Shown here: one piece after another, positions 1 through 36,578 of the stretch | Position numbering within the stretch: position 1 is the first letter of the stretch | Layout of the letters: the number at the start of each line of letters is the position of its first letter | Translations under genes and position numbers: made by a program | The notes under the pieces: generated by a model | What the model was told of the DNA's origin: nothing | The model's database searches: none | What the model saw: only the letters and a program-made list of their open reading frames with translations | Assembly: GCA_049299915.1 (NCBI GenBank) | Contig: JBAQYG010000018.1 | Location: forward strand, 1 to 36,578 | Source: Minisyncoccia bacterium | Lineage (GTDB): Bacteria; Patescibacteriota; Minisyncoccia; UBA6257; JAVHQB01 | Direction: 5' to 3' | Length of the DNA stretch: 36,578 bases

Positions 1-1
1 T

Positions 2-511
2 CCTAAGGGAATTATTTTAGATTTAAGAAATAATCCTGGTGGTTATTTTGATTCAGCTCTACACTTAAGCAAATATTTTTTCACTCCTGGTTCAGTAGCT
101 GTTAAGGAGGACTTCGGCAACGGAGAAATCAAAGATTATAGAGTCTATGGTAATGCTATTTTTGCCTATTTACCTACAGTAGTTTTGGTAAACGAGGGTT
201 CTGCTTCTGCTTCAGAAATTTTAGCTGGAGCATTAAAAGATTTGAATAAAGCCGTCTTAGTTGGTCAGACTACTTATGGAAAAGGATCTGTACAAGAATT
301 AATCCCTCTTTCGTCAAATCAGAGCCTCAAACTTACTATCGCTCATTGGTTAACTCCTAATGGTACTCTCATTCAAGGTAAGGGTTTGGCACCCGATTAT
401 GTAGTTAAGAATGTTGAAACCGCTTCCTCGTCTTATGGTAAATTAGATACTAAGACTGATCTGCAATTTCAAAAAGCCATAGAAGTTATTTACTCACTAC
501 TCAATAAATAA
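2..511 (+). CDS. S41 family C-terminal processing peptidase, 3' portion (5' end outside window)
   Basis: Frame 2 is open from nt 2. The translation PKGIILDLRNNPGGYF...VVLVNEGSASASEILAGALKD...GQTTYGKGSVQ carries the S41 blocks LDLRNNPGG, GSASASE and YGKGSVQ. Confidence 0.85.
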   Translation, partial: PKGIILDLRNNPGGYFDSALHLSKYFFTPGSVAVKEDFGNGEIKDYRVYGNAIFAYLPTVVLVNEGSASASEILAGALKDLNKAVLVGQTTYGKGSVQELIPLSSNQSLKLTIAHWLTPNGTLIQGKGLAPDYVVKNVETASSSYGKLDTKTDLQFQKAIEVIYSLLNK

Positions 512-519
512 AATAAGAG

Positions 520-1008
520 ATGAAGGTTATTTTCCTTAAAAATGTTCCAGGAAAGGCTAGGGTAGGGGACATTAAAGAAGTTCCTATTGGTTATGCTAAT
601 AATTATTTATTACCTAATCATCTAGCCACAGCCGCTACTCCAAGTACTATTAAAGATGCCGCTTTAAAATTAGAGCAACAGAAAGAATCAGATGCCAAAG
701 AACTGGCCGAGTTAAAAGACATTGCTGAAAAAATAAAGAATCTTACTTTAAATTTTTCTCTCAAATTTTCTAGTAATAGTGATGATCTTACCAAAGAGGT
801 CCTTTCCGAAAAGGCTTATGATTCTGTTAGCGCCCAAAGAATAGCCGAAGCCTTAATGGACCAAGGATTCAAAGTTAATCGAAATCAAGTCTCTCTAGAT
901 AAACCCCTAAAAACTGTAGGACTTTTTGAAGTAGAAATTAAATTATTACCTAAGATAAAAACTCTTGTGAAAATAAATATCACTGGAACAACTAAAAACA
1001 CCCCGTAA
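520..1008 (+). CDS. rplI: 50S ribosomal protein L9
   Basis: MKVIFLKNVPGKARVGDIKEVPIGYANNYLLP matches the conserved L9 N-terminal domain; 162 aa. Confidence 0.9.
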   Translation: MKVIFLKNVPGKARVGDIKEVPIGYANNYLLPNHLATAATPSTIKDAALKLEQQKESDAKELAELKDIAEKIKNLTLNFSLKFSSNSDDLTKEVLSEKAYDSVSAQRIAEALMDQGFKVNRNQVSLDKPLKTVGLFEVEIKLLPKIKTLVKINITGTTKNTP

Positions 1009-1015
1009 GGGGTGT
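998..1015. terminator. Bidirectional stem-loop between convergent rplI and rpmA
   Basis: ACACCCC-GTAA-GGGGTGT is a perfect 7-bp stem overlapping the rplI stop codon. An A-run lies before it and T-rich sequence follows it. Confidence 0.6.
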
Positions 1016-1020
1016 TCTCT

Positions 1021-1302
1021 TTATTTCGTAACAACTACATTTGCTACTTTAATTTTCTTTCGATTTCCGTCATAATTAATCTTGGTCTTGTCAGAATAAG
1101 TTACCTTACCAGAAACAGCTGCATATAAAGTATCGTCACCACCCCTTTTTACATTCTTTCCAGGATAGTAATGAGAGCCTCGTTGTTTCAATATAAGTTC
1201 GCCAGCTTTAATAGATTGACCAGCGGTCTTTTTGATACCGAGATATTTAGATCGAGAATCTCTACCTAATTTTGTTGAGCCACCTGCCTTAGTATGTGCC
1301 AT
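1021..1302 (-). CDS. rpmA: 50S ribosomal protein L27
   Basis: MAHTKAGGSTKLGRDSRSKYLGIK...LKQRGSHYYPGKNV is the canonical L27 N-terminus. Confidence 0.95.
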   Translation of the reverse strand: MAHTKAGGSTKLGRDSRSKYLGIKKTAGQSIKAGELILKQRGSHYYPGKNVKRGGDDTLYAAVSGKVTYSDKTKINYDGNRKKIKVANVVVTK

Positions 1303-1324
1303 ATGCTAACTAATAAAAAGAATT

Positions 1325-1720
1325 ATGTTTAAGTTGTCTTTTAAGGACTGGCCTATATTAACAAAAACACGTCACTTTGTAAAGGAAAATGGGGGAATCC
1401 TTCTCCTAGGGCTTCTAGTAGTCTCTGTCATAATCGCTGTTTTCCTTTTGGGCATTATTACGGGTAAGAATGCCTTCAAAACAGAACCCATTCTTTTGGA
1501 AGGTGTCACTCCAGTAAACAACTTGCTACTTCAAGCCAATATCACCTCATTAAATAAAACATCAGAAAATGGTGCTTATGTAGCCAGCAGTAAGGGAAAA
1601 ATGTATTATCCAGTTAATTGCGGAGCAGCTAATAATCTTAAACAAGAAAATAGAATCTACTTTCAAACAGCCATTGAAGCCGAGACTGCTGGTTATAAGA
1701 GAAGTACTGCCTGTCCCTAA
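1325..1720 (+). CDS. Membrane-anchored hypothetical protein with a C-terminal Cys...Cys (Ada-like/'sunset'-type) motif
   Basis: One TM segment (GGILLLGLLVVSVIIAVFLLGII). The C-terminus YYPVNCGAANNLKQENRIYFQTAIEAETAGYKRSTAC fits the short pattern Y-x3-C-x9-N-x3-F-x5-EA-x2-AGY-x4-C recalled from memory. Confidence 0.5.
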   Translation: MFKLSFKDWPILTKTRHFVKENGGILLLGLLVVSVIIAVFLLGIITGKNAFKTEPILLEGVTPVNNLLLQANITSLNKTSENGAYVASSKGKMYYPVNCGAANNLKQENRIYFQTAIEAETAGYKRSTACP

Positions 1721-1733
1721 TCGTTTAGCAATC

Positions 1734-2852
1734 CTAATTTAAAGAATCTAAATCTTCTTCCTTGCGAGCAGCTAGGACGATTTTTTTGAAGCTATCCGGT
1801 AATTCTTGCAACACTTCTTCCATTACTTTTTGATTTACCATTAAAACTTGTTCTAATCGATTGAGAGGACCAAGGGTTTCTATTATTTGATTAATATTAT
1901 AAGTAATTCTTTTTCCCGAAACTTTTTTCAAAGTTCCTGTTTTACCACTAATCTGAGCAATATTATTTTTCTTACAATACTCATTAATTTGTTCTTTAAT
2001 CTCTTTCAACCTTTGATTGAGCTGGTAATTCTTTTTTTGCAAAGAAAAGTATTCATCTACTAAAAGAGAGACTTTTCTACCAGTTAAATTAGTCTGTACA
2101 TAATAATCATGCCATACAGGGCAACGTCTTCTATAACCACACCAATCACACAGCTTTGAGGGGGTAGGGGTAAAATCACTTTTAAAAATGTTTAAAATAC
2201 CCTCCTTTATTTCTTGTTTTGTTTTCTCCAAGTGGCTGGCAGTCCTTTTACTAGTAACTTTTAATCCTGGTTTTAAAAAGTAGAGCGATAGATCAATATT
2301 CTTAGGCTCTAACTTGGGCCAAAAATTTAGGAGACCTAATGCATAAATAGAAAGCTGTAAATCTTTGTCAGTATCTTTTTGAGAGGGGACTCGCTTGCCA
2401 GTTTTATAGTCAATGATTTCGTAACGATTATTTCCTAACGAATCCACTCGATCAATAATACCAGACAGATGATGCTTTTCTCCATTAACATCAAAATCTA
2501 AAATAAAATGTTTTTCTAATTCTAGTATAACGGATTGAAGGGGAGTATTTGCTGTGTAAAAAGATTCTAATTGACGTATACCTTCATTAAGATAATTTTC
2601 AGCATCTTTATTATTCTTCCATCCAAATTCATCTGGCTTGGGCCAGTTTTCTTTATAATGATCAAGGAGCTGTTCTAGGGTAGGGAAGTCTGGATCATTT
2701 TCATAAAACCAATGTAAAACTTCATGGATATAGCTCCCAAAAACAGCCTCCCTAGTTTTAGGTTCTTTTATCTTTTCTATTTCACTAAATTTATATTTCT
2801 GAGGACAATTTTTAAAAGCCTCAAGAGATGAGTAAGAAACTTTCATGAACAA
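1734..2852 (-). CDS. PD-(D/E)XK (RecB/Cas4-like) nuclease with four-Cys cluster
   Basis: GIIDRVD...YEIIDYKTGK and QLSIYALG are RecB-nuclease motifs. An N-terminal Cys (KNCPQKY) plus C-terminal CDWCGYRRRCP give a Cas4/AddB-type Cys pattern. The tracked start is TTG at 2852; ATG at 2846 is more likely. Confidence 0.8.
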   Translation of the reverse strand: MFMKVSYSSLEAFKNCPQKYKFSEIEKIKEPKTREAVFGSYIHEVLHWFYENDPDFPTLEQLLDHYKENWPKPDEFGWKNNKDAENYLNEGIRQLESFYTANTPLQSVILELEKHFILDFDVNGEKHHLSGIIDRVDSLGNNRYEIIDYKTGKRVPSQKDTDKDLQLSIYALGLLNFWPKLEPKNIDLSLYFLKPGLKVTSKRTASHLEKTKQEIKEGILNIFKSDFTPTPSKLCDWCGYRRRCPVWHDYYVQTNLTGRKVSLLVDEYFSLQKKNYQLNQRLKEIKEQINEYCKKNNIAQISGKTGTLKKVSGKRITYNINQIIETLGPLNRLEQVLMVNQKVMEEVLQELPDSFKKIVLAARKEEDLDSLN

Positions 2853-2880
2853 AAAACCTTGTCGCCAGTTGGCTACGAGG
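2850..2880 (-). terminator. Terminator-like hairpin plus U6 abutting the nuclease start codon
   Basis: The minus-strand RNA CCUCGUAGCCAACUGGCGACAAGG-UUUUUUG ends 3 nt before ATG 2846. The stem has one C.A mismatch on this strand. Confidence 0.3.
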
Positions 2881-2928
2881 GAAATAAATAAAGGGCAGTA
2901 ATTCCACCCAAAAATGTTTAATAATTAT

Positions 2929-2957
2929 ATTCTAGTTAAAATATCTCTAAATAGCAA
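2929..2957 (-). promoter_or_regulatory. Candidate sigma-70-type promoter for the nuclease gene
   Basis: The minus strand reads TTGCTA-N17-TAGAAT. Confidence 0.3.
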
Positions 2958-3026
2958 ATAGTGAGCATTGACCTAGGAATCCTCGGGGGAAGGGCCTTAA
3001 TAAGGGCTATTGTGAAATACAGACAA

Positions 3027-3086
3027 TGTCGCACAAGATAGCTTTTGCGACATATACCTATATTAAACAAGGGGCATACGCCCCTT
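3027..3086 (-). terminator. Two stem-loops downstream of the gltX/small-membrane-protein unit
   Basis: AAGGGGC-GUAU-GCCCCUU (3086->3069) is followed by GUUUAAUAU. It is then followed by UGUCGCA-N12-UGCGACA (3052->3027). Confidence 0.5.
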
Positions 3087-3119
3087 TGCCCTAAAAACCT
3101 ATTTATTGTATCTAATCCT

Positions 3120-3443
3120 TTAATTGAAAGTTTTAGCTAACAGATCAAAAAACATTTTAAATATTCCTACTATGAATTCCCACATCCCCTTAAGAAACTT
3201 TAAACAAATAGCTATGAAGTCACTTGTGAAGATTTGTCTGAATAACTCCCCTACCTGTTTAGCAAATGTCGTAAAAAATAGGGTAACCTTATCTACCCAA
3301 GGAGTAATTTTTTCCGCATTAAATTCTTCGTAATTAAACTTAGTTGTACTAGTAGCACTTAAAGATATCTTATAACCAACAACCAAAACGCCTAAGATAA
3401 CCAAAATTATTATAACCAATAAAATTTTTGATTTTCTGCTCAT
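3120..3443 (-). CDS. Small hypothetical membrane protein
   Basis: 107-aa ORF 6 nt downstream of gltX with an N-terminal TM segment ILLVIIILVILGVLVVGY. No recognisable family. Confidence 0.5.
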   Translation of the reverse strand: MSRKSKILLVIIILVILGVLVVGYKISLSATSTTKFNYEEFNAEKITPWVDKVTLFFTTFAKQVGELFRQIFTSDFIAICLKFLKGMWEFIVGIFKMFFDLLAKTFN

Positions 3444-3448
3444 GTTAT

Positions 3449-4990
3449 TTAAATTATTAATGGTAGTATTAAATTACGAGCAGATTCTAAACGTTTCAAA
3501 GATTCGGTTTTTCCTAATACCATGATAATTTCAGCTGGAGTTGGAGAAGATTCTTTTCCAGATAAAGCTACTCTTAAGGGCCAAAATAATAATCCTTTGT
3601 CCTGGTTATAGGGTGCTTTGCTATCTACAAAATCATTAAAAACTTTTTGCAAGGTAGTGTAATCGTAAGTATCCAAATTCAAAGCGCTTATAATATCTAC
3701 GGCATAATTTAAAGCCAAAATCACTTCTTGCCACGGAGCATTATGCCATCTTAAAAGCTCTGGAGAGTAGTTCAGATCGTCTTTGAACAAATATTCGGCT
3801 ATGCTACTAAAGTCGCTAATTTTGGCCAAACGGGAGCGTTCCAGGGCTATTGCCCCAGTTATGTAATTCAAATCTATGACTCTTTGGCTACCAGATATAG
3901 AATAGCTAACTTTATCTGGATTTACTTCAATCAAATGATTGTCTACTAAACTTTTAACGGCTGGTTCTATTAAAGTTTGAGGATTTAATGATTTAAAATA
4001 TTGAAGATTAAACCAATCTAATTTCTGTACATTAAAAATAGCACCACTTTTTTGCAGTCTTTCGATACTGAATTCTTTGATAAGAGCCTCTAGATCATAT
4101 AATTCTCGATTGTCTGAAGGATGCCAACCAAGCATGGCTATAAAATTAACTAAAGCCGGTGGAAGATAACCTTCTTCTTGGTAATCTTTAATGCTTACTG
4201 TGCCATGTCTTTTACTCATTTTAGAACGATCTGGCCCTAAAATTAAAGGTAAATGAGCAAACACTGGAGAATCGAAGTCTAGGGCAGCAGCAATGGCCAT
4301 TTGTTTGGGAGTATTCGAAAGATGATCTTCTCCTCGAATGACGTGAGTAATTTTCATTAAAGTATCGTCTACCACTACGGCAAAATTATACAAAGGGGTA
4401 TCTAGATTTTTAGCAATAATAATATCACCCACCAAATTTAAATCGGCTTTTACCTCTCCCCTAATCAAATCTTTAAATTTTACTATCGTTTGGGGCATTC
4501 TAAAACGAATCACGGCCTCCTTCCCTTCATCAAGATTTTTCTGGACAATTTCTTTGTCTAATCTCCCGCATTTACCGCTATATTTTGGCTGTTCTCCCCT
4601 AGCTAAAGATTCTTGTTTTTGAGCTTCTAATTCATCTGGTGTACAAAAACAATAATAAGCTTTATCTTCATCTAAAAGCTGCTGTAAATATTTTCGATAC
4701 AAAGCAGTTCTTTCTGTTTGCCTATAGGGGCCATAATCTCCACCCACGTCGGGACCTTCATCCCAAGTAATTCCTAACCATTTCAAACCTTTTATAATAT
4801 CTTCCTCATATTCTTTGCTGGATCGTTCTAAGTCAGTATCCTCAATACGTAAAATAAACTTACCACCATAATGTTTGGCGGTTAAATAATTAAATAAAGC
4901 AGTTCTAGCTGTACCTATGTGAAGCCAACCAGTTGGACTGGGGGCCATTCTTACTCGGATATCTTTTAAATTAGTTTCTTTATCTTCCAT
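3449..4990 (-). CDS. gltX: Glutamyl-tRNA synthetase
   Basis: RVRMAPSPTGWLHIGTARTALFNYL (HIGH region) and KMSKRHG (KMSKS) are class I GluRS motifs; 513 aa. Confidence 0.95.
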   Translation of the reverse strand: MEDKETNLKDIRVRMAPSPTGWLHIGTARTALFNYLTAKHYGGKFILRIEDTDLERSSKEYEEDIIKGLKWLGITWDEGPDVGGDYGPYRQTERTALYRKYLQQLLDEDKAYYCFCTPDELEAQKQESLARGEQPKYSGKCGRLDKEIVQKNLDEGKEAVIRFRMPQTIVKFKDLIRGEVKADLNLVGDIIIAKNLDTPLYNFAVVVDDTLMKITHVIRGEDHLSNTPKQMAIAAALDFDSPVFAHLPLILGPDRSKMSKRHGTVSIKDYQEEGYLPPALVNFIAMLGWHPSDNRELYDLEALIKEFSIERLQKSGAIFNVQKLDWFNLQYFKSLNPQTLIEPAVKSLVDNHLIEVNPDKVSYSISGSQRVIDLNYITGAIALERSRLAKISDFSSIAEYLFKDDLNYSPELLRWHNAPWQEVILALNYAVDIISALNLDTYDYTTLQKVFNDFVDSKAPYNQDKGLLFWPLRVALSGKESSPTPAEIIMVLGKTESLKRLESARNLILPLII

Positions 4991-5054
4991 CCTTTTCTAT
5001 TAAGATCTTTTGTAATTGTTTTTTATTATAATACTCCTAAGGTTTTTAGTCAAT

Positions 5055-6227
5055 TTAACTGAAAATATCTTGAACAATTGTTTCGGCAATAGTTTTAGCC
5101 GCTTGCTTATGATCTAGTCCTAAAGCCTTTGATTTAACGGCTATCAAATTCAATCTTTCTGGGCTATGGAGTAGATTTATTATCGTCTGGGTTAAAGTAT
5201 TAGCCTTGAGATTCTCTTGTTCCAAAATAATCCCTGCCCCTTCATTGGCTATGGCACTAGCATTCTTCCATTGATGATTTTGACTAGCGCTAGAGAGTGG
5301 AATAAGTATCATGGGCTTTCCCATAGCCGATAATTCGGCAATAGAGCCACTACCGGAACGAGTCACCACTAAATCTGCACTACCCAATACTTTATAGAGA
5401 GATCTTATTCCTGCCGCTTCTTGTTCATCCAAAAAAGCGACTGGATGATAATCTAATTTTTGAGATTGTTCAGTACCTAGATTTTGAAAAACTACTTCAG
5501 CCATTTGCACTGTCATTTCAAAATTATTGGGACCAGTCTGATGAACTATTTGGCATTCAGGTAATAATTCTTCTAAAGATTCTATAACCAAATTATTTAT
5601 AAATTGTGCCCCTTGCGAACCACCTAAAAACAAAACAACTGGCTTATCTAATTTTAAGCCCACCTCATTTTTGCAACTAATCGCATTATATGGTTCATAA
5701 AAATTGTCTCTTACGGGACTTCCTGAAAGATAGGTTTTTCCGGCAGGAAAAGAAGATAAGGCTGAGCGAAAACTCACAAAAATCTTCCGAGCACTTTTTT
5801 TAAACAAATTATTAACTAATCCAGGTACAGTATCTGATTCGTGTTCGTAGAACGAAATATGAAACAGACTGGCTACCAGAGATATCGGAAAAGCTCCAAA
5901 GCCGCCTTTGGATAGAATCGCGTCTGGCATATAAACGAAAGTCCAAAAGAATGCTTGCCAAAACCCAATAAACGTTTTAAATCCATCGATTACATTAGCG
6001 AACGAAAAGTAACGGCGTAATTTACCTGCTAAAATTGGTCTTATTTTCACTCCTTCAGAAAGTAATGATTTAGTCGTATAGTCTGTTGGCCCTATATAAA
6101 CTAGATTTATTCCCAAATTATTATCTTTGGCTATTTTATTTAATTCTCGCGCTATGGCTACCAAGGGATAAACGTGACCCCCAGTACCTCCTCCGGTAAG
6201 AATTATTTTAATATTTTTATGAGACAT
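5055..6227 (-). CDS. murG: UDP-GlcNAc:lipid I N-acetylglucosaminyltransferase MurG
   Basis: N-terminal ILTGGGTGGHVYPLVAIA G-loop, GGSQGA, and RSGSGSIAELSAMGKPMILIP. It lies adjacent to ftsW. Confidence 0.9.
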   Translation of the reverse strand: MSHKNIKIILTGGGTGGHVYPLVAIARELNKIAKDNNLGINLVYIGPTDYTTKSLLSEGVKIRPILAGKLRRYFSFANVIDGFKTFIGFWQAFFWTFVYMPDAILSKGGFGAFPISLVASLFHISFYEHESDTVPGLVNNLFKKSARKIFVSFRSALSSFPAGKTYLSGSPVRDNFYEPYNAISCKNEVGLKLDKPVVLFLGGSQGAQFINNLVIESLEELLPECQIVHQTGPNNFEMTVQMAEVVFQNLGTEQSQKLDYHPVAFLDEQEAAGIRSLYKVLGSADLVVTRSGSGSIAELSAMGKPMILIPLSSASQNHQWKNASAIANEGAGIILEQENLKANTLTQTIINLLHSPERLNLIAVKSKALGLDHKQAAKTIAETIVQDIFS

Positions 6228-6232
6228 AGATG

Positions 6233-7339
6233 TTAGTTTCTGTGTTTAACAGTATTAAAAATAAAACCAAGACTCATGGCCATTATAGCTAAATTGGATT
6301 TTCCATAGCTCACAAATGGTAAGGGTAATCCTGTCACTGGTAGTAAACCAATATTAACGGCTATAGTAACCAGGGCTTGAATACCTATAGAAAAGACTAA
6401 CCCTATAACTGCGTAGCGAGCAAATAAATCTGAAGTGTTCATGGCTAAACCAAAACCGCTGCTAATAAAAATTAAGTATAAAAGAATTAATAGTAAAGAA
6501 CATATGAAACCACTCTCTTCGGCAAAAATAGCAAAAATATAATCACTGAATCCCAAAGGTAAATATTGGTACTTTTTAACCGACTCGAAGTAACCTACTC
6601 CCAATAATTTTCCCGAACCAATACCTTCCAATGATTCTTCTTTCTGTTGTAATTTGCTTGGATCGGCTCTTTCAGGAAAAAAGGTTATAAGAATTCTTTC
6701 TAAACGATAGCCTTTTCCAAATATGAGCAAACAACCACCTAGAATTATAAATAAAAGGAGAAGAATAATTAAATGTTTCAATCGCATACCAGCGACTAGA
6801 TACATGGTGACAGCTATTAAACCTATGAGCACTACTATACTAGTAGATGGCTGTAAAATTAGAGGAATGCTAACGAAGGCTAATATAAGAAGAAAGGGTA
6901 AAACTCCTTTTTTAAAACTTCTTAAATTAGATAAGGGATTTTTGGCTAACCAGGCTGCTAAAAAAATTATATAAAAAAATCTTAATACTTCTGATGGTTG
7001 TAAAGATAGTGGCCCTATGCTCAACCATCTACGAGAACTAGTTCCTTCTAGTCCTAATTGAGGTATAAAAGCCAAAAGAACTAATATAAGACTAATTCCT
7101 AACCAGAAAGGAGATGTTTTCTGCCAAAAACGATAAGGTATTTTATAAAATATGAACCCCACTATTAACGCTACCCCTAGGCCTATTAAGTATTGTTGTT
7201 TAACATAATAAAATGGATCACCATAAGCCCTAGCACCAGATTCTGAAGAGGCTGAAACAAGAGCTAAAAAACCGACAACCAAAAGAAGAATGGTTGCAAC
7301 CAAAAAAAGTATTCCAATTGGTTTCTTGGATGAAGGCAT
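6233..7339 (-). CDS. ftsW: SEDS family peptidoglycan polymerase FtsW/RodA
   Basis: Polytopic membrane protein with SLQPSEVLRF and GLPLPFVSYGKSN SEDS motifs. Calling it ftsW rather than rodA rests only on murG adjacency. Confidence 0.8.
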   Translation of the reverse strand: MPSSKKPIGILFLVATILLLVVGFLALVSASSESGARAYGDPFYYVKQQYLIGLGVALIVGFIFYKIPYRFWQKTSPFWLGISLILVLLAFIPQLGLEGTSSRRWLSIGPLSLQPSEVLRFFYIIFLAAWLAKNPLSNLRSFKKGVLPFLLILAFVSIPLILQPSTSIVVLIGLIAVTMYLVAGMRLKHLIILLLLFIILGGCLLIFGKGYRLERILITFFPERADPSKLQQKEESLEGIGSGKLLGVGYFESVKKYQYLPLGFSDYIFAIFAEESGFICSLLLILLYLIFISSGFGLAMNTSDLFARYAVIGLVFSIGIQALVTIAVNIGLLPVTGLPLPFVSYGKSNLAIMAMSLGFIFNTVKHRN

Positions 7340-7377
7340 GTCTCCATTATAGCTAAACCTTTTTAAAATACCAAATT

Positions 7378-7403
7378 AAAAGACACCTATTGAGGTGTCT
7401 TTT
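7378..7403 (-). terminator. Intrinsic terminator after rpsI
   Basis: Minus-strand AAAGACACCU-CAAU-AGGUGUCUUU followed by UAAUUUGG; 10-bp stem. Confidence 0.6.
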
Positions 7404-7413
7404 ATGTAAATGA

Positions 7414-7782
7414 TTAACGTTTTCTCCACTGAGTAGCTCGACGAGCTTTTCTTAGACCGTATTTCTTTCTTTCAACGGCACGACTGTCTCGAGTCATAAG
7501 TCCAGCGGCTTTTAAAACTGTTCTATTGGCCTTATCTATAATAACGAGGGCACGACTAATAGCCATAGCAGAGGCGTCTGCTTGACCATTGTATCCCCCA
7601 CCCTTTACTAATAAACTAATTCCGTAGCCATTTAAAACATTGGTTAATTTAAGGGGTCTAACAATTTTCGCTTGCAAACTTTCCAGAGCAAAATATTCAT
7701 CTAGAGCTTTGCCATTAACTATCATACCAGTCTGTTTTGGAAAAAGTCTTACTCGAGCTATGGCTAATTTACGTCTACCCAA
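7414..7782 (-). CDS. rpsI: 30S ribosomal protein S9 (start as tracked = TTG; see finding on in-frame TAA)
   Basis: GRRKLAIARVRL...GGGYNGQADA...RDSRAVERKKYGLRKARRATQWRKR is canonical S9. S9-like sequence (TGTYIEAL) continues in frame upstream of the TTG. Confidence 0.9.
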   Translation of the reverse strand: MGRRKLAIARVRLFPKQTGMIVNGKALDEYFALESLQAKIVRPLKLTNVLNGYGISLLVKGGGYNGQADASAMAISRALVIIDKANRTVLKAAGLMTRDSRAVERKKYGLRKARRATQWRKR

Positions 7783-7824
7783 GGCTTCGATATAAGTACC
7801 GGTAAAGCTATCAGCTTTAGAAAC

Positions 7825-7950
7825 TTATTTTTCTTTTTTAGGAGAAATCTTTTTGATTGGTTTTGGTTTGGCAGCCACTGGCTCACCAGCCAAAATCTTA
7901 GTTTTTGGATTTTTTACTTCTGTTGTACTTTTTTCTTTAGTAGCCATCAT
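7825..7950 (-). other. 41-codon Lys/Pro-rich ORF in the same frame as rpsI, separated from it by a single TAA
   Basis: ATG ATG at 7950 gives MMATKEKSTTEVKNPKTKILAGEPVAAKPKPIKKISPKKEK, with TAA at 7827-7825. Fourteen in-frame sense codons (VSKADSFTGTYIEA) then lead into the S9 core. Confidence 0.5.
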
Positions 7951-7968
7951 ATAATTTAAAATGTCACC

Positions 7969-8334
7969 TTAAAGGTTTATGGTTAAATTTTTCATGCGTA
8001 AATTACGTAACTTATTCTCAGGAAGCATACCAAAAACTGCTTTATAAAAAACTTTAGTTGGGTCTTTATCCCACAATTGTTCTAAACTAGTAGATTTTAA
8101 ATGGCCCACATAGCCAACTGTATGACGATAATAAAGTTTCTGGGTTTGTTTTTTTCCAGTCACTAAAATGTGAAGGATATTATTAACCACTACTTTAACA
8201 TTACCAGTTTGGTTATTGGTGAAATCAACTTTTTCCTTGCCCTGAAGAATCTTGGCTACCTTGGAAGCTAATCTACCCAGAGTTTCTCCGGTTGCATCGA
8301 AAGTTATTGTGTCATTTGTTTGCTTGTGTACCAT
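7969..8334 (-). CDS. rplM: 50S ribosomal protein L13
   Basis: DATGETLGRLASKVAKILQGK...YYRHTVGYVGHLK are L13 motifs, and the rplM-rpsI order is conserved. Confidence 0.9.
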   Translation of the reverse strand: MVHKQTNDTITFDATGETLGRLASKVAKILQGKEKVDFTNNQTGNVKVVVNNILHILVTGKKQTQKLYYRHTVGYVGHLKSTSLEQLWDKDPTKVFYKAVFGMLPENKLRNLRMKNLTINL

Positions 8335-8355
8335 ATTATATACTTTTGCTCTTAA

Positions 8356-8709
8356 TTAATCTAATAGAGAAATAATTGCTTGTTCTGACTGGTCTTTGGT
8401 CTTTCTTTCGGCTAATTTTATAATACGAGTGTAACCACCTTGGCGTTTGGCCATTTTAGGAGCTATCTCATAATAAAGCTTGTCAGCTGCCTTCGCGGGT
8501 AATCTTTGTTTTAACAATCTGAAAGAAGCTAAGTTTTGTTTCTTAGCCAAAGTAATCAAGTGTTCTACTTTGATAGCCACTGATTTAGCCTTAGCCGTAC
8601 TAGTTTGTAATCGTCCTTTGACGATTAAATCACCCGCTAAGTTTTTCAGAAGGGCTACTCTTTGATTTTTTTTAACTCCGAATTTTCTTAATTTCTGAAG
8701 ATGGCGCAT
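8356..8709 (-). CDS. rplQ: 50S ribosomal protein L17
   Basis: MRHLQKLRKFGVKKNQRVALLKNLAGDLI is the L17 N-terminus, and the gene lies downstream of rpoA. Confidence 0.9.
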   Translation of the reverse strand: MRHLQKLRKFGVKKNQRVALLKNLAGDLIVKGRLQTSTAKAKSVAIKVEHLITLAKKQNLASFRLLKQRLPAKAADKLYYEIAPKMAKRQGGYTRIIKLAERKTKDQSEQAIISLLD

Positions 8710-8735
8710 ACTAAAAATTAATCAGAATAAAATTA

Positions 8736-9746
8736 TTATTTCTCCTTACTCTTTAAACTATAACCTAAAGACTCGACTCTCTCTTTAATTTCGGTAAACA
8801 CTTTGTCTCCGATTTGATTCATACCCTGCAAGGTTTCACTGCTAATTTTTAAAACTCCGGATAGGGTTCTAAAACCATTACCATTCAAAGCCTTCACGGC
8901 TCTTCCTGAAAGGCCCATTTCATCCACTTTGATATCTTTGGGGTCTTTGTCTTTCAAAGCACTTACAACTGCTTTAGAGTCTATTTCTTCTTCTTTCTTG
9001 GCTTCTTTACTGCTTACCTTAACTTCTTTTTCTACTTCTTTAGTCTTAGCTTCGTTCCAGGGAAGAAGCCCTATCATTGATTCTGTTAGTTTATCTAGAG
9101 TTACCAGGGCTTCATTTAAAGCATCATGAGGAAGAACGGTACCATCGGTACCAACTTTAAGTCTTAAAAGATTGTAATCAGTTCTATCTCCTACGCGCAT
9201 ATTCTCTACTTCAAAGCTTACATTCGTGACTGGAGAAAAGAGAGCATCAACGCCTATTACTCCTATGGGTAATTTACCTGTTTTTTTCTGTCTATCTTCC
9301 ACTTGAGAATAACCCACTCCCTTTTCTAGGGTTATTTCTAAGCTAAGACTGGCTTTTTTATCTGTAAGAGTGGCTAAATGGATTTCGGGATTCATTAATT
9401 CAACTTCGGCATCTTTTTTAATATCATAACCAGTTACTTCTTTCTCACCACTAGCTTCTAGATACAAAGTCTTTGGTTCATCACTAAACAATTTAAAAGA
9501 TAATTGTTTTAGATTTAACATAACCTCTAAAGCATTCTCATAGACACCCTTTAAAGTAGTAAATTCATGAGGCACATCATTAACCTTAAAATACGTAACA
9601 GCAGCTCCTTCTATGGAAGAGAGGAGAACTCTTCTTAAAGAGTTGCCCACTGTAATACCATAGCCAGGATAAAGACCGGCAATTTCAAAAATGCCTTCTT
9701 TATTGCTTTCTGATACTACACTAAATTTGTTTGGTAAAATAATCAT
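8736..9746 (-). CDS. rpoA: DNA-directed RNA polymerase subunit alpha
   Basis: FEIAGLYPGYGITVGNSLRRVLLSSIEGAAVT (alpha NTD) and a C-terminal LSGRAVKALNGNGFRTL helix-hairpin-helix. A Lys/Glu-rich linker joins them. Confidence 0.95.
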   Translation of the reverse strand: MIILPNKFSVVSESNKEGIFEIAGLYPGYGITVGNSLRRVLLSSIEGAAVTYFKVNDVPHEFTTLKGVYENALEVMLNLKQLSFKLFSDEPKTLYLEASGEKEVTGYDIKKDAEVELMNPEIHLATLTDKKASLSLEITLEKGVGYSQVEDRQKKTGKLPIGVIGVDALFSPVTNVSFEVENMRVGDRTDYNLLRLKVGTDGTVLPHDALNEALVTLDKLTESMIGLLPWNEAKTKEVEKEVKVSSKEAKKEEEIDSKAVVSALKDKDPKDIKVDEMGLSGRAVKALNGNGFRTLSGVLKISSETLQGMNQIGDKVFTEIKERVESLGYSLKSKEK

Positions 9747-9798
9747 ACTGCTAAATAACTTACGTAATAACTAAGATTAATTTATATAACTAGTATTT

Positions 9799-10422
9799 TT
9801 AATGGCTGAAATACTCAACTACGGTATTAATATCAAAAGGTAAATTGAGATCTACTAGTTTGGGTTTGGCAGTTATTGTAATCTTGAGCGTTTTGGGATC
9901 TACTTCAAACCAAGTATTGTTTTTGGCATTCTCTGTTAGTTTGTCGGCAGCTTTCTCAAAAGCAGGTAATTTTAGGCTGCGAGCATTAATGCTGATAACA
10001 TCTCCTACTTTTAAACGAGCAGAGGGAACATCATGGCGACGACCATTCAAAGTAAAGTGTCCGTGAGTAGTTAACTGACGAGCTAAACTACGAGAAGAAG
10101 CTAAACCAGAACGGAAAATTATATTATCAAAACGTAATTCTAATAATTGAGCAACAACTTCAGGGGTAGAGGTCTTGGATTTAAAAGCGGCACTAAAATA
10201 ATTAGATAATTGTTTGTCTCTCAAACCATAAGATAACTTGAGTTTTTGTTTTTCGTTTAATTGACGACCATATTCACTTTCCTTGCCGGGTCTGGATTTA
10301 GGAGACTTGCCGGGAGCATAAGGCCTTTTAAGTAATGGGCATTTAGGTGAAAAACACTTATCCCCTTTGAGGAATAATTTTTCTCCTAGAGCTCGACATT
10401 TTTTACACTTGGGATCTAACAT
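9799..10422 (-). CDS. rpsD: 30S ribosomal protein S4
   Basis: N-terminal CKKCRALGEKLFLKGDKCFSPKC and the S4 RNA-binding domain RFDNIIFRSGLASSRSLARQLTTHGHFTLNG. Confidence 0.95.
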   Translation of the reverse strand: MLDPKCKKCRALGEKLFLKGDKCFSPKCPLLKRPYAPGKSPKSRPGKESEYGRQLNEKQKLKLSYGLRDKQLSNYFSAAFKSKTSTPEVVAQLLELRFDNIIFRSGLASSRSLARQLTTHGHFTLNGRRHDVPSARLKVGDVISINARSLKLPAFEKAADKLTENAKNNTWFEVDPKTLKITITAKPKLVDLNLPFDINTVVEYFSH

Positions 10423-10451
10423 ATTTTGAAATAAATGTATGAATTAAAATC

Positions 10452-10886
10452 TTATACTCTTCTTACTTTGGGTCTACGAGGACCATTGTGTGGAATAGGG
10501 GTCACGTCTTTAATGGCTATAATATCTAAGCCATTGGTGACTAGTGAACGAACTGCGGCTTCTCTTCCACTCCCAGCTCCCTTTATAAAAACCTTCACTT
10601 GGCTAGGACCAGTTTTAACTAATTTCTCTACTACAGTAGCGGCTACTTTAGAAGCGGCATAAGGAGTGGCTTTCTTGGGCCCTTTAAATCCTAGAGAACC
10701 AGAAGAAGACCAGGCTAAAATATTGCCTTTATCATCGGTAGCAGAAATAATTGTATTATTGAAGGAAGAATTAACATAAATAGAGCCCTTTTCTATTCGG
10801 CGAGTAATGCCTTTAGAACCAGAACTACTAACGGCTTTATTTTCGTCTATATCCCCACTTTGAGTTGTAACTCTTCTTTTTCCCAT
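10452..10886 (-). CDS. rpsK: 30S ribosomal protein S11
   Basis: SFNNTIISATDDKGNILAWSSSGSLGFKGPKKATPYAA...IKDVTPIPHNGPRRPKVRRV. Confidence 0.95.
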   Translation of the reverse strand: MGKRRVTTQSGDIDENKAVSSSGSKGITRRIEKGSIYVNSSFNNTIISATDDKGNILAWSSSGSLGFKGPKKATPYAASKVAATVVEKLVKTGPSQVKVFIKGAGSGREAAVRSLVTNGLDIIAIKDVTPIPHNGPRRPKVRRV

Positions 10887-10912
10887 AAAATTTAAACTAT
10901 AATTCTATTTTA

Positions 10913-11299
10913 TTACTTTAATTCTACCTTATGCTTACCAGAAGTGACTGTTTTCCTAGTATTACCCCTGACTGTTCTACAATTAGTTTTAGTTCTTTGA
11001 CCACGAGTCGGTAAATGGCGAATATGGCGAGAACCTCTATAGGCATTGATATCAATCAGTCTCTTGATATTGTCTTTTACCTCTCTTTTTAAATCACCTT
11101 CTATCTTATAGGTTTTTTCAATATAATCACGAAGCTTGTTAACCTCGGCCTCGGGAATATCTTTCACTCGAGTATTCGGGTCCATTTTAAGCTCCTTCAG
11201 GATCTTTTTAGACAAACCAGCTCCAATACCATATAAATAAGGTAGGGCTGCTTCTATCCTTTTATTTTCTGGAATACTTACACCGGCTATACGCAACAT
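10913..11299 (-). CDS. rpsM: 30S ribosomal protein S13
   Basis: MLRIAGVSIPENKRIEAALPYLYGIG...YRGSRHIRHLPTRGQRTKTN. Confidence 0.95.
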   Translation of the reverse strand: MLRIAGVSIPENKRIEAALPYLYGIGAGLSKKILKELKMDPNTRVKDIPEAEVNKLRDYIEKTYKIEGDLKREVKDNIKRLIDINAYRGSRHIRHLPTRGQRTKTNCRTVRGNTRKTVTSGKHKVELK

Positions 11300-11357
11300 A
11301 AGATTAAATCTTTAAAATCAAAATTATTAAATAGTTTACTACACAAAACATCGCCAA

Positions 11358-11471
11358 TTAACCTTGGCGTTGTTTGTGCTTGGGATTAGAGCAAATAATA
11401 TATACCCTCTTTTTGCGTCTAACGACCTTACATTTACGACAAATAGCTTTAACTGATGCCTGAACTTTCAT
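11358..11471 (-). CDS. rpmJ: 50S ribosomal protein L36 (not in the supplied ORF track)
   Basis: Hand translation of the minus strand gives [37 protein letters not shown]. It sits between infA and rpsM, as is usual. Confidence 0.9.
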
Positions 11472-11534
11472 AAAATAATAAAGAGATGATAAAACTATAA
11501 CTAATGAAGTGTGTAAAAAAACAAAACGTATATT

Positions 11535-11765
11535 TTACTTATTGCGGTAGACTATTCTACCCTTAGTATTGTCATAGGGAGAGACCTCCACTATAACTCT
11601 ATCTCCGGGCAAAATTTTAATCTTGTGTAATCTAAGCTTTCCCGCTAAATGTGCCATGACCTCGGGGTCAGTATCGTTAATATGCACTCTAAAGTTAGCG
11701 CTCGGCAAAGCTTCCGTAATTACGCCTTCCCGCCTTAATTCTTGTCTTTCTATTTTATCCATCAA
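11535..11765 (-). CDS. infA: Translation initiation factor IF-1
   Basis: [61 protein letters not shown] is an S1-like IF-1. Confidence 0.95.
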
Positions 11766-11798
11766 AATTGTGCGTATAGATTACTAAATTTTTGCTAT

Positions 11799-13202
11799 TT
11801 AGTCAATAGTAACCCTGATTTTAGCCTCATTTGAAGGTATTTTTTGAATATACCCAGGCCACAACTTAATACTGGTTTTATTCATATTGGGAATATTTTC
11901 CAAATATGTTTTCGCTGCTTCTATATTCTTACCAGCTAAATTATCAATAATTTCTTCTTGACTAATAAGGGGTCTAGAAGACCAATTGGCCTTGATTTGA
12001 CCGGTTAAACTACCCTTAGTAAAATCAGCTTTATTTATGGTGTATTCTAAATTAGGGTCTCCATAGATATCGGTAGTAGTATCAATTTGCTTCTGCAATT
12101 GTTCCTTAACTAATTTTTGTAATTCAATTTCTTTGAAAGCAATCACTCTAATTTCTCCCGACATAGTCACAGTGAATTTTTCAGCAACTTGATCTGTTTT
12201 TGCCGTACTTTCTATTTGTTGCATTTTATAATTCTTGGCTCCTTCCAATATTTTATAATCAGTAGAAATTTTGATTTTCAATTCTTCATCCAAACTATTT
12301 AAAAGATCTTTCCCTACTTTGGTTTCAGCATTTTTTAAATCATCCGACGTCACGCTTTTTATTCCCTCCATAGAACCACCGGCAGCAGCCTTATCGCTAG
12401 TGGCATAAAATCCTGCAAATTTTTTAGGATCATTGAAACCCGGAATAGTAAATTTGCCAGCAGGAATATTATAACTATCACCTGGTTCATCAGCTGTAGC
12501 CATGGCCTCTATATAAACAGGAGTTAGATCTCCCTGATTGTCTTTCTTGGCAGGAGGAACAACTAAGCGAGAATCTAGTCTGAATATCTTGCCACTCTCT
12601 GCTTGAAAACGCGTACCAGCCACTAATATTTGGGGTGAAGTGCTGTAATTGTTATAGATGCTCAATTTAACCGTAGCTTTAGTGCCACCAATCTTATTAC
12701 CAGTGGCTAAAAATTCTTGGCTCTCTTTGTGACTAACTACATACAATTGAGCGGGTATAAGAAGAGTGTCCACTTGAGTGGTACCTTCACTGGCTTCTGT
12801 TGTGGCAATAAAAACCCTAGCGTTATAAACACCGGGAGTTTTAACGGTATTAATATTAACGGTAGCTTTGGGTAAGATAACAAAGGCTAAGACATACAGA
12901 CCGACTAAAAAAATTACACCACAAAGAGGAATTATTATTTTTCTAAATAATGATTGGTCAATTGAATGAAAATGTTTAAAATGTATTTTGGGAGTAACAA
13001 CTCTGCGTAAAGTATTTTTCTCTTTTATATTCTTAAGCCAAGAAGCATCTTCATCTTCTTCTAAATAATTAATAGGAGGCATTTCTTCTACCGTATCTTG
13101 TATTTTATGCACCTCTACTAAATCTTCTTCGCTTCTTCTAGAAGAAACTGTTTTCCAATTTCGAGGTGGTTTAATGTCGTAAATTTTTTTCTTTATAGGC
13201 AT
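11799..13202 (-). CDS. Hypothetical membrane-anchored protein with a large extracytoplasmic domain
   Basis: Charged N-terminus, a single TM (IIIPLCGVIFLVGLYVLAFVILP), then a ~360-aa domain. The segment ATADEPGDSYNIPAGKFTIPGF is faintly reminiscent of baseplate-J-like proteins; this is unverified. Confidence 0.5.
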   Translation of the reverse strand: MPIKKKIYDIKPPRNWKTVSSRRSEEDLVEVHKIQDTVEEMPPINYLEEDEDASWLKNIKEKNTLRRVVTPKIHFKHFHSIDQSLFRKIIIPLCGVIFLVGLYVLAFVILPKATVNINTVKTPGVYNARVFIATTEASEGTTQVDTLLIPAQLYVVSHKESQEFLATGNKIGGTKATVKLSIYNNYSTSPQILVAGTRFQAESGKIFRLDSRLVVPPAKKDNQGDLTPVYIEAMATADEPGDSYNIPAGKFTIPGFNDPKKFAGFYATSDKAAAGGSMEGIKSVTSDDLKNAETKVGKDLLNSLDEELKIKISTDYKILEGAKNYKMQQIESTAKTDQVAEKFTVTMSGEIRVIAFKEIELQKLVKEQLQKQIDTTTDIYGDPNLEYTINKADFTKGSLTGQIKANWSSRPLISQEEIIDNLAGKNIEAAKTYLENIPNMNKTSIKLWPGYIQKIPSNEAKIRVTID

Positions 13203-13238
13203 GAGTACATTATACGATTTTATTGTTCAATCGCCAAA

Positions 13239-15071
13239 TTAAATTAATTGTATTTTAAGTCTTCTTACTCCGAAGGAAGAAGCTTCCTCTTTAATTATCT
13301 TAATTGAACCTATTTCTTTAGTTTCTTTAACGTGGGGACCTGCACAAATTTCTTTTGACCATGTGTTACCACTAGCATCTTTAAAAGAATAGACCGTGAC
13401 TACATCAGGATAGCGAGCCGCAAAAACACCAATAGCTCCACTTTCCAGGGCTTTTATAACAGGCATTTCTTCTTTTTGAACAGTTAAATTTTCGGCTATT
13501 TTCTGATTAATCAAATCTTCTACTTGTTTAATTTCTTCAGGAGTTAGCTTCCGCGGAAAATTAAAATCTAAACGAGCTCTTTCAGAGTTTATATCTGAAC
13601 CTCTTTGAGCTATATCTCTATCCAGAATTTCTCTTAAAGCTTGAAAGGCCAAATGAGTAGCACTGTGAAGTTTGGTAAGAATTTGAACATCTTTTTCGTT
13701 CCATTCATAACCACTCTTAAGTCCATGACCGCCGAATTTCTTTTCTACTCCAGCTCGTGAAATTTCTTGATGTTTTTTAAAGGCTTCTTCAAACCCACTA
13801 GTATCAACACTCATACCTTGTTCTCTAGCTATATCCACAGTAACTTCTAGGGGTAAGCTTGATGTTTCATAAAAACTGAATGCTTCTTTAGCAGAAATAG
13901 TGGTCTCCCCTTTTTGCTTGTGTTCAATTATAAGAGCAAGGACGTCTTTAGTACCTTTTTCTAATGATTTTTCAAATTTTAATTCTTCTGCTTTAAAAAT
14001 CTCTAAAAAATAATCAATATTTTCTAATTGGGGCCAGAAATCTTTATAATTTTCTCTAGTTGTTTGCGCTAAAACCTCTTGCCAATTAGAGGGTAATTTA
14101 AGCTTTTGGGCATAACGTACTGCTCTTCTAATTATTCTTCTTAAAATATATCCCCTATCAGTATTTGAAGGAAGAACACCGTCGGTAATAAGAAAATAAC
14201 TTCCCTTTAAGTGGTCGGCTATAATTCTTAGGGCACGCCAATTTTCTATATCTAAATTATGGCTATTTAAACCACTTAATTCTAATAATTTATTTATTAA
14301 AGGTTTGAATAAGTCCGTATCAAAAATTGTGGGAACAACCCCTTCTTCTGTTACTTTGCTTAAATTATCAAATTGAGAAACTAGGGTTAATCTTTCTAAC
14401 CCCATACCCGTATCTATTCCTAATTGTTTAAGAGGTGTTAGTTCACCTTGTTCGTCACTATAAAATTCGTTAAAGACTATATTCCAAATTTCTAATCCGT
14501 CTAAATAAATTTCTACTGTTGGTCCGCAAGGTCCAGAATTGCCCGTGGGTCCCCAAAAATTATCTTCCCTTCCTTGTCCTATAATTTTTTCTGGATCAAT
14601 CCCCGAAGAAATAATAGCCTCATAGCCAGTTAGGTCTTTGGGAGTTTTATCATCTCCTTTAAAATAAGTAAAAGTCATTCTACTTGAGGCTAATACTAAT
14701 TCATCAACGAGAAAATGATAAGCTAGAGAAAAAGCTTCTTTTTTGGAATAAGCTCCAAAAGAAAAATTACCCAACATCTCAAAAAAGGTGAGATGAGAAA
14801 CATCTCCCACTGATTCTATATCACTCGTTCTAAAACATTTCTGAATAGAAACTACCGTATTCCCTCCTAGTGGCTTACCTAAACCTGGGTGATTATCCAC
14901 TAAGGGATCTAATTGCTTGGTATAGTAGGGCTTGAACTGTTGCATTCCTGCTGAAGTGAAAAGAACACTGCTATCACTTTCAGGTACTGCCGAAGATGAC
15001 GGTATAATTTGATGACCGTTTTTGGAAAAATAGTTAAGGAATTTTTGTCTGATTTCGTTAGAAGAATACAT
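13239..15071 (-). CDS. alaS: Alanyl-tRNA synthetase, short form (610 aa)
   Basis: FTSAGMQQFKPY, FFEMLGNFSFG, and editing-domain HSATHLAFQAL...CAGPHV. The ORF stops soon after the editing domain. Confidence 0.9.
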   Translation of the reverse strand: MYSSNEIRQKFLNYFSKNGHQIIPSSSAVPESDSSVLFTSAGMQQFKPYYTKQLDPLVDNHPGLGKPLGGNTVVSIQKCFRTSDIESVGDVSHLTFFEMLGNFSFGAYSKKEAFSLAYHFLVDELVLASSRMTFTYFKGDDKTPKDLTGYEAIISSGIDPEKIIGQGREDNFWGPTGNSGPCGPTVEIYLDGLEIWNIVFNEFYSDEQGELTPLKQLGIDTGMGLERLTLVSQFDNLSKVTEEGVVPTIFDTDLFKPLINKLLELSGLNSHNLDIENWRALRIIADHLKGSYFLITDGVLPSNTDRGYILRRIIRRAVRYAQKLKLPSNWQEVLAQTTRENYKDFWPQLENIDYFLEIFKAEELKFEKSLEKGTKDVLALIIEHKQKGETTISAKEAFSFYETSSLPLEVTVDIAREQGMSVDTSGFEEAFKKHQEISRAGVEKKFGGHGLKSGYEWNEKDVQILTKLHSATHLAFQALREILDRDIAQRGSDINSERARLDFNFPRKLTPEEIKQVEDLINQKIAENLTVQKEEMPVIKALESGAIGVFAARYPDVVTVYSFKDASGNTWSKEICAGPHVKETKEIGSIKIIKEEASSFGVRRLKIQLI

Positions 15072-15131
15072 ACAAATATTGAAAGAAAATTCTTTTCATT
15101 GTAACTTTTTTAGTTCTTATTGTCCAGAAAA

Positions 15132-16211
15132 TCATTGAATAATACCACCACCCAAAAGCTTGTTCCCGCTATAAATAACTACCGATTGACCCGTAGTCGG
15201 AGTCCACTGGGGCTTTTCAAAATAACCAATTAATTCTTGCTTGTTTTTCGTTCTCCAAGTTACTTGTTGATCAACTTGGCGATAGCGAATTTTAGCTGTA
15301 GTTTTAAGCGGCCATTTTTGAGGTCCTTGAGTGTCTACCCAACTTAATTGGTGAATCCGAATTTCTTGGCTCCATAATTCGGAATAGTCTTTGCGAGCTA
15401 CATAAATTATATTATTGTCTATATCTTTTTTAACTATAAAATAAGCCTCTCCCCCACCCCCACCAAAACCATGTCTTTGTCCAAGGGTATAAAATGCAGC
15501 TCCATCATGATTGGCTACAATTTTATTTTCTGGTAGTAGAATAACTGGTCCTGGTTTAGCTTGTATTCTCTGCTCCAAAAAATCTGCTAATTTTACTTTA
15601 CCCACAAAACAAATTCCTTGGCTATCTGGTTTTGTTGCCACTGGCAACTTAAAACGTATGGCTAGTTTTCTAACCTCTGGTTTAGTTAAATGTCCAATAG
15701 GAAATAGGGTATGAGCTAATTGATATTGATTAAGCTGCCATAAGAAATAAGATTGGTCTTTGTTTTTATCTACACCTTTAAGTAATTCTTCTTTTGAGTG
15801 TAACCAACCTATATGTTTCACCCTGGCATAATGACCAGTAGCTATCATATCTGCTCCCATAGCTAGGGCCTTATTTAAAAATAAACCAAATTTGATTTCT
15901 CGATTACATAACGTATCGGGATTAGGGGTTTCTCCTTTAGCATAACCATTGAACAAATAATCTACTACTTTGTTTTTGTATTCTTTTTGGAAATCAAAAG
16001 TATAAAAAGGAATTTCTAATGCTCGGGCTACACTTTGAGCATCTTCTTGATCTTTGACCCAAGGACAGCCACTTTCATTTGTTTCATCTGGAGCCCAATT
16101 CTTCATAAAAATGCCAGTGACATCATAACCGGCCCTCTTTAAAAGAGCGGCGCTTGTAGCGCTATCCACTCCTCCAGAAAGAGCACAAAATACTTTTAAA
16201 GGCTTACTCAT
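15132..16211 (-). CDS. mnmA: tRNA-specific 2-thiouridylase MnmA
   Basis: PP-loop CALSGGVDSATSAALL, DQSYFLW, CFVGK; 359 aa; TGA stop. Confidence 0.9.
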   Translation of the reverse strand: MSKPLKVFCALSGGVDSATSAALLKRAGYDVTGIFMKNWAPDETNESGCPWVKDQEDAQSVARALEIPFYTFDFQKEYKNKVVDYLFNGYAKGETPNPDTLCNREIKFGLFLNKALAMGADMIATGHYARVKHIGWLHSKEELLKGVDKNKDQSYFLWQLNQYQLAHTLFPIGHLTKPEVRKLAIRFKLPVATKPDSQGICFVGKVKLADFLEQRIQAKPGPVILLPENKIVANHDGAAFYTLGQRHGFGGGGGEAYFIVKKDIDNNIIYVARKDYSELWSQEIRIHQLSWVDTQGPQKWPLKTTAKIRYRQVDQQVTWRTKNKQELIGYFEKPQWTPTTGQSVVIYSGNKLLGGGIIQ

Positions 16212-16786
16212 CGTGTTTCTGTATTTCTTAATAAGCTATATTCACAACCACAATACTTCTGTCTGTAGATACCATATTTTTTAGTAAGTTCTAATCCTTT
16301 GTTATAAGCTGTTAATTTGTCTAAAGGAAAAGTTTCATAACGTAATCCCATTTTATCAGCCAATTTATTCCCCCAGTCATTTATAAATTCAGTATCTTTA
16401 TAACGGTTAAGGCTTAAAGTTGTAGCCATATTATCGTATCCTAATTCTTTGGCTTTTGAAGCTAAAGCATTCAATCTGAAAGCCAAACACTCTTTGCATC
16501 TTTCTTCGTTTTCAAAATAACATTCAGGTCCTTTTACTAAATTTCTTTTTAAATAAATGAGCCAATTCTTACTATCGTATTCTCCTTCTATTAGGGTTAT
16601 GCCATAAATTTTAGCAATTTTCTCTACCTCCCTAAACCTTCTCAAATATTCACTGGGAGGATACAAATTGGGATTATAAAAATAGAGGGCTAAATTTTCA
16701 GCCCCCATTTTCAAGTCGTGAATTAAATAATCAATAATTGGCAATCCACAAGGAGCGCAACAAATATGCAAAAGTATTTTGCTCAT
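16208..16786 (-). CDS. queH: Epoxyqueuosine reductase QueH (DUF208)
   Basis: HICCAPCG ... YFYNPNLYP ... YRQKYCGCEYS Cys motifs. It has a 4-nt overlap (ATGA) with mnmA. Confidence 0.85.
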   Translation of the reverse strand: MSKILLHICCAPCGLPIIDYLIHDLKMGAENLALYFYNPNLYPPSEYLRRFREVEKIAKIYGITLIEGEYDSKNWLIYLKRNLVKGPECYFENEERCKECLAFRLNALASKAKELGYDNMATTLSLNRYKDTEFINDWGNKLADKMGLRYETFPLDKLTAYNKGLELTKKYGIYRQKYCGCEYSLLRNTETR

Positions 16787-16828
16787 GCTTTTACTTTATC
16801 ACTAATTAGAACTCTAATCAACGAAATT

Positions 16829-17338
16829 TTATGGTTGTGGCTTCCCGAATTCCTGGGCAACAAAAACAACAGTTTTTCCATTATAAATCCCTTCCATAGT
16901 AGCCATACCTATTTCCGTATAATGCGGATCCACTATATTCGCCCTATGGCTAGGAGATTTCATCCAAGAAGGGAGAATGTTCTGATAATTCTTGAAATTA
17001 ACTGCCAAATTTTCACCTGCATAACGATAATCATAGCCAGCTACCACAAACCAGTGCCATGGCGACACTCCTGTAGGGCTAACATGAGCAAAGTAACCAT
17101 TCTTAACCATATCTTGTACTTTGAGTTCTGCTACCCTATTTAAAGCTAAATTAACTTTAAGGGGTTTGAGTCCTAAAGCAATTCTTTCTGTATTGGTAGC
17201 TAAAACCATCTCTTCCACCATTCCGGAAGAATAATTGATAGCTCTAGCTGTCGAACTTAAAGAAAAACTACCTATAAGACTTAAAACCAAAACACCCAAA
17301 AACAATTTTTTTGTAGATAACATAAAAAAGAGAGGCAT
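16829..17338 (-). CDS. Secreted CAP/SCP (YkwD-like) domain protein
   Basis: Signal peptide ending STARA, then NTERIALGLKPLKVN...GYFAHVSP...YAGENLA...WMKSPSHRANIVDPHYTEIGMA, typical of CAP domains. Confidence 0.8.
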   Translation of the reverse strand: MPLFFMLSTKKLFLGVLVLSLIGSFSLSSTARAINYSSGMVEEMVLATNTERIALGLKPLKVNLALNRVAELKVQDMVKNGYFAHVSPTGVSPWHWFVVAGYDYRYAGENLAVNFKNYQNILPSWMKSPSHRANIVDPHYTEIGMATMEGIYNGKTVVFVAQEFGKPQP

Positions 17339-17405
17339 GTGTATTCGACTTATCTACCTAGTTGAATACGCTGCCCCTCCTTGCAGTTATCTCCTAAAGT
17401 AAATA

Positions 17406-17482
17406 AGCGACCGGTTACGCCACTGACTCCCCATAGCTTTTAGGCGTCCAATTTTACAAGCTATGGATCAACGTCTTCGCCT
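17406..17482 (-). promoter_or_regulatory. Structured RNA element, copy A (c-di-GMP-II riboswitch-like aptamer)
   Basis: RNA: AGGCGAAGACGUUGAUCCAUAGCUUGUAAAAUUGGACGCCUAAAAGCUAUGGGGAGUCAGUGGCGUAACCGGUCGCU. It has a 9-bp P2 and a loop/3'-tail pseudoknot ACGCC/GGCGU. It covaries with copies B and C. Confidence 0.6.
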
Positions 17483-17497
17483 ATTTAAAATTTTTAA

Positions 17498-17527
17498 CCA
17501 AACAAAAAAGACCTTTATGAAGGTCTT
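17498..17527 (-). terminator. Intrinsic terminator between aptamer copies B and A
   Basis: Minus-strand AAGACCUU-CAUA-AAGGUCUU followed by UUUUGUUUGG. Confidence 0.7.
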
Positions 17528-17550
17528 ACTCATTAGTCACTTAAAAACAT

Positions 17551-17626
17551 TAGTGGCCGGTTACACCATTGGCTCCCCGCAATTCAAGGTGTCCAATTAA
17601 GGATTGCGGATCAAAACCTTCACTAA
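17551..17626 (-). promoter_or_regulatory. Structured RNA element, copy B (c-di-GMP-II riboswitch-like aptamer)
   Basis: RNA: UUAGUGAAGGUUUUGAUCCGCAAUCCUUAAUUGGACACCUUGAAUUGCGGGGAGCCAAUGGUGUAACCGGCCACUA. Same architecture as A, with compensatory changes in P1, P2 and the pseudoknot. Confidence 0.6.
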
Positions 17627-17630
17627 CCCT

Positions 17631-17659
17631 AGTATGGACTCTTTTTTGTCCCTAGTCAA
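17631..17659 (-). promoter_or_regulatory. Candidate promoter immediately upstream of aptamer B
   Basis: The minus strand reads TTGACT-N17-CATACT. The predicted start falls a few nt before P1 of copy B. Confidence 0.35.
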
Positions 17660-17672
17660 GCACAACCCAATT

Positions 17673-17990
17673 CTATCTCTTTTCCCGTCTAGATAATAAA
17701 AGTGCCAATATGAGAACTACGATGCCTAATATAAATAACCACCAATAACTTAAACAGCCCCCAATCACAAAAAAGAGTAAATAAATAAGAATTAGCACAG
17801 TAATCAGGAAAGCAATCCAGATATTAAGGCGTTTGGCTGCAGTCAAAGAAATAACTACTAACATTAAGATTAGACTTAGTAATATAGCGATCCAATTATT
17901 TAAGCATATTCTCATTGAGAGATATGTAAGTATCGCTGTTAGAATCAATCCTATAATTAAAATTTTCTTAGAATTAGTCATATTTTTCAT
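17673..17990 (-). CDS. Small polytopic membrane protein (last gene of the TasA/SipW string)
   Basis: 105 aa that are almost entirely hydrophobic (3-4 predicted TM segments). It overlaps the upstream gene by 17 nt. Confidence 0.55.
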   Translation of the reverse strand: MKNMTNSKKILIIGLILTAILTYLSMRICLNNWIAILLSLILMLVVISLTAAKRLNIWIAFLITVLILIYLLFFVIGGCLSYWWLFILGIVVLILALLLSRREKR

Positions 17991-18864
17991 GACGTTTTTT
18001 AGCTAAAATGGCACAACCAAATGTTATTGCTAGTCCTAATAACAAAACCCACCAAGGTTTTAAACAAGTACTGCAAGTATTCCCCCCTAGACATAATAAA
18101 GAAGCTAAGAAAGAATTTATTCCTAATGATAATAATTTGGTTTTGCAGGAAGAAAGTTCTTGCTCTGTAGCTGCGCCTAAAATCAGCCCAGGAATAGTTG
18201 TAGTAGTAACATTATTAGTATTTTGAGTCCCTCCTAGTGTACCTCCTTCTTGTACTATTCCCTCTTCTAAGGGCTCACTTTCAGTAGTGATACCCTCTAC
18301 CCGACCGGGTTCAGTGGTAACAGTGGTTGTGCTTGAATAACCCCCACCGCCACCACCAGAAGTATAAGTTTGTTCATCAGAAGTGTTGTCATCATAACCA
18401 GTAATAGAAATATCAAAACCCAAGTGTTTCCCTTGATACTCATTTCCAGAGTTAGGATCAAAGTGAATAATATAATCATATTGAGTTGGAACTCCCCCTG
18501 TAGCCAAATTCGGAAGAGATAGATTACCTATATTAAAAAAATGGGAAAGAGTGCCGTTATAAAAAGAAGTGCTGCCATTTTTAATTTCCAAATTCAAAAT
18601 GCTACCCAAACCTTCATCATCAATTACATTTGTTGCTTTGGTTACTATCTTCAAAGGATTAGTGGTATTGTTTGTAATTTTTATCCAACGGGTAACATTG
18701 TCTCCGGGTAAAAAGTTGGCTTCATTAAACAAGGACAATGGTGGTTCATTTTCAAATTGAACCGCAAAATTAGCGATGTCGGCCTGGACAGGCTCAGCAA
18801 ATAAAAGACCAATGCTAAAAATGGCTGTTAAAGAAATTAAAATAGTTTTTAATGCTTTATTCAT
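17974..18864 (-). CDS. Secreted TasA-fold-like protein with Gly/Thr linker, Cys-rich segment and C-terminal TM anchor
   Basis: The likely start is MNKALKTILISL at 18864, 7 nt after the preceding stop; the tracked ORF extends to 18903. Signal peptide ...AEPVQA. The LFNEANFLPGDNVTRWIKITNNT and QGKHLGFDISI blocks resemble TasA/camelysin strands. The end reads CLGGNTCSTCLKPWWVLLLGLAITFGCAILAKKRHEKYD. Confidence 0.6.
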   Translation of the reverse strand: MNKALKTILISLTAIFSIGLLFAEPVQADIANFAVQFENEPPLSLFNEANFLPGDNVTRWIKITNNTTNPLKIVTKATNVIDDEGLGSILNLEIKNGSTSFYNGTLSHFFNIGNLSLPNLATGGVPTQYDYIIHFDPNSGNEYQGKHLGFDISITGYDDNTSDEQTYTSGGGGGGYSSTTTVTTEPGRVEGITTESEPLEEGIVQEGGTLGGTQNTNNVTTTTIPGLILGAATEQELSSCKTKLLSLGINSFLASLLCLGGNTCSTCLKPWWVLLLGLAITFGCAILAKKRHEKYD

Positions 18865-18871
18865 ATATCTT

Positions 18872-21136
18872 TTATTCGCTTGGAATAATTTCACTACCTT
18901 CAACGATATCGTTAACGCTTATTTCTGAAACTAATTTGGCTTCAATAATTGGTTGGCTCTCAATAATTGGGCTGATTTCATCAACAGGGGGCACATCAAG
19001 AACTGGGGCAACTGGTTCTTCTACAATGACCATCGTTTCCTCTGTAACGGGCTCCGTAGTCGTTGTCGTTGTAACCTCTACTGGAATTGTAGTGGTTGTA
19101 GTAGAATTTGTTTCTTCAATTAAAGATTCAATAGTAGTTGTAACGAGCTCCTCTAATGGTACATCTATTTCCGGAATTGTAGTTGTAGTTGTGGTTGTGG
19201 ATATGATTCCTTCAAGTAAGAGTGAACCAATAGTTATTGGCTCTTCTTCGGTTATTTTATTAAGTGTTCCTGGGGTAGGAATAGGATCTTGCCAAGCACC
19301 TATACCATCAGGAATTCTGGCATAAGATTTATTACCAGGAATTTCTGACGGGCAACTGCCTAAACCAGTTTCATTATTAGCAGTATCTGGGGTTGGCTCT
19401 AAAGTACAATAGGTTGATAAGTTATACGAATAAGAATCTATTAAATTATTTAGATTATCGTAGAGCGAAACGGTATCATTATTGTTATTTAATGTTTCCC
19501 CATTCATATATACTACTATCCAATCACCAGAATTAATAGTGGTAATCCCGGTATTAGTATTGGCAGGAGTTATATATTTAATATTTCCCTCTATGTCTTT
19601 AATGTACCAGCCAGCTAAATCCACTGTAGAACCACTCGCTTTATTGTAGATTTCTACCCATTCTCCTTTGGGCATTAAATCGTTATCTTCTCCGAAATCA
19701 AAACCGTATTCAAAGCCACTGGGATTAGGTAAAAATTCATTTAGAACAATATTCTCTGAAGCAGTACCTGCTAGATAGGTCACTACAACTTCTTGCAATA
19801 TTGGTGTCTGGGTTATATCTGTAGTAGTCAAAGTAGTTCTCCATTTAATATGGGTAGTCTCTGGTAAGCTAGTCAAATCAATAGACGAACTGCTCGATCC
19901 TAATATCCAATTAGACCAGGTAGTACCATCATTAGAGGTAGCCACTTCTAGAGTAATATCGGTACCAGTTGGTAATGTTTCTATCCAACTCAATTGTTGC
20001 CATCTCTTAATCGCTCCAGCATCAAATATTTGTGATTCAAATATACCAGGAGAATTGTTATAGGCTGGAGCAGAATAAACCATCATTTCCAAGACACCTG
20101 GCTGGCCATTATCGTCAGGAATATAAAGACGAACATATCTAGCATTCACTGTTGAGAAAGTATAGGTTAATGGCCCAGCATTATTATTGCCAGTTACGTT
20201 AGCCACAATGGATTGTTCTCCACCAAAAGCTCCTGTTTGACTTGTTTCCAGTGTGAAAGTATTTGCTATATGTGTGGGATTATCTTTGAAATACAAAACA
20301 ATTTTGTTGATATTATAAGAATTACCTAAATCTACTTTAAGCCAAGCATCCCCATTGCCAGTCCCCTTCCAATAACTATCATTGCTACTAATATCTCCGT
20401 CAAAAGCCTTGCCTGGAGTATGAGTGCTATCAGATGAATCGGCTGTAGCTGCAGCATTATAAGCTAGATTATTACCACCTCCACTACTTAATAGAACTAT
20501 ATTACCTGGATTAGAACTAGTATCAACATTAGTTCCAATACCAGCATTAAAGTCTTCTGGAGTGGTTTGAATCCAACTCCCCGATTCTATTACCCAACTA
20601 CCAGAGGTTACAGTATTAGAAATTTTTTCTTGGTCAGAAAAACCAATTCCACCCGTTTGTAATCCACTAAAGATAAAGTCAAAAGTACAAGTTTGATTTT
20701 GTAAAAGAGGGTCACTACTAGTTAGATTAGTAGTAAATATCCAATCTTCGGGAGCGGTCATTTCGTCTTTACTATAGGTGAAATCTTGGAGGGTGCCAGT
20801 ATAGCCAACATCTATCCCACCCAAACTAGCTTTTAGCTCTAAATAATTACAAAGGTCTCCTATTAAATTATCTACTTTTATTTTGTATTGAAAATTTAAA
20901 TTACCGTCGTTTACGACTCCAATCGTTTCGGTAGAAAGATTGGTCGGTATAATATTGGGTGAAAAATTAGCTTGTTGATTTAAAGAAAAATCTAAGGTTG
21001 CCGCAGTATAACTATTACTTAAAGAAGTTTCGGTATCATTAAAATAAGCGATAGTCTCTATCACTGCCGAAAGACCGGTCCAATTCAGACCGACTATCAG
21101 GGCTATTGCTATAATTTTAATAAAAGATTTTCTCAT
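18872..21136 (-). CDS. SipW-signal/TasA-like N-domain protein fused to F5/8 type C (discoidin) and lamin-tail (LTD) domains
   Basis: The signal ...IETIAYFNDTETSLSNSYTAATLDFSL is SipW-cognate type. Discoidin block: AFDGDISSNDSYWKGTGNGDAWLKVDLGNSYNINKIVLYF...ARYVRLYI. LTD block: IVLNEFLPNPSG...GEWVEIYNKASGSTVDLAGWYIKD...NDTVSLYD. The tail is Thr-rich and acidic. Confidence 0.7.
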   Translation of the reverse strand: MRKSFIKIIAIALIVGLNWTGLSAVIETIAYFNDTETSLSNSYTAATLDFSLNQQANFSPNIIPTNLSTETIGVVNDGNLNFQYKIKVDNLIGDLCNYLELKASLGGIDVGYTGTLQDFTYSKDEMTAPEDWIFTTNLTSSDPLLQNQTCTFDFIFSGLQTGGIGFSDQEKISNTVTSGSWVIESGSWIQTTPEDFNAGIGTNVDTSSNPGNIVLLSSGGGNNLAYNAAATADSSDSTHTPGKAFDGDISSNDSYWKGTGNGDAWLKVDLGNSYNINKIVLYFKDNPTHIANTFTLETSQTGAFGGEQSIVANVTGNNNAGPLTYTFSTVNARYVRLYIPDDNGQPGVLEMMVYSAPAYNNSPGIFESQIFDAGAIKRWQQLSWIETLPTGTDITLEVATSNDGTTWSNWILGSSSSSIDLTSLPETTHIKWRTTLTTTDITQTPILQEVVVTYLAGTASENIVLNEFLPNPSGFEYGFDFGEDNDLMPKGEWVEIYNKASGSTVDLAGWYIKDIEGNIKYITPANTNTGITTINSGDWIVVYMNGETLNNNNDTVSLYDNLNNLIDSYSYNLSTYCTLEPTPDTANNETGLGSCPSEIPGNKSYARIPDGIGAWQDPIPTPGTLNKITEEEPITIGSLLLEGIISTTTTTTTIPEIDVPLEELVTTTIESLIEETNSTTTTTIPVEVTTTTTTEPVTEETMVIVEEPVAPVLDVPPVDEISPIIESQPIIEAKLVSEISVNDIVEGSEIIPSE

Positions 21137-21146
21137 TCTATCTATA

Positions 21147-21731
21147 TTAATCCTTGTCTTCTTTTAATTTATTAATTTCGTCTTTTAATTTAATTATTTC
21201 TTTATCCTGTTCGCTGTCTTTTTTCTTGTTTTTTAACTTAGAAACTTCTTGCCAGATATTTTTAATCTCATCCCCCACTATAATAAGGGCTGGGATAGCA
21301 ATAACTAAGATAAATCCTAATGGCTGTTTGGCAAATTCAACTGCATATCCTAAGTAAGGAACGAAAAATAAAACTTTTCCCAATATATCCCTCTTAGAAA
21401 TCTCTCTTAAATCTTGAGCGTTATTAGCATCTCCCTTAGTAATGTAAACTGATTGACCATCTAGGGTTTTAATCTCAAAAATTCTATGAGTTGTTGGCGC
21501 TTTTGTTTTGCTGTATGGTCCAAAAGTTATTATGTCCCCAACTTTATAATCTTTGATTGGTTTTATCATTACTACGCTGCCCGTTTTAATGGTTGGCTCC
21601 ATTGAGCCTGACTGCACTACCATAAGCTTTATATTCCCAGGTACAGGAATGGCAGAAACAACCAATAGAATAGTAACGAAGCCAATAAATCCAAGTCCGA
21701 TGTAATAAATTATTTTCAGTGTTTTTTTCAT
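21147..21731 (-). CDS. sipW: Signal peptidase I, SipW/archaeal-ER type (S26B)
   Basis: N-terminal TM, VVQSGSMEPTIKTGSVVMIKP (catalytic Ser), APTTHRIFEI (His), KGDANNAQD, a second TM, and a charged Lys/Glu tail. TasA-like genes flank it on both sides. Confidence 0.8.
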   Translation of the reverse strand: MKKTLKIIYYIGLGFIGFVTILLVVSAIPVPGNIKLMVVQSGSMEPTIKTGSVVMIKPIKDYKVGDIITFGPYSKTKAPTTHRIFEIKTLDGQSVYITKGDANNAQDLREISKRDILGKVLFFVPYLGYAVEFAKQPLGFILVIAIPALIIVGDEIKNIWQEVSKLKNKKKDSEQDKEIIKLKDEINKLKEDKD

Positions 21732-21867
21732 CAGTTAATTTTTAAGATTTCATCCCCCATCCCCCTCACGCCAAAGAAGTTTAATTTCATCTCTAAACCT
21801 ATTTGGTGTAAGGGGGAATCCCTCACACTTTTATTTACTTATCTAAAACAAATGAACTAATCACTAA

Positions 21868-23142
21868 CTACTTGGGATTAGTAGCGGTGATGCAAGAGAA
21901 ATCTGGTTGATTTCTGAATTGTTCTGCTCTTAGGAGTAGGTCAGCTGTGACCTTATCACTTTGAGAAGAATTATCCATAGAAGAACCATCGCAAGTAATA
22001 GTGTTTCCATTAATTGTTTGTGTTCCTGCGCACCAAGCCAAACCAATATAAACCTTAGTATTGCCTGGTAATTTAGCACCCGCCAGTGTTAGAGAATCAT
22101 ACAAAGGAATCATTGAACCATTGGTTAGGGTATAAGAACCGAGCGAACCTTCACCCGAATCATACACTCCATCACCATTGGTATCTCTCCACATAAAAAT
22201 GTGAAGGTTTTGGCCTAATTCGCCAGCTGGCGAAGTATCCGGAATAAGCATTTCTAATTCTGGCTCAGTTAATGATATTTCCTCATTAACTACATTTTCA
22301 GTAGATAGACATACCCAAGAATCATTATTATCAACTGTTAGGCTTATAACATTGGTTCCACTATCCCCTGGCTTCACATCATTCAAATTAAAGAATTTCT
22401 CATTTGTAAGATCTTTGGAATCCCAAAGTTGGCAATTCTCTTTGAAATAATCATCTTCGCAATTACCATCAATTACTAGCTTATAAATAAGTCCACCCGG
22501 GTTATCCCATGTTTGACCTACTGGCCTTAACCAATTTTTAACTACAAAACGTAGGGTATTATTCCCCTGGTGAATGGCGCTTGAGATAGTAGTTCCAGAA
22601 TACGTATCTTGTCCTCCGGCATTATAATTCTGTTCTGTATTATCTCCGACAATATAGACATCATTTAGATAGATTTCATAACTATTATCCGTGCCAATAC
22701 TAAGTTGCAATGTTGCATCTGTAATCGGACCATACCAGATAAAAGTTTTTTCAAAAGTATAAATTGTATCTATACCGTATTCATCTACTGGAGTAGGATC
22801 TGTCCACCAGATCCAATTAGCACCAGGAATACTGGCTGTCCAGGCGGGATTCGGATTAGTTACTGTAACAGCTGGGTGTGGAAATGGTCCTGTGTCTAGT
22901 CCATTATCACTTTTTGCCGTTACTTGATTAGATGTATCACTTACGACTGTTACATCGCAAGTCTTACAATCCGCACCATTATAGGTTTGTTTTGTATGGT
23001 CAACTTTCAAATCCAAGGAACCAGCAACTAAGATATTGTCAGCAGAAGTCTCTGTATCGCTGAAGTAAGCGACGGTTCCACCAATGGCAAAAGCTGCCAC
23101 TATTCCGATTACGCTCAAACTGATTAATATTTTTTTATTCAT
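21868..23142 (-). CDS. TasA/camelysin-like protein 1 with inserted beta-sandwich domain
   Basis: The likely start is MNKKILISLSVIGIVAAFAIGGTVAYFSDTETS at 23142; the tracked ORF starts at 23178. It carries AGSLDLKVD, FFNLNDVKPGDSGTNVISLTVDNNDSW and a C-terminal ...DLLLRAEQFRN. A ~170-aa insertion (ANWIWW...TFEKTF...ATLQLSIGTDNSYEIYLND) looks like a galactose-binding-like jelly roll. Confidence 0.7.
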   Translation of the reverse strand: MNKKILISLSVIGIVAAFAIGGTVAYFSDTETSADNILVAGSLDLKVDHTKQTYNGADCKTCDVTVVSDTSNQVTAKSDNGLDTGPFPHPAVTVTNPNPAWTASIPGANWIWWTDPTPVDEYGIDTIYTFEKTFIWYGPITDATLQLSIGTDNSYEIYLNDVYIVGDNTEQNYNAGGQDTYSGTTISSAIHQGNNTLRFVVKNWLRPVGQTWDNPGGLIYKLVIDGNCEDDYFKENCQLWDSKDLTNEKFFNLNDVKPGDSGTNVISLTVDNNDSWVCLSTENVVNEEISLTEPELEMLIPDTSPAGELGQNLHIFMWRDTNGDGVYDSGEGSLGSYTLTNGSMIPLYDSLTLAGAKLPGNTKVYIGLAWCAGTQTINGNTITCDGSSMDNSSQSDKVTADLLLRAEQFRNQPDFSCITATNPK

Positions 23143-23279
23143 ATAATTTAGCAAAATCATGCTAGACATAACATTCACATCATGCTAAGCATGGTCTAGT
23201 AGGACCATGCTTGGGCATAATTGTGGTGTTTTTGTCGTTATTATTAACGACCTTTGATTACTTTTTAAGCTTTATATTT

Positions 23280-24386
23280 TTAAACCTCTTTAGCTGTAAA
23301 TGTTGCCCAATCTAAGTACCAAAGTTGTTCGGCTCCAAAGTGAATAGCCATCTTTATTTCATTTGTTCCGCATTTGGTAACAGTTGTTGTTTGATATTTG
23401 GGAACATTAATATTGGAGTATAGATTTCCAACCAATTGACCATTAAGTGGCCCCTCTGAGATCATGATGTTTGACAATCCTGGTACATCACTACCAGAAG
23501 CTCCGTCTATAGCAAAGTCAAAATAGGCGGGAGAGTACGTAGGATTATGTAACGTGAAATCTATACATAATCCTTTTATTTCTTGTGTATACCAAGGTTT
23601 ATCAAGAGAAACTGTATTGAGCACATTTTGTTCAGATGGATCCGTTAATACAAATGCATATTCTTTAATACATTTAAAACTATCATTATTTCTCGCCTGA
23701 ACAACATTGAAACTAATATCGCCAGTCATACTATCTGTCTGTACAGCATTACCCGTCTCAGCTGGAAGAGTCCAGCCAACACCTAGACAAGTGGTAGTAC
23801 CACCTAGTAACGCACTGCCAGTAGTTGAATCATAAAGTGGTAAGACACCATTTACTGGATGGCCAGATAGCAAAATTGTTTCATCATCTTGATGGATATT
23901 ATCACATTTACCAGTTGGCTCTCCTCCATTAGGGTTTGCTACTCCATCATCTTTCCAGATAGTGAATACGAGATTATCCTGTAATTCACCAACGCTGTCT
24001 ACTGCACACTGGGGTTCTGCCTCTAATTCTGGGTCATTGCAGCTATTCTCTGCACTCGTCAAATTCTTAACTTCGGCACAAACCCAAGCATCATTGTTAA
24101 TAACATGTAAGCTTATAGTATCTTCTCCAATATCACCTGGTTTAACATCGGCAAAATTGAAGAATTTATCAGCTGTGGGAATTAAGTCTTTCTCTTGCCA
24201 TGTTGCACTATCAACTATTACACCATTATAAGTGGCTTTACTATCAATTTTCAAATCAATAGCCCCAGCAGTAAAAGTATTGCCGGTGGAAGTTTCCGTA
24301 TCGCTGAAGTAAGCGACGGTTCCACCAATGGCAAAAGCTGCCACGATTCCTATTACGCCCAAACTAAGAATAATTTTTTTGTTCAT
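23280..24386 (-). CDS. TasA/camelysin-like protein 2
   Basis: MNKKIILSLGVIGIVAAFAIGGTVAYFSDTETSTGNTFTAGAIDLKID (compare B. subtilis TasA ...GGGTWAAFND...GTLDL), FFNFADVKPGDIGEDTISLHVINNDAW, and GDISFNVVQARNN. Confidence 0.75.
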   Translation of the reverse strand: MNKKIILSLGVIGIVAAFAIGGTVAYFSDTETSTGNTFTAGAIDLKIDSKATYNGVIVDSATWQEKDLIPTADKFFNFADVKPGDIGEDTISLHVINNDAWVCAEVKNLTSAENSCNDPELEAEPQCAVDSVGELQDNLVFTIWKDDGVANPNGGEPTGKCDNIHQDDETILLSGHPVNGVLPLYDSTTGSALLGGTTTCLGVGWTLPAETGNAVQTDSMTGDISFNVVQARNNDSFKCIKEYAFVLTDPSEQNVLNTVSLDKPWYTQEIKGLCIDFTLHNPTYSPAYFDFAIDGASGSDVPGLSNIMISEGPLNGQLVGNLYSNINVPKYQTTTVTKCGTNEIKMAIHFGAEQLWYLDWATFTAKEV

Positions 24387-24496
24387 ATTCTTATATTAAA
24401 TTATTAATATTTTAATTTTTGAAATTTATATTTTTGAAATCTTAATTACTAGATCGACCAAACCTCATAATTAAAATTCCAAACAAACAACTAACT

Positions 24497-24560
24497 AAGG
24501 TCTTAAGACCTTAGTGGTTACCCCTACAACTGGAGGGTAATAAGGATAACCACTAAAGCC
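24497..24560 (-). repeat. Hairpin repeat, copy 1 (between the adhesin stop and TasA-like 2)
   Basis: The 51-nt core at 24509-24559 is identical to 27950-28000 except for 1 nt. The RNA GCUUUAGUGG-UUAUCCUUA-UUACCC-UCCAGUUGUAG-GGGUAA-CCACUAAGG folds into a long hairpin with an asymmetric bulge. A second small hairpin, AAGGUC-UUAA-GACCUU, follows. Confidence 0.8.
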
Positions 24561-24607
24561 TTAAGGAGGATAGGGGTCAGAATGGACCTCTATCCCCTTT
24601 AAAGATT

Positions 24608-27600
24608 TTATTTCTTTTTTCTTAGAACCAAGGCATATAAGCCGCCTCCAATTACTATGAGTCCAAGGAATATTAAGAACCAATTGATATTCTTTTTGCC
24701 AGTTTCATCTAGGGTGCCCAAAACAATTTCTTCTTCTGGTTTAGTAGTAGCTGTTGTTACAGTGGTAGTCGTAGTAGCTTCTGTGGAAGCCCCTAATACA
24801 GACCCCTCTTCACCATAATTTCCAAACCCGCCTCTTTCATTAGTGAGATCTGGCATAGCTAAACCTAATTCGGGGCAAACTATAAGATTAATCTTCCTTT
24901 GGGTAGTTCTGTAAACATATCCCGTAGAATCGTTTGAACTAATAAGAAGTCCTGCATCTACCCATGGTTGCAAAACTTCATCTTTATAAGCTAATTGGAA
25001 AGTAGAAACAGCATTAAAATCATCTTGGCTGTAAATACCATCAACGGGTAAATTAAGACCAAGGTATTCATTAAGGAACTGTTGTAATTTTATAACTTCT
25101 ACTGGGTCATTGTTGCTTCCTAATTTTATATATTTATAAAGATATAAATCACAATTTCCTATAGAAGCACCTAAAACTTCACCTTGGGGTTCAGTGCTCT
25201 CGGTGCTAGCTCCAGCTACTGCAGCAGGAGTAGTTGTAGTGGTAGTAGTACCATCATTACCAGTATATGTAGGAGATGAACCGCCACCACATGATTGAGT
25301 ATTGCAAGATCGGCTTGTGGGTCCTTCACATTGTGCGCCGTCGGCACAAGTTCTTGTTTGAGTTCCGCCACCACAAGTTACCGAACAAGTACCCCATTCT
25401 GACCAACCAACAATATAATTAAAGAAATCTGCTCGGGCTTCGTGGTCAAATTGAGTCTGCACATCTGATTCAACGGTAACCGTTTGGCATAAAGGGTCAC
25501 CACTACCCCAACCAAGTTGCATGACTTCACAGATTTGATAATCTCCATTATTAATATTTTCAAATCGATAGAAACCACCGCCATCTGTAGTTTGATAGGG
25601 TTCTTGCTGGTCAAATTCTTCGTCATGGTCTAAATCAAGATAAATAGTCCAACCATTCATTCCAGCGGCTTCATCGGGATCAGAAGAATCGTACAGACCA
25701 TCACGATCTAAATCATTTATTTTATAACCAGCAATGCTGCCAGTTGGATTGTTATTATAATTCAAGAAAGTAACTTGAGGATGACTATTGGTTTCACTAA
25801 TTACAACTTGGGGGCTACCATCGGGGGTAGGTGCAGTTTGAGTCCAACCAGTTGTTTGGTTTTCGTGTACGGTATAAGTTCCGTATGATAAATTATCGAA
25901 TTCGAAACAGCCAGAAGTTTGATTAGTTGTTTCATTGGCAACTTCATGACCCGCTGGTTCACCCTCGGGATAATACCATAATCTTATACTCCAAGATAAA
26001 GGAGTATCTGTCCCAACATCATATATTCCATCTTGATTAGCATCGTTGTATTTGCAAGCGGTAATAGAACCAGTTGGTATCTCATAATTAAAGAAATTTG
26101 CTTGAGTTTCTACTCCACTAGTAACCACCACCTCTTGGCAAAGAGAATTGCTTGTCCATCCTCCTTTCATCACTTCACATATCTGATAAGTACCAACAGA
26201 AAGAGTTCTAAAACTATAGAAACCTTCTTGATTAGTTGTTGTCTGGAGATTATCTCCATCGTCATTACAGTCCCCGTCTTTATTTCCATCTATACAAATA
26301 TTCCAACCCTCTAAACCCGGTTCTTGTTCGTCCCAATTACCGTCTTTATTTAAGTCATTGTATTTGTATCCAGCAATATCACCTGTCGGAGTCGGATTTT
26401 CTGATATACACTCATAAACTTTCAAATCCAAAGAGTCACTATTATCACTCATTCCCGTCTGATTCTGCCATTCAGTATCAAACCAATCACTATATCTATC
26501 TCCTATAACAAACTGTGTTGAAGGTGAACCGCTTGGAATGGAATAATAGAAATCATAAAAATGATCGGAATTATAAACACCCCAATCAATAACTCCAACT
26601 GTATTAGTACCTAAATTACCTAAAAGAGCATGGGCTGCATAATCATTGCCAGTTCCCAGTATTCCGTATTGAGACTGACCAAGCGTATAGCCAGCATCTG
26701 CCTGTAGAGTACTATTGGGTTTAAATAAGCCCGAAACTCTGAATAGGTAACTTTTCCCACCCGTTAAATTGAATGTTTCTCCGTCGACATCATTACCATT
26801 GATGGACAACTGTTGAATTGGCTGGGAACCTTCAACTGTTCCATTTGGACAACCTTGGTCAGAATGATAAATAGGTATTAAGTGGCAAGTAGTAGAACAG
26901 AAATTGTGGTCGGGAGTTATACCTTCTGTGCCTTCGCATTCTTCAGTGCTATCTTTTACGCCATTGCCACAAGATGGGGCATTAAAACCAACACAATAAT
27001 AAGTATTTTGATACTGAGGATTATTTATGTAGTCATAGTTATCATAATTTAAGATATCATCATGACAATAAAATTCAGCACTAGAGGTTTGGCTAGTGTC
27101 TGTTCCCGTAAAAGGAATAAAATTATTTTGTAAAACTTCTCTTACCCAAATCTTGCTACTTCCATTCAGGTCACTAATGGAGGCAGGCGAAGCAATACTA
27201 AAAGTATTCCAATCACTACCACCAGGACCAACTAAAGCATCGCCAGGATTGCTTACATTTTCATAAGCCCATTCAAAATTCCAATCTTGAGTAAAACGAC
27301 ATTTTCCTTGGCTTTGATCAACCCAATTTTGAGCAGTACCTGAGCCAATTACAGTGTCGGGATAAGTTGAACCACTACCAGCTCCCCAATTTGGAAGGTC
27401 TGATTCGTTATCACAAATTACCTTTGAAGCAACTATTGTTACTGGAGAATTGGCACAATCAGAATCAGCACTATCCTTATATCCGTCACAATCATTATCT
27501 AATTGGTCATTACAAATTTCAGCACCCGTGGAAATACAATTATAATTATCACAAGAATTTCCAATTCCATCATGATCATCATCAACTTGATTAGTATCAT

Positions 27601-27901
27601 CTGAATATGAAGGGCATAAATCGCAAGCATCGCCTATTCCATCTCCGTCGGCATCAGCTTGATCGTCATTAATAGTATTAGGACAATTATCGCAGGCATT
27701 ACCCTTACTATCCTCATCTGTGTTTGCTTGATCTGTATTAGGAGTAGTTGGACAATTGTCTGAAAAATCTGGAAAAGTATCTGTATCGGTATCGGTAATA
27801 GGGTCTCCTGCTAATGCCAATCTGATAAATCCTCCGCTTGACGAAACCATGGAAAAAACCATAGTTACAATCAAAACTTTGGACCAAAATAATTTATTCA
27901 T
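24608..27901 (-). CDS. 1097-aa mosaic surface adhesin (TSP type 3 repeats, Cys-rich repeats, 3 SdrD-B/Cna-B-like repeats, TSP type 1 repeat, PG-binding domain, C-terminal sorting-signal-like tail)
   Basis: Signal peptide, then DNCPTTPNTDQANTDEDSKGNACDNCPNTINDDQADADGDGIGDACDLCP (TSP3) and CGNGVKDSTEECEG. SdrD-B-like repeats: GYKYNDLNKDGNWDEQEPGLEGW...GFYSFRTLSVGTYQICEV, plus two more. TSP1: WSEWGTCSVTCGGGTQTRTC. PG_binding_1-like: VIKLQQFLNEYLGLNLPVDGIYSQDDFNAVSTFQ. The end reads LDETGKKNINWFLIFLGLIVIGGGLYALVLRKKK. Confidence 0.75.
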   Translation of the reverse strand: MNKLFWSKVLIVTMVFSMVSSSGGFIRLALAGDPITDTDTDTFPDFSDNCPTTPNTDQANTDEDSKGNACDNCPNTINDDQADADGDGIGDACDLCPSYSDDTNQVDDDHDGIGNSCDNYNCISTGAEICNDQLDNDCDGYKDSADSDCANSPVTIVASKVICDNESDLPNWGAGSGSTYPDTVIGSGTAQNWVDQSQGKCRFTQDWNFEWAYENVSNPGDALVGPGGSDWNTFSIASPASISDLNGSSKIWVREVLQNNFIPFTGTDTSQTSSAEFYCHDDILNYDNYDYINNPQYQNTYYCVGFNAPSCGNGVKDSTEECEGTEGITPDHNFCSTTCHLIPIYHSDQGCPNGTVEGSQPIQQLSINGNDVDGETFNLTGGKSYLFRVSGLFKPNSTLQADAGYTLGQSQYGILGTGNDYAAHALLGNLGTNTVGVIDWGVYNSDHFYDFYYSIPSGSPSTQFVIGDRYSDWFDTEWQNQTGMSDNSDSLDLKVYECISENPTPTGDIAGYKYNDLNKDGNWDEQEPGLEGWNICIDGNKDGDCNDDGDNLQTTTNQEGFYSFRTLSVGTYQICEVMKGGWTSNSLCQEVVVTSGVETQANFFNYEIPTGSITACKYNDANQDGIYDVGTDTPLSWSIRLWYYPEGEPAGHEVANETTNQTSGCFEFDNLSYGTYTVHENQTTGWTQTAPTPDGSPQVVISETNSHPQVTFLNYNNNPTGSIAGYKINDLDRDGLYDSSDPDEAAGMNGWTIYLDLDHDEEFDQQEPYQTTDGGGFYRFENINNGDYQICEVMQLGWGSGDPLCQTVTVESDVQTQFDHEARADFFNYIVGWSEWGTCSVTCGGGTQTRTCADGAQCEGPTSRSCNTQSCGGGSSPTYTGNDGTTTTTTTPAAVAGASTESTEPQGEVLGASIGNCDLYLYKYIKLGSNNDPVEVIKLQQFLNEYLGLNLPVDGIYSQDDFNAVSTFQLAYKDEVLQPWVDAGLLISSNDSTGYVYRTTQRKINLIVCPELGLAMPDLTNERGGFGNYGEEGSVLGASTEATTTTTVTTATTKPEEEIVLGTLDETGKKNINWFLIFLGLIVIGGGLYALVLRKKK

Positions 27902-27938
27902 AACAATTCAAAAATATGTTTTATTATTAAAATTTTAT

Positions 27939-28000
27939 AAGGCTTAAGGCCTTAGTGGTTACCCATACAACTGGAGGGTAATAAGGATAACCACTAAAGC
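27939..28000 (-). repeat. Hairpin repeat, copy 2 (38 nt upstream of the adhesin ATG)
   Basis: See copy 1. The core is CCTTAGTGGTTACCCATACAACTGGAGGGTAATAAGGATAACCACTAAAGC on the plus strand. Confidence 0.8.
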
Positions 28001-28016
28001 TTTAATTTTAGATACT

Positions 28017-28039
28017 AAAAAATTGGCTCTTTAGGCCAA
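28017..28039 (-). terminator. Weak terminator-like hairpin inside the adhesin leader
   Basis: Minus-strand UUGGC-CUAAAGA-GCCAA followed by UUUUUU; only a 5-bp stem. Confidence 0.3.
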
Positions 28040-28232
28040 CTTAAACAAACCTCCAGTCACACAGTTTATTTCCTTCGAGAAGGTTCCCCCATCCCAGAAG
28101 TGTTTATAAACAAAATTCTCCATTATTACCTAATTATGTCCGACCTCGCTCTTCATAAAAGGATGAGCGACTAACAGACTTTCTTTTATTTAAATGTATT
28201 ACCTCTTAAAAAAAATTAATTATTATGAATTT

Positions 28233-28260
28233 AAAAAACCAGCTCATAAAATAAAGCCGG
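28233..28260 (-). terminator. Terminator hairpin overlapping the 3' end of aptamer copy C (candidate expression platform)
   Basis: Minus-strand CCGGCU-UUAUUUUAUG-AGCUGG followed by UUUUUU. The 5' arm CCGGCU is part of the conserved AACCGG/P1 3' segment of the aptamer. Confidence 0.55.
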
Positions 28261-28324
28261 TTTTGCCATTGACTCGCCATAGTCTTAAGGCAACCAATTT
28301 GTAGACTATAGGTCTTCGTCTCTT
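28253..28324 (-). promoter_or_regulatory. Structured RNA element, copy C (divergent c-di-GMP-II riboswitch-like aptamer)
   Basis: RNA: AAGAGACGAAGACCUAUAGUCUACAAAUUGGUUGCCUUAAGACUAUGGCGAGUCAAUGGCAAAACCGGCUUU. P2 is CUAUAGUCU/AGACUAUGG and the pseudoknot is UUGCC/GGCAA. It lacks the GUUGAU block seen in A and B. Confidence 0.5.
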
Positions 28325-28367
28325 AGGACTAGTTAGTTGTCAAAAAACACTTATCTAAATTATTTTC

Positions 28368-28396
28368 ATTTAACAATCATTTCGGTTTCTTGTCAA
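28368..28396 (-). promoter_or_regulatory. Candidate sigma-70-type promoter of the adhesin/TasA/SipW transcription unit
   Basis: The minus strand reads TTGACA-N17-TTAAAT, ending about 45 nt upstream of aptamer C. Confidence 0.4.
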
Positions 28397-28528
28397 GAGA
28401 GTTATCCACAGGGTTAATTAACTAAAATTTAATCCATTAAAATAAATAATTAAATTTTAAATACTTTTCAATTTACAAATCAACTTCAAAAACTACATAT
28501 ACAAATGAAACAATAATAAGAAATAATA

Positions 28529-29890
28529 TTAGAGAGTCACTAGGACTGCACGAGTAAGTGACCCCACATAACCCAAAGTAGGAAATATATTATGGGCTAT
28601 TTGAAATTTAATCACGGCTGCTTCTGTAGCCGAACCAAAATAAATTGTTTCATTACCAATAGAACCAAAACCACTTGAAGCAACTATGTATCCATTGGCA
28701 TTTAATAATTTTTGCAGAGCGCGAACATCCTCCCCACTAATACCTCTATATAAATTACGAGTAAAGGTCACCTCAGTACTATTTGTGGGAATAGTCGTCG
28801 AAACTGAAGGGGGTAAGTCCCCTGATGGATGAGCAGCGATAAACGCTCGTGTTATAGCCCCATAATACCCAATTGAAGGAGAAATACCCATAGCTATTTG
28901 GTATTCTATAAGAGCTGTTTGGGTAATTTCTCCAAAATATCCAGTGGCCCCAGCACTAGCAAGACGTGTCGCAGCAGCTCCTGTAGCTGCTTTGATTAAA
29001 TAATTCTGAAGCTCAATAACCTTAGTTCCCGATGAACCAAGCGCAAGATCGTCACTAAGAACAGGGGTATAGACATTTATGGGCAGTGTAGTAGGAGTTG
29101 TTGGAATAGATGTAATGGCGTTGATTATGGGTTGAGGCAAGGAAATACCGGCGTCTAACGCTTTAATAAATGTAGAGGGAAAATTAGTTACTAAAAGTTG
29201 CGAAAGAGTAGTACTATCGGAAGTTTGGGTAAGAATTGTGGAAAGAAAGGATATTTTTTCTTGAAGAGAAAATTCTCCTGTTAAACGTGGAAATGGGTCC
29301 ATTGGAGTATCGGAACTATTGTGTATTTCAAAATGAAGATGGGCTGCTCCCCCAGAAGCATTACCAGTATTACCAACATAACCAATAAGTGAGCCTTGTC
29401 CGAGAACTAATCCAGAAACAACTCCCTCTCCGATACTTGTAAGATGCATATATACAAATGTTTCGCACCCAGGATTAGCAGTATAAACATAATTCCCTGA
29501 GCTTGTACCAGTACCGGTACGCAAAACAACTGCAGGGGTTGGAGAAACAATTGGCGTTCCTTTAACTGCCATAATATCTTCACCTAAGTGTAGACGATTA
29601 ACATCACGTGGGTCACCAAAATTGGGTGAAATATCTTTGACTTCAATACCAAAAAGAACGGGCATCATCACCGAAGCATTGGCCGTAGTTCCTAAGGCAT
29701 TAATTTTTTGTTGTAAATCATTTGATTGATGTGAGTAGTCTCGTGTCCATGGCTGGTCAACACTTGGTGTATAGGCTGCTAGAACACTTAATACGGGAGA
29801 TATGGCAAGGATAAACAATACAATCATTGCTATATAATGCACCAAACGTTTCATTCCCCATTCGTTTAAAAGTACTTTCATATAGCCCAT
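28529..29890 (-). CDS. M23 family metallopeptidase with two C-terminal peptidoglycan-binding (PG_binding_1-like) repeats
   Basis: HLGEDIMAVKGTPIVSP (HxxxD), GYVGNTGNASGGAAHLHFEIH (HxH). The two repeats are GTKVIELQNYL...GYFGEITQTALIEYQ and GEDVRALQKLLNANGY...YFGSATEAAVIKFQ. It has an N-terminal TM/signal. Confidence 0.85.
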   Translation of the reverse strand: MGYMKVLLNEWGMKRLVHYIAMIVLFILAISPVLSVLAAYTPSVDQPWTRDYSHQSNDLQQKINALGTTANASVMMPVLFGIEVKDISPNFGDPRDVNRLHLGEDIMAVKGTPIVSPTPAVVLRTGTGTSSGNYVYTANPGCETFVYMHLTSIGEGVVSGLVLGQGSLIGYVGNTGNASGGAAHLHFEIHNSSDTPMDPFPRLTGEFSLQEKISFLSTILTQTSDSTTLSQLLVTNFPSTFIKALDAGISLPQPIINAITSIPTTPTTLPINVYTPVLSDDLALGSSGTKVIELQNYLIKAATGAAATRLASAGATGYFGEITQTALIEYQIAMGISPSIGYYGAITRAFIAAHPSGDLPPSVSTTIPTNSTEVTFTRNLYRGISGEDVRALQKLLNANGYIVASSGFGSIGNETIYFGSATEAAVIKFQIAHNIFPTLGYVGSLTRAVLVTL

Positions 29891-29963
29891 GGTAGCGCAT
29901 ACTAAAAGGAAAACCTATTATTTTATAAACCGATAGTTGCTTTTTGGCAAGTCGATAAAACTA

Positions 29964-29992
29964 CCAAAAACCACCCTAGCTAGAAAGAGTGG
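29964..29992 (-). terminator. Intrinsic terminator after the ATPase gene
   Basis: Minus-strand CCACUC-UUUCUAGCUA-GGGUGG followed by UUUUUGG. Confidence 0.5.
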
Positions 29993-30036
29993 CTTTGAAA
30001 TAAAATATTTGAAATTCCTCAACTATATCTACTCTA

Positions 30037-31713
30037 TTATTTCCCCAATATCGTATCCAAGATATTTTTTAATTTTTTAGTGTCCACATTCTGTTTGTTA
30101 GGACGACTGCTAGTCGTAGCCCTTATCGCATCAGTATGTTTATCTGGTTTGGCTGTAAAAGAAGCCGGTACAACGTTTTTGGTAACGCTATCCAAAGCTT
30201 CTATCTTTCCTGTTTTTATATTCTCTAAACAATCTGAACAGTATACTGGTCTATTGGCATCTGGCTCAAAGGGTACACTAATAGGTCGGGCGCATAGTGA
30301 ACATTTGGTCACCCAACGAGTCTTTTCTTTTGTTGATTCTTTATTACCATTATTTCCCCTATCTACTTCTGCGGGAGGATTTCCTGTGTCCAATCCATAA
30401 TTATAAACACTCCAATCACTAATTGTTTTTTCTACTTCATTTTTATGACCGCTATAAAGACTACGAGAGTATTCTTTTATTTTTTCCCGGTTGGTAAACT
30501 TAATCCTATCAAAGGGTGGAATGTTTAAAGCAGAAAATGGTTCAGATACATAACCGTCAACCATTAAGCGCATATAGAAATTAAAGTTGGGCAAGTTGGA
30601 GATATCTATAGCACTGAATTGGCGTTTACATTCATTTTCAAAATACATGGCATCCTCTATACCTAAACGATATAGAACCATTGTGCCGACGTTACCAATA
30701 ATAGCGTCTCTCACCGTATCGTTAAGCTGAGCCACATACTGATGGGCCATTATGAGATTCAAATGGTACTTACGGGCTTCAGATAAGATATTGGCGAAAG
30801 AATCAGTAGAGAAATTCTGAAACTCATCTACATATAAATAAAAGTCAGGGCGCTCTTCCTCGGGTACATTAACTCGAGACATAGCCGCCAATTGCAGCTC
30901 AGTAATAAGAATGGCACCTAAAAGAGCAGAATTGTCCTCCCCTATTAGCCCCTTAGAAAGATTCACTATCAATATCTTGCCATTGTCTATAATCTCTCTT
31001 AAATTTATTTTGCTGTGTGTTTGGCCAATGATATTTCTAATTAAAGGATTAGAAATAAACTGACCAATCTTATTCTGAATGGCAGCTACGGCTTCCTGAG
31101 CATATTTTTCGTTATAGTTTGCGAATTCGTTTACCCAGAAAGATTTAACCATTGGGTCTTTGACGTAATCTACTACTACCTGGCGATAATTCTTATCGCT
31201 CAGCATTCTGTTAATACTTAAAAGAGTTGTATCTGGATATTCTAGAAGAGCTAATAAAGTATTATTTAAAATGTATTCCATTCTGGCAGACCAAACATCT
31301 GGCCAGATCTTTTTAAATACTGCCATGAGTCCCGAACTAATTAAATGACGAGACTCTGGAGTAACGTCTTCCATTACGTTGAAAGAGATTGGCCAATCTA
31401 AATCACTTGGATTGAAATACACCACGTCTTTAATTCGTTCTTCAGGAACATAGTCCAACATCAAATCAGCAAATTCTCCGTGAGGATCCACAATACCAAT
31501 ACCTGAGCCATTTTTAATATCAGCTATAGCCATGTTCTCCATAATAGTAGTTTTACCGGTACCAGTTTGCCCGATAATATACATATGGCGACGCCTATCT
31601 TTGGCCTTAATCCCAAATTTGGTAAGATCCCCTCTAAAATTAGTTAAACCTAGTGGGATTAATTGATCGTCTTCGACTATATATGATTTTTTTATTGGGA
31701 TATCTTCAGTCAT
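30037..31713 (-). CDS. VirD4/TraG/TrwB-like (type IV coupling protein-like) P-loop ATPase lacking TM segments, with C-terminal CxxC-x17-CxxC zinc ribbon
   Basis: Walker A IIGQTGTGKTT, Walker B FYLYVDEFQNF, and ARKYHLNLIMAHQYVAQL typical of the TraG/VirD4 C-terminal half. The C-terminus CSLCARPISVPFEPDANRPVYCSDC has exactly 17 residues between the Cys pairs (nt 30229-30303). Confidence 0.7.
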   Translation of the reverse strand: MTEDIPIKKSYIVEDDQLIPLGLTNFRGDLTKFGIKAKDRRRHMYIIGQTGTGKTTIMENMAIADIKNGSGIGIVDPHGEFADLMLDYVPEERIKDVVYFNPSDLDWPISFNVMEDVTPESRHLISSGLMAVFKKIWPDVWSARMEYILNNTLLALLEYPDTTLLSINRMLSDKNYRQVVVDYVKDPMVKSFWVNEFANYNEKYAQEAVAAIQNKIGQFISNPLIRNIIGQTHSKINLREIIDNGKILIVNLSKGLIGEDNSALLGAILITELQLAAMSRVNVPEEERPDFYLYVDEFQNFSTDSFANILSEARKYHLNLIMAHQYVAQLNDTVRDAIIGNVGTMVLYRLGIEDAMYFENECKRQFSAIDISNLPNFNFYMRLMVDGYVSEPFSALNIPPFDRIKFTNREKIKEYSRSLYSGHKNEVEKTISDWSVYNYGLDTGNPPAEVDRGNNGNKESTKEKTRWVTKCSLCARPISVPFEPDANRPVYCSDCLENIKTGKIEALDSVTKNVVPASFTAKPDKHTDAIRATTSSRPNKQNVDTKKLKNILDTILGK

Positions 31714-31717
31714 AAAT

Positions 31718-32989
31718 TTAATCTAGAATAATAGGTAAATTAATAGGTGGTTTTCCGGTATTACTCACCAGTCTCCCCATAGAAGGTGCCTGGACAGCAT
31801 TGATAGGCATATGGAACATAGTAGCTAACTCTTCAACATCAAATATACTTCCTTTTTTAATCATACTTCTTTTCTTTCCGTTCTGCATCAAATTTCTCTT
31901 GCGCATAAGATTACGTCTCTCGGCAAACCAACTTCTGCCACTAAGAGAAAAACCATCACTATGAAAAAGTCCCTTTAAAGAAATGTTTATATCCTTATTA
32001 GCATCAAAAGAATTTAAATTCTGAGTGCTAAATTGTTTTAAATAGCTTTCTACTACAAATTTGGTATTTTTAGAAAAAATTTCTTTAGGGGCTATATAGC
32101 AAGCTCTGATGCCACCATTAAAACCTAATTTGGCAATCTTTTCTCCGATTTTATCAGCCACTTCCCTTTCCACCGCACTTAATTGAGTATTTTTTGGTTC
32201 TCCTTTTTTCTCTTCACTCCACAGGGGGGCCCTAAAAGCTCCTAAGAAAAGATTTTCTAGAAATTCCATAAGACCAGCTATGAAACCTAAGGGTTTATTA
32301 GCCTCTGGCCGCCCCATGGCTTTGTTAATAATCTTAAGGCCGCCCTCTTTCCATTTATCATCAGAAGACTTAATTATCATCTGAATAGTTAAAAGTTCTT
32401 TGTCTTTTAACTTACTCATCATTTCAGCTACAGAAGAAAGTGGGTCTAATCTTTTTTCCTCTTTAGGGTCTTCAAAGTCTGGATAAGTAATCAAGGGATA
32501 CGCACTATCTGCTTTTAAAATGTATTCACCCCCCCAAAAATCATAGCTATTATTAGGAACAATTGGTGGCCAAGACTCAAAGTAATCCTTCACCACTTCT
32601 ATGCTACTGGTTGGATACTGAGAATAAAATAGGGCTTTAATGTAATCTGCATACTTTTTTAAAACACGTACGTAAAAATACATTTGTCCTCCATAGCCCA
32701 CTAATTCAAAACTAAACCAATCTGGAACTGGCTCTTTTGCCGGAGCAGCATGAATGGCAGAGAAAATCTCTTCCATGGCCCTAGGTGTTTTAAAGATATC
32801 TCTACTTGGAAGAATCACTAAATTAATCCATTCTAGGGCATCGGATTTTTTCTTTTTTTCATAAGCAGTCCTGAGTTCCTTGTAAATAGGAATGAGCACT
32901 AAGGGAATGATTAGCCACCAAAACTCTCCAAAAAAACGCCCTATTATTCCCAGGACACCTAGTAAAAAATTAAAAAAGGAATCTAACAT
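31718..32989 (-). CDS. Uncharacterised membrane protein translationally coupled to the ATPase
   Basis: An N-terminal hydrophobic hairpin (FFNFLLGVLGIIGRFFGEFWWLIIPLVLIPIY) is followed by a ~380-aa soluble region. Its stop lies 4 nt before the ATPase start. No family recognised. Confidence 0.55.
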   Translation of the reverse strand: MLDSFFNFLLGVLGIIGRFFGEFWWLIIPLVLIPIYKELRTAYEKKKKSDALEWINLVILPSRDIFKTPRAMEEIFSAIHAAPAKEPVPDWFSFELVGYGGQMYFYVRVLKKYADYIKALFYSQYPTSSIEVVKDYFESWPPIVPNNSYDFWGGEYILKADSAYPLITYPDFEDPKEEKRLDPLSSVAEMMSKLKDKELLTIQMIIKSSDDKWKEGGLKIINKAMGRPEANKPLGFIAGLMEFLENLFLGAFRAPLWSEEKKGEPKNTQLSAVEREVADKIGEKIAKLGFNGGIRACYIAPKEIFSKNTKFVVESYLKQFSTQNLNSFDANKDINISLKGLFHSDGFSLSGRSWFAERRNLMRKRNLMQNGKKRSMIKKGSIFDVEELATMFHMPINAVQAPSMGRLVSNTGKPPINLPIILD

Positions 32990-33019
32990 GTTATATACAG
33001 AATAATAAGCCTAAAAGAG

Positions 33020-33056
33020 CTAAAACGCAAACGGGCAATCAAAAAATGATTGCCCG
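33020..33056 (-). terminator. Intrinsic terminator after the sigma-region-4 protein gene
   Basis: Minus-strand CGGGCAAUC-AUUUUUU-GAUUGCCCG followed by UUUGCGUUUUAG. Confidence 0.6.
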
Positions 33057-33101
33057 AGAAAGTTTCCTATAAGAAAAAACCCATATAATCTAAGCTGTCT
33101 T

Positions 33102-34268
33102 TTATTTTTTAAGCGTATAACGTTTATCTTCAGTCTTGAGGAAGTATTTCTTGTTCTGGAGGTTCAAAAGTATAGTATTGTCTTTAACCACTCTCTGTTC
33201 TTTAACCTTTACTATAACTTCTTCGAGGGTTAAGGGTGTTTTCGCTTCTGAGAGAATCTTTTGTAATACCTGTTTAACTGTTCCCGGTTGATATCCCCAT
33301 TGAGTTAGAGCGTAGATACCTCTGCCTACCAGGACAAAACGCTTGTCTTTGATTAGTTCATTATGAACTGTTTGTACTTGAATATTTCTTTTCCAAAGAT
33401 TGCTACCACCATTATCATTCCAAATGTATTCTCCACTAACATTAATCGCTATTGGTTCATTAATAAGTTTAGATATTTCACTGAAATGAAGGGGTTTCTT
33501 AATGTGTTTCATTATAGCGTAAGCCCTGTCTTTCACTCCACGTGGTTTAATTTCGTAGCTCTTAGCTAAACCATATTCATTGAAAGGATTTCTTTGTACT
33601 TGTTTACTAATGAAACAATATGAGGAAAGATTTTCTAAAGATAAATTTTCTCTCCAGTTTTTGGCAATATTGTAAAGACTTTCAAACGGCATTGGTTCCC
33701 CTACTTGTTGCAACTTTTCCACTACTTTTTTTATAAAGCTTTCGTAATCTTTTCTATAGAAACTATCGTCATGTTGCAAGTGCCAATAATTGTAATAATT
33801 GTCAGTTTCCTTTTCTTGATAAACATTAGCGGAAAGTTTCAAAAAGAATCGGGCAAAATTCCCTATTCTTTTTACAGATTTAGGGGCTTCTAATTCTTCG
33901 GCTAATGCTTTATAAAATCTTTCACTTTCCATCGCTCCTCCACTGTTTTTCAAAATGGCTAAAGAAATTTCTTCAAATTTTTTCCAATCCAGTGGTCTTT
34001 CTTTTTTATCAATAAGAGCTAGGGCATTATTTTCTATCTGACGAACTCTTTCTCTGGTGATATGATAAGTTTTTCCTATAGCTTCTAAAGTCTTGGGTTC
34101 ATCATCGATTAATCCGAAGCGCATCTCTAAAACAGCCCTGCTTTTGGGAGCGAGAGCCGTTAAAATATCTTTGGCAATGCCAGTTAGATTTAGATTCACA
34201 CCGATATTTTGTGAGGTACCTCTGACCTCTGTGCCGTTATTCATTTTGTCTTGATTAAGGTTCTGCAT
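33102..34268 (-). CDS. Sigma-70 region 4-only protein fused to HARE-HTH-like winged-helix modules
   Basis: SRAVLEMRFGLIDDEPKTLEAIGKTYHITRERVRQIENNALALI matches RpoD region 4.2, and no region 2 is present. The C-terminal half has AYAIMKHIKKPLHFSEISKLI...HNELIKDKRFVLVGRGIYALTQWGY (HARE-HTH pattern) and a second wHTH-like segment. Confidence 0.65.
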   Translation of the reverse strand: MQNLNQDKMNNGTEVRGTSQNIGVNLNLTGIAKDILTALAPKSRAVLEMRFGLIDDEPKTLEAIGKTYHITRERVRQIENNALALIDKKERPLDWKKFEEISLAILKNSGGAMESERFYKALAEELEAPKSVKRIGNFARFFLKLSANVYQEKETDNYYNYWHLQHDDSFYRKDYESFIKKVVEKLQQVGEPMPFESLYNIAKNWRENLSLENLSSYCFISKQVQRNPFNEYGLAKSYEIKPRGVKDRAYAIMKHIKKPLHFSEISKLINEPIAINVSGEYIWNDNGGSNLWKRNIQVQTVHNELIKDKRFVLVGRGIYALTQWGYQPGTVKQVLQKILSEAKTPLTLEEVIVKVKEQRVVKDNTILLNLQNKKYFLKTEDKRYTLKK

Positions 34269-34328
34269 AAGCTACAAATTAGCTTAAATAATATAACATC
34301 TAAAATTAGATAAGTCAAATCAAGTGGG

Positions 34329-34400
34329 TGCGTCCAGGGGGATTCGGACCCTCAACCAACAGCTTAAAAGGCTGCTGCTCTACCATTGAGCTATGGACGC
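34329..34400 (-). tRNA. tRNA-Lys (anticodon UUU), CCA not encoded
   Basis: GCGUCCA-UA-GCUC-AAUGGUA-GAGC-A-GCAGC-CUUUUAA-GCUGU-UGGUU-GAGGG-UCCGAAU-CCCCC-UGGACGC-A folds as a cloverleaf. The T-arm has one A.C mismatch and the T-loop has C instead of U at position 55. Confidence 0.8.
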
Positions 34401-34475
34401 AAATATTTAACAACTTTTTTATATTACAATGGTTAAACTAAAAAATCAATAGCCCCGCTTCTCAAAAGGATTAAT

Positions 34476-35756
34476 TTGAGCTATATTGCTCAAGCAAACC
34501 TCATTATGGTAACTAAAAAGAATCAAATTATTAACGGAAGAGTCCTTGGTTATGATGCCCTTAAAAAAGAAGGTTCCCTTAAGGCTGGCTCAGCTATAAT
34601 CCCTTTCGTTTTAAAGACAAATTTCCCTTATCCACTTGGCTCCCTTGTTAATTTTGAGGGTGTTTTATCAAAAAATATTCTTAGAGTTTCCTCTTTTTCT
34701 TTGATTAAAAAACCTGAATTAAATTTTGAAACTTGGTGGAATAAAAATAATAAAAATTGGCAGAAAGGAGTGACTGACCCAATAAGAATAAAATTACTTA
34801 AAGAAAAACAGCTTCTTACAATTGCTACTCGTAAGTTTTTTGAAAAAAATAATTTTACTGAAGTATTTACTCCCCTTTTGAATTCGGTGCCCGGAATGGA
34901 ACCTTTTTTAGATCCTTTAAGAACTAAAACTGGTTGGCTGATCACTTCTCCTGAATATAATATTAAAAAACTCTTGGCCAGTGGTATTGGAGATGTTTTT
35001 GAAATCACAAAAAGTTTTAGAGATAATGAAGAAAATAGCCCCCATCACAATACGGAGTTTACTATCCTAGAATGGTATAGAGCTTATGCAGACTATACAA
35101 CAATAATGGATGACTTAGAAAAATTAGTTTTATCGCTCAATAAGATACTAGGTTGTGGCACACGAATAAACTCTAATGACATTTCAATTGACTTAAAATC
35201 TCCTTGGCCTAGATTAAAAGTCAATGATGCCTTTAAAAAATGGGCCCGTATTGATTTAAATAAGTGTCAGAATCTAAAAAGTTTCAAAAGAGCTATTCAA
35301 CATGCCAAGCTTAAAATTAATACCAAGAATATCAACGATTGGAATGACCTTTTTTATTCAGTATTCCTCAATTATCTAGAACCCAATTTCCCTAAAGACA
35401 AACCACTTATAATCTATGATTACCCATTGCCACAGGGTGCCCTGGCTAAAAGAAAATCTAAAAATAGTTTCTGGACTGAACGATTTGAATTCTATTTGGG
35501 AGGTATTGAAATGGGTAATTGTTTCTCAGAACTAACCGATGGAAGTGAGCAAGAAGCAAGATTCAAAACTGAGCAAAAGATCAGAAAAGATTTGGGTAAA
35601 GAAGTTTTTCAATTAGACAAAGATCTTATAGAAGCCCTTAAGATTGGCTTACCGCCTACAAGTGGCATTGCTATTGGACTAGATCGACTTTTTATGTTAC
35701 TATTGGGCTTGTCTGATTTACGGGAATATTTAGATTTCCCTACAAATCAAGTATAA
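34476..35756 (+). CDS. epmA: EF-P lysine-lysyl ligase EpmA (GenX/PoxA)-like class II aaRS paralog with an N-terminal extension
   Basis: WLITSPEYNIKKLLASGIGDVFEITKSFRDNEENSPHHNTEFTILEWYRAYADY and ERFEFYLGGIEMGNCFSELTDGSEQEARF...LIEALKIGLPPTSGIAIGLDRLFMLLLG closely follow the E. coli EpmA motifs. efp is directly downstream. The start is TTG 34476 or ATG 34506. Confidence 0.75.
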   Translation: MSYIAQANLIMVTKKNQIINGRVLGYDALKKEGSLKAGSAIIPFVLKTNFPYPLGSLVNFEGVLSKNILRVSSFSLIKKPELNFETWWNKNNKNWQKGVTDPIRIKLLKEKQLLTIATRKFFEKNNFTEVFTPLLNSVPGMEPFLDPLRTKTGWLITSPEYNIKKLLASGIGDVFEITKSFRDNEENSPHHNTEFTILEWYRAYADYTTIMDDLEKLVLSLNKILGCGTRINSNDISIDLKSPWPRLKVNDAFKKWARIDLNKCQNLKSFKRAIQHAKLKINTKNINDWNDLFYSVFLNYLEPNFPKDKPLIIYDYPLPQGALAKRKSKNSFWTERFEFYLGGIEMGNCFSELTDGSEQEARFKTEQKIRKDLGKEVFQLDKDLIEALKIGLPPTSGIAIGLDRLFMLLLGLSDLREYLDFPTNQV

Positions 35757-35773
35757 ATTCTAAAATATTATCT

Positions 35774-36334
35774 ATGATTGGTTCTAATGATTTCAAGAAA
35801 GGTATGGTTATCAAGTTGAATAACGAACCTTTTCAGGTTGTAGACATTTCTCTGGTAAAGCCAGGTAAGGGATCTTCTTTCGCTCAAACAAAACTTAAGC
35901 ATCTTATTAGTGGTAAGGTTCTTGATCGTAATTTTAAATCTGGTGAACAGTTTGATGAAATGGATTTAGAATACAAAAATGCTACTTATGTTTATCACGA
36001 TCGAAACAATTTAGTATTCCAAGACCCTAAAACAAATGAAAGGATTACTCTCCCCCTTGAAATAGCTGGTACCCGAGTTAATTTCATGAAAGAAAAGATG
36101 CCTGTCAGTCTTATGAGTATTGATGAGAAAATATTTGATTTCAAAATTACTCCTAAAGTAGAAATGAAAGTTATAGAAGCCATGCCAGCCACTAAAGGAA
36201 ATACTGCTAACGGGGCCTTAAAATTAGTTAAAATAGAAACCGGTTATGAAATCAACGTTCCCCTCTTTATAAAAGAAGGCGACGTAATAAGAATCAATTC
36301 CGACACAGGAGATTACGTTGAAAGAGTTAATTAA
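35774..36334 (+). CDS. efp: Elongation factor P
   Basis: NDFKKGMVIKLNNEPFQVVDISLVKPGKGSSFAQTKLK carries the conserved KPGKG loop lysine; 186 aa. Confidence 0.95.
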   Translation: MIGSNDFKKGMVIKLNNEPFQVVDISLVKPGKGSSFAQTKLKHLISGKVLDRNFKSGEQFDEMDLEYKNATYVYHDRNNLVFQDPKTNERITLPLEIAGTRVNFMKEKMPVSLMSIDEKIFDFKITPKVEMKVIEAMPATKGNTANGALKLVKIETGYEINVPLFIKEGDVIRINSDTGDYVERVN

Positions 36335-36341
36335 ATAAACT

Positions 36342-36367
36342 AAAACCGCCATGATGGCGGTTTTTTT
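36342..36367. terminator. Bidirectional terminator between efp and the convergent membrane-protein gene
   Basis: AAAACCGCC-ATGAT-GGCGGTTTT followed by TTTG. Confidence 0.75.
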
Positions 36368-36368
36368 G

Positions 36369-36578
36369 TTATCCTTTTGTTCTAGGTGTTTTTATCCATT
36401 GAGGATTTCGTTTCCTCAAAATGTAATAATCTATAAAGCCTGAAACATATGGCCAAGAATAGAGAAATAAAATAAAGGGCATATACGTGAATTGGGCAAC
36501 TAAATACCAGAAGGTTTGTTTTTTCCAAGTGTTATTTTCCGGCCAAGCGATATATTGACGATAAGCTATTAGGAGCAC
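36369..36578 (-). CDS. 3' end of a membrane protein gene (continues beyond window)
   Basis: The reading frame is open to the window edge. The translation is hydrophobic and Trp/Tyr-rich (...FWYLVAQFTYMPFILFLYSWPYVSGFIDYYILRKRNPQW...). Resemblance to the C-terminal TM region of GT2-type synthases is only a guess. Confidence 0.4.
   Translation of the reverse strand: MLLIAYRQYIAWPENNTWKKQTFWYLVAQFTYMPFILFLYSWPYVSGFIDYYILRKRNPQWIKTPRTKG

Follow-up and report, generated by a model that had tools for sequence, protein, structure and literature searches.

Two c-di-GMP-II riboswitch aptamers in series, each with its own terminator, in the leader of a secreted CAP-domain protein gene of a Candidatus Paceibacterota bacterium

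The analysed stretch of DNA (36,578 nucleotides, hereafter the window) is part of a Candidatus Paceibacterota (CPR) chromosome. The genomes of Paceibacterota, which belong to the CPR, are tiny, and few regulators are known from them. A large part of bacterial diversity falls into the CPR/Patescibacteria, yet to our knowledge almost nothing is known about gene regulation and the use of second messengers in this group. The window has a GC content of about 35%, and its open reading frames comprise chromosomal housekeeping genes (ribosomal proteins, RpoA, GluRS, a 610-aa AlaRS, MnmA, QueH, FtsW, MurG and EF-P) together with many secreted proteins. In a collection of species representatives the nearest genome was a Candidatus Paceibacterota MAG with a CAP protein 80% identical to the one described here, and close homologues of this protein carry the labels Paceibacterota, Zambryskibacteria or Patescibacteria. 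A phage origin of the window was also considered and rejected, as megablast of positions 14000-21000 against phage records gave no match and the genes are those of a chromosome, with ribosomal proteins, aminoacyl-tRNA synthetases, FtsW and MurG among them. A Shine-Dalgarno sequence was found for none of the 33 ORFs of the window.

The minus strand encodes at 16829-17323 a CAP-domain (YkwD-like) secreted protein of 164 aa (Pfam PF00188, E 3.7e-17) with a signal-peptide-like N terminus. The conserved start of this gene is the ATG at 17323 (MLSTKK), and the homologues P0001, P0002 and P0004 are also 164 aa long. An ATG at 17338 was rejected as the start based on the length of these close homologues and its lack of conservation (CAAG in the related contig L128). 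The distance of 67 nt between the downstream aptamer and the CAP ATG, given in an earlier sequence-only reading of this DNA, is correct for the ATG at 17338 and not for the real start at 17323. QueH, MnmA and AlaRS follow CAP after 42 nt with no terminator detected, and judging from this layout read-through from CAP into QueH-MnmA-AlaRS is possible. Upstream of CAP, the order of features along the minus strand is promoter-like site, aptamer, terminator, aptamer, terminator and ATG.

The whole window was scanned with Rfam cmscan. Two elements of approximately 85 nt, both on the minus strand within 17660-17300, matched RF01786 (c-di-GMP-II) above its gathering score of 53.5 and over its full length (model positions 1-84 of 84). 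Copy B, the upstream sensor (17546-17630), scored 63.9 bits (E 3.5e-12) and copy A, the downstream sensor (17400-17487), 71.2 bits (E 3e-14). The class II c-di-GMP riboswitch identity proposed in the sequence-only reading is thereby supported by the model itself. Other Rfam matches in the window (Rp_sR47, Plastid-ycf2 and MIR5200, at E up to 0.1) were far under their gathering scores and were judged spurious. Both aptamers are located in the 5' leader, on the strand of the gene and with an expression platform.

The blocks UUGAUCC, AAUUGGAC, GGGGAG and GUAACCGG are present in both copies in the minus-strand reading, and the three pairings proposed between and around them were all found in the sequence. 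Copy A has GGCG/CGCU as P1, CCAUAGCUU/AAGCUAUGG as the hairpin (P2) and ACGCC/GGCGU as the pseudoknot between loop and tail; the corresponding pairings of copy B are AGUG/CACU, CCGCAAU/AUUGCGG and ACACC/GGUGU. P1 of copy A extends to 11 bp, and the outer P1 pairs of copy B are poor. According to the Rfam consensus alignment the unpaired core nucleotides (UGA, loop UUGG, GGAG, 3'-tail A-ACCG) are present in A and B, and the only departure from the core is GUAAC in place of the consensus GCAAC. The changed nucleotide is the 3' partner in a pseudoknot pair, and a G-to-A change in the loop compensates for it. A terminator-like match at 17424-17406 lies inside the conserved aptamer core with a poor U-tract, and was taken to be a side effect of the aptamer sequence. 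A and B agree with the c-di-GMP-II class in all features accessible to in silico testing, and c-di-GMP is their presumed ligand.

Covariation was determined from 19 aptamers of the window and related contigs, using the Rfam architecture plus the pseudoknot. Standard pairs were found in 87.6% of the cells, in comparison to 30-41% when the partners were slid by 1-3 columns, and both-sided changes occurred at 21 of the 27 pairs. In the pseudoknot all cells were paired (100%), and three of the five pairs had double changes. A match above the RF01786 gathering score and covariation of the helices in homologous leaders had been set beforehand as the test on which the class assignment could fail. The match was obtained for both copies, and covariation was found for four helices: P1, the inner 3-bp helix, the hairpin and the pseudoknot. 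The hairpin of copy B, for example, shows a compensatory change from CCGCAAU/AUUGCGG to CCACAAU/AUUGUGG in L128.

The tandem pair was found before CAP-QueH-MnmA-AlaRS in all seven fetched contigs of close relatives with a complete leader (CAP 77-96% identical). Altogether the pair precedes the CAP gene in L002, L003, L124, L125, L128, L129, L130 and L131. L002 and L003 contain exact copies of the CAP protein and the same leader, and five contigs with CAP proteins 77-96% identical (L124, L125, L128, L129 and L130) had two RF01786 matches before CAP-QueH-MnmA-AlaRS. L131 was reached via a 61%-identical paralogue (P0007) and has the pair ahead of its first CAP gene. The contigs L126 and L127 start inside copy B. 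A second CAP paralogue, in L131 and L126, is preceded by only one aptamer, for which a separate promoter and terminator are present. Copy A was almost invariant in eight related leaders, and copy B varied more than copy A. In L129 the leaders were more conserved (93.1% identity for A and 90.6% for B) than the coding sequence (74.9%). A further relative, L001, has a different leader before CAP, with an apparent 1-nt frameshift at this junction (positions 600-660 of L001), and no riboswitch was found before CAP in the more distant homologues L132 (Zambryskibacteria) and L133, indicating that the association of riboswitch and CAP is limited to a subclade. A metagenome pattern scan for this aptamer subtype gave, among the matches listed, mostly high-GC soil contigs with single aptamers; the only low-GC contigs among them were L006, L114, L078 and L079.

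Ahead of copy B, the promoter-like site TTGACT-N17-CATACT (17631-17659, minus strand) pointed out in the sequence-only reading was recovered by a consensus scan. Its hexamers (-35 TTGACA/T, -10 CATACT/TATAAT) are kept in L124, L125, L128, L129 and L130, with a varying spacer. The two aptamers are separated by a spacer of 58 nt, which contains a conserved terminator with a U-tract. This terminator, T_B (AAGACCUU-CAUA-AAGGUCUU followed by UUUUGUUUGG; 17498-17528, minus strand; -8.5 kcal/mol), lies 20 nt past aptamer B and is conserved in all relatives. It corresponds to the strong terminator that had been proposed after copy B, and the consensus scan detected it as 17527-17508 plus U-tract. A promoter-like site between the two units (17498-17487, minus strand) was not found by the consensus scan, which cannot exclude one.

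The complementarity of ACCUUCA and UGAAGGU, which had been noticed between T_B and the 5' side of the aptamer, is real and longer than stated. It extends to a helix of 12 bp formed by GUGAAGGUUUUG (17623-17612) with UAAGACCUUCAU (17528-17517). The 5' strand of this predicted antiterminator (17612-17623, minus strand) overlaps the 5' strands of P1 and of the inner 3-bp helix, and its 3' strand is the 5' arm plus loop of T_B. The duplex has an energy of -14.3 kcal/mol, which was reached by none of 2000 shuffles. In RNAfold structures, in which pseudoknot and ligand are ignored, the minimum free energy (MFE) structure of the nascent transcript changed from the aptamer (-22.5 kcal/mol) to the 12-bp antiterminator (-29.6 kcal/mol) with the 5' arm and loop of T_B transcribed. 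In the copy B of the window it returned to aptamer plus terminator once the 3' arm of T_B was added. The same antiterminator helix was predicted in nascent transcripts of L003, L124, L125 and L129. The full switch cycle of MFE structures was obtained for the window and the near-identical copy L003; in L124, L125 and L129 the full-length MFE structure through T_B retained the antiterminator, and the terminator hairpin was not predicted. L128 has a different and weaker antiterminator for copy B, made of GUAAAG/CUUUAC plus CCGAU/AUCGG.

Downstream of copy A there is a second terminator, the long hairpin T_A, which was absent from the sequence-only reading. T_A (17324-17382, minus strand) is an interrupted hairpin of 21 bp reaching from AAGGAGGGGCAG to CAUGCCUCUCUU with -23.9 kcal/mol, and it is followed by U6, the U-tract ending at the start codon ATG. 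The stem is unusually long and interrupted, and was missed by a simple terminator scan. L003, L124, L125 and L126 show a compensatory change from G-C to C-G and the repair of an A/C mismatch to G-C in T_A, and its loop GUAGAUAAGUCG is invariant in the relatives. The motif AAGGAGG (17382-17376) was considered as a ribosome-binding site and rejected, being at least 50 nt from the conserved ATG and pairing with CCUCUCUU as the base of T_A. Since Shine-Dalgarno sequences are not used in this genome, the motif is read as a terminator arm.

For copy A the strand UCGCUUAUUUACUU (17397-17410, minus strand), consisting of the P1 3' strand and linker, can pair with AGGUAGAUAAGUCGA (17359-17345), which is the loop and upper 3' arm of T_A. 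The resulting putative antiterminator is a 14-bp duplex with -14.1 kcal/mol as compared to -12.8 kcal/mol for P1, and 4 of 2000 shuffles were as good. In each of the seven leaders tested, the nascent transcript had this duplex in its MFE structure, with a change to P1 plus T_A at full length. The switching of copy A rests on a kinetic argument, because P1 and T_A coexist in the full-length MFE structure. Both antiterminator strands are invariant and thus show conservation but no covariation. With 11 bp and -12.8 kcal/mol, P1 of copy A may also form without ligand.

A third, divergent aptamer was detected further upstream on the minus strand (28246-28332). It scored 41.7 bits with RF03169 (c-di-GMP-II-GAG), with a gathering score of 40, and 43.6 bits with RF01786 at a relaxed threshold, which is below 53.5. 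With this aptamer included in the alignment, all pseudoknot cells were paired. According to the two Rfam consensus lines, the 3'-tail GCA of RF01786 is replaced by GAG in RF03169; the third aptamer reads GGCAAAACCGG at this site, its AAA standing opposite the GAG of the consensus. A divergent c-di-GMP-II-like aptamer is a better description of it than a GAG variant. Its terminator, AAAACCGGCUU / GAGCUGGUUUU plus UU (28233-28264, minus strand; RNAfold -13.5 kcal/mol), has as 5' arm AAAACCGGCUU the 3' end of the aptamer itself, namely the conserved ACCGG and the P1 3' strand. This overlap indicates an ON design.

The third aptamer precedes an adhesin-like gene that heads the same secretome cluster to which CAP belongs. 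From 27901 to 16829, the cluster encodes the adhesin-like protein (SdrD_B/TSP), two Peptidase_M73 proteins (TasA/camelysin-like), an S26 signal peptidase, an F5/8C-LTD protein, two unknown proteins and CAP. In a Zambryskibacteria contig the order M73, signal peptidase, LTD, unknown and CAP is found again, there without riboswitches. In the low-GC contig L006 a set of M73, peptidase and LTD is found downstream of a c-di-GMP-II aptamer.

Genes for GGDEF, EAL or HD-GYP proteins were not found within the 36.6-kb window. A Patescibacteria contig encodes a GGDEF protein of 200 aa, for which more than 1000 relatives were obtained at E <= 1e-15; the 120 listed were 56-77% identical, and several among them are named Paceibacterota, Parcubacteria or Zambryskibacteria by NCBI. 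This family of approximately 200 aa is widespread in public Paceibacterota/Parcubacteria records, and as small GGDEF proteins are common there, endogenous c-di-GMP is plausible. Sensing of c-di-GMP derived from a host was considered since the window is without GGDEF genes, and appears less likely given the more than 1000 small GGDEF relatives.

Taken together, the CAP leader is likely to consist of two independent transcriptional OFF switches in series, because each aptamer has a terminator and a predicted antiterminator that competes with P1. The sequence-only reading was right in describing two complete sensors in series, as each has a terminator of its own (T_B and T_A), and the leader combines two aptamers of the same class, each with its own platform and antiterminator complementarity. 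In both units a strand of the ligand-stabilised P1 could pair instead with part of the downstream terminator: in unit B the P1 5' strand with the 5' arm and loop of T_B, and in unit A the P1 3' strand with the loop and upper 3' arm of T_A. In the absence of ligand the antiterminators would win during transcription and RNA polymerase would read through. Binding of c-di-GMP would lock P1, so that the terminators form and transcription stops, for T_B at approximately 17500 and for T_A directly before the start codon. The CAP gene is probably shut off at high c-di-GMP according to this model. Since both checkpoints must be passed, the shut-off of CAP would be tighter and steeper than with one switch, and we infer a sharper dose-response of the pair. 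The tandem pair would also block read-through from the upstream cluster.

The two aptamers could be real c-di-GMP-II riboswitches of which one or both act as ON switches, or of which copy A acts on translation rather than on termination, for instance by masking the start codon. The third aptamer of the same window has an ON design, and the class II riboswitch of C. difficile pilA1 is an ON switch. An ON design needs an overlap of terminator and aptamer, which neither T_A nor T_B has, and the only strong alternative pairings are those of P1 strands with terminator parts, which is an OFF topology. A role in translation is suggested by the full-length MFE structure, in which AGAUAAC (17392-17386) pairs with GUUAUCU, starting at the G of the start codon, and encloses T_A, and by the T_A loop GUAGAUAA, which is complementary to UUAUCUAC just past the AUG (-8.9 kcal/mol). 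These pairings of the start region are weaker (-7.7 and -8.9 kcal/mol), and its conservation is ambiguous because this sequence is also coding. We regard an ON or translational action as unlikely.

Variant classes have been split off from RF01786, and the fold seen here could in parallel be specific for a ligand other than c-di-GMP, for instance a cyclic dinucleotide of another kind or some related nucleotide. The variant families are placed in the same Rfam clan, the third aptamer is under the gathering score of RF01786 and just over that of the GAG variant model, and the consensus GCAAC is replaced by GUAAC in A and B and by AAAAC in the third aptamer. However, the C-to-U and C-to-A changes are at the 3' partner of a pseudoknot pair and are matched by G-to-A and G-to-U in the loop, with the column pair 42/73 being AU in 14 and UA in 4 aptamers. 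All three copies retain the adenosine that the GAG consensus replaces by G, A and B are 10-18 bits over the gathering score, and GGDEF proteins are common in the lineage, which together make another ligand improbable. Still more improbable, in our judgement, is that the two aptamers are one cooperative unit with a single platform, of the tandem-glycine type, or that copy B is a decaying duplicate without function. The greater variation of copy B among relatives and its poor outer P1 pairs would be in agreement with decay; a single platform does not fit with the conserved terminator and U-tract between the aptamers and with an antiterminator belonging to B. Moreover, none of the core nucleotides is lost from copy B and it has compensatory changes in relatives, a sign of purifying selection on its structure, and no close relative with an intact leader is without the pair. 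The reading of the CAP leader as two OFF switches in series is therefore preferred.

A two-state picture of the cluster, reasonable but unproven, would be that high c-di-GMP turns the cluster head on, with T_B and T_A holding CAP off and stopping read-through, and that low c-di-GMP has the reverse effect. More tentatively, and with the balance of our judgement somewhat against it, the window may hold a reciprocal c-di-GMP RNA circuit over one Paceibacterota secretome cluster, with an ON switch at the head and a doubled OFF switch at the CAP tail. The ON switch at the head would activate the adhesin-like protein and perhaps, provided that they are co-transcribed, the following genes for the TasA/camelysin-like proteins, the SipW-like peptidase and the LTD protein.

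Single c-di-GMP-II riboswitches have reportedly been described before. In C. difficile the class II riboswitch of pilA1 is an ON switch and the class I riboswitch of flgB an OFF switch. Both the pilA1 riboswitch and the single c-di-GMP-II riboswitches have the same fold and the same presumed ligand as the aptamers of the CAP leader. As with pilA1 and flgB, c-di-GMP would here control surface or secreted functions oppositely in one genome, with predicted ON polarity for the adhesin-like cluster head and OFF polarity for CAP. Unlike in C. difficile, both directions would be served by class II aptamers and the OFF arm would be doubled.

Tandem c-di-GMP-II riboswitches from Paraclostridium and related bacteria have been published as well (Sherlock et al. 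2022, RNA Biol, PMC9481103). They comprise 59 doublets and 9 triplets, the majority of them from Paraclostridium. The Paraclostridium tandems are mostly upstream of a gene for a putative surface anchor protein, COG4932 (PMC9481103), and tandem c-di-GMP-II riboswitches are classed as 'multiple expression platforms, pseudo-cooperative' (PMC9481103). They are similar to the CAP leader in the RF01786 class, in having at least two complete units per leader and in preceding the gene of an exported or surface protein, and both arrangements are expected to sharpen the response to c-di-GMP. The CAP leader differs from them in its CPR/Paceibacterota host, which is not a Firmicute, in the CAP/YkwD-like secreted protein that is regulated, in the apparent OFF design of both units, and in a pseudoknot of 5 bp with A-U where the consensus has G-C. 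The triple-tandem c-di-GMP-I riboswitch Bc3-5 (Sci Rep 2016, PMC4759541) likewise has several complete c-di-GMP riboswitches in series in the 5' UTR of one gene; however, it consists of three units with class I (GEMM-I) aptamers and is found in a Bacillus species. Tandem TPP riboswitches with independent terminators (Welz and Breaker 2007, RNA; Table 1 of PMC9481103) resemble the CAP leader in having two OFF switches for the same ligand in series, with their own terminators and a more digital response. They differ in ligand and aptamer class, TPP being a metabolite and not a second messenger. The cooperative dual aptamer of the glycine type shares one platform, unlike the CAP leader with its two.

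In the full-text literature search no paper was found that connects c-di-GMP riboswitches to the CPR, Patescibacteria or Parcubacteria, and a 2025 survey of contiguous riboswitches makes no mention of these phyla. The sequence-only reading had expected two sensors in series to be notable in this type of genome. This holds with regard to the CPR chromosome, for which no paper on c-di-GMP riboswitches was found, and less so for the arrangement, as tandem c-di-GMP-II riboswitches were already published (PMC9481103). Neither the RNA class nor the tandem layout is therefore new; the novelty lies in the host lineage, in the gene under control and in an apparent logic of two OFF switches.

Riboswitch biology gains modestly from this further c-di-GMP-II tandem with apparently OFF logic. 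An unusual feature of the platform is the terminator loop, which is predicted to double as an antiterminator strand. For these organisms, a known sensor class located before genes of secreted and surface proteins, together with the widespread small GGDEF proteins, provides a testable handle on c-di-GMP signalling in CPR bacteria, and CAP-domain, TasA-like or adhesin-like proteins become candidate outputs of c-di-GMP. If true, the riboswitch leaders would be exchangeable modules, the CAP gene of the sister genome L001 having a putative ON leader instead of the tandem OFF pair, by which its polarity would be flipped. The reciprocal circuit, if true, would be a lifestyle toggle made of riboswitches only, for example between an attached and an unattached state.

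The third, divergent c-di-GMP-II-like aptamer and its terminator occupy window positions 28233-28332 on the minus strand, scoring 41.7 bits with RF03169 and 43.6 bits with RF01786. The terminator is of the ON type and overlaps the 3' end of the aptamer. An adhesin-like gene with SdrD_B/TSP domains (24608-27901, 1097 aa) starts 345 nt downstream, the leader extending to position 27902 on the minus strand. This long leader also holds additional hairpins resembling terminators, such as UUGGCCUAAAGAGCCAAUUUUUU near 28037-28015, as well as a 13-codon ORF whose start lies inside the terminator loop.

This ON-type element was also found at the CAP locus of L001, the nearest species-representative MAG, where its promoter, aptamer and terminator replace the tandem pair. 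We compared L001 positions 361-642 with the window at 28489-28226 and from 17310 onward; blastn gave 90% identity over 271 nt between the L001 segment and 28489-28226, and the junction of leader and CAP gene was located 13 nt inside the CAP coding sequence. Translation from an ATG in the L001 terminator loop would yield a good signal peptide, were it not for a 1-nt frameshift. Since this MAG has a coverage of 5x, the arrangement may reflect a genuine exchange of leaders, a pseudogene or a misassembly.

Within window positions 17321-17392 (minus strand), the CAP start region AUGUUAUCUAC is complementary over 7 bp to AGAUAAC upstream of T_A, the terminator of copy A, and over 8 bp to GUAGAUAA in the T_A loop. 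It is also similar to the P1 3' strand CUUAUUUAC. These pairings could add a translational layer or could have arisen by chance in an A/U-rich leader. None of the 33 ORF starts in the window is preceded by a Shine-Dalgarno motif, the upstream sequence being simply A/U-rich, and translation initiation in this organism is apparently independent of SD pairing.

The secretome cluster (16829-27901, minus strand) encodes two proteins of the Peptidase_M73 type (TasA/camelysin-like), a signal peptidase (S24/S26), a protein with an LTD domain, unknown proteins and CAP. The cluster was found again in further CPR contigs, in one case without riboswitches (Zambryskibacteria contig L132, 1-5522) and in one case downstream of a c-di-GMP-II aptamer (low-GC contig L006, 848-5198). 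Upstream of the cluster, the window carries a coupling-protein ATPase resembling TrwB/TraG that bears a treble-clef zinc finger (30037-31713, minus strand) and a protein joining sigma-70 region 4 to a HARE-HTH domain (33102-34268, minus strand). The alanyl-tRNA synthetase (13239-15071, minus strand) has only 610 aa and ends with its second additional domain; its length is identical in all relatives (L124, L128, L131).

A family of stand-alone GGDEF proteins of about 200 aa is widespread (proteins P0121-P0240), with a GGEEI motif in the copy on Patescibacteria contig L133 (1-449). The family has more than 1000 database relatives at E ≤ 1e-15; where a source taxon is named, it is Paceibacterota, Parcubacteria, Zambryskibacteria or Patescibacteria group.

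Some relatives have two consecutive CAP paralogues (L131 4261-5492; L126 289-1518). There the tandem pair precedes the first paralogue, and a lone B-like aptamer, served by a promoter and terminator of its own, precedes the second, which places three c-di-GMP-II aptamers inside 1 kb. Of the high-GC soil metagenome contigs that the aptamer pattern scan retrieved, two each have a pair of same-strand RF01786 aptamers (L058 1287-1641 and L107 1701-2245), separated by gaps of 186 and 374 nt, respectively. Tandem or near-tandem arrangements are therefore not limited to Firmicutes or CPR.

Follow-up and report, generated by a model that had tools for sequence, protein, structure and literature searches.

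The window, i.e. the whole stretch of DNA analysed (36,578 nt), derives from a tiny, probably host-attached CPR/Parcubacteria bacterium. Six open reading frames on its minus strand were confirmed: the TasA-like genes T2 (24386..23280; 368 aa) and T1 (23142..21868; 424 aa), a SipW-type signal peptidase gene (21731..21147; 194 aa), and genes B (21136..18872; 754 aa), C (18864..17974; 296 aa) and D (17990..17673; 105 aa). Coordinates and strand match those of an earlier, sequence-only reading. Its description of tiny spacers holds for peptidase-B (10 nt), B-C (7 nt) and the 17-nt overlap of C and D, but not for adhesin-T2 (221 nt), T2-T1 (137 nt) and T1-peptidase (136 nt). The T2-T1 spacer folds far more stably than shuffles (z -6.0), the T1-peptidase spacer only modestly so (z -2.7).

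D is a predicted multi-pass membrane protein. It is present in the close relatives L089, L090, L091 and L092 (E 2e-47 and 9e-26), its overlap with the end of C is identical in L090 and L091/L092, and it was not found in 88 more distant loci. Further downstream on the minus strand, two canonical c-di-GMP-II aptamers in tandem (17630..17546 and 17487..17400; RF01786, 63.9 and 71.2 bits, GA 53.5), with a terminator between them (17527..17508), lie upstream of a gene for a secreted CAP/YkwD-family protein (16829..17338; PF00188, 63.7 bits). L091 has its tandem aptamers and CAP gene arranged likewise. The predicted CAP/YkwD-family gene is a recurrent neighbour of the cassette, adjoining it in about 12 of 83 loci, also in L091.

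Leader aptamer, hairpins and adhesin gene

The operon leader is headed by a variant-type aptamer of the c-di-GMP-II class (28246..28332, minus strand), which scores 41.7 bits with RF03169 (GA 40) and 43.6 bits with RF01786, below its GA of 53.5; it is classed as an RF03169-like variant with c-di-GMP as putative ligand. Its fold is supported by compensatory changes at 19 of 22 pairs among nine aptamers. An intrinsic terminator (28233..28263, minus strand), predicted from the minimum-free-energy fold and the sequence, consists of AAACCGGCUUU, a loop and AGCUGGUUU, with a U run behind; the aptamer 3' end forms its 5' half, and it is conserved in L089. Because aptamer and terminator overlap, ligand binding would prevent termination (ON switch). 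The locus had been described as lying behind a c-di-GMP-like riboswitch. This is borne out in close relatives, where the aptamer directly heads TasA-like genes (in L089 a near-identical aptamer and terminator run directly into a T2-like gene; in L091 the operon is headed by a canonical RF01786 aptamer, 63.9 bits), but the arrangement is clade-specific, no aptamer having been found at 80 more distant CPR cassette loci. No c-di-GMP synthase or phosphodiesterase genes were found within the window, and no literature was found that connects TasA/SipW genes with a c-di-GMP riboswitch.

Between aptamer and cassette lies an adhesin gene (24608..27901, minus strand; 1097 aa), with TSP3 repeats, SdrD-B/SpaA-type, TSP1 and PG-binding domains and an LPXTG-like tail (Pfam, NCBIfam); the protein is large, not 'giant' as first described. 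The predicted adhesin gene is a lineage-specific insert within the leader and was not found in the otherwise collinear L089. Two copies of a 63-nt hairpin (repeat D4, 95% identical, minus strand) accompany it: copy 1 (27943..28005; dG -28.6 kcal/mol, z -5.2) about 40 nt upstream of the adhesin start codon, and copy 2 (24502..24564; 26-bp stem, dG -39.3 kcal/mol, z -6.9 versus shuffles) in the adhesin-T2 spacer, about 115 nt upstream of the T2 start codon. The L089 leader has one hairpin copy only (91% identical), and the stretch from copy 2 to the T2 start is near-identical to that leader.

This arrangement bears on how far the control extends. The riboswitch might govern the adhesin gene alone, with the post-adhesin 26-bp hairpin and its T-rich tail as terminator and the cassette under its own promoter. 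A terminator-like call at 24515..24494 in a hairpin of dG -39 kcal/mol would fit, as would promoter-like hexamers at 24438..24409, although such matches are no commoner than in shuffled sequence. This is nonetheless considered unlikely: since L089 carries the same hairpin within its leader, after the aptamer but ahead of the first gene, and the window carries it before the adhesin start codon, it is no unconditional terminator there; the stretch from hairpin to T2 start corresponds to the conserved 3' part of the L089 riboswitch leader; and the L091 operon has a canonical aptamer at its head.

TasA-like proteins and their peptidase

T2 comprises a SipW-type signal, a donor-strand-like N-terminus, a jelly-roll core (residues ~45-240) and, at the C-terminus, a beta-sandwich (241-368) with weak CBM6 similarity. 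T1 is a paralogue of the T2 core with an insertion (hhalign probability 100%); T1-type genes are present in 21 loci. The insert (~175 aa, residues ~61-237) is, on its profile matches, a galactose-binding-type lectin-like domain: its profile finds the lectins 6T0Q and 6KBJ and a rhamnosidase N-terminal domain in the PDB (E~1e-7), and members of its family match GH2_N, PA14 and Bac_rhamnosid_N. The inserted jelly-roll domain proposed for one of two shaft subunits is therefore there in T1; neither subunit is plain, however, as T2 adds its C-terminal beta-sandwich. B (Pfam) has a TasA-like N-terminal domain with SipW-type signal (1-~200), an F5/8 type C domain (230-345), another domain, a lamin-tail domain (458-572) and a Thr/Glu/Pro-rich tail. 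Across 43 ORFs of its family the N-terminal domain is constant and the C-terminal modules vary; between B and its L089 counterpart the N-terminal part shows 95% nucleotide identity and the C-terminal part is unrelated. The predicted C-terminal modules of B are swapped among near-identical relatives, and B is a candidate adhesin-bearing subunit.

The SipW-cognate signal pointed out in three proteins (T2, T1, B), GGTVAYFSDTETS twice and IETIAYFNDTETS once, is also recognised by TIGR04088 ('SipW-dependent-type signal', cut-off 19), with scores of 35.4, 27.6 and 25.0, respectively. T2 (26.6 bits) and T1 reach the gathering score of PF12389, with coverage limited to residues ~8-51. The peptidase is an archaeal/ER-type signal peptidase I according to TIGR02228 (121.7 bits, cut-off 51.85), with N- and C-terminal membrane helices; it scores 119 with the Bacillus SipW equivalog, under the cut-off of 190. 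Its motifs SGSMEPT, THRI and GDAN were all found, with Ser43, His82 and Asp101 by direct count.

Kinship with TasA was sought by structure and by profile. AF2 models of T2 have pLDDT values of 83 and 90, the latter (89.6) for the core model. In a Foldseek search of the PDB the core model's best match is the TasA fibre (8AUR_A; prob 0.99, the sole match with E<=1e-3), at a TM-score of just 0.38; the archaeal thread filament 7PNB ranks fourth. Profile alignment (hhalign) to a Bacillales TasA/CalY family of 117 sequences gives 97.1% (E 7e-11) for T2, of which 3222 homologues were found, and 97.2% for B. At sequence level the resemblance to TasA peaks at the signal and the first strands; searches of the PDB by sequence and by profile found no match, and scores stay below the NCBI equivalog cut-offs for TasA and SipW. 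With the profile link of C given below and T1 as paralogue of the T2 core, all four TasA-like proteins proposed for the locus are accounted for, and the TasA jelly-roll fold suggested for it is backed by the 8AUR match.

The segment of T2 equivalent to TasA 28-38 is predicted to be disordered in monomer models, as expected of a strand without partner in its own chain, and after the cleavage site F27, D29, E31, S33, N36, G41 and D44 are invariant in 76 sequences of the T2 family. These features weigh against a locus making no polymer at all, i.e. a dedicated unit that exports and processes several lectin-like proteins, secreted or anchored but independent of one another, which share a SipW-type signal and a beta-sandwich domain. 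Each protein does have its own binding module, monomer models are confident alone and polymerisation itself is inferred; but the post-cleavage segment matches the TasA donor strand and is invariant at several positions, operons for heteropolymeric fibres typically hold several paralogues (PMC11580942, PMC13082335), and a donor-less, anchored, body-only paralogue such as C makes little sense unless it accepts a strand. Independent proteins are accordingly considered improbable.

Subunit C and conservation of the cassette in CPR

C has an ordinary signal peptide, a TasA-like body (~30-175) without donor-strand segment, a Gly/Thr linker, a C-terminal membrane helix and a basic tail. Its family aligns with the Bacillales TasA family at 94.5% (hhalign, E 8e-8), spanning TasA 53-228, i.e. 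the body; C aligns with B at 98.3% and with the T2 body at 88.9%. The SipW motif occurs in none of 41 family members, whereas a hydrophobic C-terminal tail occurs in at least 24 of the 41, with LPXTG in some; the membrane-anchored subunit of the sequence-only reading is found in C and its anchor is kept across the family. All homologues are annotated 'hypothetical'. C is a predicted donor-less TasA-like body with a C-terminal membrane anchor, formerly just hypothetical, and a candidate cell-anchored acceptor or base subunit.

Of 83 related CPR loci, most have the gene order T, (T1), SipW, B, C, with one to four T genes per cassette; T, SipW, B and C occur together in 36 of the 83 and any SipW in about 73, the gene adjoining TasA-like genes in about 73. 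As it recurs in about 70 independent loci, the gene set is far beyond chance; dozens of CPR genomes keep it in synteny, a point that had been named for checking, and the cassette is common to hundreds of related species. SipW and its own B-type substrate form one fusion protein in 19 loci, the peptidase being connected through a basic linker and then a new membrane helix to a B-type preprotein with cognate motif. With its consistent predicted topology, this amounts to a natural enzyme-substrate fusion.

Anchors and fusions also bear on a second alternative, in which the product is a released biofilm-matrix scaffold like that of Bacillus TasA, its shed fibres gluing cells and matrix, and no cell-anchored attachment organelle. 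The nearest characterised systems, TasA, CalY and BsaA, are indeed matrix proteins (PMC9674648, PMC13082335, PMC11580942), and fold and profile links point to proteins of that type. Against it stand the conserved membrane- or LPXTG-anchored subunit C, the fusion of the B-type subunit to a membrane peptidase in some lineages, and the lectin- or adhesin-type modules on all strand-donating subunits; a released scaffold is judged quite unlikely.

Proposed fibre and comparison with known systems

The whole region is best explained as a single operon for a surface structure in a CPR bacterium of Parcubacteria type, the cassette product most likely being a sugar-binding surface fibre of four TasA-like proteins with a dedicated signal peptidase. 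For the full reading, a c-di-GMP-switched, cell-anchored, lectin-studded fibre made by donor-strand exchange, a probability of roughly 0.55 is given. The ligand-bound aptamer would most likely block termination and allow the adhesin gene and TasA-like cassette to be transcribed. T2, T1 and B would use the Sec route for export and be cleaved by the neighbouring peptidase after ..GGTVA / ..IETIA, exposing an N-terminal YF[SN]DTETS..N segment, the putative counterpart of the TasA donor strand. The freed strand would enter the jelly-roll of a neighbour, giving a heteropolymeric fibre; donor-strand exchange has its mechanistic precedent in TasA (PMC9674648), and for BsaA a membrane-proximal assembly coupled to SipW cleavage has been proposed (PMC11580942). 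Since C is a TasA-like body without donor strand but with a C-terminal membrane anchor, it could only accept a strand and would anchor the fibre to the cell, forming its base or terminator. Putative glycan or ligand modules are the T2 C-terminal beta-sandwich, the T1 lectin-like insert and the F5/8 type C and lamin-tail domains of B; every strand donor carries one, and the fibre would therefore be a multivalent attachment organelle. A variant of this fibre model, in which intermolecular isopeptide bonds lock the subunits after strand exchange as in BsaA or the archaeal thread, is highly improbable: an invariant Asn36 lies within the donor-strand segment, in the T2 family Lys82 (KPGD) is near-invariant and E88, E120 and D44 conserved, TIGR04090 (BsaA family) gives weak matches and 7PNB is among the best fold matches, but TasA shares the KPGD lysine, aligned with that of T2, CalY has both this lysine and, at the corresponding place in the strand, an Asn, neither protein is known to have a reported isopeptide bond, and B and C are without the Lys.

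The locus resembles B. subtilis tapA-sipW-tasA (8AUR, 5OF1) in its dedicated SipW-type peptidase encoded beside the substrates, its cleavage context (GGGTWA/AFND there, GGTVA/YFSD here), its jelly-roll fold with conserved N-terminal donor-strand segment, and an accessory anchoring or nucleation protein. Unlike that operon, it has four TasA-like paralogues rather than a single one and lacks TapA; its subunits bear lectin or adhesin modules, and control is predicted to be by riboswitch instead of SinR. C, in the accessory role, is a membrane-anchored TasA-like body without donor strand, whereas TapA has been proposed to supply one. C. perfringens sipW-bsaA-bsaB-bsaC likewise combines sipW with several TasA-like paralogues and an adhesion-domain subunit (VWA there, F5/8 type C and lamin-tail here); heteropolymers have been suggested, LPXTG-bearing paralogues occur in BsaA/TasA family operons of some strains, and the taxa discussed exclude CPR (PMC11580942). 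The CPR cassette has another gene order, at most a putative N-E-K isopeptide triad and no known T4P dependence, and adds the distinct, formerly unannotated C family and the SipW-substrate fusions. In B. cereus (sipW-tasA-calY and CapP) two TasA-like paralogues co-assemble into heterofilaments with a cell-wall-associated accessory factor (PMC13082335); here no CapP homologue was noted, binding modules are fused to subunits and the anchor itself is TasA-fold. Archaeal AbpA/AbpB bundling pili and the Sulfolobus thread (7PNB) are TasA-related or TasA-like donor-strand filaments, with a second, larger subunit with extra beta-domains proposed as initiator or adhesin, and PF12389 homologues in Patescibacteria have already been pointed out (PMC9245690); the archaeal ABP operon is without dedicated peptidase or riboswitch, and its sequence relationship to the CPR cassette is more remote.

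Sortase-assembled Gram-positive pili are alike in architecture (adhesin subunit, repeating subunits, terminal cell-anchored subunit) and in the LPXTG of some C homologues; assembly there is by sortase transpeptidation, here it would be by strand exchange after signal-peptidase cleavage, and no sortase gene was found within the window. In Clostridioides difficile, c-di-GMP-II riboswitches lie upstream of pilA1 and adhesin genes, a terminator-overlapping aptamer acting as ON switch; the targets there are type IV pilus genes and sortase substrates, here a TasA/SipW cassette, with an RF03169-like variant as leader aptamer.

Gene layout, TasA-related domains, and putative binding modules

All six minus-strand open reading frames proposed by the sequence-only reading were confirmed at the positions claimed: T2 (24386..23280, 368 aa), T1 (23142..21868, 424 aa), the peptidase (21731..21147, 194 aa), B (21136..18872, 754 aa), C (18864..17974, 296 aa), and D (17990..17673, 105 aa), where T2, T1, B, and C denote the TasA-like proteins and D a multi-pass membrane protein whose gene overlaps the end of C. 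The distances of 10 nt and 7 nt and the 17-nt overlap were correctly read, but the spacers are not uniformly tiny, measuring 137 nt (T2–T1), 136 nt (T1–peptidase), and 221 nt between T2 and the preceding gene for a 1097-aa surface protein (24608..27901, minus strand; the adhesin hereafter). The T2–T1 spacer (z −6.0) and the adhesin–T2 hairpin (z −6.9) fold far better than shuffled sequences, the T1–peptidase spacer modestly so (z −2.7). A 145-nt direct repeat with 82% identity, much above that of the remainder of both genes, joins the 5' ends of T1 (23000-23144) and T2 (24244-24388); it comprises the signal peptide and donor-strand region and suggests gene conversion or strong constraint on the segment.

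D was suspected to be spurious from the absence of any homologue in 88 distant loci; it is nevertheless conserved in close relatives (L089, L090, L091, and L092 only), with the same C overlap in L090 and L091/L092. Searches of D against known families gave no match. The 5' neighbours at 28529-31713 (minus strand) encode an M23 peptidase, which also bears peptidoglycan-binding domains, and a type IV secretion coupling protein of the VirD4/TrwB type, which includes a treble-clef zinc finger; a PD-(D/E)XK nuclease with a Mu Gam/Gp157-like domain of TOTE conflict systems is encoded at 1734-2852 (minus strand), amid housekeeping genes.

The relationship to TasA/camelysin (PF12389, gathering score 22.5) held for T2 (26.6 bits) and T1 (25.7 bits) in the signal-proximal part, but B fell below the gathering score (N-domain, 20.5 bits) and C gave no match. 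The matches in T2 and T1 are restricted to residues ~8-51 (model positions ~7-51 of 196), which left the TasA fold of the mature parts to be tested. Orthology with B. subtilis TasA is not supported by the equivalog NF046066 (12.6 bits, cut-off 450). At E<=1e-3, T2 has 3222 homologues, and CPR/Patescibacteria metagenome bins account for nearly all of them; NCBI gives some the names 'TasA family', 'CalY family', or 'SipW-dependent-type signal peptide-containing protein'; residues 1-240 are conserved and C-terminal parts variable.

PDB searches with the T2 and T1 sequences and the T2-family profile retrieved nothing relevant. The AlphaFold model of full T2 (pLDDT 83) resolves into two beta domains, with low confidence at residues 21-40, and Foldseek matched it to generic multi-domain beta-sandwich proteins only. 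Modelled alone with AF2, the T2 core (residues 28-240; pLDDT 89.6, pTM 0.85) retrieved the TasA fibre 8AUR_A as first PDB match and the sole one at E<=1e-3 (probability 0.99, TM-score only 0.38), with the Sulfolobus thread filament 7PNB at rank 4, which supports a TasA-type jelly-roll fold. Among 76 T2-family cores, cysteines C103 and C239 of T2 are nearly invariant or invariant, a pattern suggestive of a conserved disulfide in the extracellular jelly-roll.

A reference profile of 117 Bacillales TasA/CalY proteins (query sequence identical to 8AUR and 5OF1) was compared by hhalign with family profiles built from the related loci. It matched the T2 core at 97.1% (E 7e-11, reaching T2 residue 113), the B N-terminal domain at 97.2%, and the C N-terminal domain at 94.5% (E 8e-8; TasA body 53-228, from NLSNLKPGD to NKYQGNSIKLQFSF); with signal and donor strand stripped from the TasA profile, C still matched at 91%. 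Comparisons of the T2 body only and B body only with the TasA profile, of the body only with a single TasA sequence, and of the T2 profile with a single C sequence were not significant, the last relation appearing with family profiles only. Among the families, C matched B at 98.3% and the T2 body at 88.9%; T1 matched the T2 core with 100% probability and is its paralogue, interrupted by an insertion of ~175 aa. Profile results for T2, B, and C and the fold match of T2, together with the paralogy of T1, therefore place a TasA-related domain in all four proteins, in line with the sequence-only reading. C-family members are annotated as 'hypothetical', 'FN3 domain-containing', or 'LPXTG protein' only; their TasA relationship is missed by current annotation.

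Pfam scanning of the single T1 insert gave nothing, and its domain was found through the family profile and a scan of family members. The insert profile (13 members) matched the lectins 6T0Q, 6T1D, and 6KBJ (E~9e-8) and the rhamnosidase N-terminal sugar-binding domain 3W5M (E 1e-7) in the PDB, and family members match Glyco_hydro_2_N, PA14, and Bac_rhamnosid_N; the insert, earlier claimed as a jelly-roll, is a predicted galactose-binding-domain-type jelly-roll. The T2 C-terminus is a beta-sandwich with weak similarity to CBM6, and B, as had been read from the sequence, is fused to adhesion-type domains (an F5/8 type C domain and a lamin-tail domain). Each subunit with a donor-strand-like N-terminus therefore displays a putative binding module. 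Between B and its counterpart in L089 (window 18872-20668 versus L089 6643-7620; 754 versus 481 aa), nucleotide identity is 95% through SipW and the TasA-like N-terminal domain, after which the sequences are unrelated, a swap of adhesin modules among very close relatives. The 41 C-type open reading frames encode an ordinary signal peptide and mostly end in a hydrophobic helix with a basic tail, as fits the membrane-anchored subunit proposed earlier; three carry LPXTG-type signals.

The SipW-type peptidase and synteny across CPR

The assignment of the peptidase to the SipW type was upheld by the archaeal/ER-type signal peptidase I model TIGR02228 (sigpep_I_arch), whose equivalog cut-off of 51.85 was exceeded at 121.7 bits (residues 3-158; model length 158), and by the catalytic motifs SGS43MEPT, TH82RI, and GD101AN in the translation, which are of Ser-His(-Asp) type and not the Ser-Lys dyad of bacterial P-type peptidases. 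Their spacing resembles that of S47, H87, and D106 of B. subtilis SipW. Against the Bacillus SipW equivalog NF046067 the peptidase scored 119.1 bits, below the strict cut-off of 190, and it is best described as SipW-like and, by the NCBI criterion, not a SipW orthologue. The SipW-cognate signal claimed for three proteins was recovered with TIGR04088 ('SipW-dependent-type signal', cut-off 19) in T2 (35.4), T1 (27.6), and B (25.0), all of which adjoin the peptidase.

Synteny was assessed with one genome per GTDB species. Loci encoding T2 relatives occur in at least 546 GTDB species genomes; the best 80 of these loci are essentially all from CPR bins. In a census of six-frame open reading frames of 83 non-redundant loci, searched with the domains of the window, the order T2-like (one to four copies), T1-like (21 frames), SipW, B-like, C-like recurs, as the proposed gene set would require; T, SipW, B, and C occur together in 36/83 loci and SipW in ~73/83, its adjacency to TasA-like genes being kept in ~73/83. 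By regular expression, the SipW-type motif is present in 149/174 T2-like, 18/21 T1-like, 26/43 B-like, and 0/41 C-like sequences.

Peptidase and substrate are fused in one open reading frame (340-560 aa) in 19 loci (L038, L048, L055, L056, L057, L058, L064, L071, L072, L073, L079, L080, L088, and others). The fusions run from the peptidase through a basic linker and a new membrane helix to the cognate motif (e.g., GGTLSYFNDSETS..N), with self-consistent membrane topology; a B-type TasA-like domain is recognisable in most of the 19, and separate B and C genes are missing in most of these loci. Of the comparative evidence available, these natural fusions speak most strongly for processing of such proteins by the peptidase.

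Candidate riboswitches and the operon leader

The window contains three aptamers that Rfam assigns to clan CL00127, the clan of the c-di-GMP-II riboswitch RF01786. The operon-leading aptamer (28332..28246, minus strand), located 5' of the adhesin gene, scores above the gathering threshold of the variant family RF03169 (41.7 bits versus 40) and under that of RF01786 (43.6 versus 53.5). Two tandem canonical RF01786 aptamers (17400-17630, minus strand; 63.9 and 71.2 bits; terminator at 17527..17508 between them) lie between D and a secreted CAP/YkwD-family gene (16829-17338, minus strand) on their 3' side. The 3' end of the operon-leading aptamer (AAACCGGCUUU) doubles as the 5' arm of a terminator stem, behind which comes a U run, and this overlap implies a predicted ON switch. 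Promoter-like hexamers were not enriched (46 versus 44 expected in shuffled sequence).

An Rfam scan of nine related loci revealed no aptamer, and a covariance model run over 84 sources gave two sub-threshold matches only, both in L075, a distant Parcubacteria bin (9688-9796 and 3174-3284; c-di-GMP-II-GAG-like, 34.9 and 31.6 bits, threshold 40). One of these sits immediately 5' of the first TasA-like gene and may represent an independent case of the aptamer/TasA-like link. A reading without any riboswitch link was considered in view of the aptamer-free distant loci and of the adhesin gene and very stable hairpin intervening in the window; for this clade it was reversed by the close relatives L089-L092, which were reached through a search for homologues of C.

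L089 (Candidatus Parcubacteria bin GCA_026395635.1) is 93-95% identical in nucleotide sequence to the window in T1, SipW, and the B N-terminal domain and is flanked likewise, by the type IV secretion coupling protein on one side and QueH, MnmA, and AlaRS on the other. Its leader consists of the same aptamer and terminator, then the same 63-nt hairpin in a single copy (1260-1326), then directly a T2-like gene; the adhesin gene is absent from L089. In the window this hairpin (26-bp stem) brackets the adhesin gene in two copies with 95% identity, at 27943-28005 and 24502-24564 (minus strand; dG −29 and −39 kcal/mol, z −5.2 and −6.9, respectively), and the stretch from the second copy to the T2 start corresponds to the 3' part of the L089 leader; no copies were found in 88 distant loci. 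This places the adhesin gene within the TasA-like operon's riboswitch leader, where it looks like an insertion, unless L089 underwent deletion by recombination between hairpin copies. The hairpin itself could serve as an attenuator, an RNase site, a stabiliser, or a recombination site.

In L091/L092, where C is 46% identical to that of the window, a canonical RF01786 aptamer (63.9 bits, above threshold) stands before a 345-aa gene, after which come T2, T1, SipW, B, C, and D, and tandem aptamers precede the CAP gene (unit at L091 2075-3104); CAP genes neighbour the cassette in ~12/83 CPR loci. Across nine aptamers, 19/22 pairs show changes on both sides, and 88.6% of cells are paired versus 33-39% in slid controls, in an alignment fitted to the model and so favouring structure. 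A riboswitch-class aptamer, as proposed ahead of the locus, stands at the head of the operon in the window, L089, and L091, but is absent from most CPR cassettes; the predicted aptamer/TasA-like link is conserved in this clade and not across most of them. With three to four c-di-GMP-II-class aptamers per locus, the clade suggests that c-di-GMP signalling may govern surface remodelling in a reduced genome.

A candidate fibre and its relation to known systems

In TasA, mature N-terminal residues 28-38 insert into the next subunit, TapA being proposed as donor of the first strand (PMC9674648, PMC10151520), and membrane assembly of BsaA is proposed to be coupled to SipW cleavage (PMC11580942). The segment after the predicted cleavage site A25|Y26 of T2 aligns with the TasA donor strand (TasA 28-47) and is disordered in monomer models; putative polymerisation by N-terminal donor-strand exchange is inferred from this conserved segment and its disorder. 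C keeps the following strand and the body, is membrane-anchored, and has no donor segment, and would therefore be restricted to accepting strands.

The most economical model for the observed parts would run as follows. SipW would cleave T2, T1, and B, which would polymerise by strand exchange; C would take the last free strand and tie the fibre to the cell; B would be the adhesin-rich subunit, its binding modules being the largest and the fastest to be exchanged; and a rise in ligand would switch on the whole set through the riboswitch. Cleavage-coupled polymerisation would also explain the natural SipW-substrate fusions of some lineages.

A shed matrix scaffold could be built from the same TasA-related subunits, and has to be set beside the hydrophobic helix that ends most C-type proteins. 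Surface lectins acting without polymerisation would account for the modules on T1, T2, and B, and leave the TasA-aligned donor segment to be explained. An additional isopeptide lock between subunits could operate within the fibre itself; N36, K82, E88, and E120, likewise conserved in the 76 T2-family cores, might support it. Riboswitch control confined to the adhesin is a further rival, arising from the gene order of the window and opposed by the adhesin-free leader of L089.

We give a probability of about one in three (0.35) to the full reading of a strand-exchange fibre, in which CPR bacteria would widely carry, in addition to type IV pili, another class of surface filament: a sortase-independent, chaperone-free donor-strand pilus with SipW cleavage coupled to polymerisation at the membrane, a donor-less TasA-fold anchor, and a swappable lectin/adhesin module on each polymerising subunit through which host surfaces would be recognised. 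In one Parcubacteria clade or more, organelle, inserted adhesin, and CAP-domain protein would form a c-di-GMP riboswitch regulon; if true, no attachment programme under second-messenger control would have been described before in an ultrasmall episymbiont.

Attachment and host recognition of ultrasmall CPR bacteria are largely unexplained, type IV pili and a few adhesins being the sole structures studied so far (PMC11665869), and the cassette offers a testable candidate fibre with exchangeable sugar-binding modules. Literature searches yielded no paper that treats this cassette in CPR, SipW in CPR, or control of TasA/SipW genes by a c-di-GMP riboswitch. Wang et al. 2022 (PMC9245690) mention PF12389 homologues in Patescibacteria in a single sentence; operons that combine several TasA/BsaA paralogues with LPXTG proteins and peptidases are described mainly from Firmicutes, with heteropolymers proposed (PMC11580942), and TasA-CalY heterofilaments are established (PMC13082335). 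The points that set the candidate apart are the predicted donor-less TasA-fold anchor, putative lectin modules on all polymerising subunits, peptidase-substrate fusions, and predicted riboswitch control. Compared with the TasA/SipW paradigm, the CPR cassette adds a TasA-fold anchor subunit entirely missed by annotation and natural fusions that argue for cleavage-coupled assembly, and in this clade it would have a riboswitch where protein regulators otherwise act.

Follow-up and report, generated by a model that had tools for sequence, protein, structure and literature searches.

We have analyzed a window of 36,578 nucleotides, a segment of a chromosome that carries the S13-S11-S4-RpoA-L17 and L13-S9 genes together with FtsW, MurG, GltX, AlaRS, MnmA and QueH. 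The nearest named homologues of its AlaRS, at 78-84% identity, come from Candidatus Parcubacteria or Paceibacterota MAGs, and remoter ones, which share about 50%, carry the label Paceibacterota or Minisyncoccia. On sequence grounds, these affiliations place the host in the Paceibacteria (CPR) and not in the Firmicutes. The biology of these bacteria centres on attachment to host cells.

On the minus strand of the window, a promoter, an aptamer, a terminator that overlaps the aptamer, and a long leader precede the gene for a large surface protein, which we call the adhesin (Table 1). The aptamer is the third copy in the window, and we refer to it as type C. The other two are arranged in tandem at 17630-17546 and 17487-17400, and with 63.9 and 71.2 bits both exceed the gathering score of the Rfam family RF01786 (53.5 bits). 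A covariance model built for the clade adds no fourth copy to these three within the window. The order promoter, aptamer, terminator, leader and adhesin is repeated in the syntenic metagenomic contigs L002, L005 and L126, and these three, together with the window, are the orthologous loci that we have compared for type C.

The adhesin has a signal peptide, TSP3-like and SdrD_B/SpaA-like repeats, a PG-binding-like region, and a C terminus that resembles a sorting signal (LDETG, a hydrophobic stretch and an RKKK tail), for which Gram_pos_anchor scores 17 bits, under its cut-off of 20. At both ends the protein is orthologous to its L005 counterpart, with a reshuffled middle part; the neighbouring TrwB-like ATPase, in contrast, is 99% identical to that of L126. 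The adhesin locus is a variable island. Downstream, and on the same strand, lies a block of genes for a SipW-like signal peptidase, for three proteins with SipW-cognate signal peptides (TIGR04088 at 35.4, 27.6 and 25 bits, with a cut-off of 19) and for two proteins of unknown type. From strand, spacing and the lack of a clear terminator, this block is probably co-transcribed with the adhesin. In L002 and L005 the block is absent, and the tandem aptamers, with a CAP-domain gene, come directly after the adhesin.

The preliminary description of this DNA had placed the aptamer at the head of a string of adhesin, TasA and SipW genes. A SipW-type signal peptidase beside proteins with cognate signal peptides is indeed the arrangement by which a SipW/TasA operon is recognized, but support for TasA itself stops at the signal peptides: the Peptidase_M73 (PF12389) matches span residues 8-62 alone, a stretch where the model covers the signal peptide, and the BsaA family model scores far under its cut-off on the cargo proteins. 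The switch does lie upstream of the adhesin, but not directly ahead of it, as a conserved leader of 330 nt comes between.

Table 1. Features of the type C locus and of the genes downstream, in window coordinates.
Feature	Coordinates	Strand	Remarks
Conserved box CCCTGTGGATAACT, immediately 5′ of the -35	28400..28413	-	93-100% identity to relatives
Promoter TTGACA-N17-TTAAAT	28368..28396	-	hexamers and spacing invariant in 5 loci
c-di-GMP-II-type aptamer, type C	28246..28332	-	RF01786 43.6 bits, RF03169 41.7 bits, clade model R1 75 bits
Type C P1	28324-28322/28256-28254	-	aptamer element
Type C P2	28320-28318/28273-28271	-	aptamer element
Type C kink-turn GA	28314-28313 and 28275-28274	-	aptamer element
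Type C P3, CUAUAGUCU/AGACUAUGG	28311-28303/28285-28277	-	hairpin in the Rfam model
Type C UUGG/CCGG	28297-28294/28260-28257	-	aptamer element
Type C pseudoknot UUGCC/GGCAA	28293-28289/28267-28263	-	aptamer element
Type C conserved AA	28262-28261	-	aptamer element
Intrinsic terminator T1	28233..28264	-	11-bp hairpin and U6, invariant in 4 loci except for one loop base
Leader hairpin H1, GUCUG...CGGAC and inner stem	28138..28179	-	-16.5 kcal/mol
Candidate small ORF, 30 codons, MENFVYKHFWDGGTFSKEINCVTGGLFKLA	28031..28123	-	open in six loci
Second terminator-like hairpin T2 (GUUGGC, 7-nt loop, GCCAAU, U6)	28017..28042	-	-7.6 kcal/mol
Hairpin H3, copy 1, 25-27 bp, loop UUACCCUCCAGUUG	27943..28005	-	immediately precedes the adhesin ORF
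First gene, 1097-aa surface protein (adhesin)	24608..27901	-	Pfam
Hairpin H3, copy 2	24502..24564	-	95% identical to copy 1, -39.3 kcal/mol
Downstream same-strand gene block	17673..24386	-	Pfam, NCBIfam
Two proteins with SipW-cognate signal peptides	24386-23280, 23178-21868	-	TIGR04088
SipW-like signal peptidase I	21731-21147	-	TIGR02228 121.7 bits (cut-off 51.85)
F5/8-type-C and LTD protein, same SipW-cognate signal peptide type	21136-18872	-	TIGR04088

All the aptamer elements that had been proposed for type C from inspection of the sequence are present on a minus-strand reading, and the motifs AAAUUGG, GAGUCA and AACCGG are retained as claimed. Two points of the proposal change. The hairpin that had been called P2 exists, but it is P3 in the Rfam model; and what had been taken for a missing GUUGAU joiner is really a kink-turn-compatible GAA bulge followed by GA (28317-28313). 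The bulge reads GAA in the window and AAA in the relatives, in each case before an invariant GA, and high-scoring canonical copies in another contig (L128) likewise have A where the consensus has U.

In order to evaluate the structure, we counted pairs over 14 aptamers of the clade, from the window and its syntenic relatives, using the Rfam architecture with two pseudoknot helices. We observe a standard pair in 90.7% of the cells, and in 27-41% when the partners are slid by one to three columns. Covarying pairs number 6 in P3, 2 in P2 and 3 in the 5-bp pseudoknot, and pairing reaches 99% in P3 and 100% in the pseudoknot. The pseudoknot of type C is in the state UUGCC/GGCAA, and the other aptamer types have ACGCC/GGCGU or ACACC/GGUGU; in comparison with copy A, P3 replaces CU/AG by UC/GA and the pseudoknot replaces ACGCC/GGCGU by UUGCC/GGCAA. 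The claim that type C supplies a third covariation state next to copies A and B is borne out by the pair counts, type C bringing in the UA/UA state of the pseudoknot and the UC/GA state of P3. In the alignment of the same 14 aptamers, type C keeps all 24 of the invariant columns, which include both kink-turn GA dinucleotides, the UUGG loop and the AACCG tail, and which agree with the upper-case consensus positions of the cmscan alignment. What we say about ligand-contacting residues draws on the Rfam consensus lines. Taken together, the Rfam scores, the covariation counts and the orthologous loci support the earlier assignment of type C as a probable member of c-di-GMP class II.

The proposed promoter, TTGACA-N17-TTAAAT, is also there. 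Its -35 hexamer (28396-28391), its -10 hexamer (28373-28368) and the spacing of 17 nt are invariant in the window, L005, L002, L126 and a further locus, L129, and the sequence of the spacer varies. A consensus promoter scan omits it, the -10 having a T for A at position 2. The conserved box just upstream of the -35 stands out from a neighbourhood that is only 41-57% identical to the relatives. The box holds a perfect DnaA-box 9-mer, TTATCCACA (plus strand, 28402-28410), and no other perfect match occurs in the window; being a lone box, it led us to dismiss a DnaA-box cluster or an origin near the promoter.

The terminator had been described as a hairpin CCGGCU-N10-AGCUGG followed by U6, and we find it as such, with the two arms at 28260-28255 and 28244-28239 and the U6 at 28238-28233. 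The full stem, including flanking A/U pairs, has 11 bp: the 5′ arm AAAACCGGCUU (28264-28254) pairs with the 3′ arm GAGCUGGUUUU (28245-28235) across a loop of 8 nt, at -13.5 kcal/mol, and what remains of the U6 tract, ending at 28233, comes after the hairpin. The 9-bp core has -11.7 kcal/mol, with z = -4.75 relative to shuffled sequences. A simple terminator scan overlooks it solely on account of a loop limit of 8 nt. The 5′ arm of T1 is wholly aptamer sequence, and the 11 nt that are shared (28264-28254) comprise two As of the pseudoknot, the conserved AA of the pocket, CCGG, and the 3′ strand of P1. Therefore, the aptamer and T1 are mutually exclusive, as had been proposed, and the folding energies point the same way. 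When nested folds are compared, P3 plus the terminator has -20.7 kcal/mol vs. -6.2 kcal/mol for the P1+P2+P3 aptamer, so that termination is predicted to be the default state and a tertiary fold stabilized by the ligand would have to win kinetically, which makes an ON switch. The overlap is invariant in the window, L002, L005 and L126, the opposite of the loss in homologous loci that the preliminary description had named as refuting its reading; these four orthologues are too alike to show covariation inside T1. Shine-Dalgarno sequences are almost nil in the genes of the window, including those of ribosomal proteins, and we therefore expect a transcriptional and not a translational platform.

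In mechanistic terms, transcription would start about 7 nt past the promoter, and the nascent RNA would fold P3, the kink-turn and the pseudoknot between loop and tail. With c-di-GMP bound, AAAACCGGCUU would be locked in the pseudoknot, the binding pocket and the short P1; T1 would be blocked, and the RNA polymerase would continue into the leader and into the string of adhesin and SipW-cognate genes. Without ligand, a weak P1 of 3-5 bp and the tertiary contacts would be beaten by the 11-bp hairpin over the shared segment, and transcription would end at the U6 tract. Most likely, then, the adhesin operon is switched on through a blocked terminator. The ON-switch reading of the preliminary description is kept as the best one on modelled energies, overlap and orthologues, and to the statement that type C is a transcriptional ON riboswitch with the c-di-GMP class II fold and c-di-GMP as its predicted ligand we give a probability of about 0.78. 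What the analysis shows is the homology and structure of the aptamer, its overlap with T1, the energetics and the conservation; we infer the ligand, the way in which the switch acts in vivo, and the co-transcription of the downstream genes.

The assignment of the ligand depends on which Rfam family type C belongs to. At gathering thresholds the sole family reported is RF03169 (c-di-GMP-II-GAG), with 41.7 bits vs. a GA of 40. Taken at face value, this label would make type C a member of a variant class that is thought to have an altered ligand, and the RNA would then answer to a ligand other than c-di-GMP; the pseudoknot pair adjacent to the pocket, which is A-U as in the GAG consensus, goes along with that. 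The diagnostic triplet, on the other hand, does not. The consensus is GUGCAACCG in RF01786 and GGCGAGACCG in RF03169, and type C reads GGCAAAACCG, that is, it has AAA (28264-28262) opposite the GAG of the model, where RF01786 has GCA. The third position, which distinguishes RF01786 (A) from RF03169 (G), is the canonical A. Using permissive filters, RF01786 scores higher, with 43.6 bits (E 2e-8), and it is also the best match for both orthologues (45.6 and 49.7 bits); the remaining core positions are identical to those of the co-resident canonical copies. Given the AAA triplet and the scores of the orthologues, we take the RF03169 label to be an artefact of the threshold and file type C as a divergent canonical member of class II. 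Membership in the variant class, whose defining GAG triplet is absent, is rejected, and an aptamer of that class with another ligand is in our view quite improbable. In addition, two co-resident aptamers pass RF01786, so the same ligand is expected in the host cell.

A score under the RF01786 gathering threshold could also be a sign of decay. Type C would then be a non-functional remnant, with a hairpin and U6 that are merely a constitutive terminator or a chance structure, and some predicted c-di-GMP riboswitches of C. difficile are in fact non-functional (PMC6366702). The shortfall of about 10 bits maps to P1, which is mostly unpaired in the model alignment; the score is low because only 3-5 bp of P1 pair (3 in the window, 5 in the relatives) vs. 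the roughly 11 expected by the model. The rest of the evidence argues against decay. The promoter, the aptamer and the terminator are conserved islands, with 84-100% identity to the three syntenic relatives vs. 37-57% in the flanks. Inside the leader, aptamer (91-92% to the orthologues) and terminator (84-96%) are the best-conserved parts. All core nucleotides are kept, and one-sided changes in P3 among the orthologues preserve pairing (U.G to C-G, A-U to G.U). Furthermore, a constitutive terminator 130 nt past a conserved promoter would silence the operon. We regard a decayed aptamer as very improbable, and a working ON switch as the preferred reading.

How far the polymerase gets after T1 is a separate question. 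The ATG of the adhesin (27901) lies 330 nt beyond T1, and this leader, which is conserved in six to seven loci, folds better than its shuffles (z -3.4) and matches no Rfam family. The inner stem of H1 covaries (CGCUC/GAGCG, CCAUC/GAUGG, UCAUC/GGUGA). H3, which is 63 nt long, is 90-95% conserved in the relatives in its first copy and has several G.U pairs that confer specificity for the gene strand; its second copy follows the stop codon of the adhesin, ahead of the next gene. We found no H3 in IMG/VR. The loop of H3 contains CCUCCA, which can pair with UGGAGG at 28055-28050. This conserved pair of motifs resembles a Shine-Dalgarno and an anti-Shine-Dalgarno sequence, but the idea that translation is controlled by their pairing was dropped, for the window genes are almost without Shine-Dalgarno sequences. 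A group I intron or allosteric ribozyme was likewise sought in the leader and rejected, with no Intron_gpI at E up to 10 in 27700-28340. In L129, the promoter, the small ORF, T2 and H3 are kept and the aptamer and T1 are absent, so the riboswitch and the downstream leader look like separable modules.

Because T2, a small ORF and a structured leader stand between T1 and the adhesin, control of the adhesin may take more than one step, and read-through of T1 alone is perhaps insufficient. It is possible, if doubtful, that the switch chiefly governs a short leader transcript with the ORF of about 30 codons, ending at T2, and that the adhesin needs a second event, in which the small ORF is translated through the loop of T2 or the RNA is processed at H3. 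Type C would then be the first stage of an attenuator, a reading that we rank as the main rival to, or an extension of, the simple switch. T2 is a canonical hairpin with U6 and the only terminator-like site that the scan reports in the region; across six loci the loop of T2 varies and the stem does not. The small ORF, with its stop codon in the T2 loop, stays open and similar in 6/6 loci, with lengths of 26-38 codons and a 3-nt indel, the downstream module stands without the aptamer in L129, and C. difficile is known to have small proteins under c-di-GMP riboswitches (bioRxiv 10.64898/2026.06.10.731418). Against this, T2 is weak, the substitutions in the ORF have no clear third-position bias by a hand count, the ORF overlaps predicted RNA helices, and in no contig is it called as a gene. 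Direct read-through from T1 into the adhesin remains our preferred reading.

We have also asked how widely the type C arrangement is found. A 26-base pattern, covering the 5′ two-thirds of type C, matched L126 and L005 alone in a scan of metagenome contigs, so that, as far as near-exact matches go, the subtype seems restricted to a single narrow clade. A scan of genome contigs with a 16-base aptamer pattern, which is too loose, gave 120 loci, mostly chance matches; about 19 of them are real class II aptamers, from Chloroflexota, Actinomycetota, Clostridia and others, and the sole Saccharibacteria (CPR) locus among the 120 has no aptamer. When further orthologues were sought through the TrwB-like neighbour, the matching contigs stopped short of the leader. 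No GGDEF, EAL, HD-GYP or PilZ was found among the ORFs of the window or the called genes in about 100 kb of clade sequence, which is a fraction of a genome, one clade contig having at least 545 kb. A full-text search of a limited library turned up no paper that connects c-di-GMP riboswitches with Patescibacteria/CPR, which speaks for novelty only weakly.

To judge by its similarity to characterized systems, the mechanism of type C would be textbook, in which a class II aptamer doubles as the anti-terminator in front of an adhesin, and the RNA appears as a divergent addition to a known riboswitch class. It is unusual chiefly by its setting, a tiny CPR genome and a long conserved leader without a known family. 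Three class II aptamers in 11 kb, all preceding secreted or surface proteins and conserved across relatives, offer a testable handle on the regulation of attachment in Paceibacteria. Type C also shows how threshold-based Rfam annotation can mislabel a subtype as an orphan GAG variant, and the analysis has brought to light a conserved structured leader with H1, a small ORF, T2 and the repeated H3. One could join all of this in a single proposal, unlikely as it is to hold in full, in which c-di-GMP times the synthesis of attachment proteins in episymbiotic Paceibacteria via a small class II regulon with a composite leader. If true, c-di-GMP would be self-made or taken from the host, type C would be the first gate and the translated mini-ORF would control T2, and the portable, strand-specific H3 would mark, process or stabilize each cistron of a hypervariable adhesin cassette, in a new cis-regulatory module absent from Rfam.

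The closest known systems are the class II riboswitches of C. difficile, such as Cdi-2-4 (pilA1), Cdi-2-3 (CD2831) and Cdi-2-1 (CD3246), which are examples of RF01786. All four class II riboswitches of this organism are ON switches; two are upstream of sortase-dependent adhesins and one controls pilA1 (PMC6366702). Type C resembles them in its P1, its 3-bp P2 with kink-turn, its P3, its loop-tail pseudoknot and its AACCG, and, by analogy, in an ON logic by competition with a terminator and in a surface-adhesin target. Unlike them, it scores 10 bits under the threshold, has a P1 of 3-5 vs. about 11 bp, resides in a Paceibacteria/CPR host without Shine-Dalgarno sequences, and is followed by the 330-nt conserved leader. 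The preliminary description had invoked C. difficile and other Firmicutes as fitting context; the likeness of the adhesin targets stands, but the host is not of that group, and the parallel is one of analogy. With RF03169, type C shares a score that passes the GA and the pocket-adjacent A-U pseudoknot pair, and it differs in having AAA for GAG, in being AT-rich where the RF03169 consensus is GC-rich, and in scoring higher with RF01786.

In work ascribed to Lee et al. in 2010, a c-di-GMP-II aptamer reportedly controls an allosteric group I ribozyme in the CD3246 leader of C. difficile. There, as in type C, the aptamer is parted from the adhesin ORF by a long structured leader and the start codon is without an adjacent ribosome-binding site. 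The type C locus differs in that it has no group I signal, that the lack of Shine-Dalgarno sequences is genome-wide, and that a canonical terminator overlaps the aptamer. Finally, in Bacillus thuringiensis the collagen adhesin gene cap is preceded by Bc2, an ON riboswitch of c-di-GMP class I (PMC6366702). Bc2 belongs to another aptamer class (GEMM-I) and to another phylum than type C, and what the two would have in common, by analogy, is read-through into an adhesin gene promoted by the ligand.

The adhesin locus is a hypervariable surface-protein island. When the window is compared with two metagenomic relatives, L126 and L005, conservation breaks sharply within positions 24608-31713. The TrwB/VirD4-like ATPase has 99% identity to its counterpart on a 545-kb metagenomic contig, and the leader adjoining this gene has an identity of only about 76%. 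The middle part of the adhesin is reshuffled between the window and its relatives, among which the presence of the M23/PG-binding gene, the SipW block and the CAP genes also varies. Across Paceibacteria, the ATPase and the 423-aa protein next to it stay together as a conserved pair upstream of the riboswitch locus, surrounded by housekeeping genes and not by an obvious mobile element.

Features in the window and in related metagenomic loci (L handles)
Feature	Position	Strand	Remarks
Tandem canonical c-di-GMP-II aptamers	window 17400-17630	-	precede a gene for a CAP-domain protein (cysteine-rich secretory protein family)
Tandem canonical c-di-GMP-II aptamers, relatives	L002 6887-7119; L005 9444-9674; L128 3272-3504; L132 7443-7673		before a CAP-domain gene
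H3, near-perfect 63-nt hairpin	window 27943-28005 and 24502-24564	-	loop UUACCCUCCAGUUG; two copies flanking the adhesin gene
Conserved leader ORF, 26-38 codons	window 28031-28123	-	MENFVYKHFWDGGTF...GGLFKLA; ends within the loop of terminator-like hairpin 28042-28017
Perfect DnaA-box 9-mer TTATCCACA	window 28402-28410 (box 28400-28413)	+ (box -)	lies 4 nt ahead of the -35 hexamer
VirD4/TrwB-like coupling ATPase	window 30037-31713	-	CxxC-x17-CxxC zinc finger
423-aa protein, no known family	window 31718-32989	-	adjoins the ATPase

The region ahead of the adhesin gene carries several conserved elements. The 14-nt box around the DnaA 9-mer is 93-100% conserved over five loci. The 9-mer stands alone near the promoter and does not belong to an origin-like cluster. 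The small ORF could encode a leader peptide or act as an attenuator, or else its coincidence with the RNA structure could be fortuitous. H3 is 90-95% conserved in the relatives, and its G.U pairs make the hairpin specific to the gene strand; Rfam has no family for it, and it was not found in IMG/VR. On another related contig, L129 (7766-8110), the same promoter and the downstream leader (ORF, terminator-like hairpin T2 and H3) are present without aptamer, terminator or adhesin gene, and the leader points towards QueH, although the quality of this contig is doubtful because of its many frameshifts. Shine-Dalgarno sequences within 30 nt of the start codon are almost absent from the genes of the entire window, those for ribosomal proteins included, and start codons lie in A/U-rich surroundings.

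Tandem aptamers followed by a CAP-domain gene are kept in this order in five genomes (the window and the four relatives in the table). In the window, a separate terminator (17527-17508) comes after the upstream aptamer of the pair, B, and there is no terminator between the downstream aptamer, A, and the ATG. One relative, L002, has a fourth class II aptamer (7796-7879, 59.2 bits) before a second CAP-domain paralogue; the riboswitch appears to move along with CAP-gene duplication.

Threshold-based Rfam annotation assigns the type C aptamer that heads the adhesin leader (28246-28332) to RF03169, the orphan GAG variant of c-di-GMP-II, even though the GAG triplet is missing. AT-rich class II aptamers with a short P1 are likely to be mis-annotated in this way.
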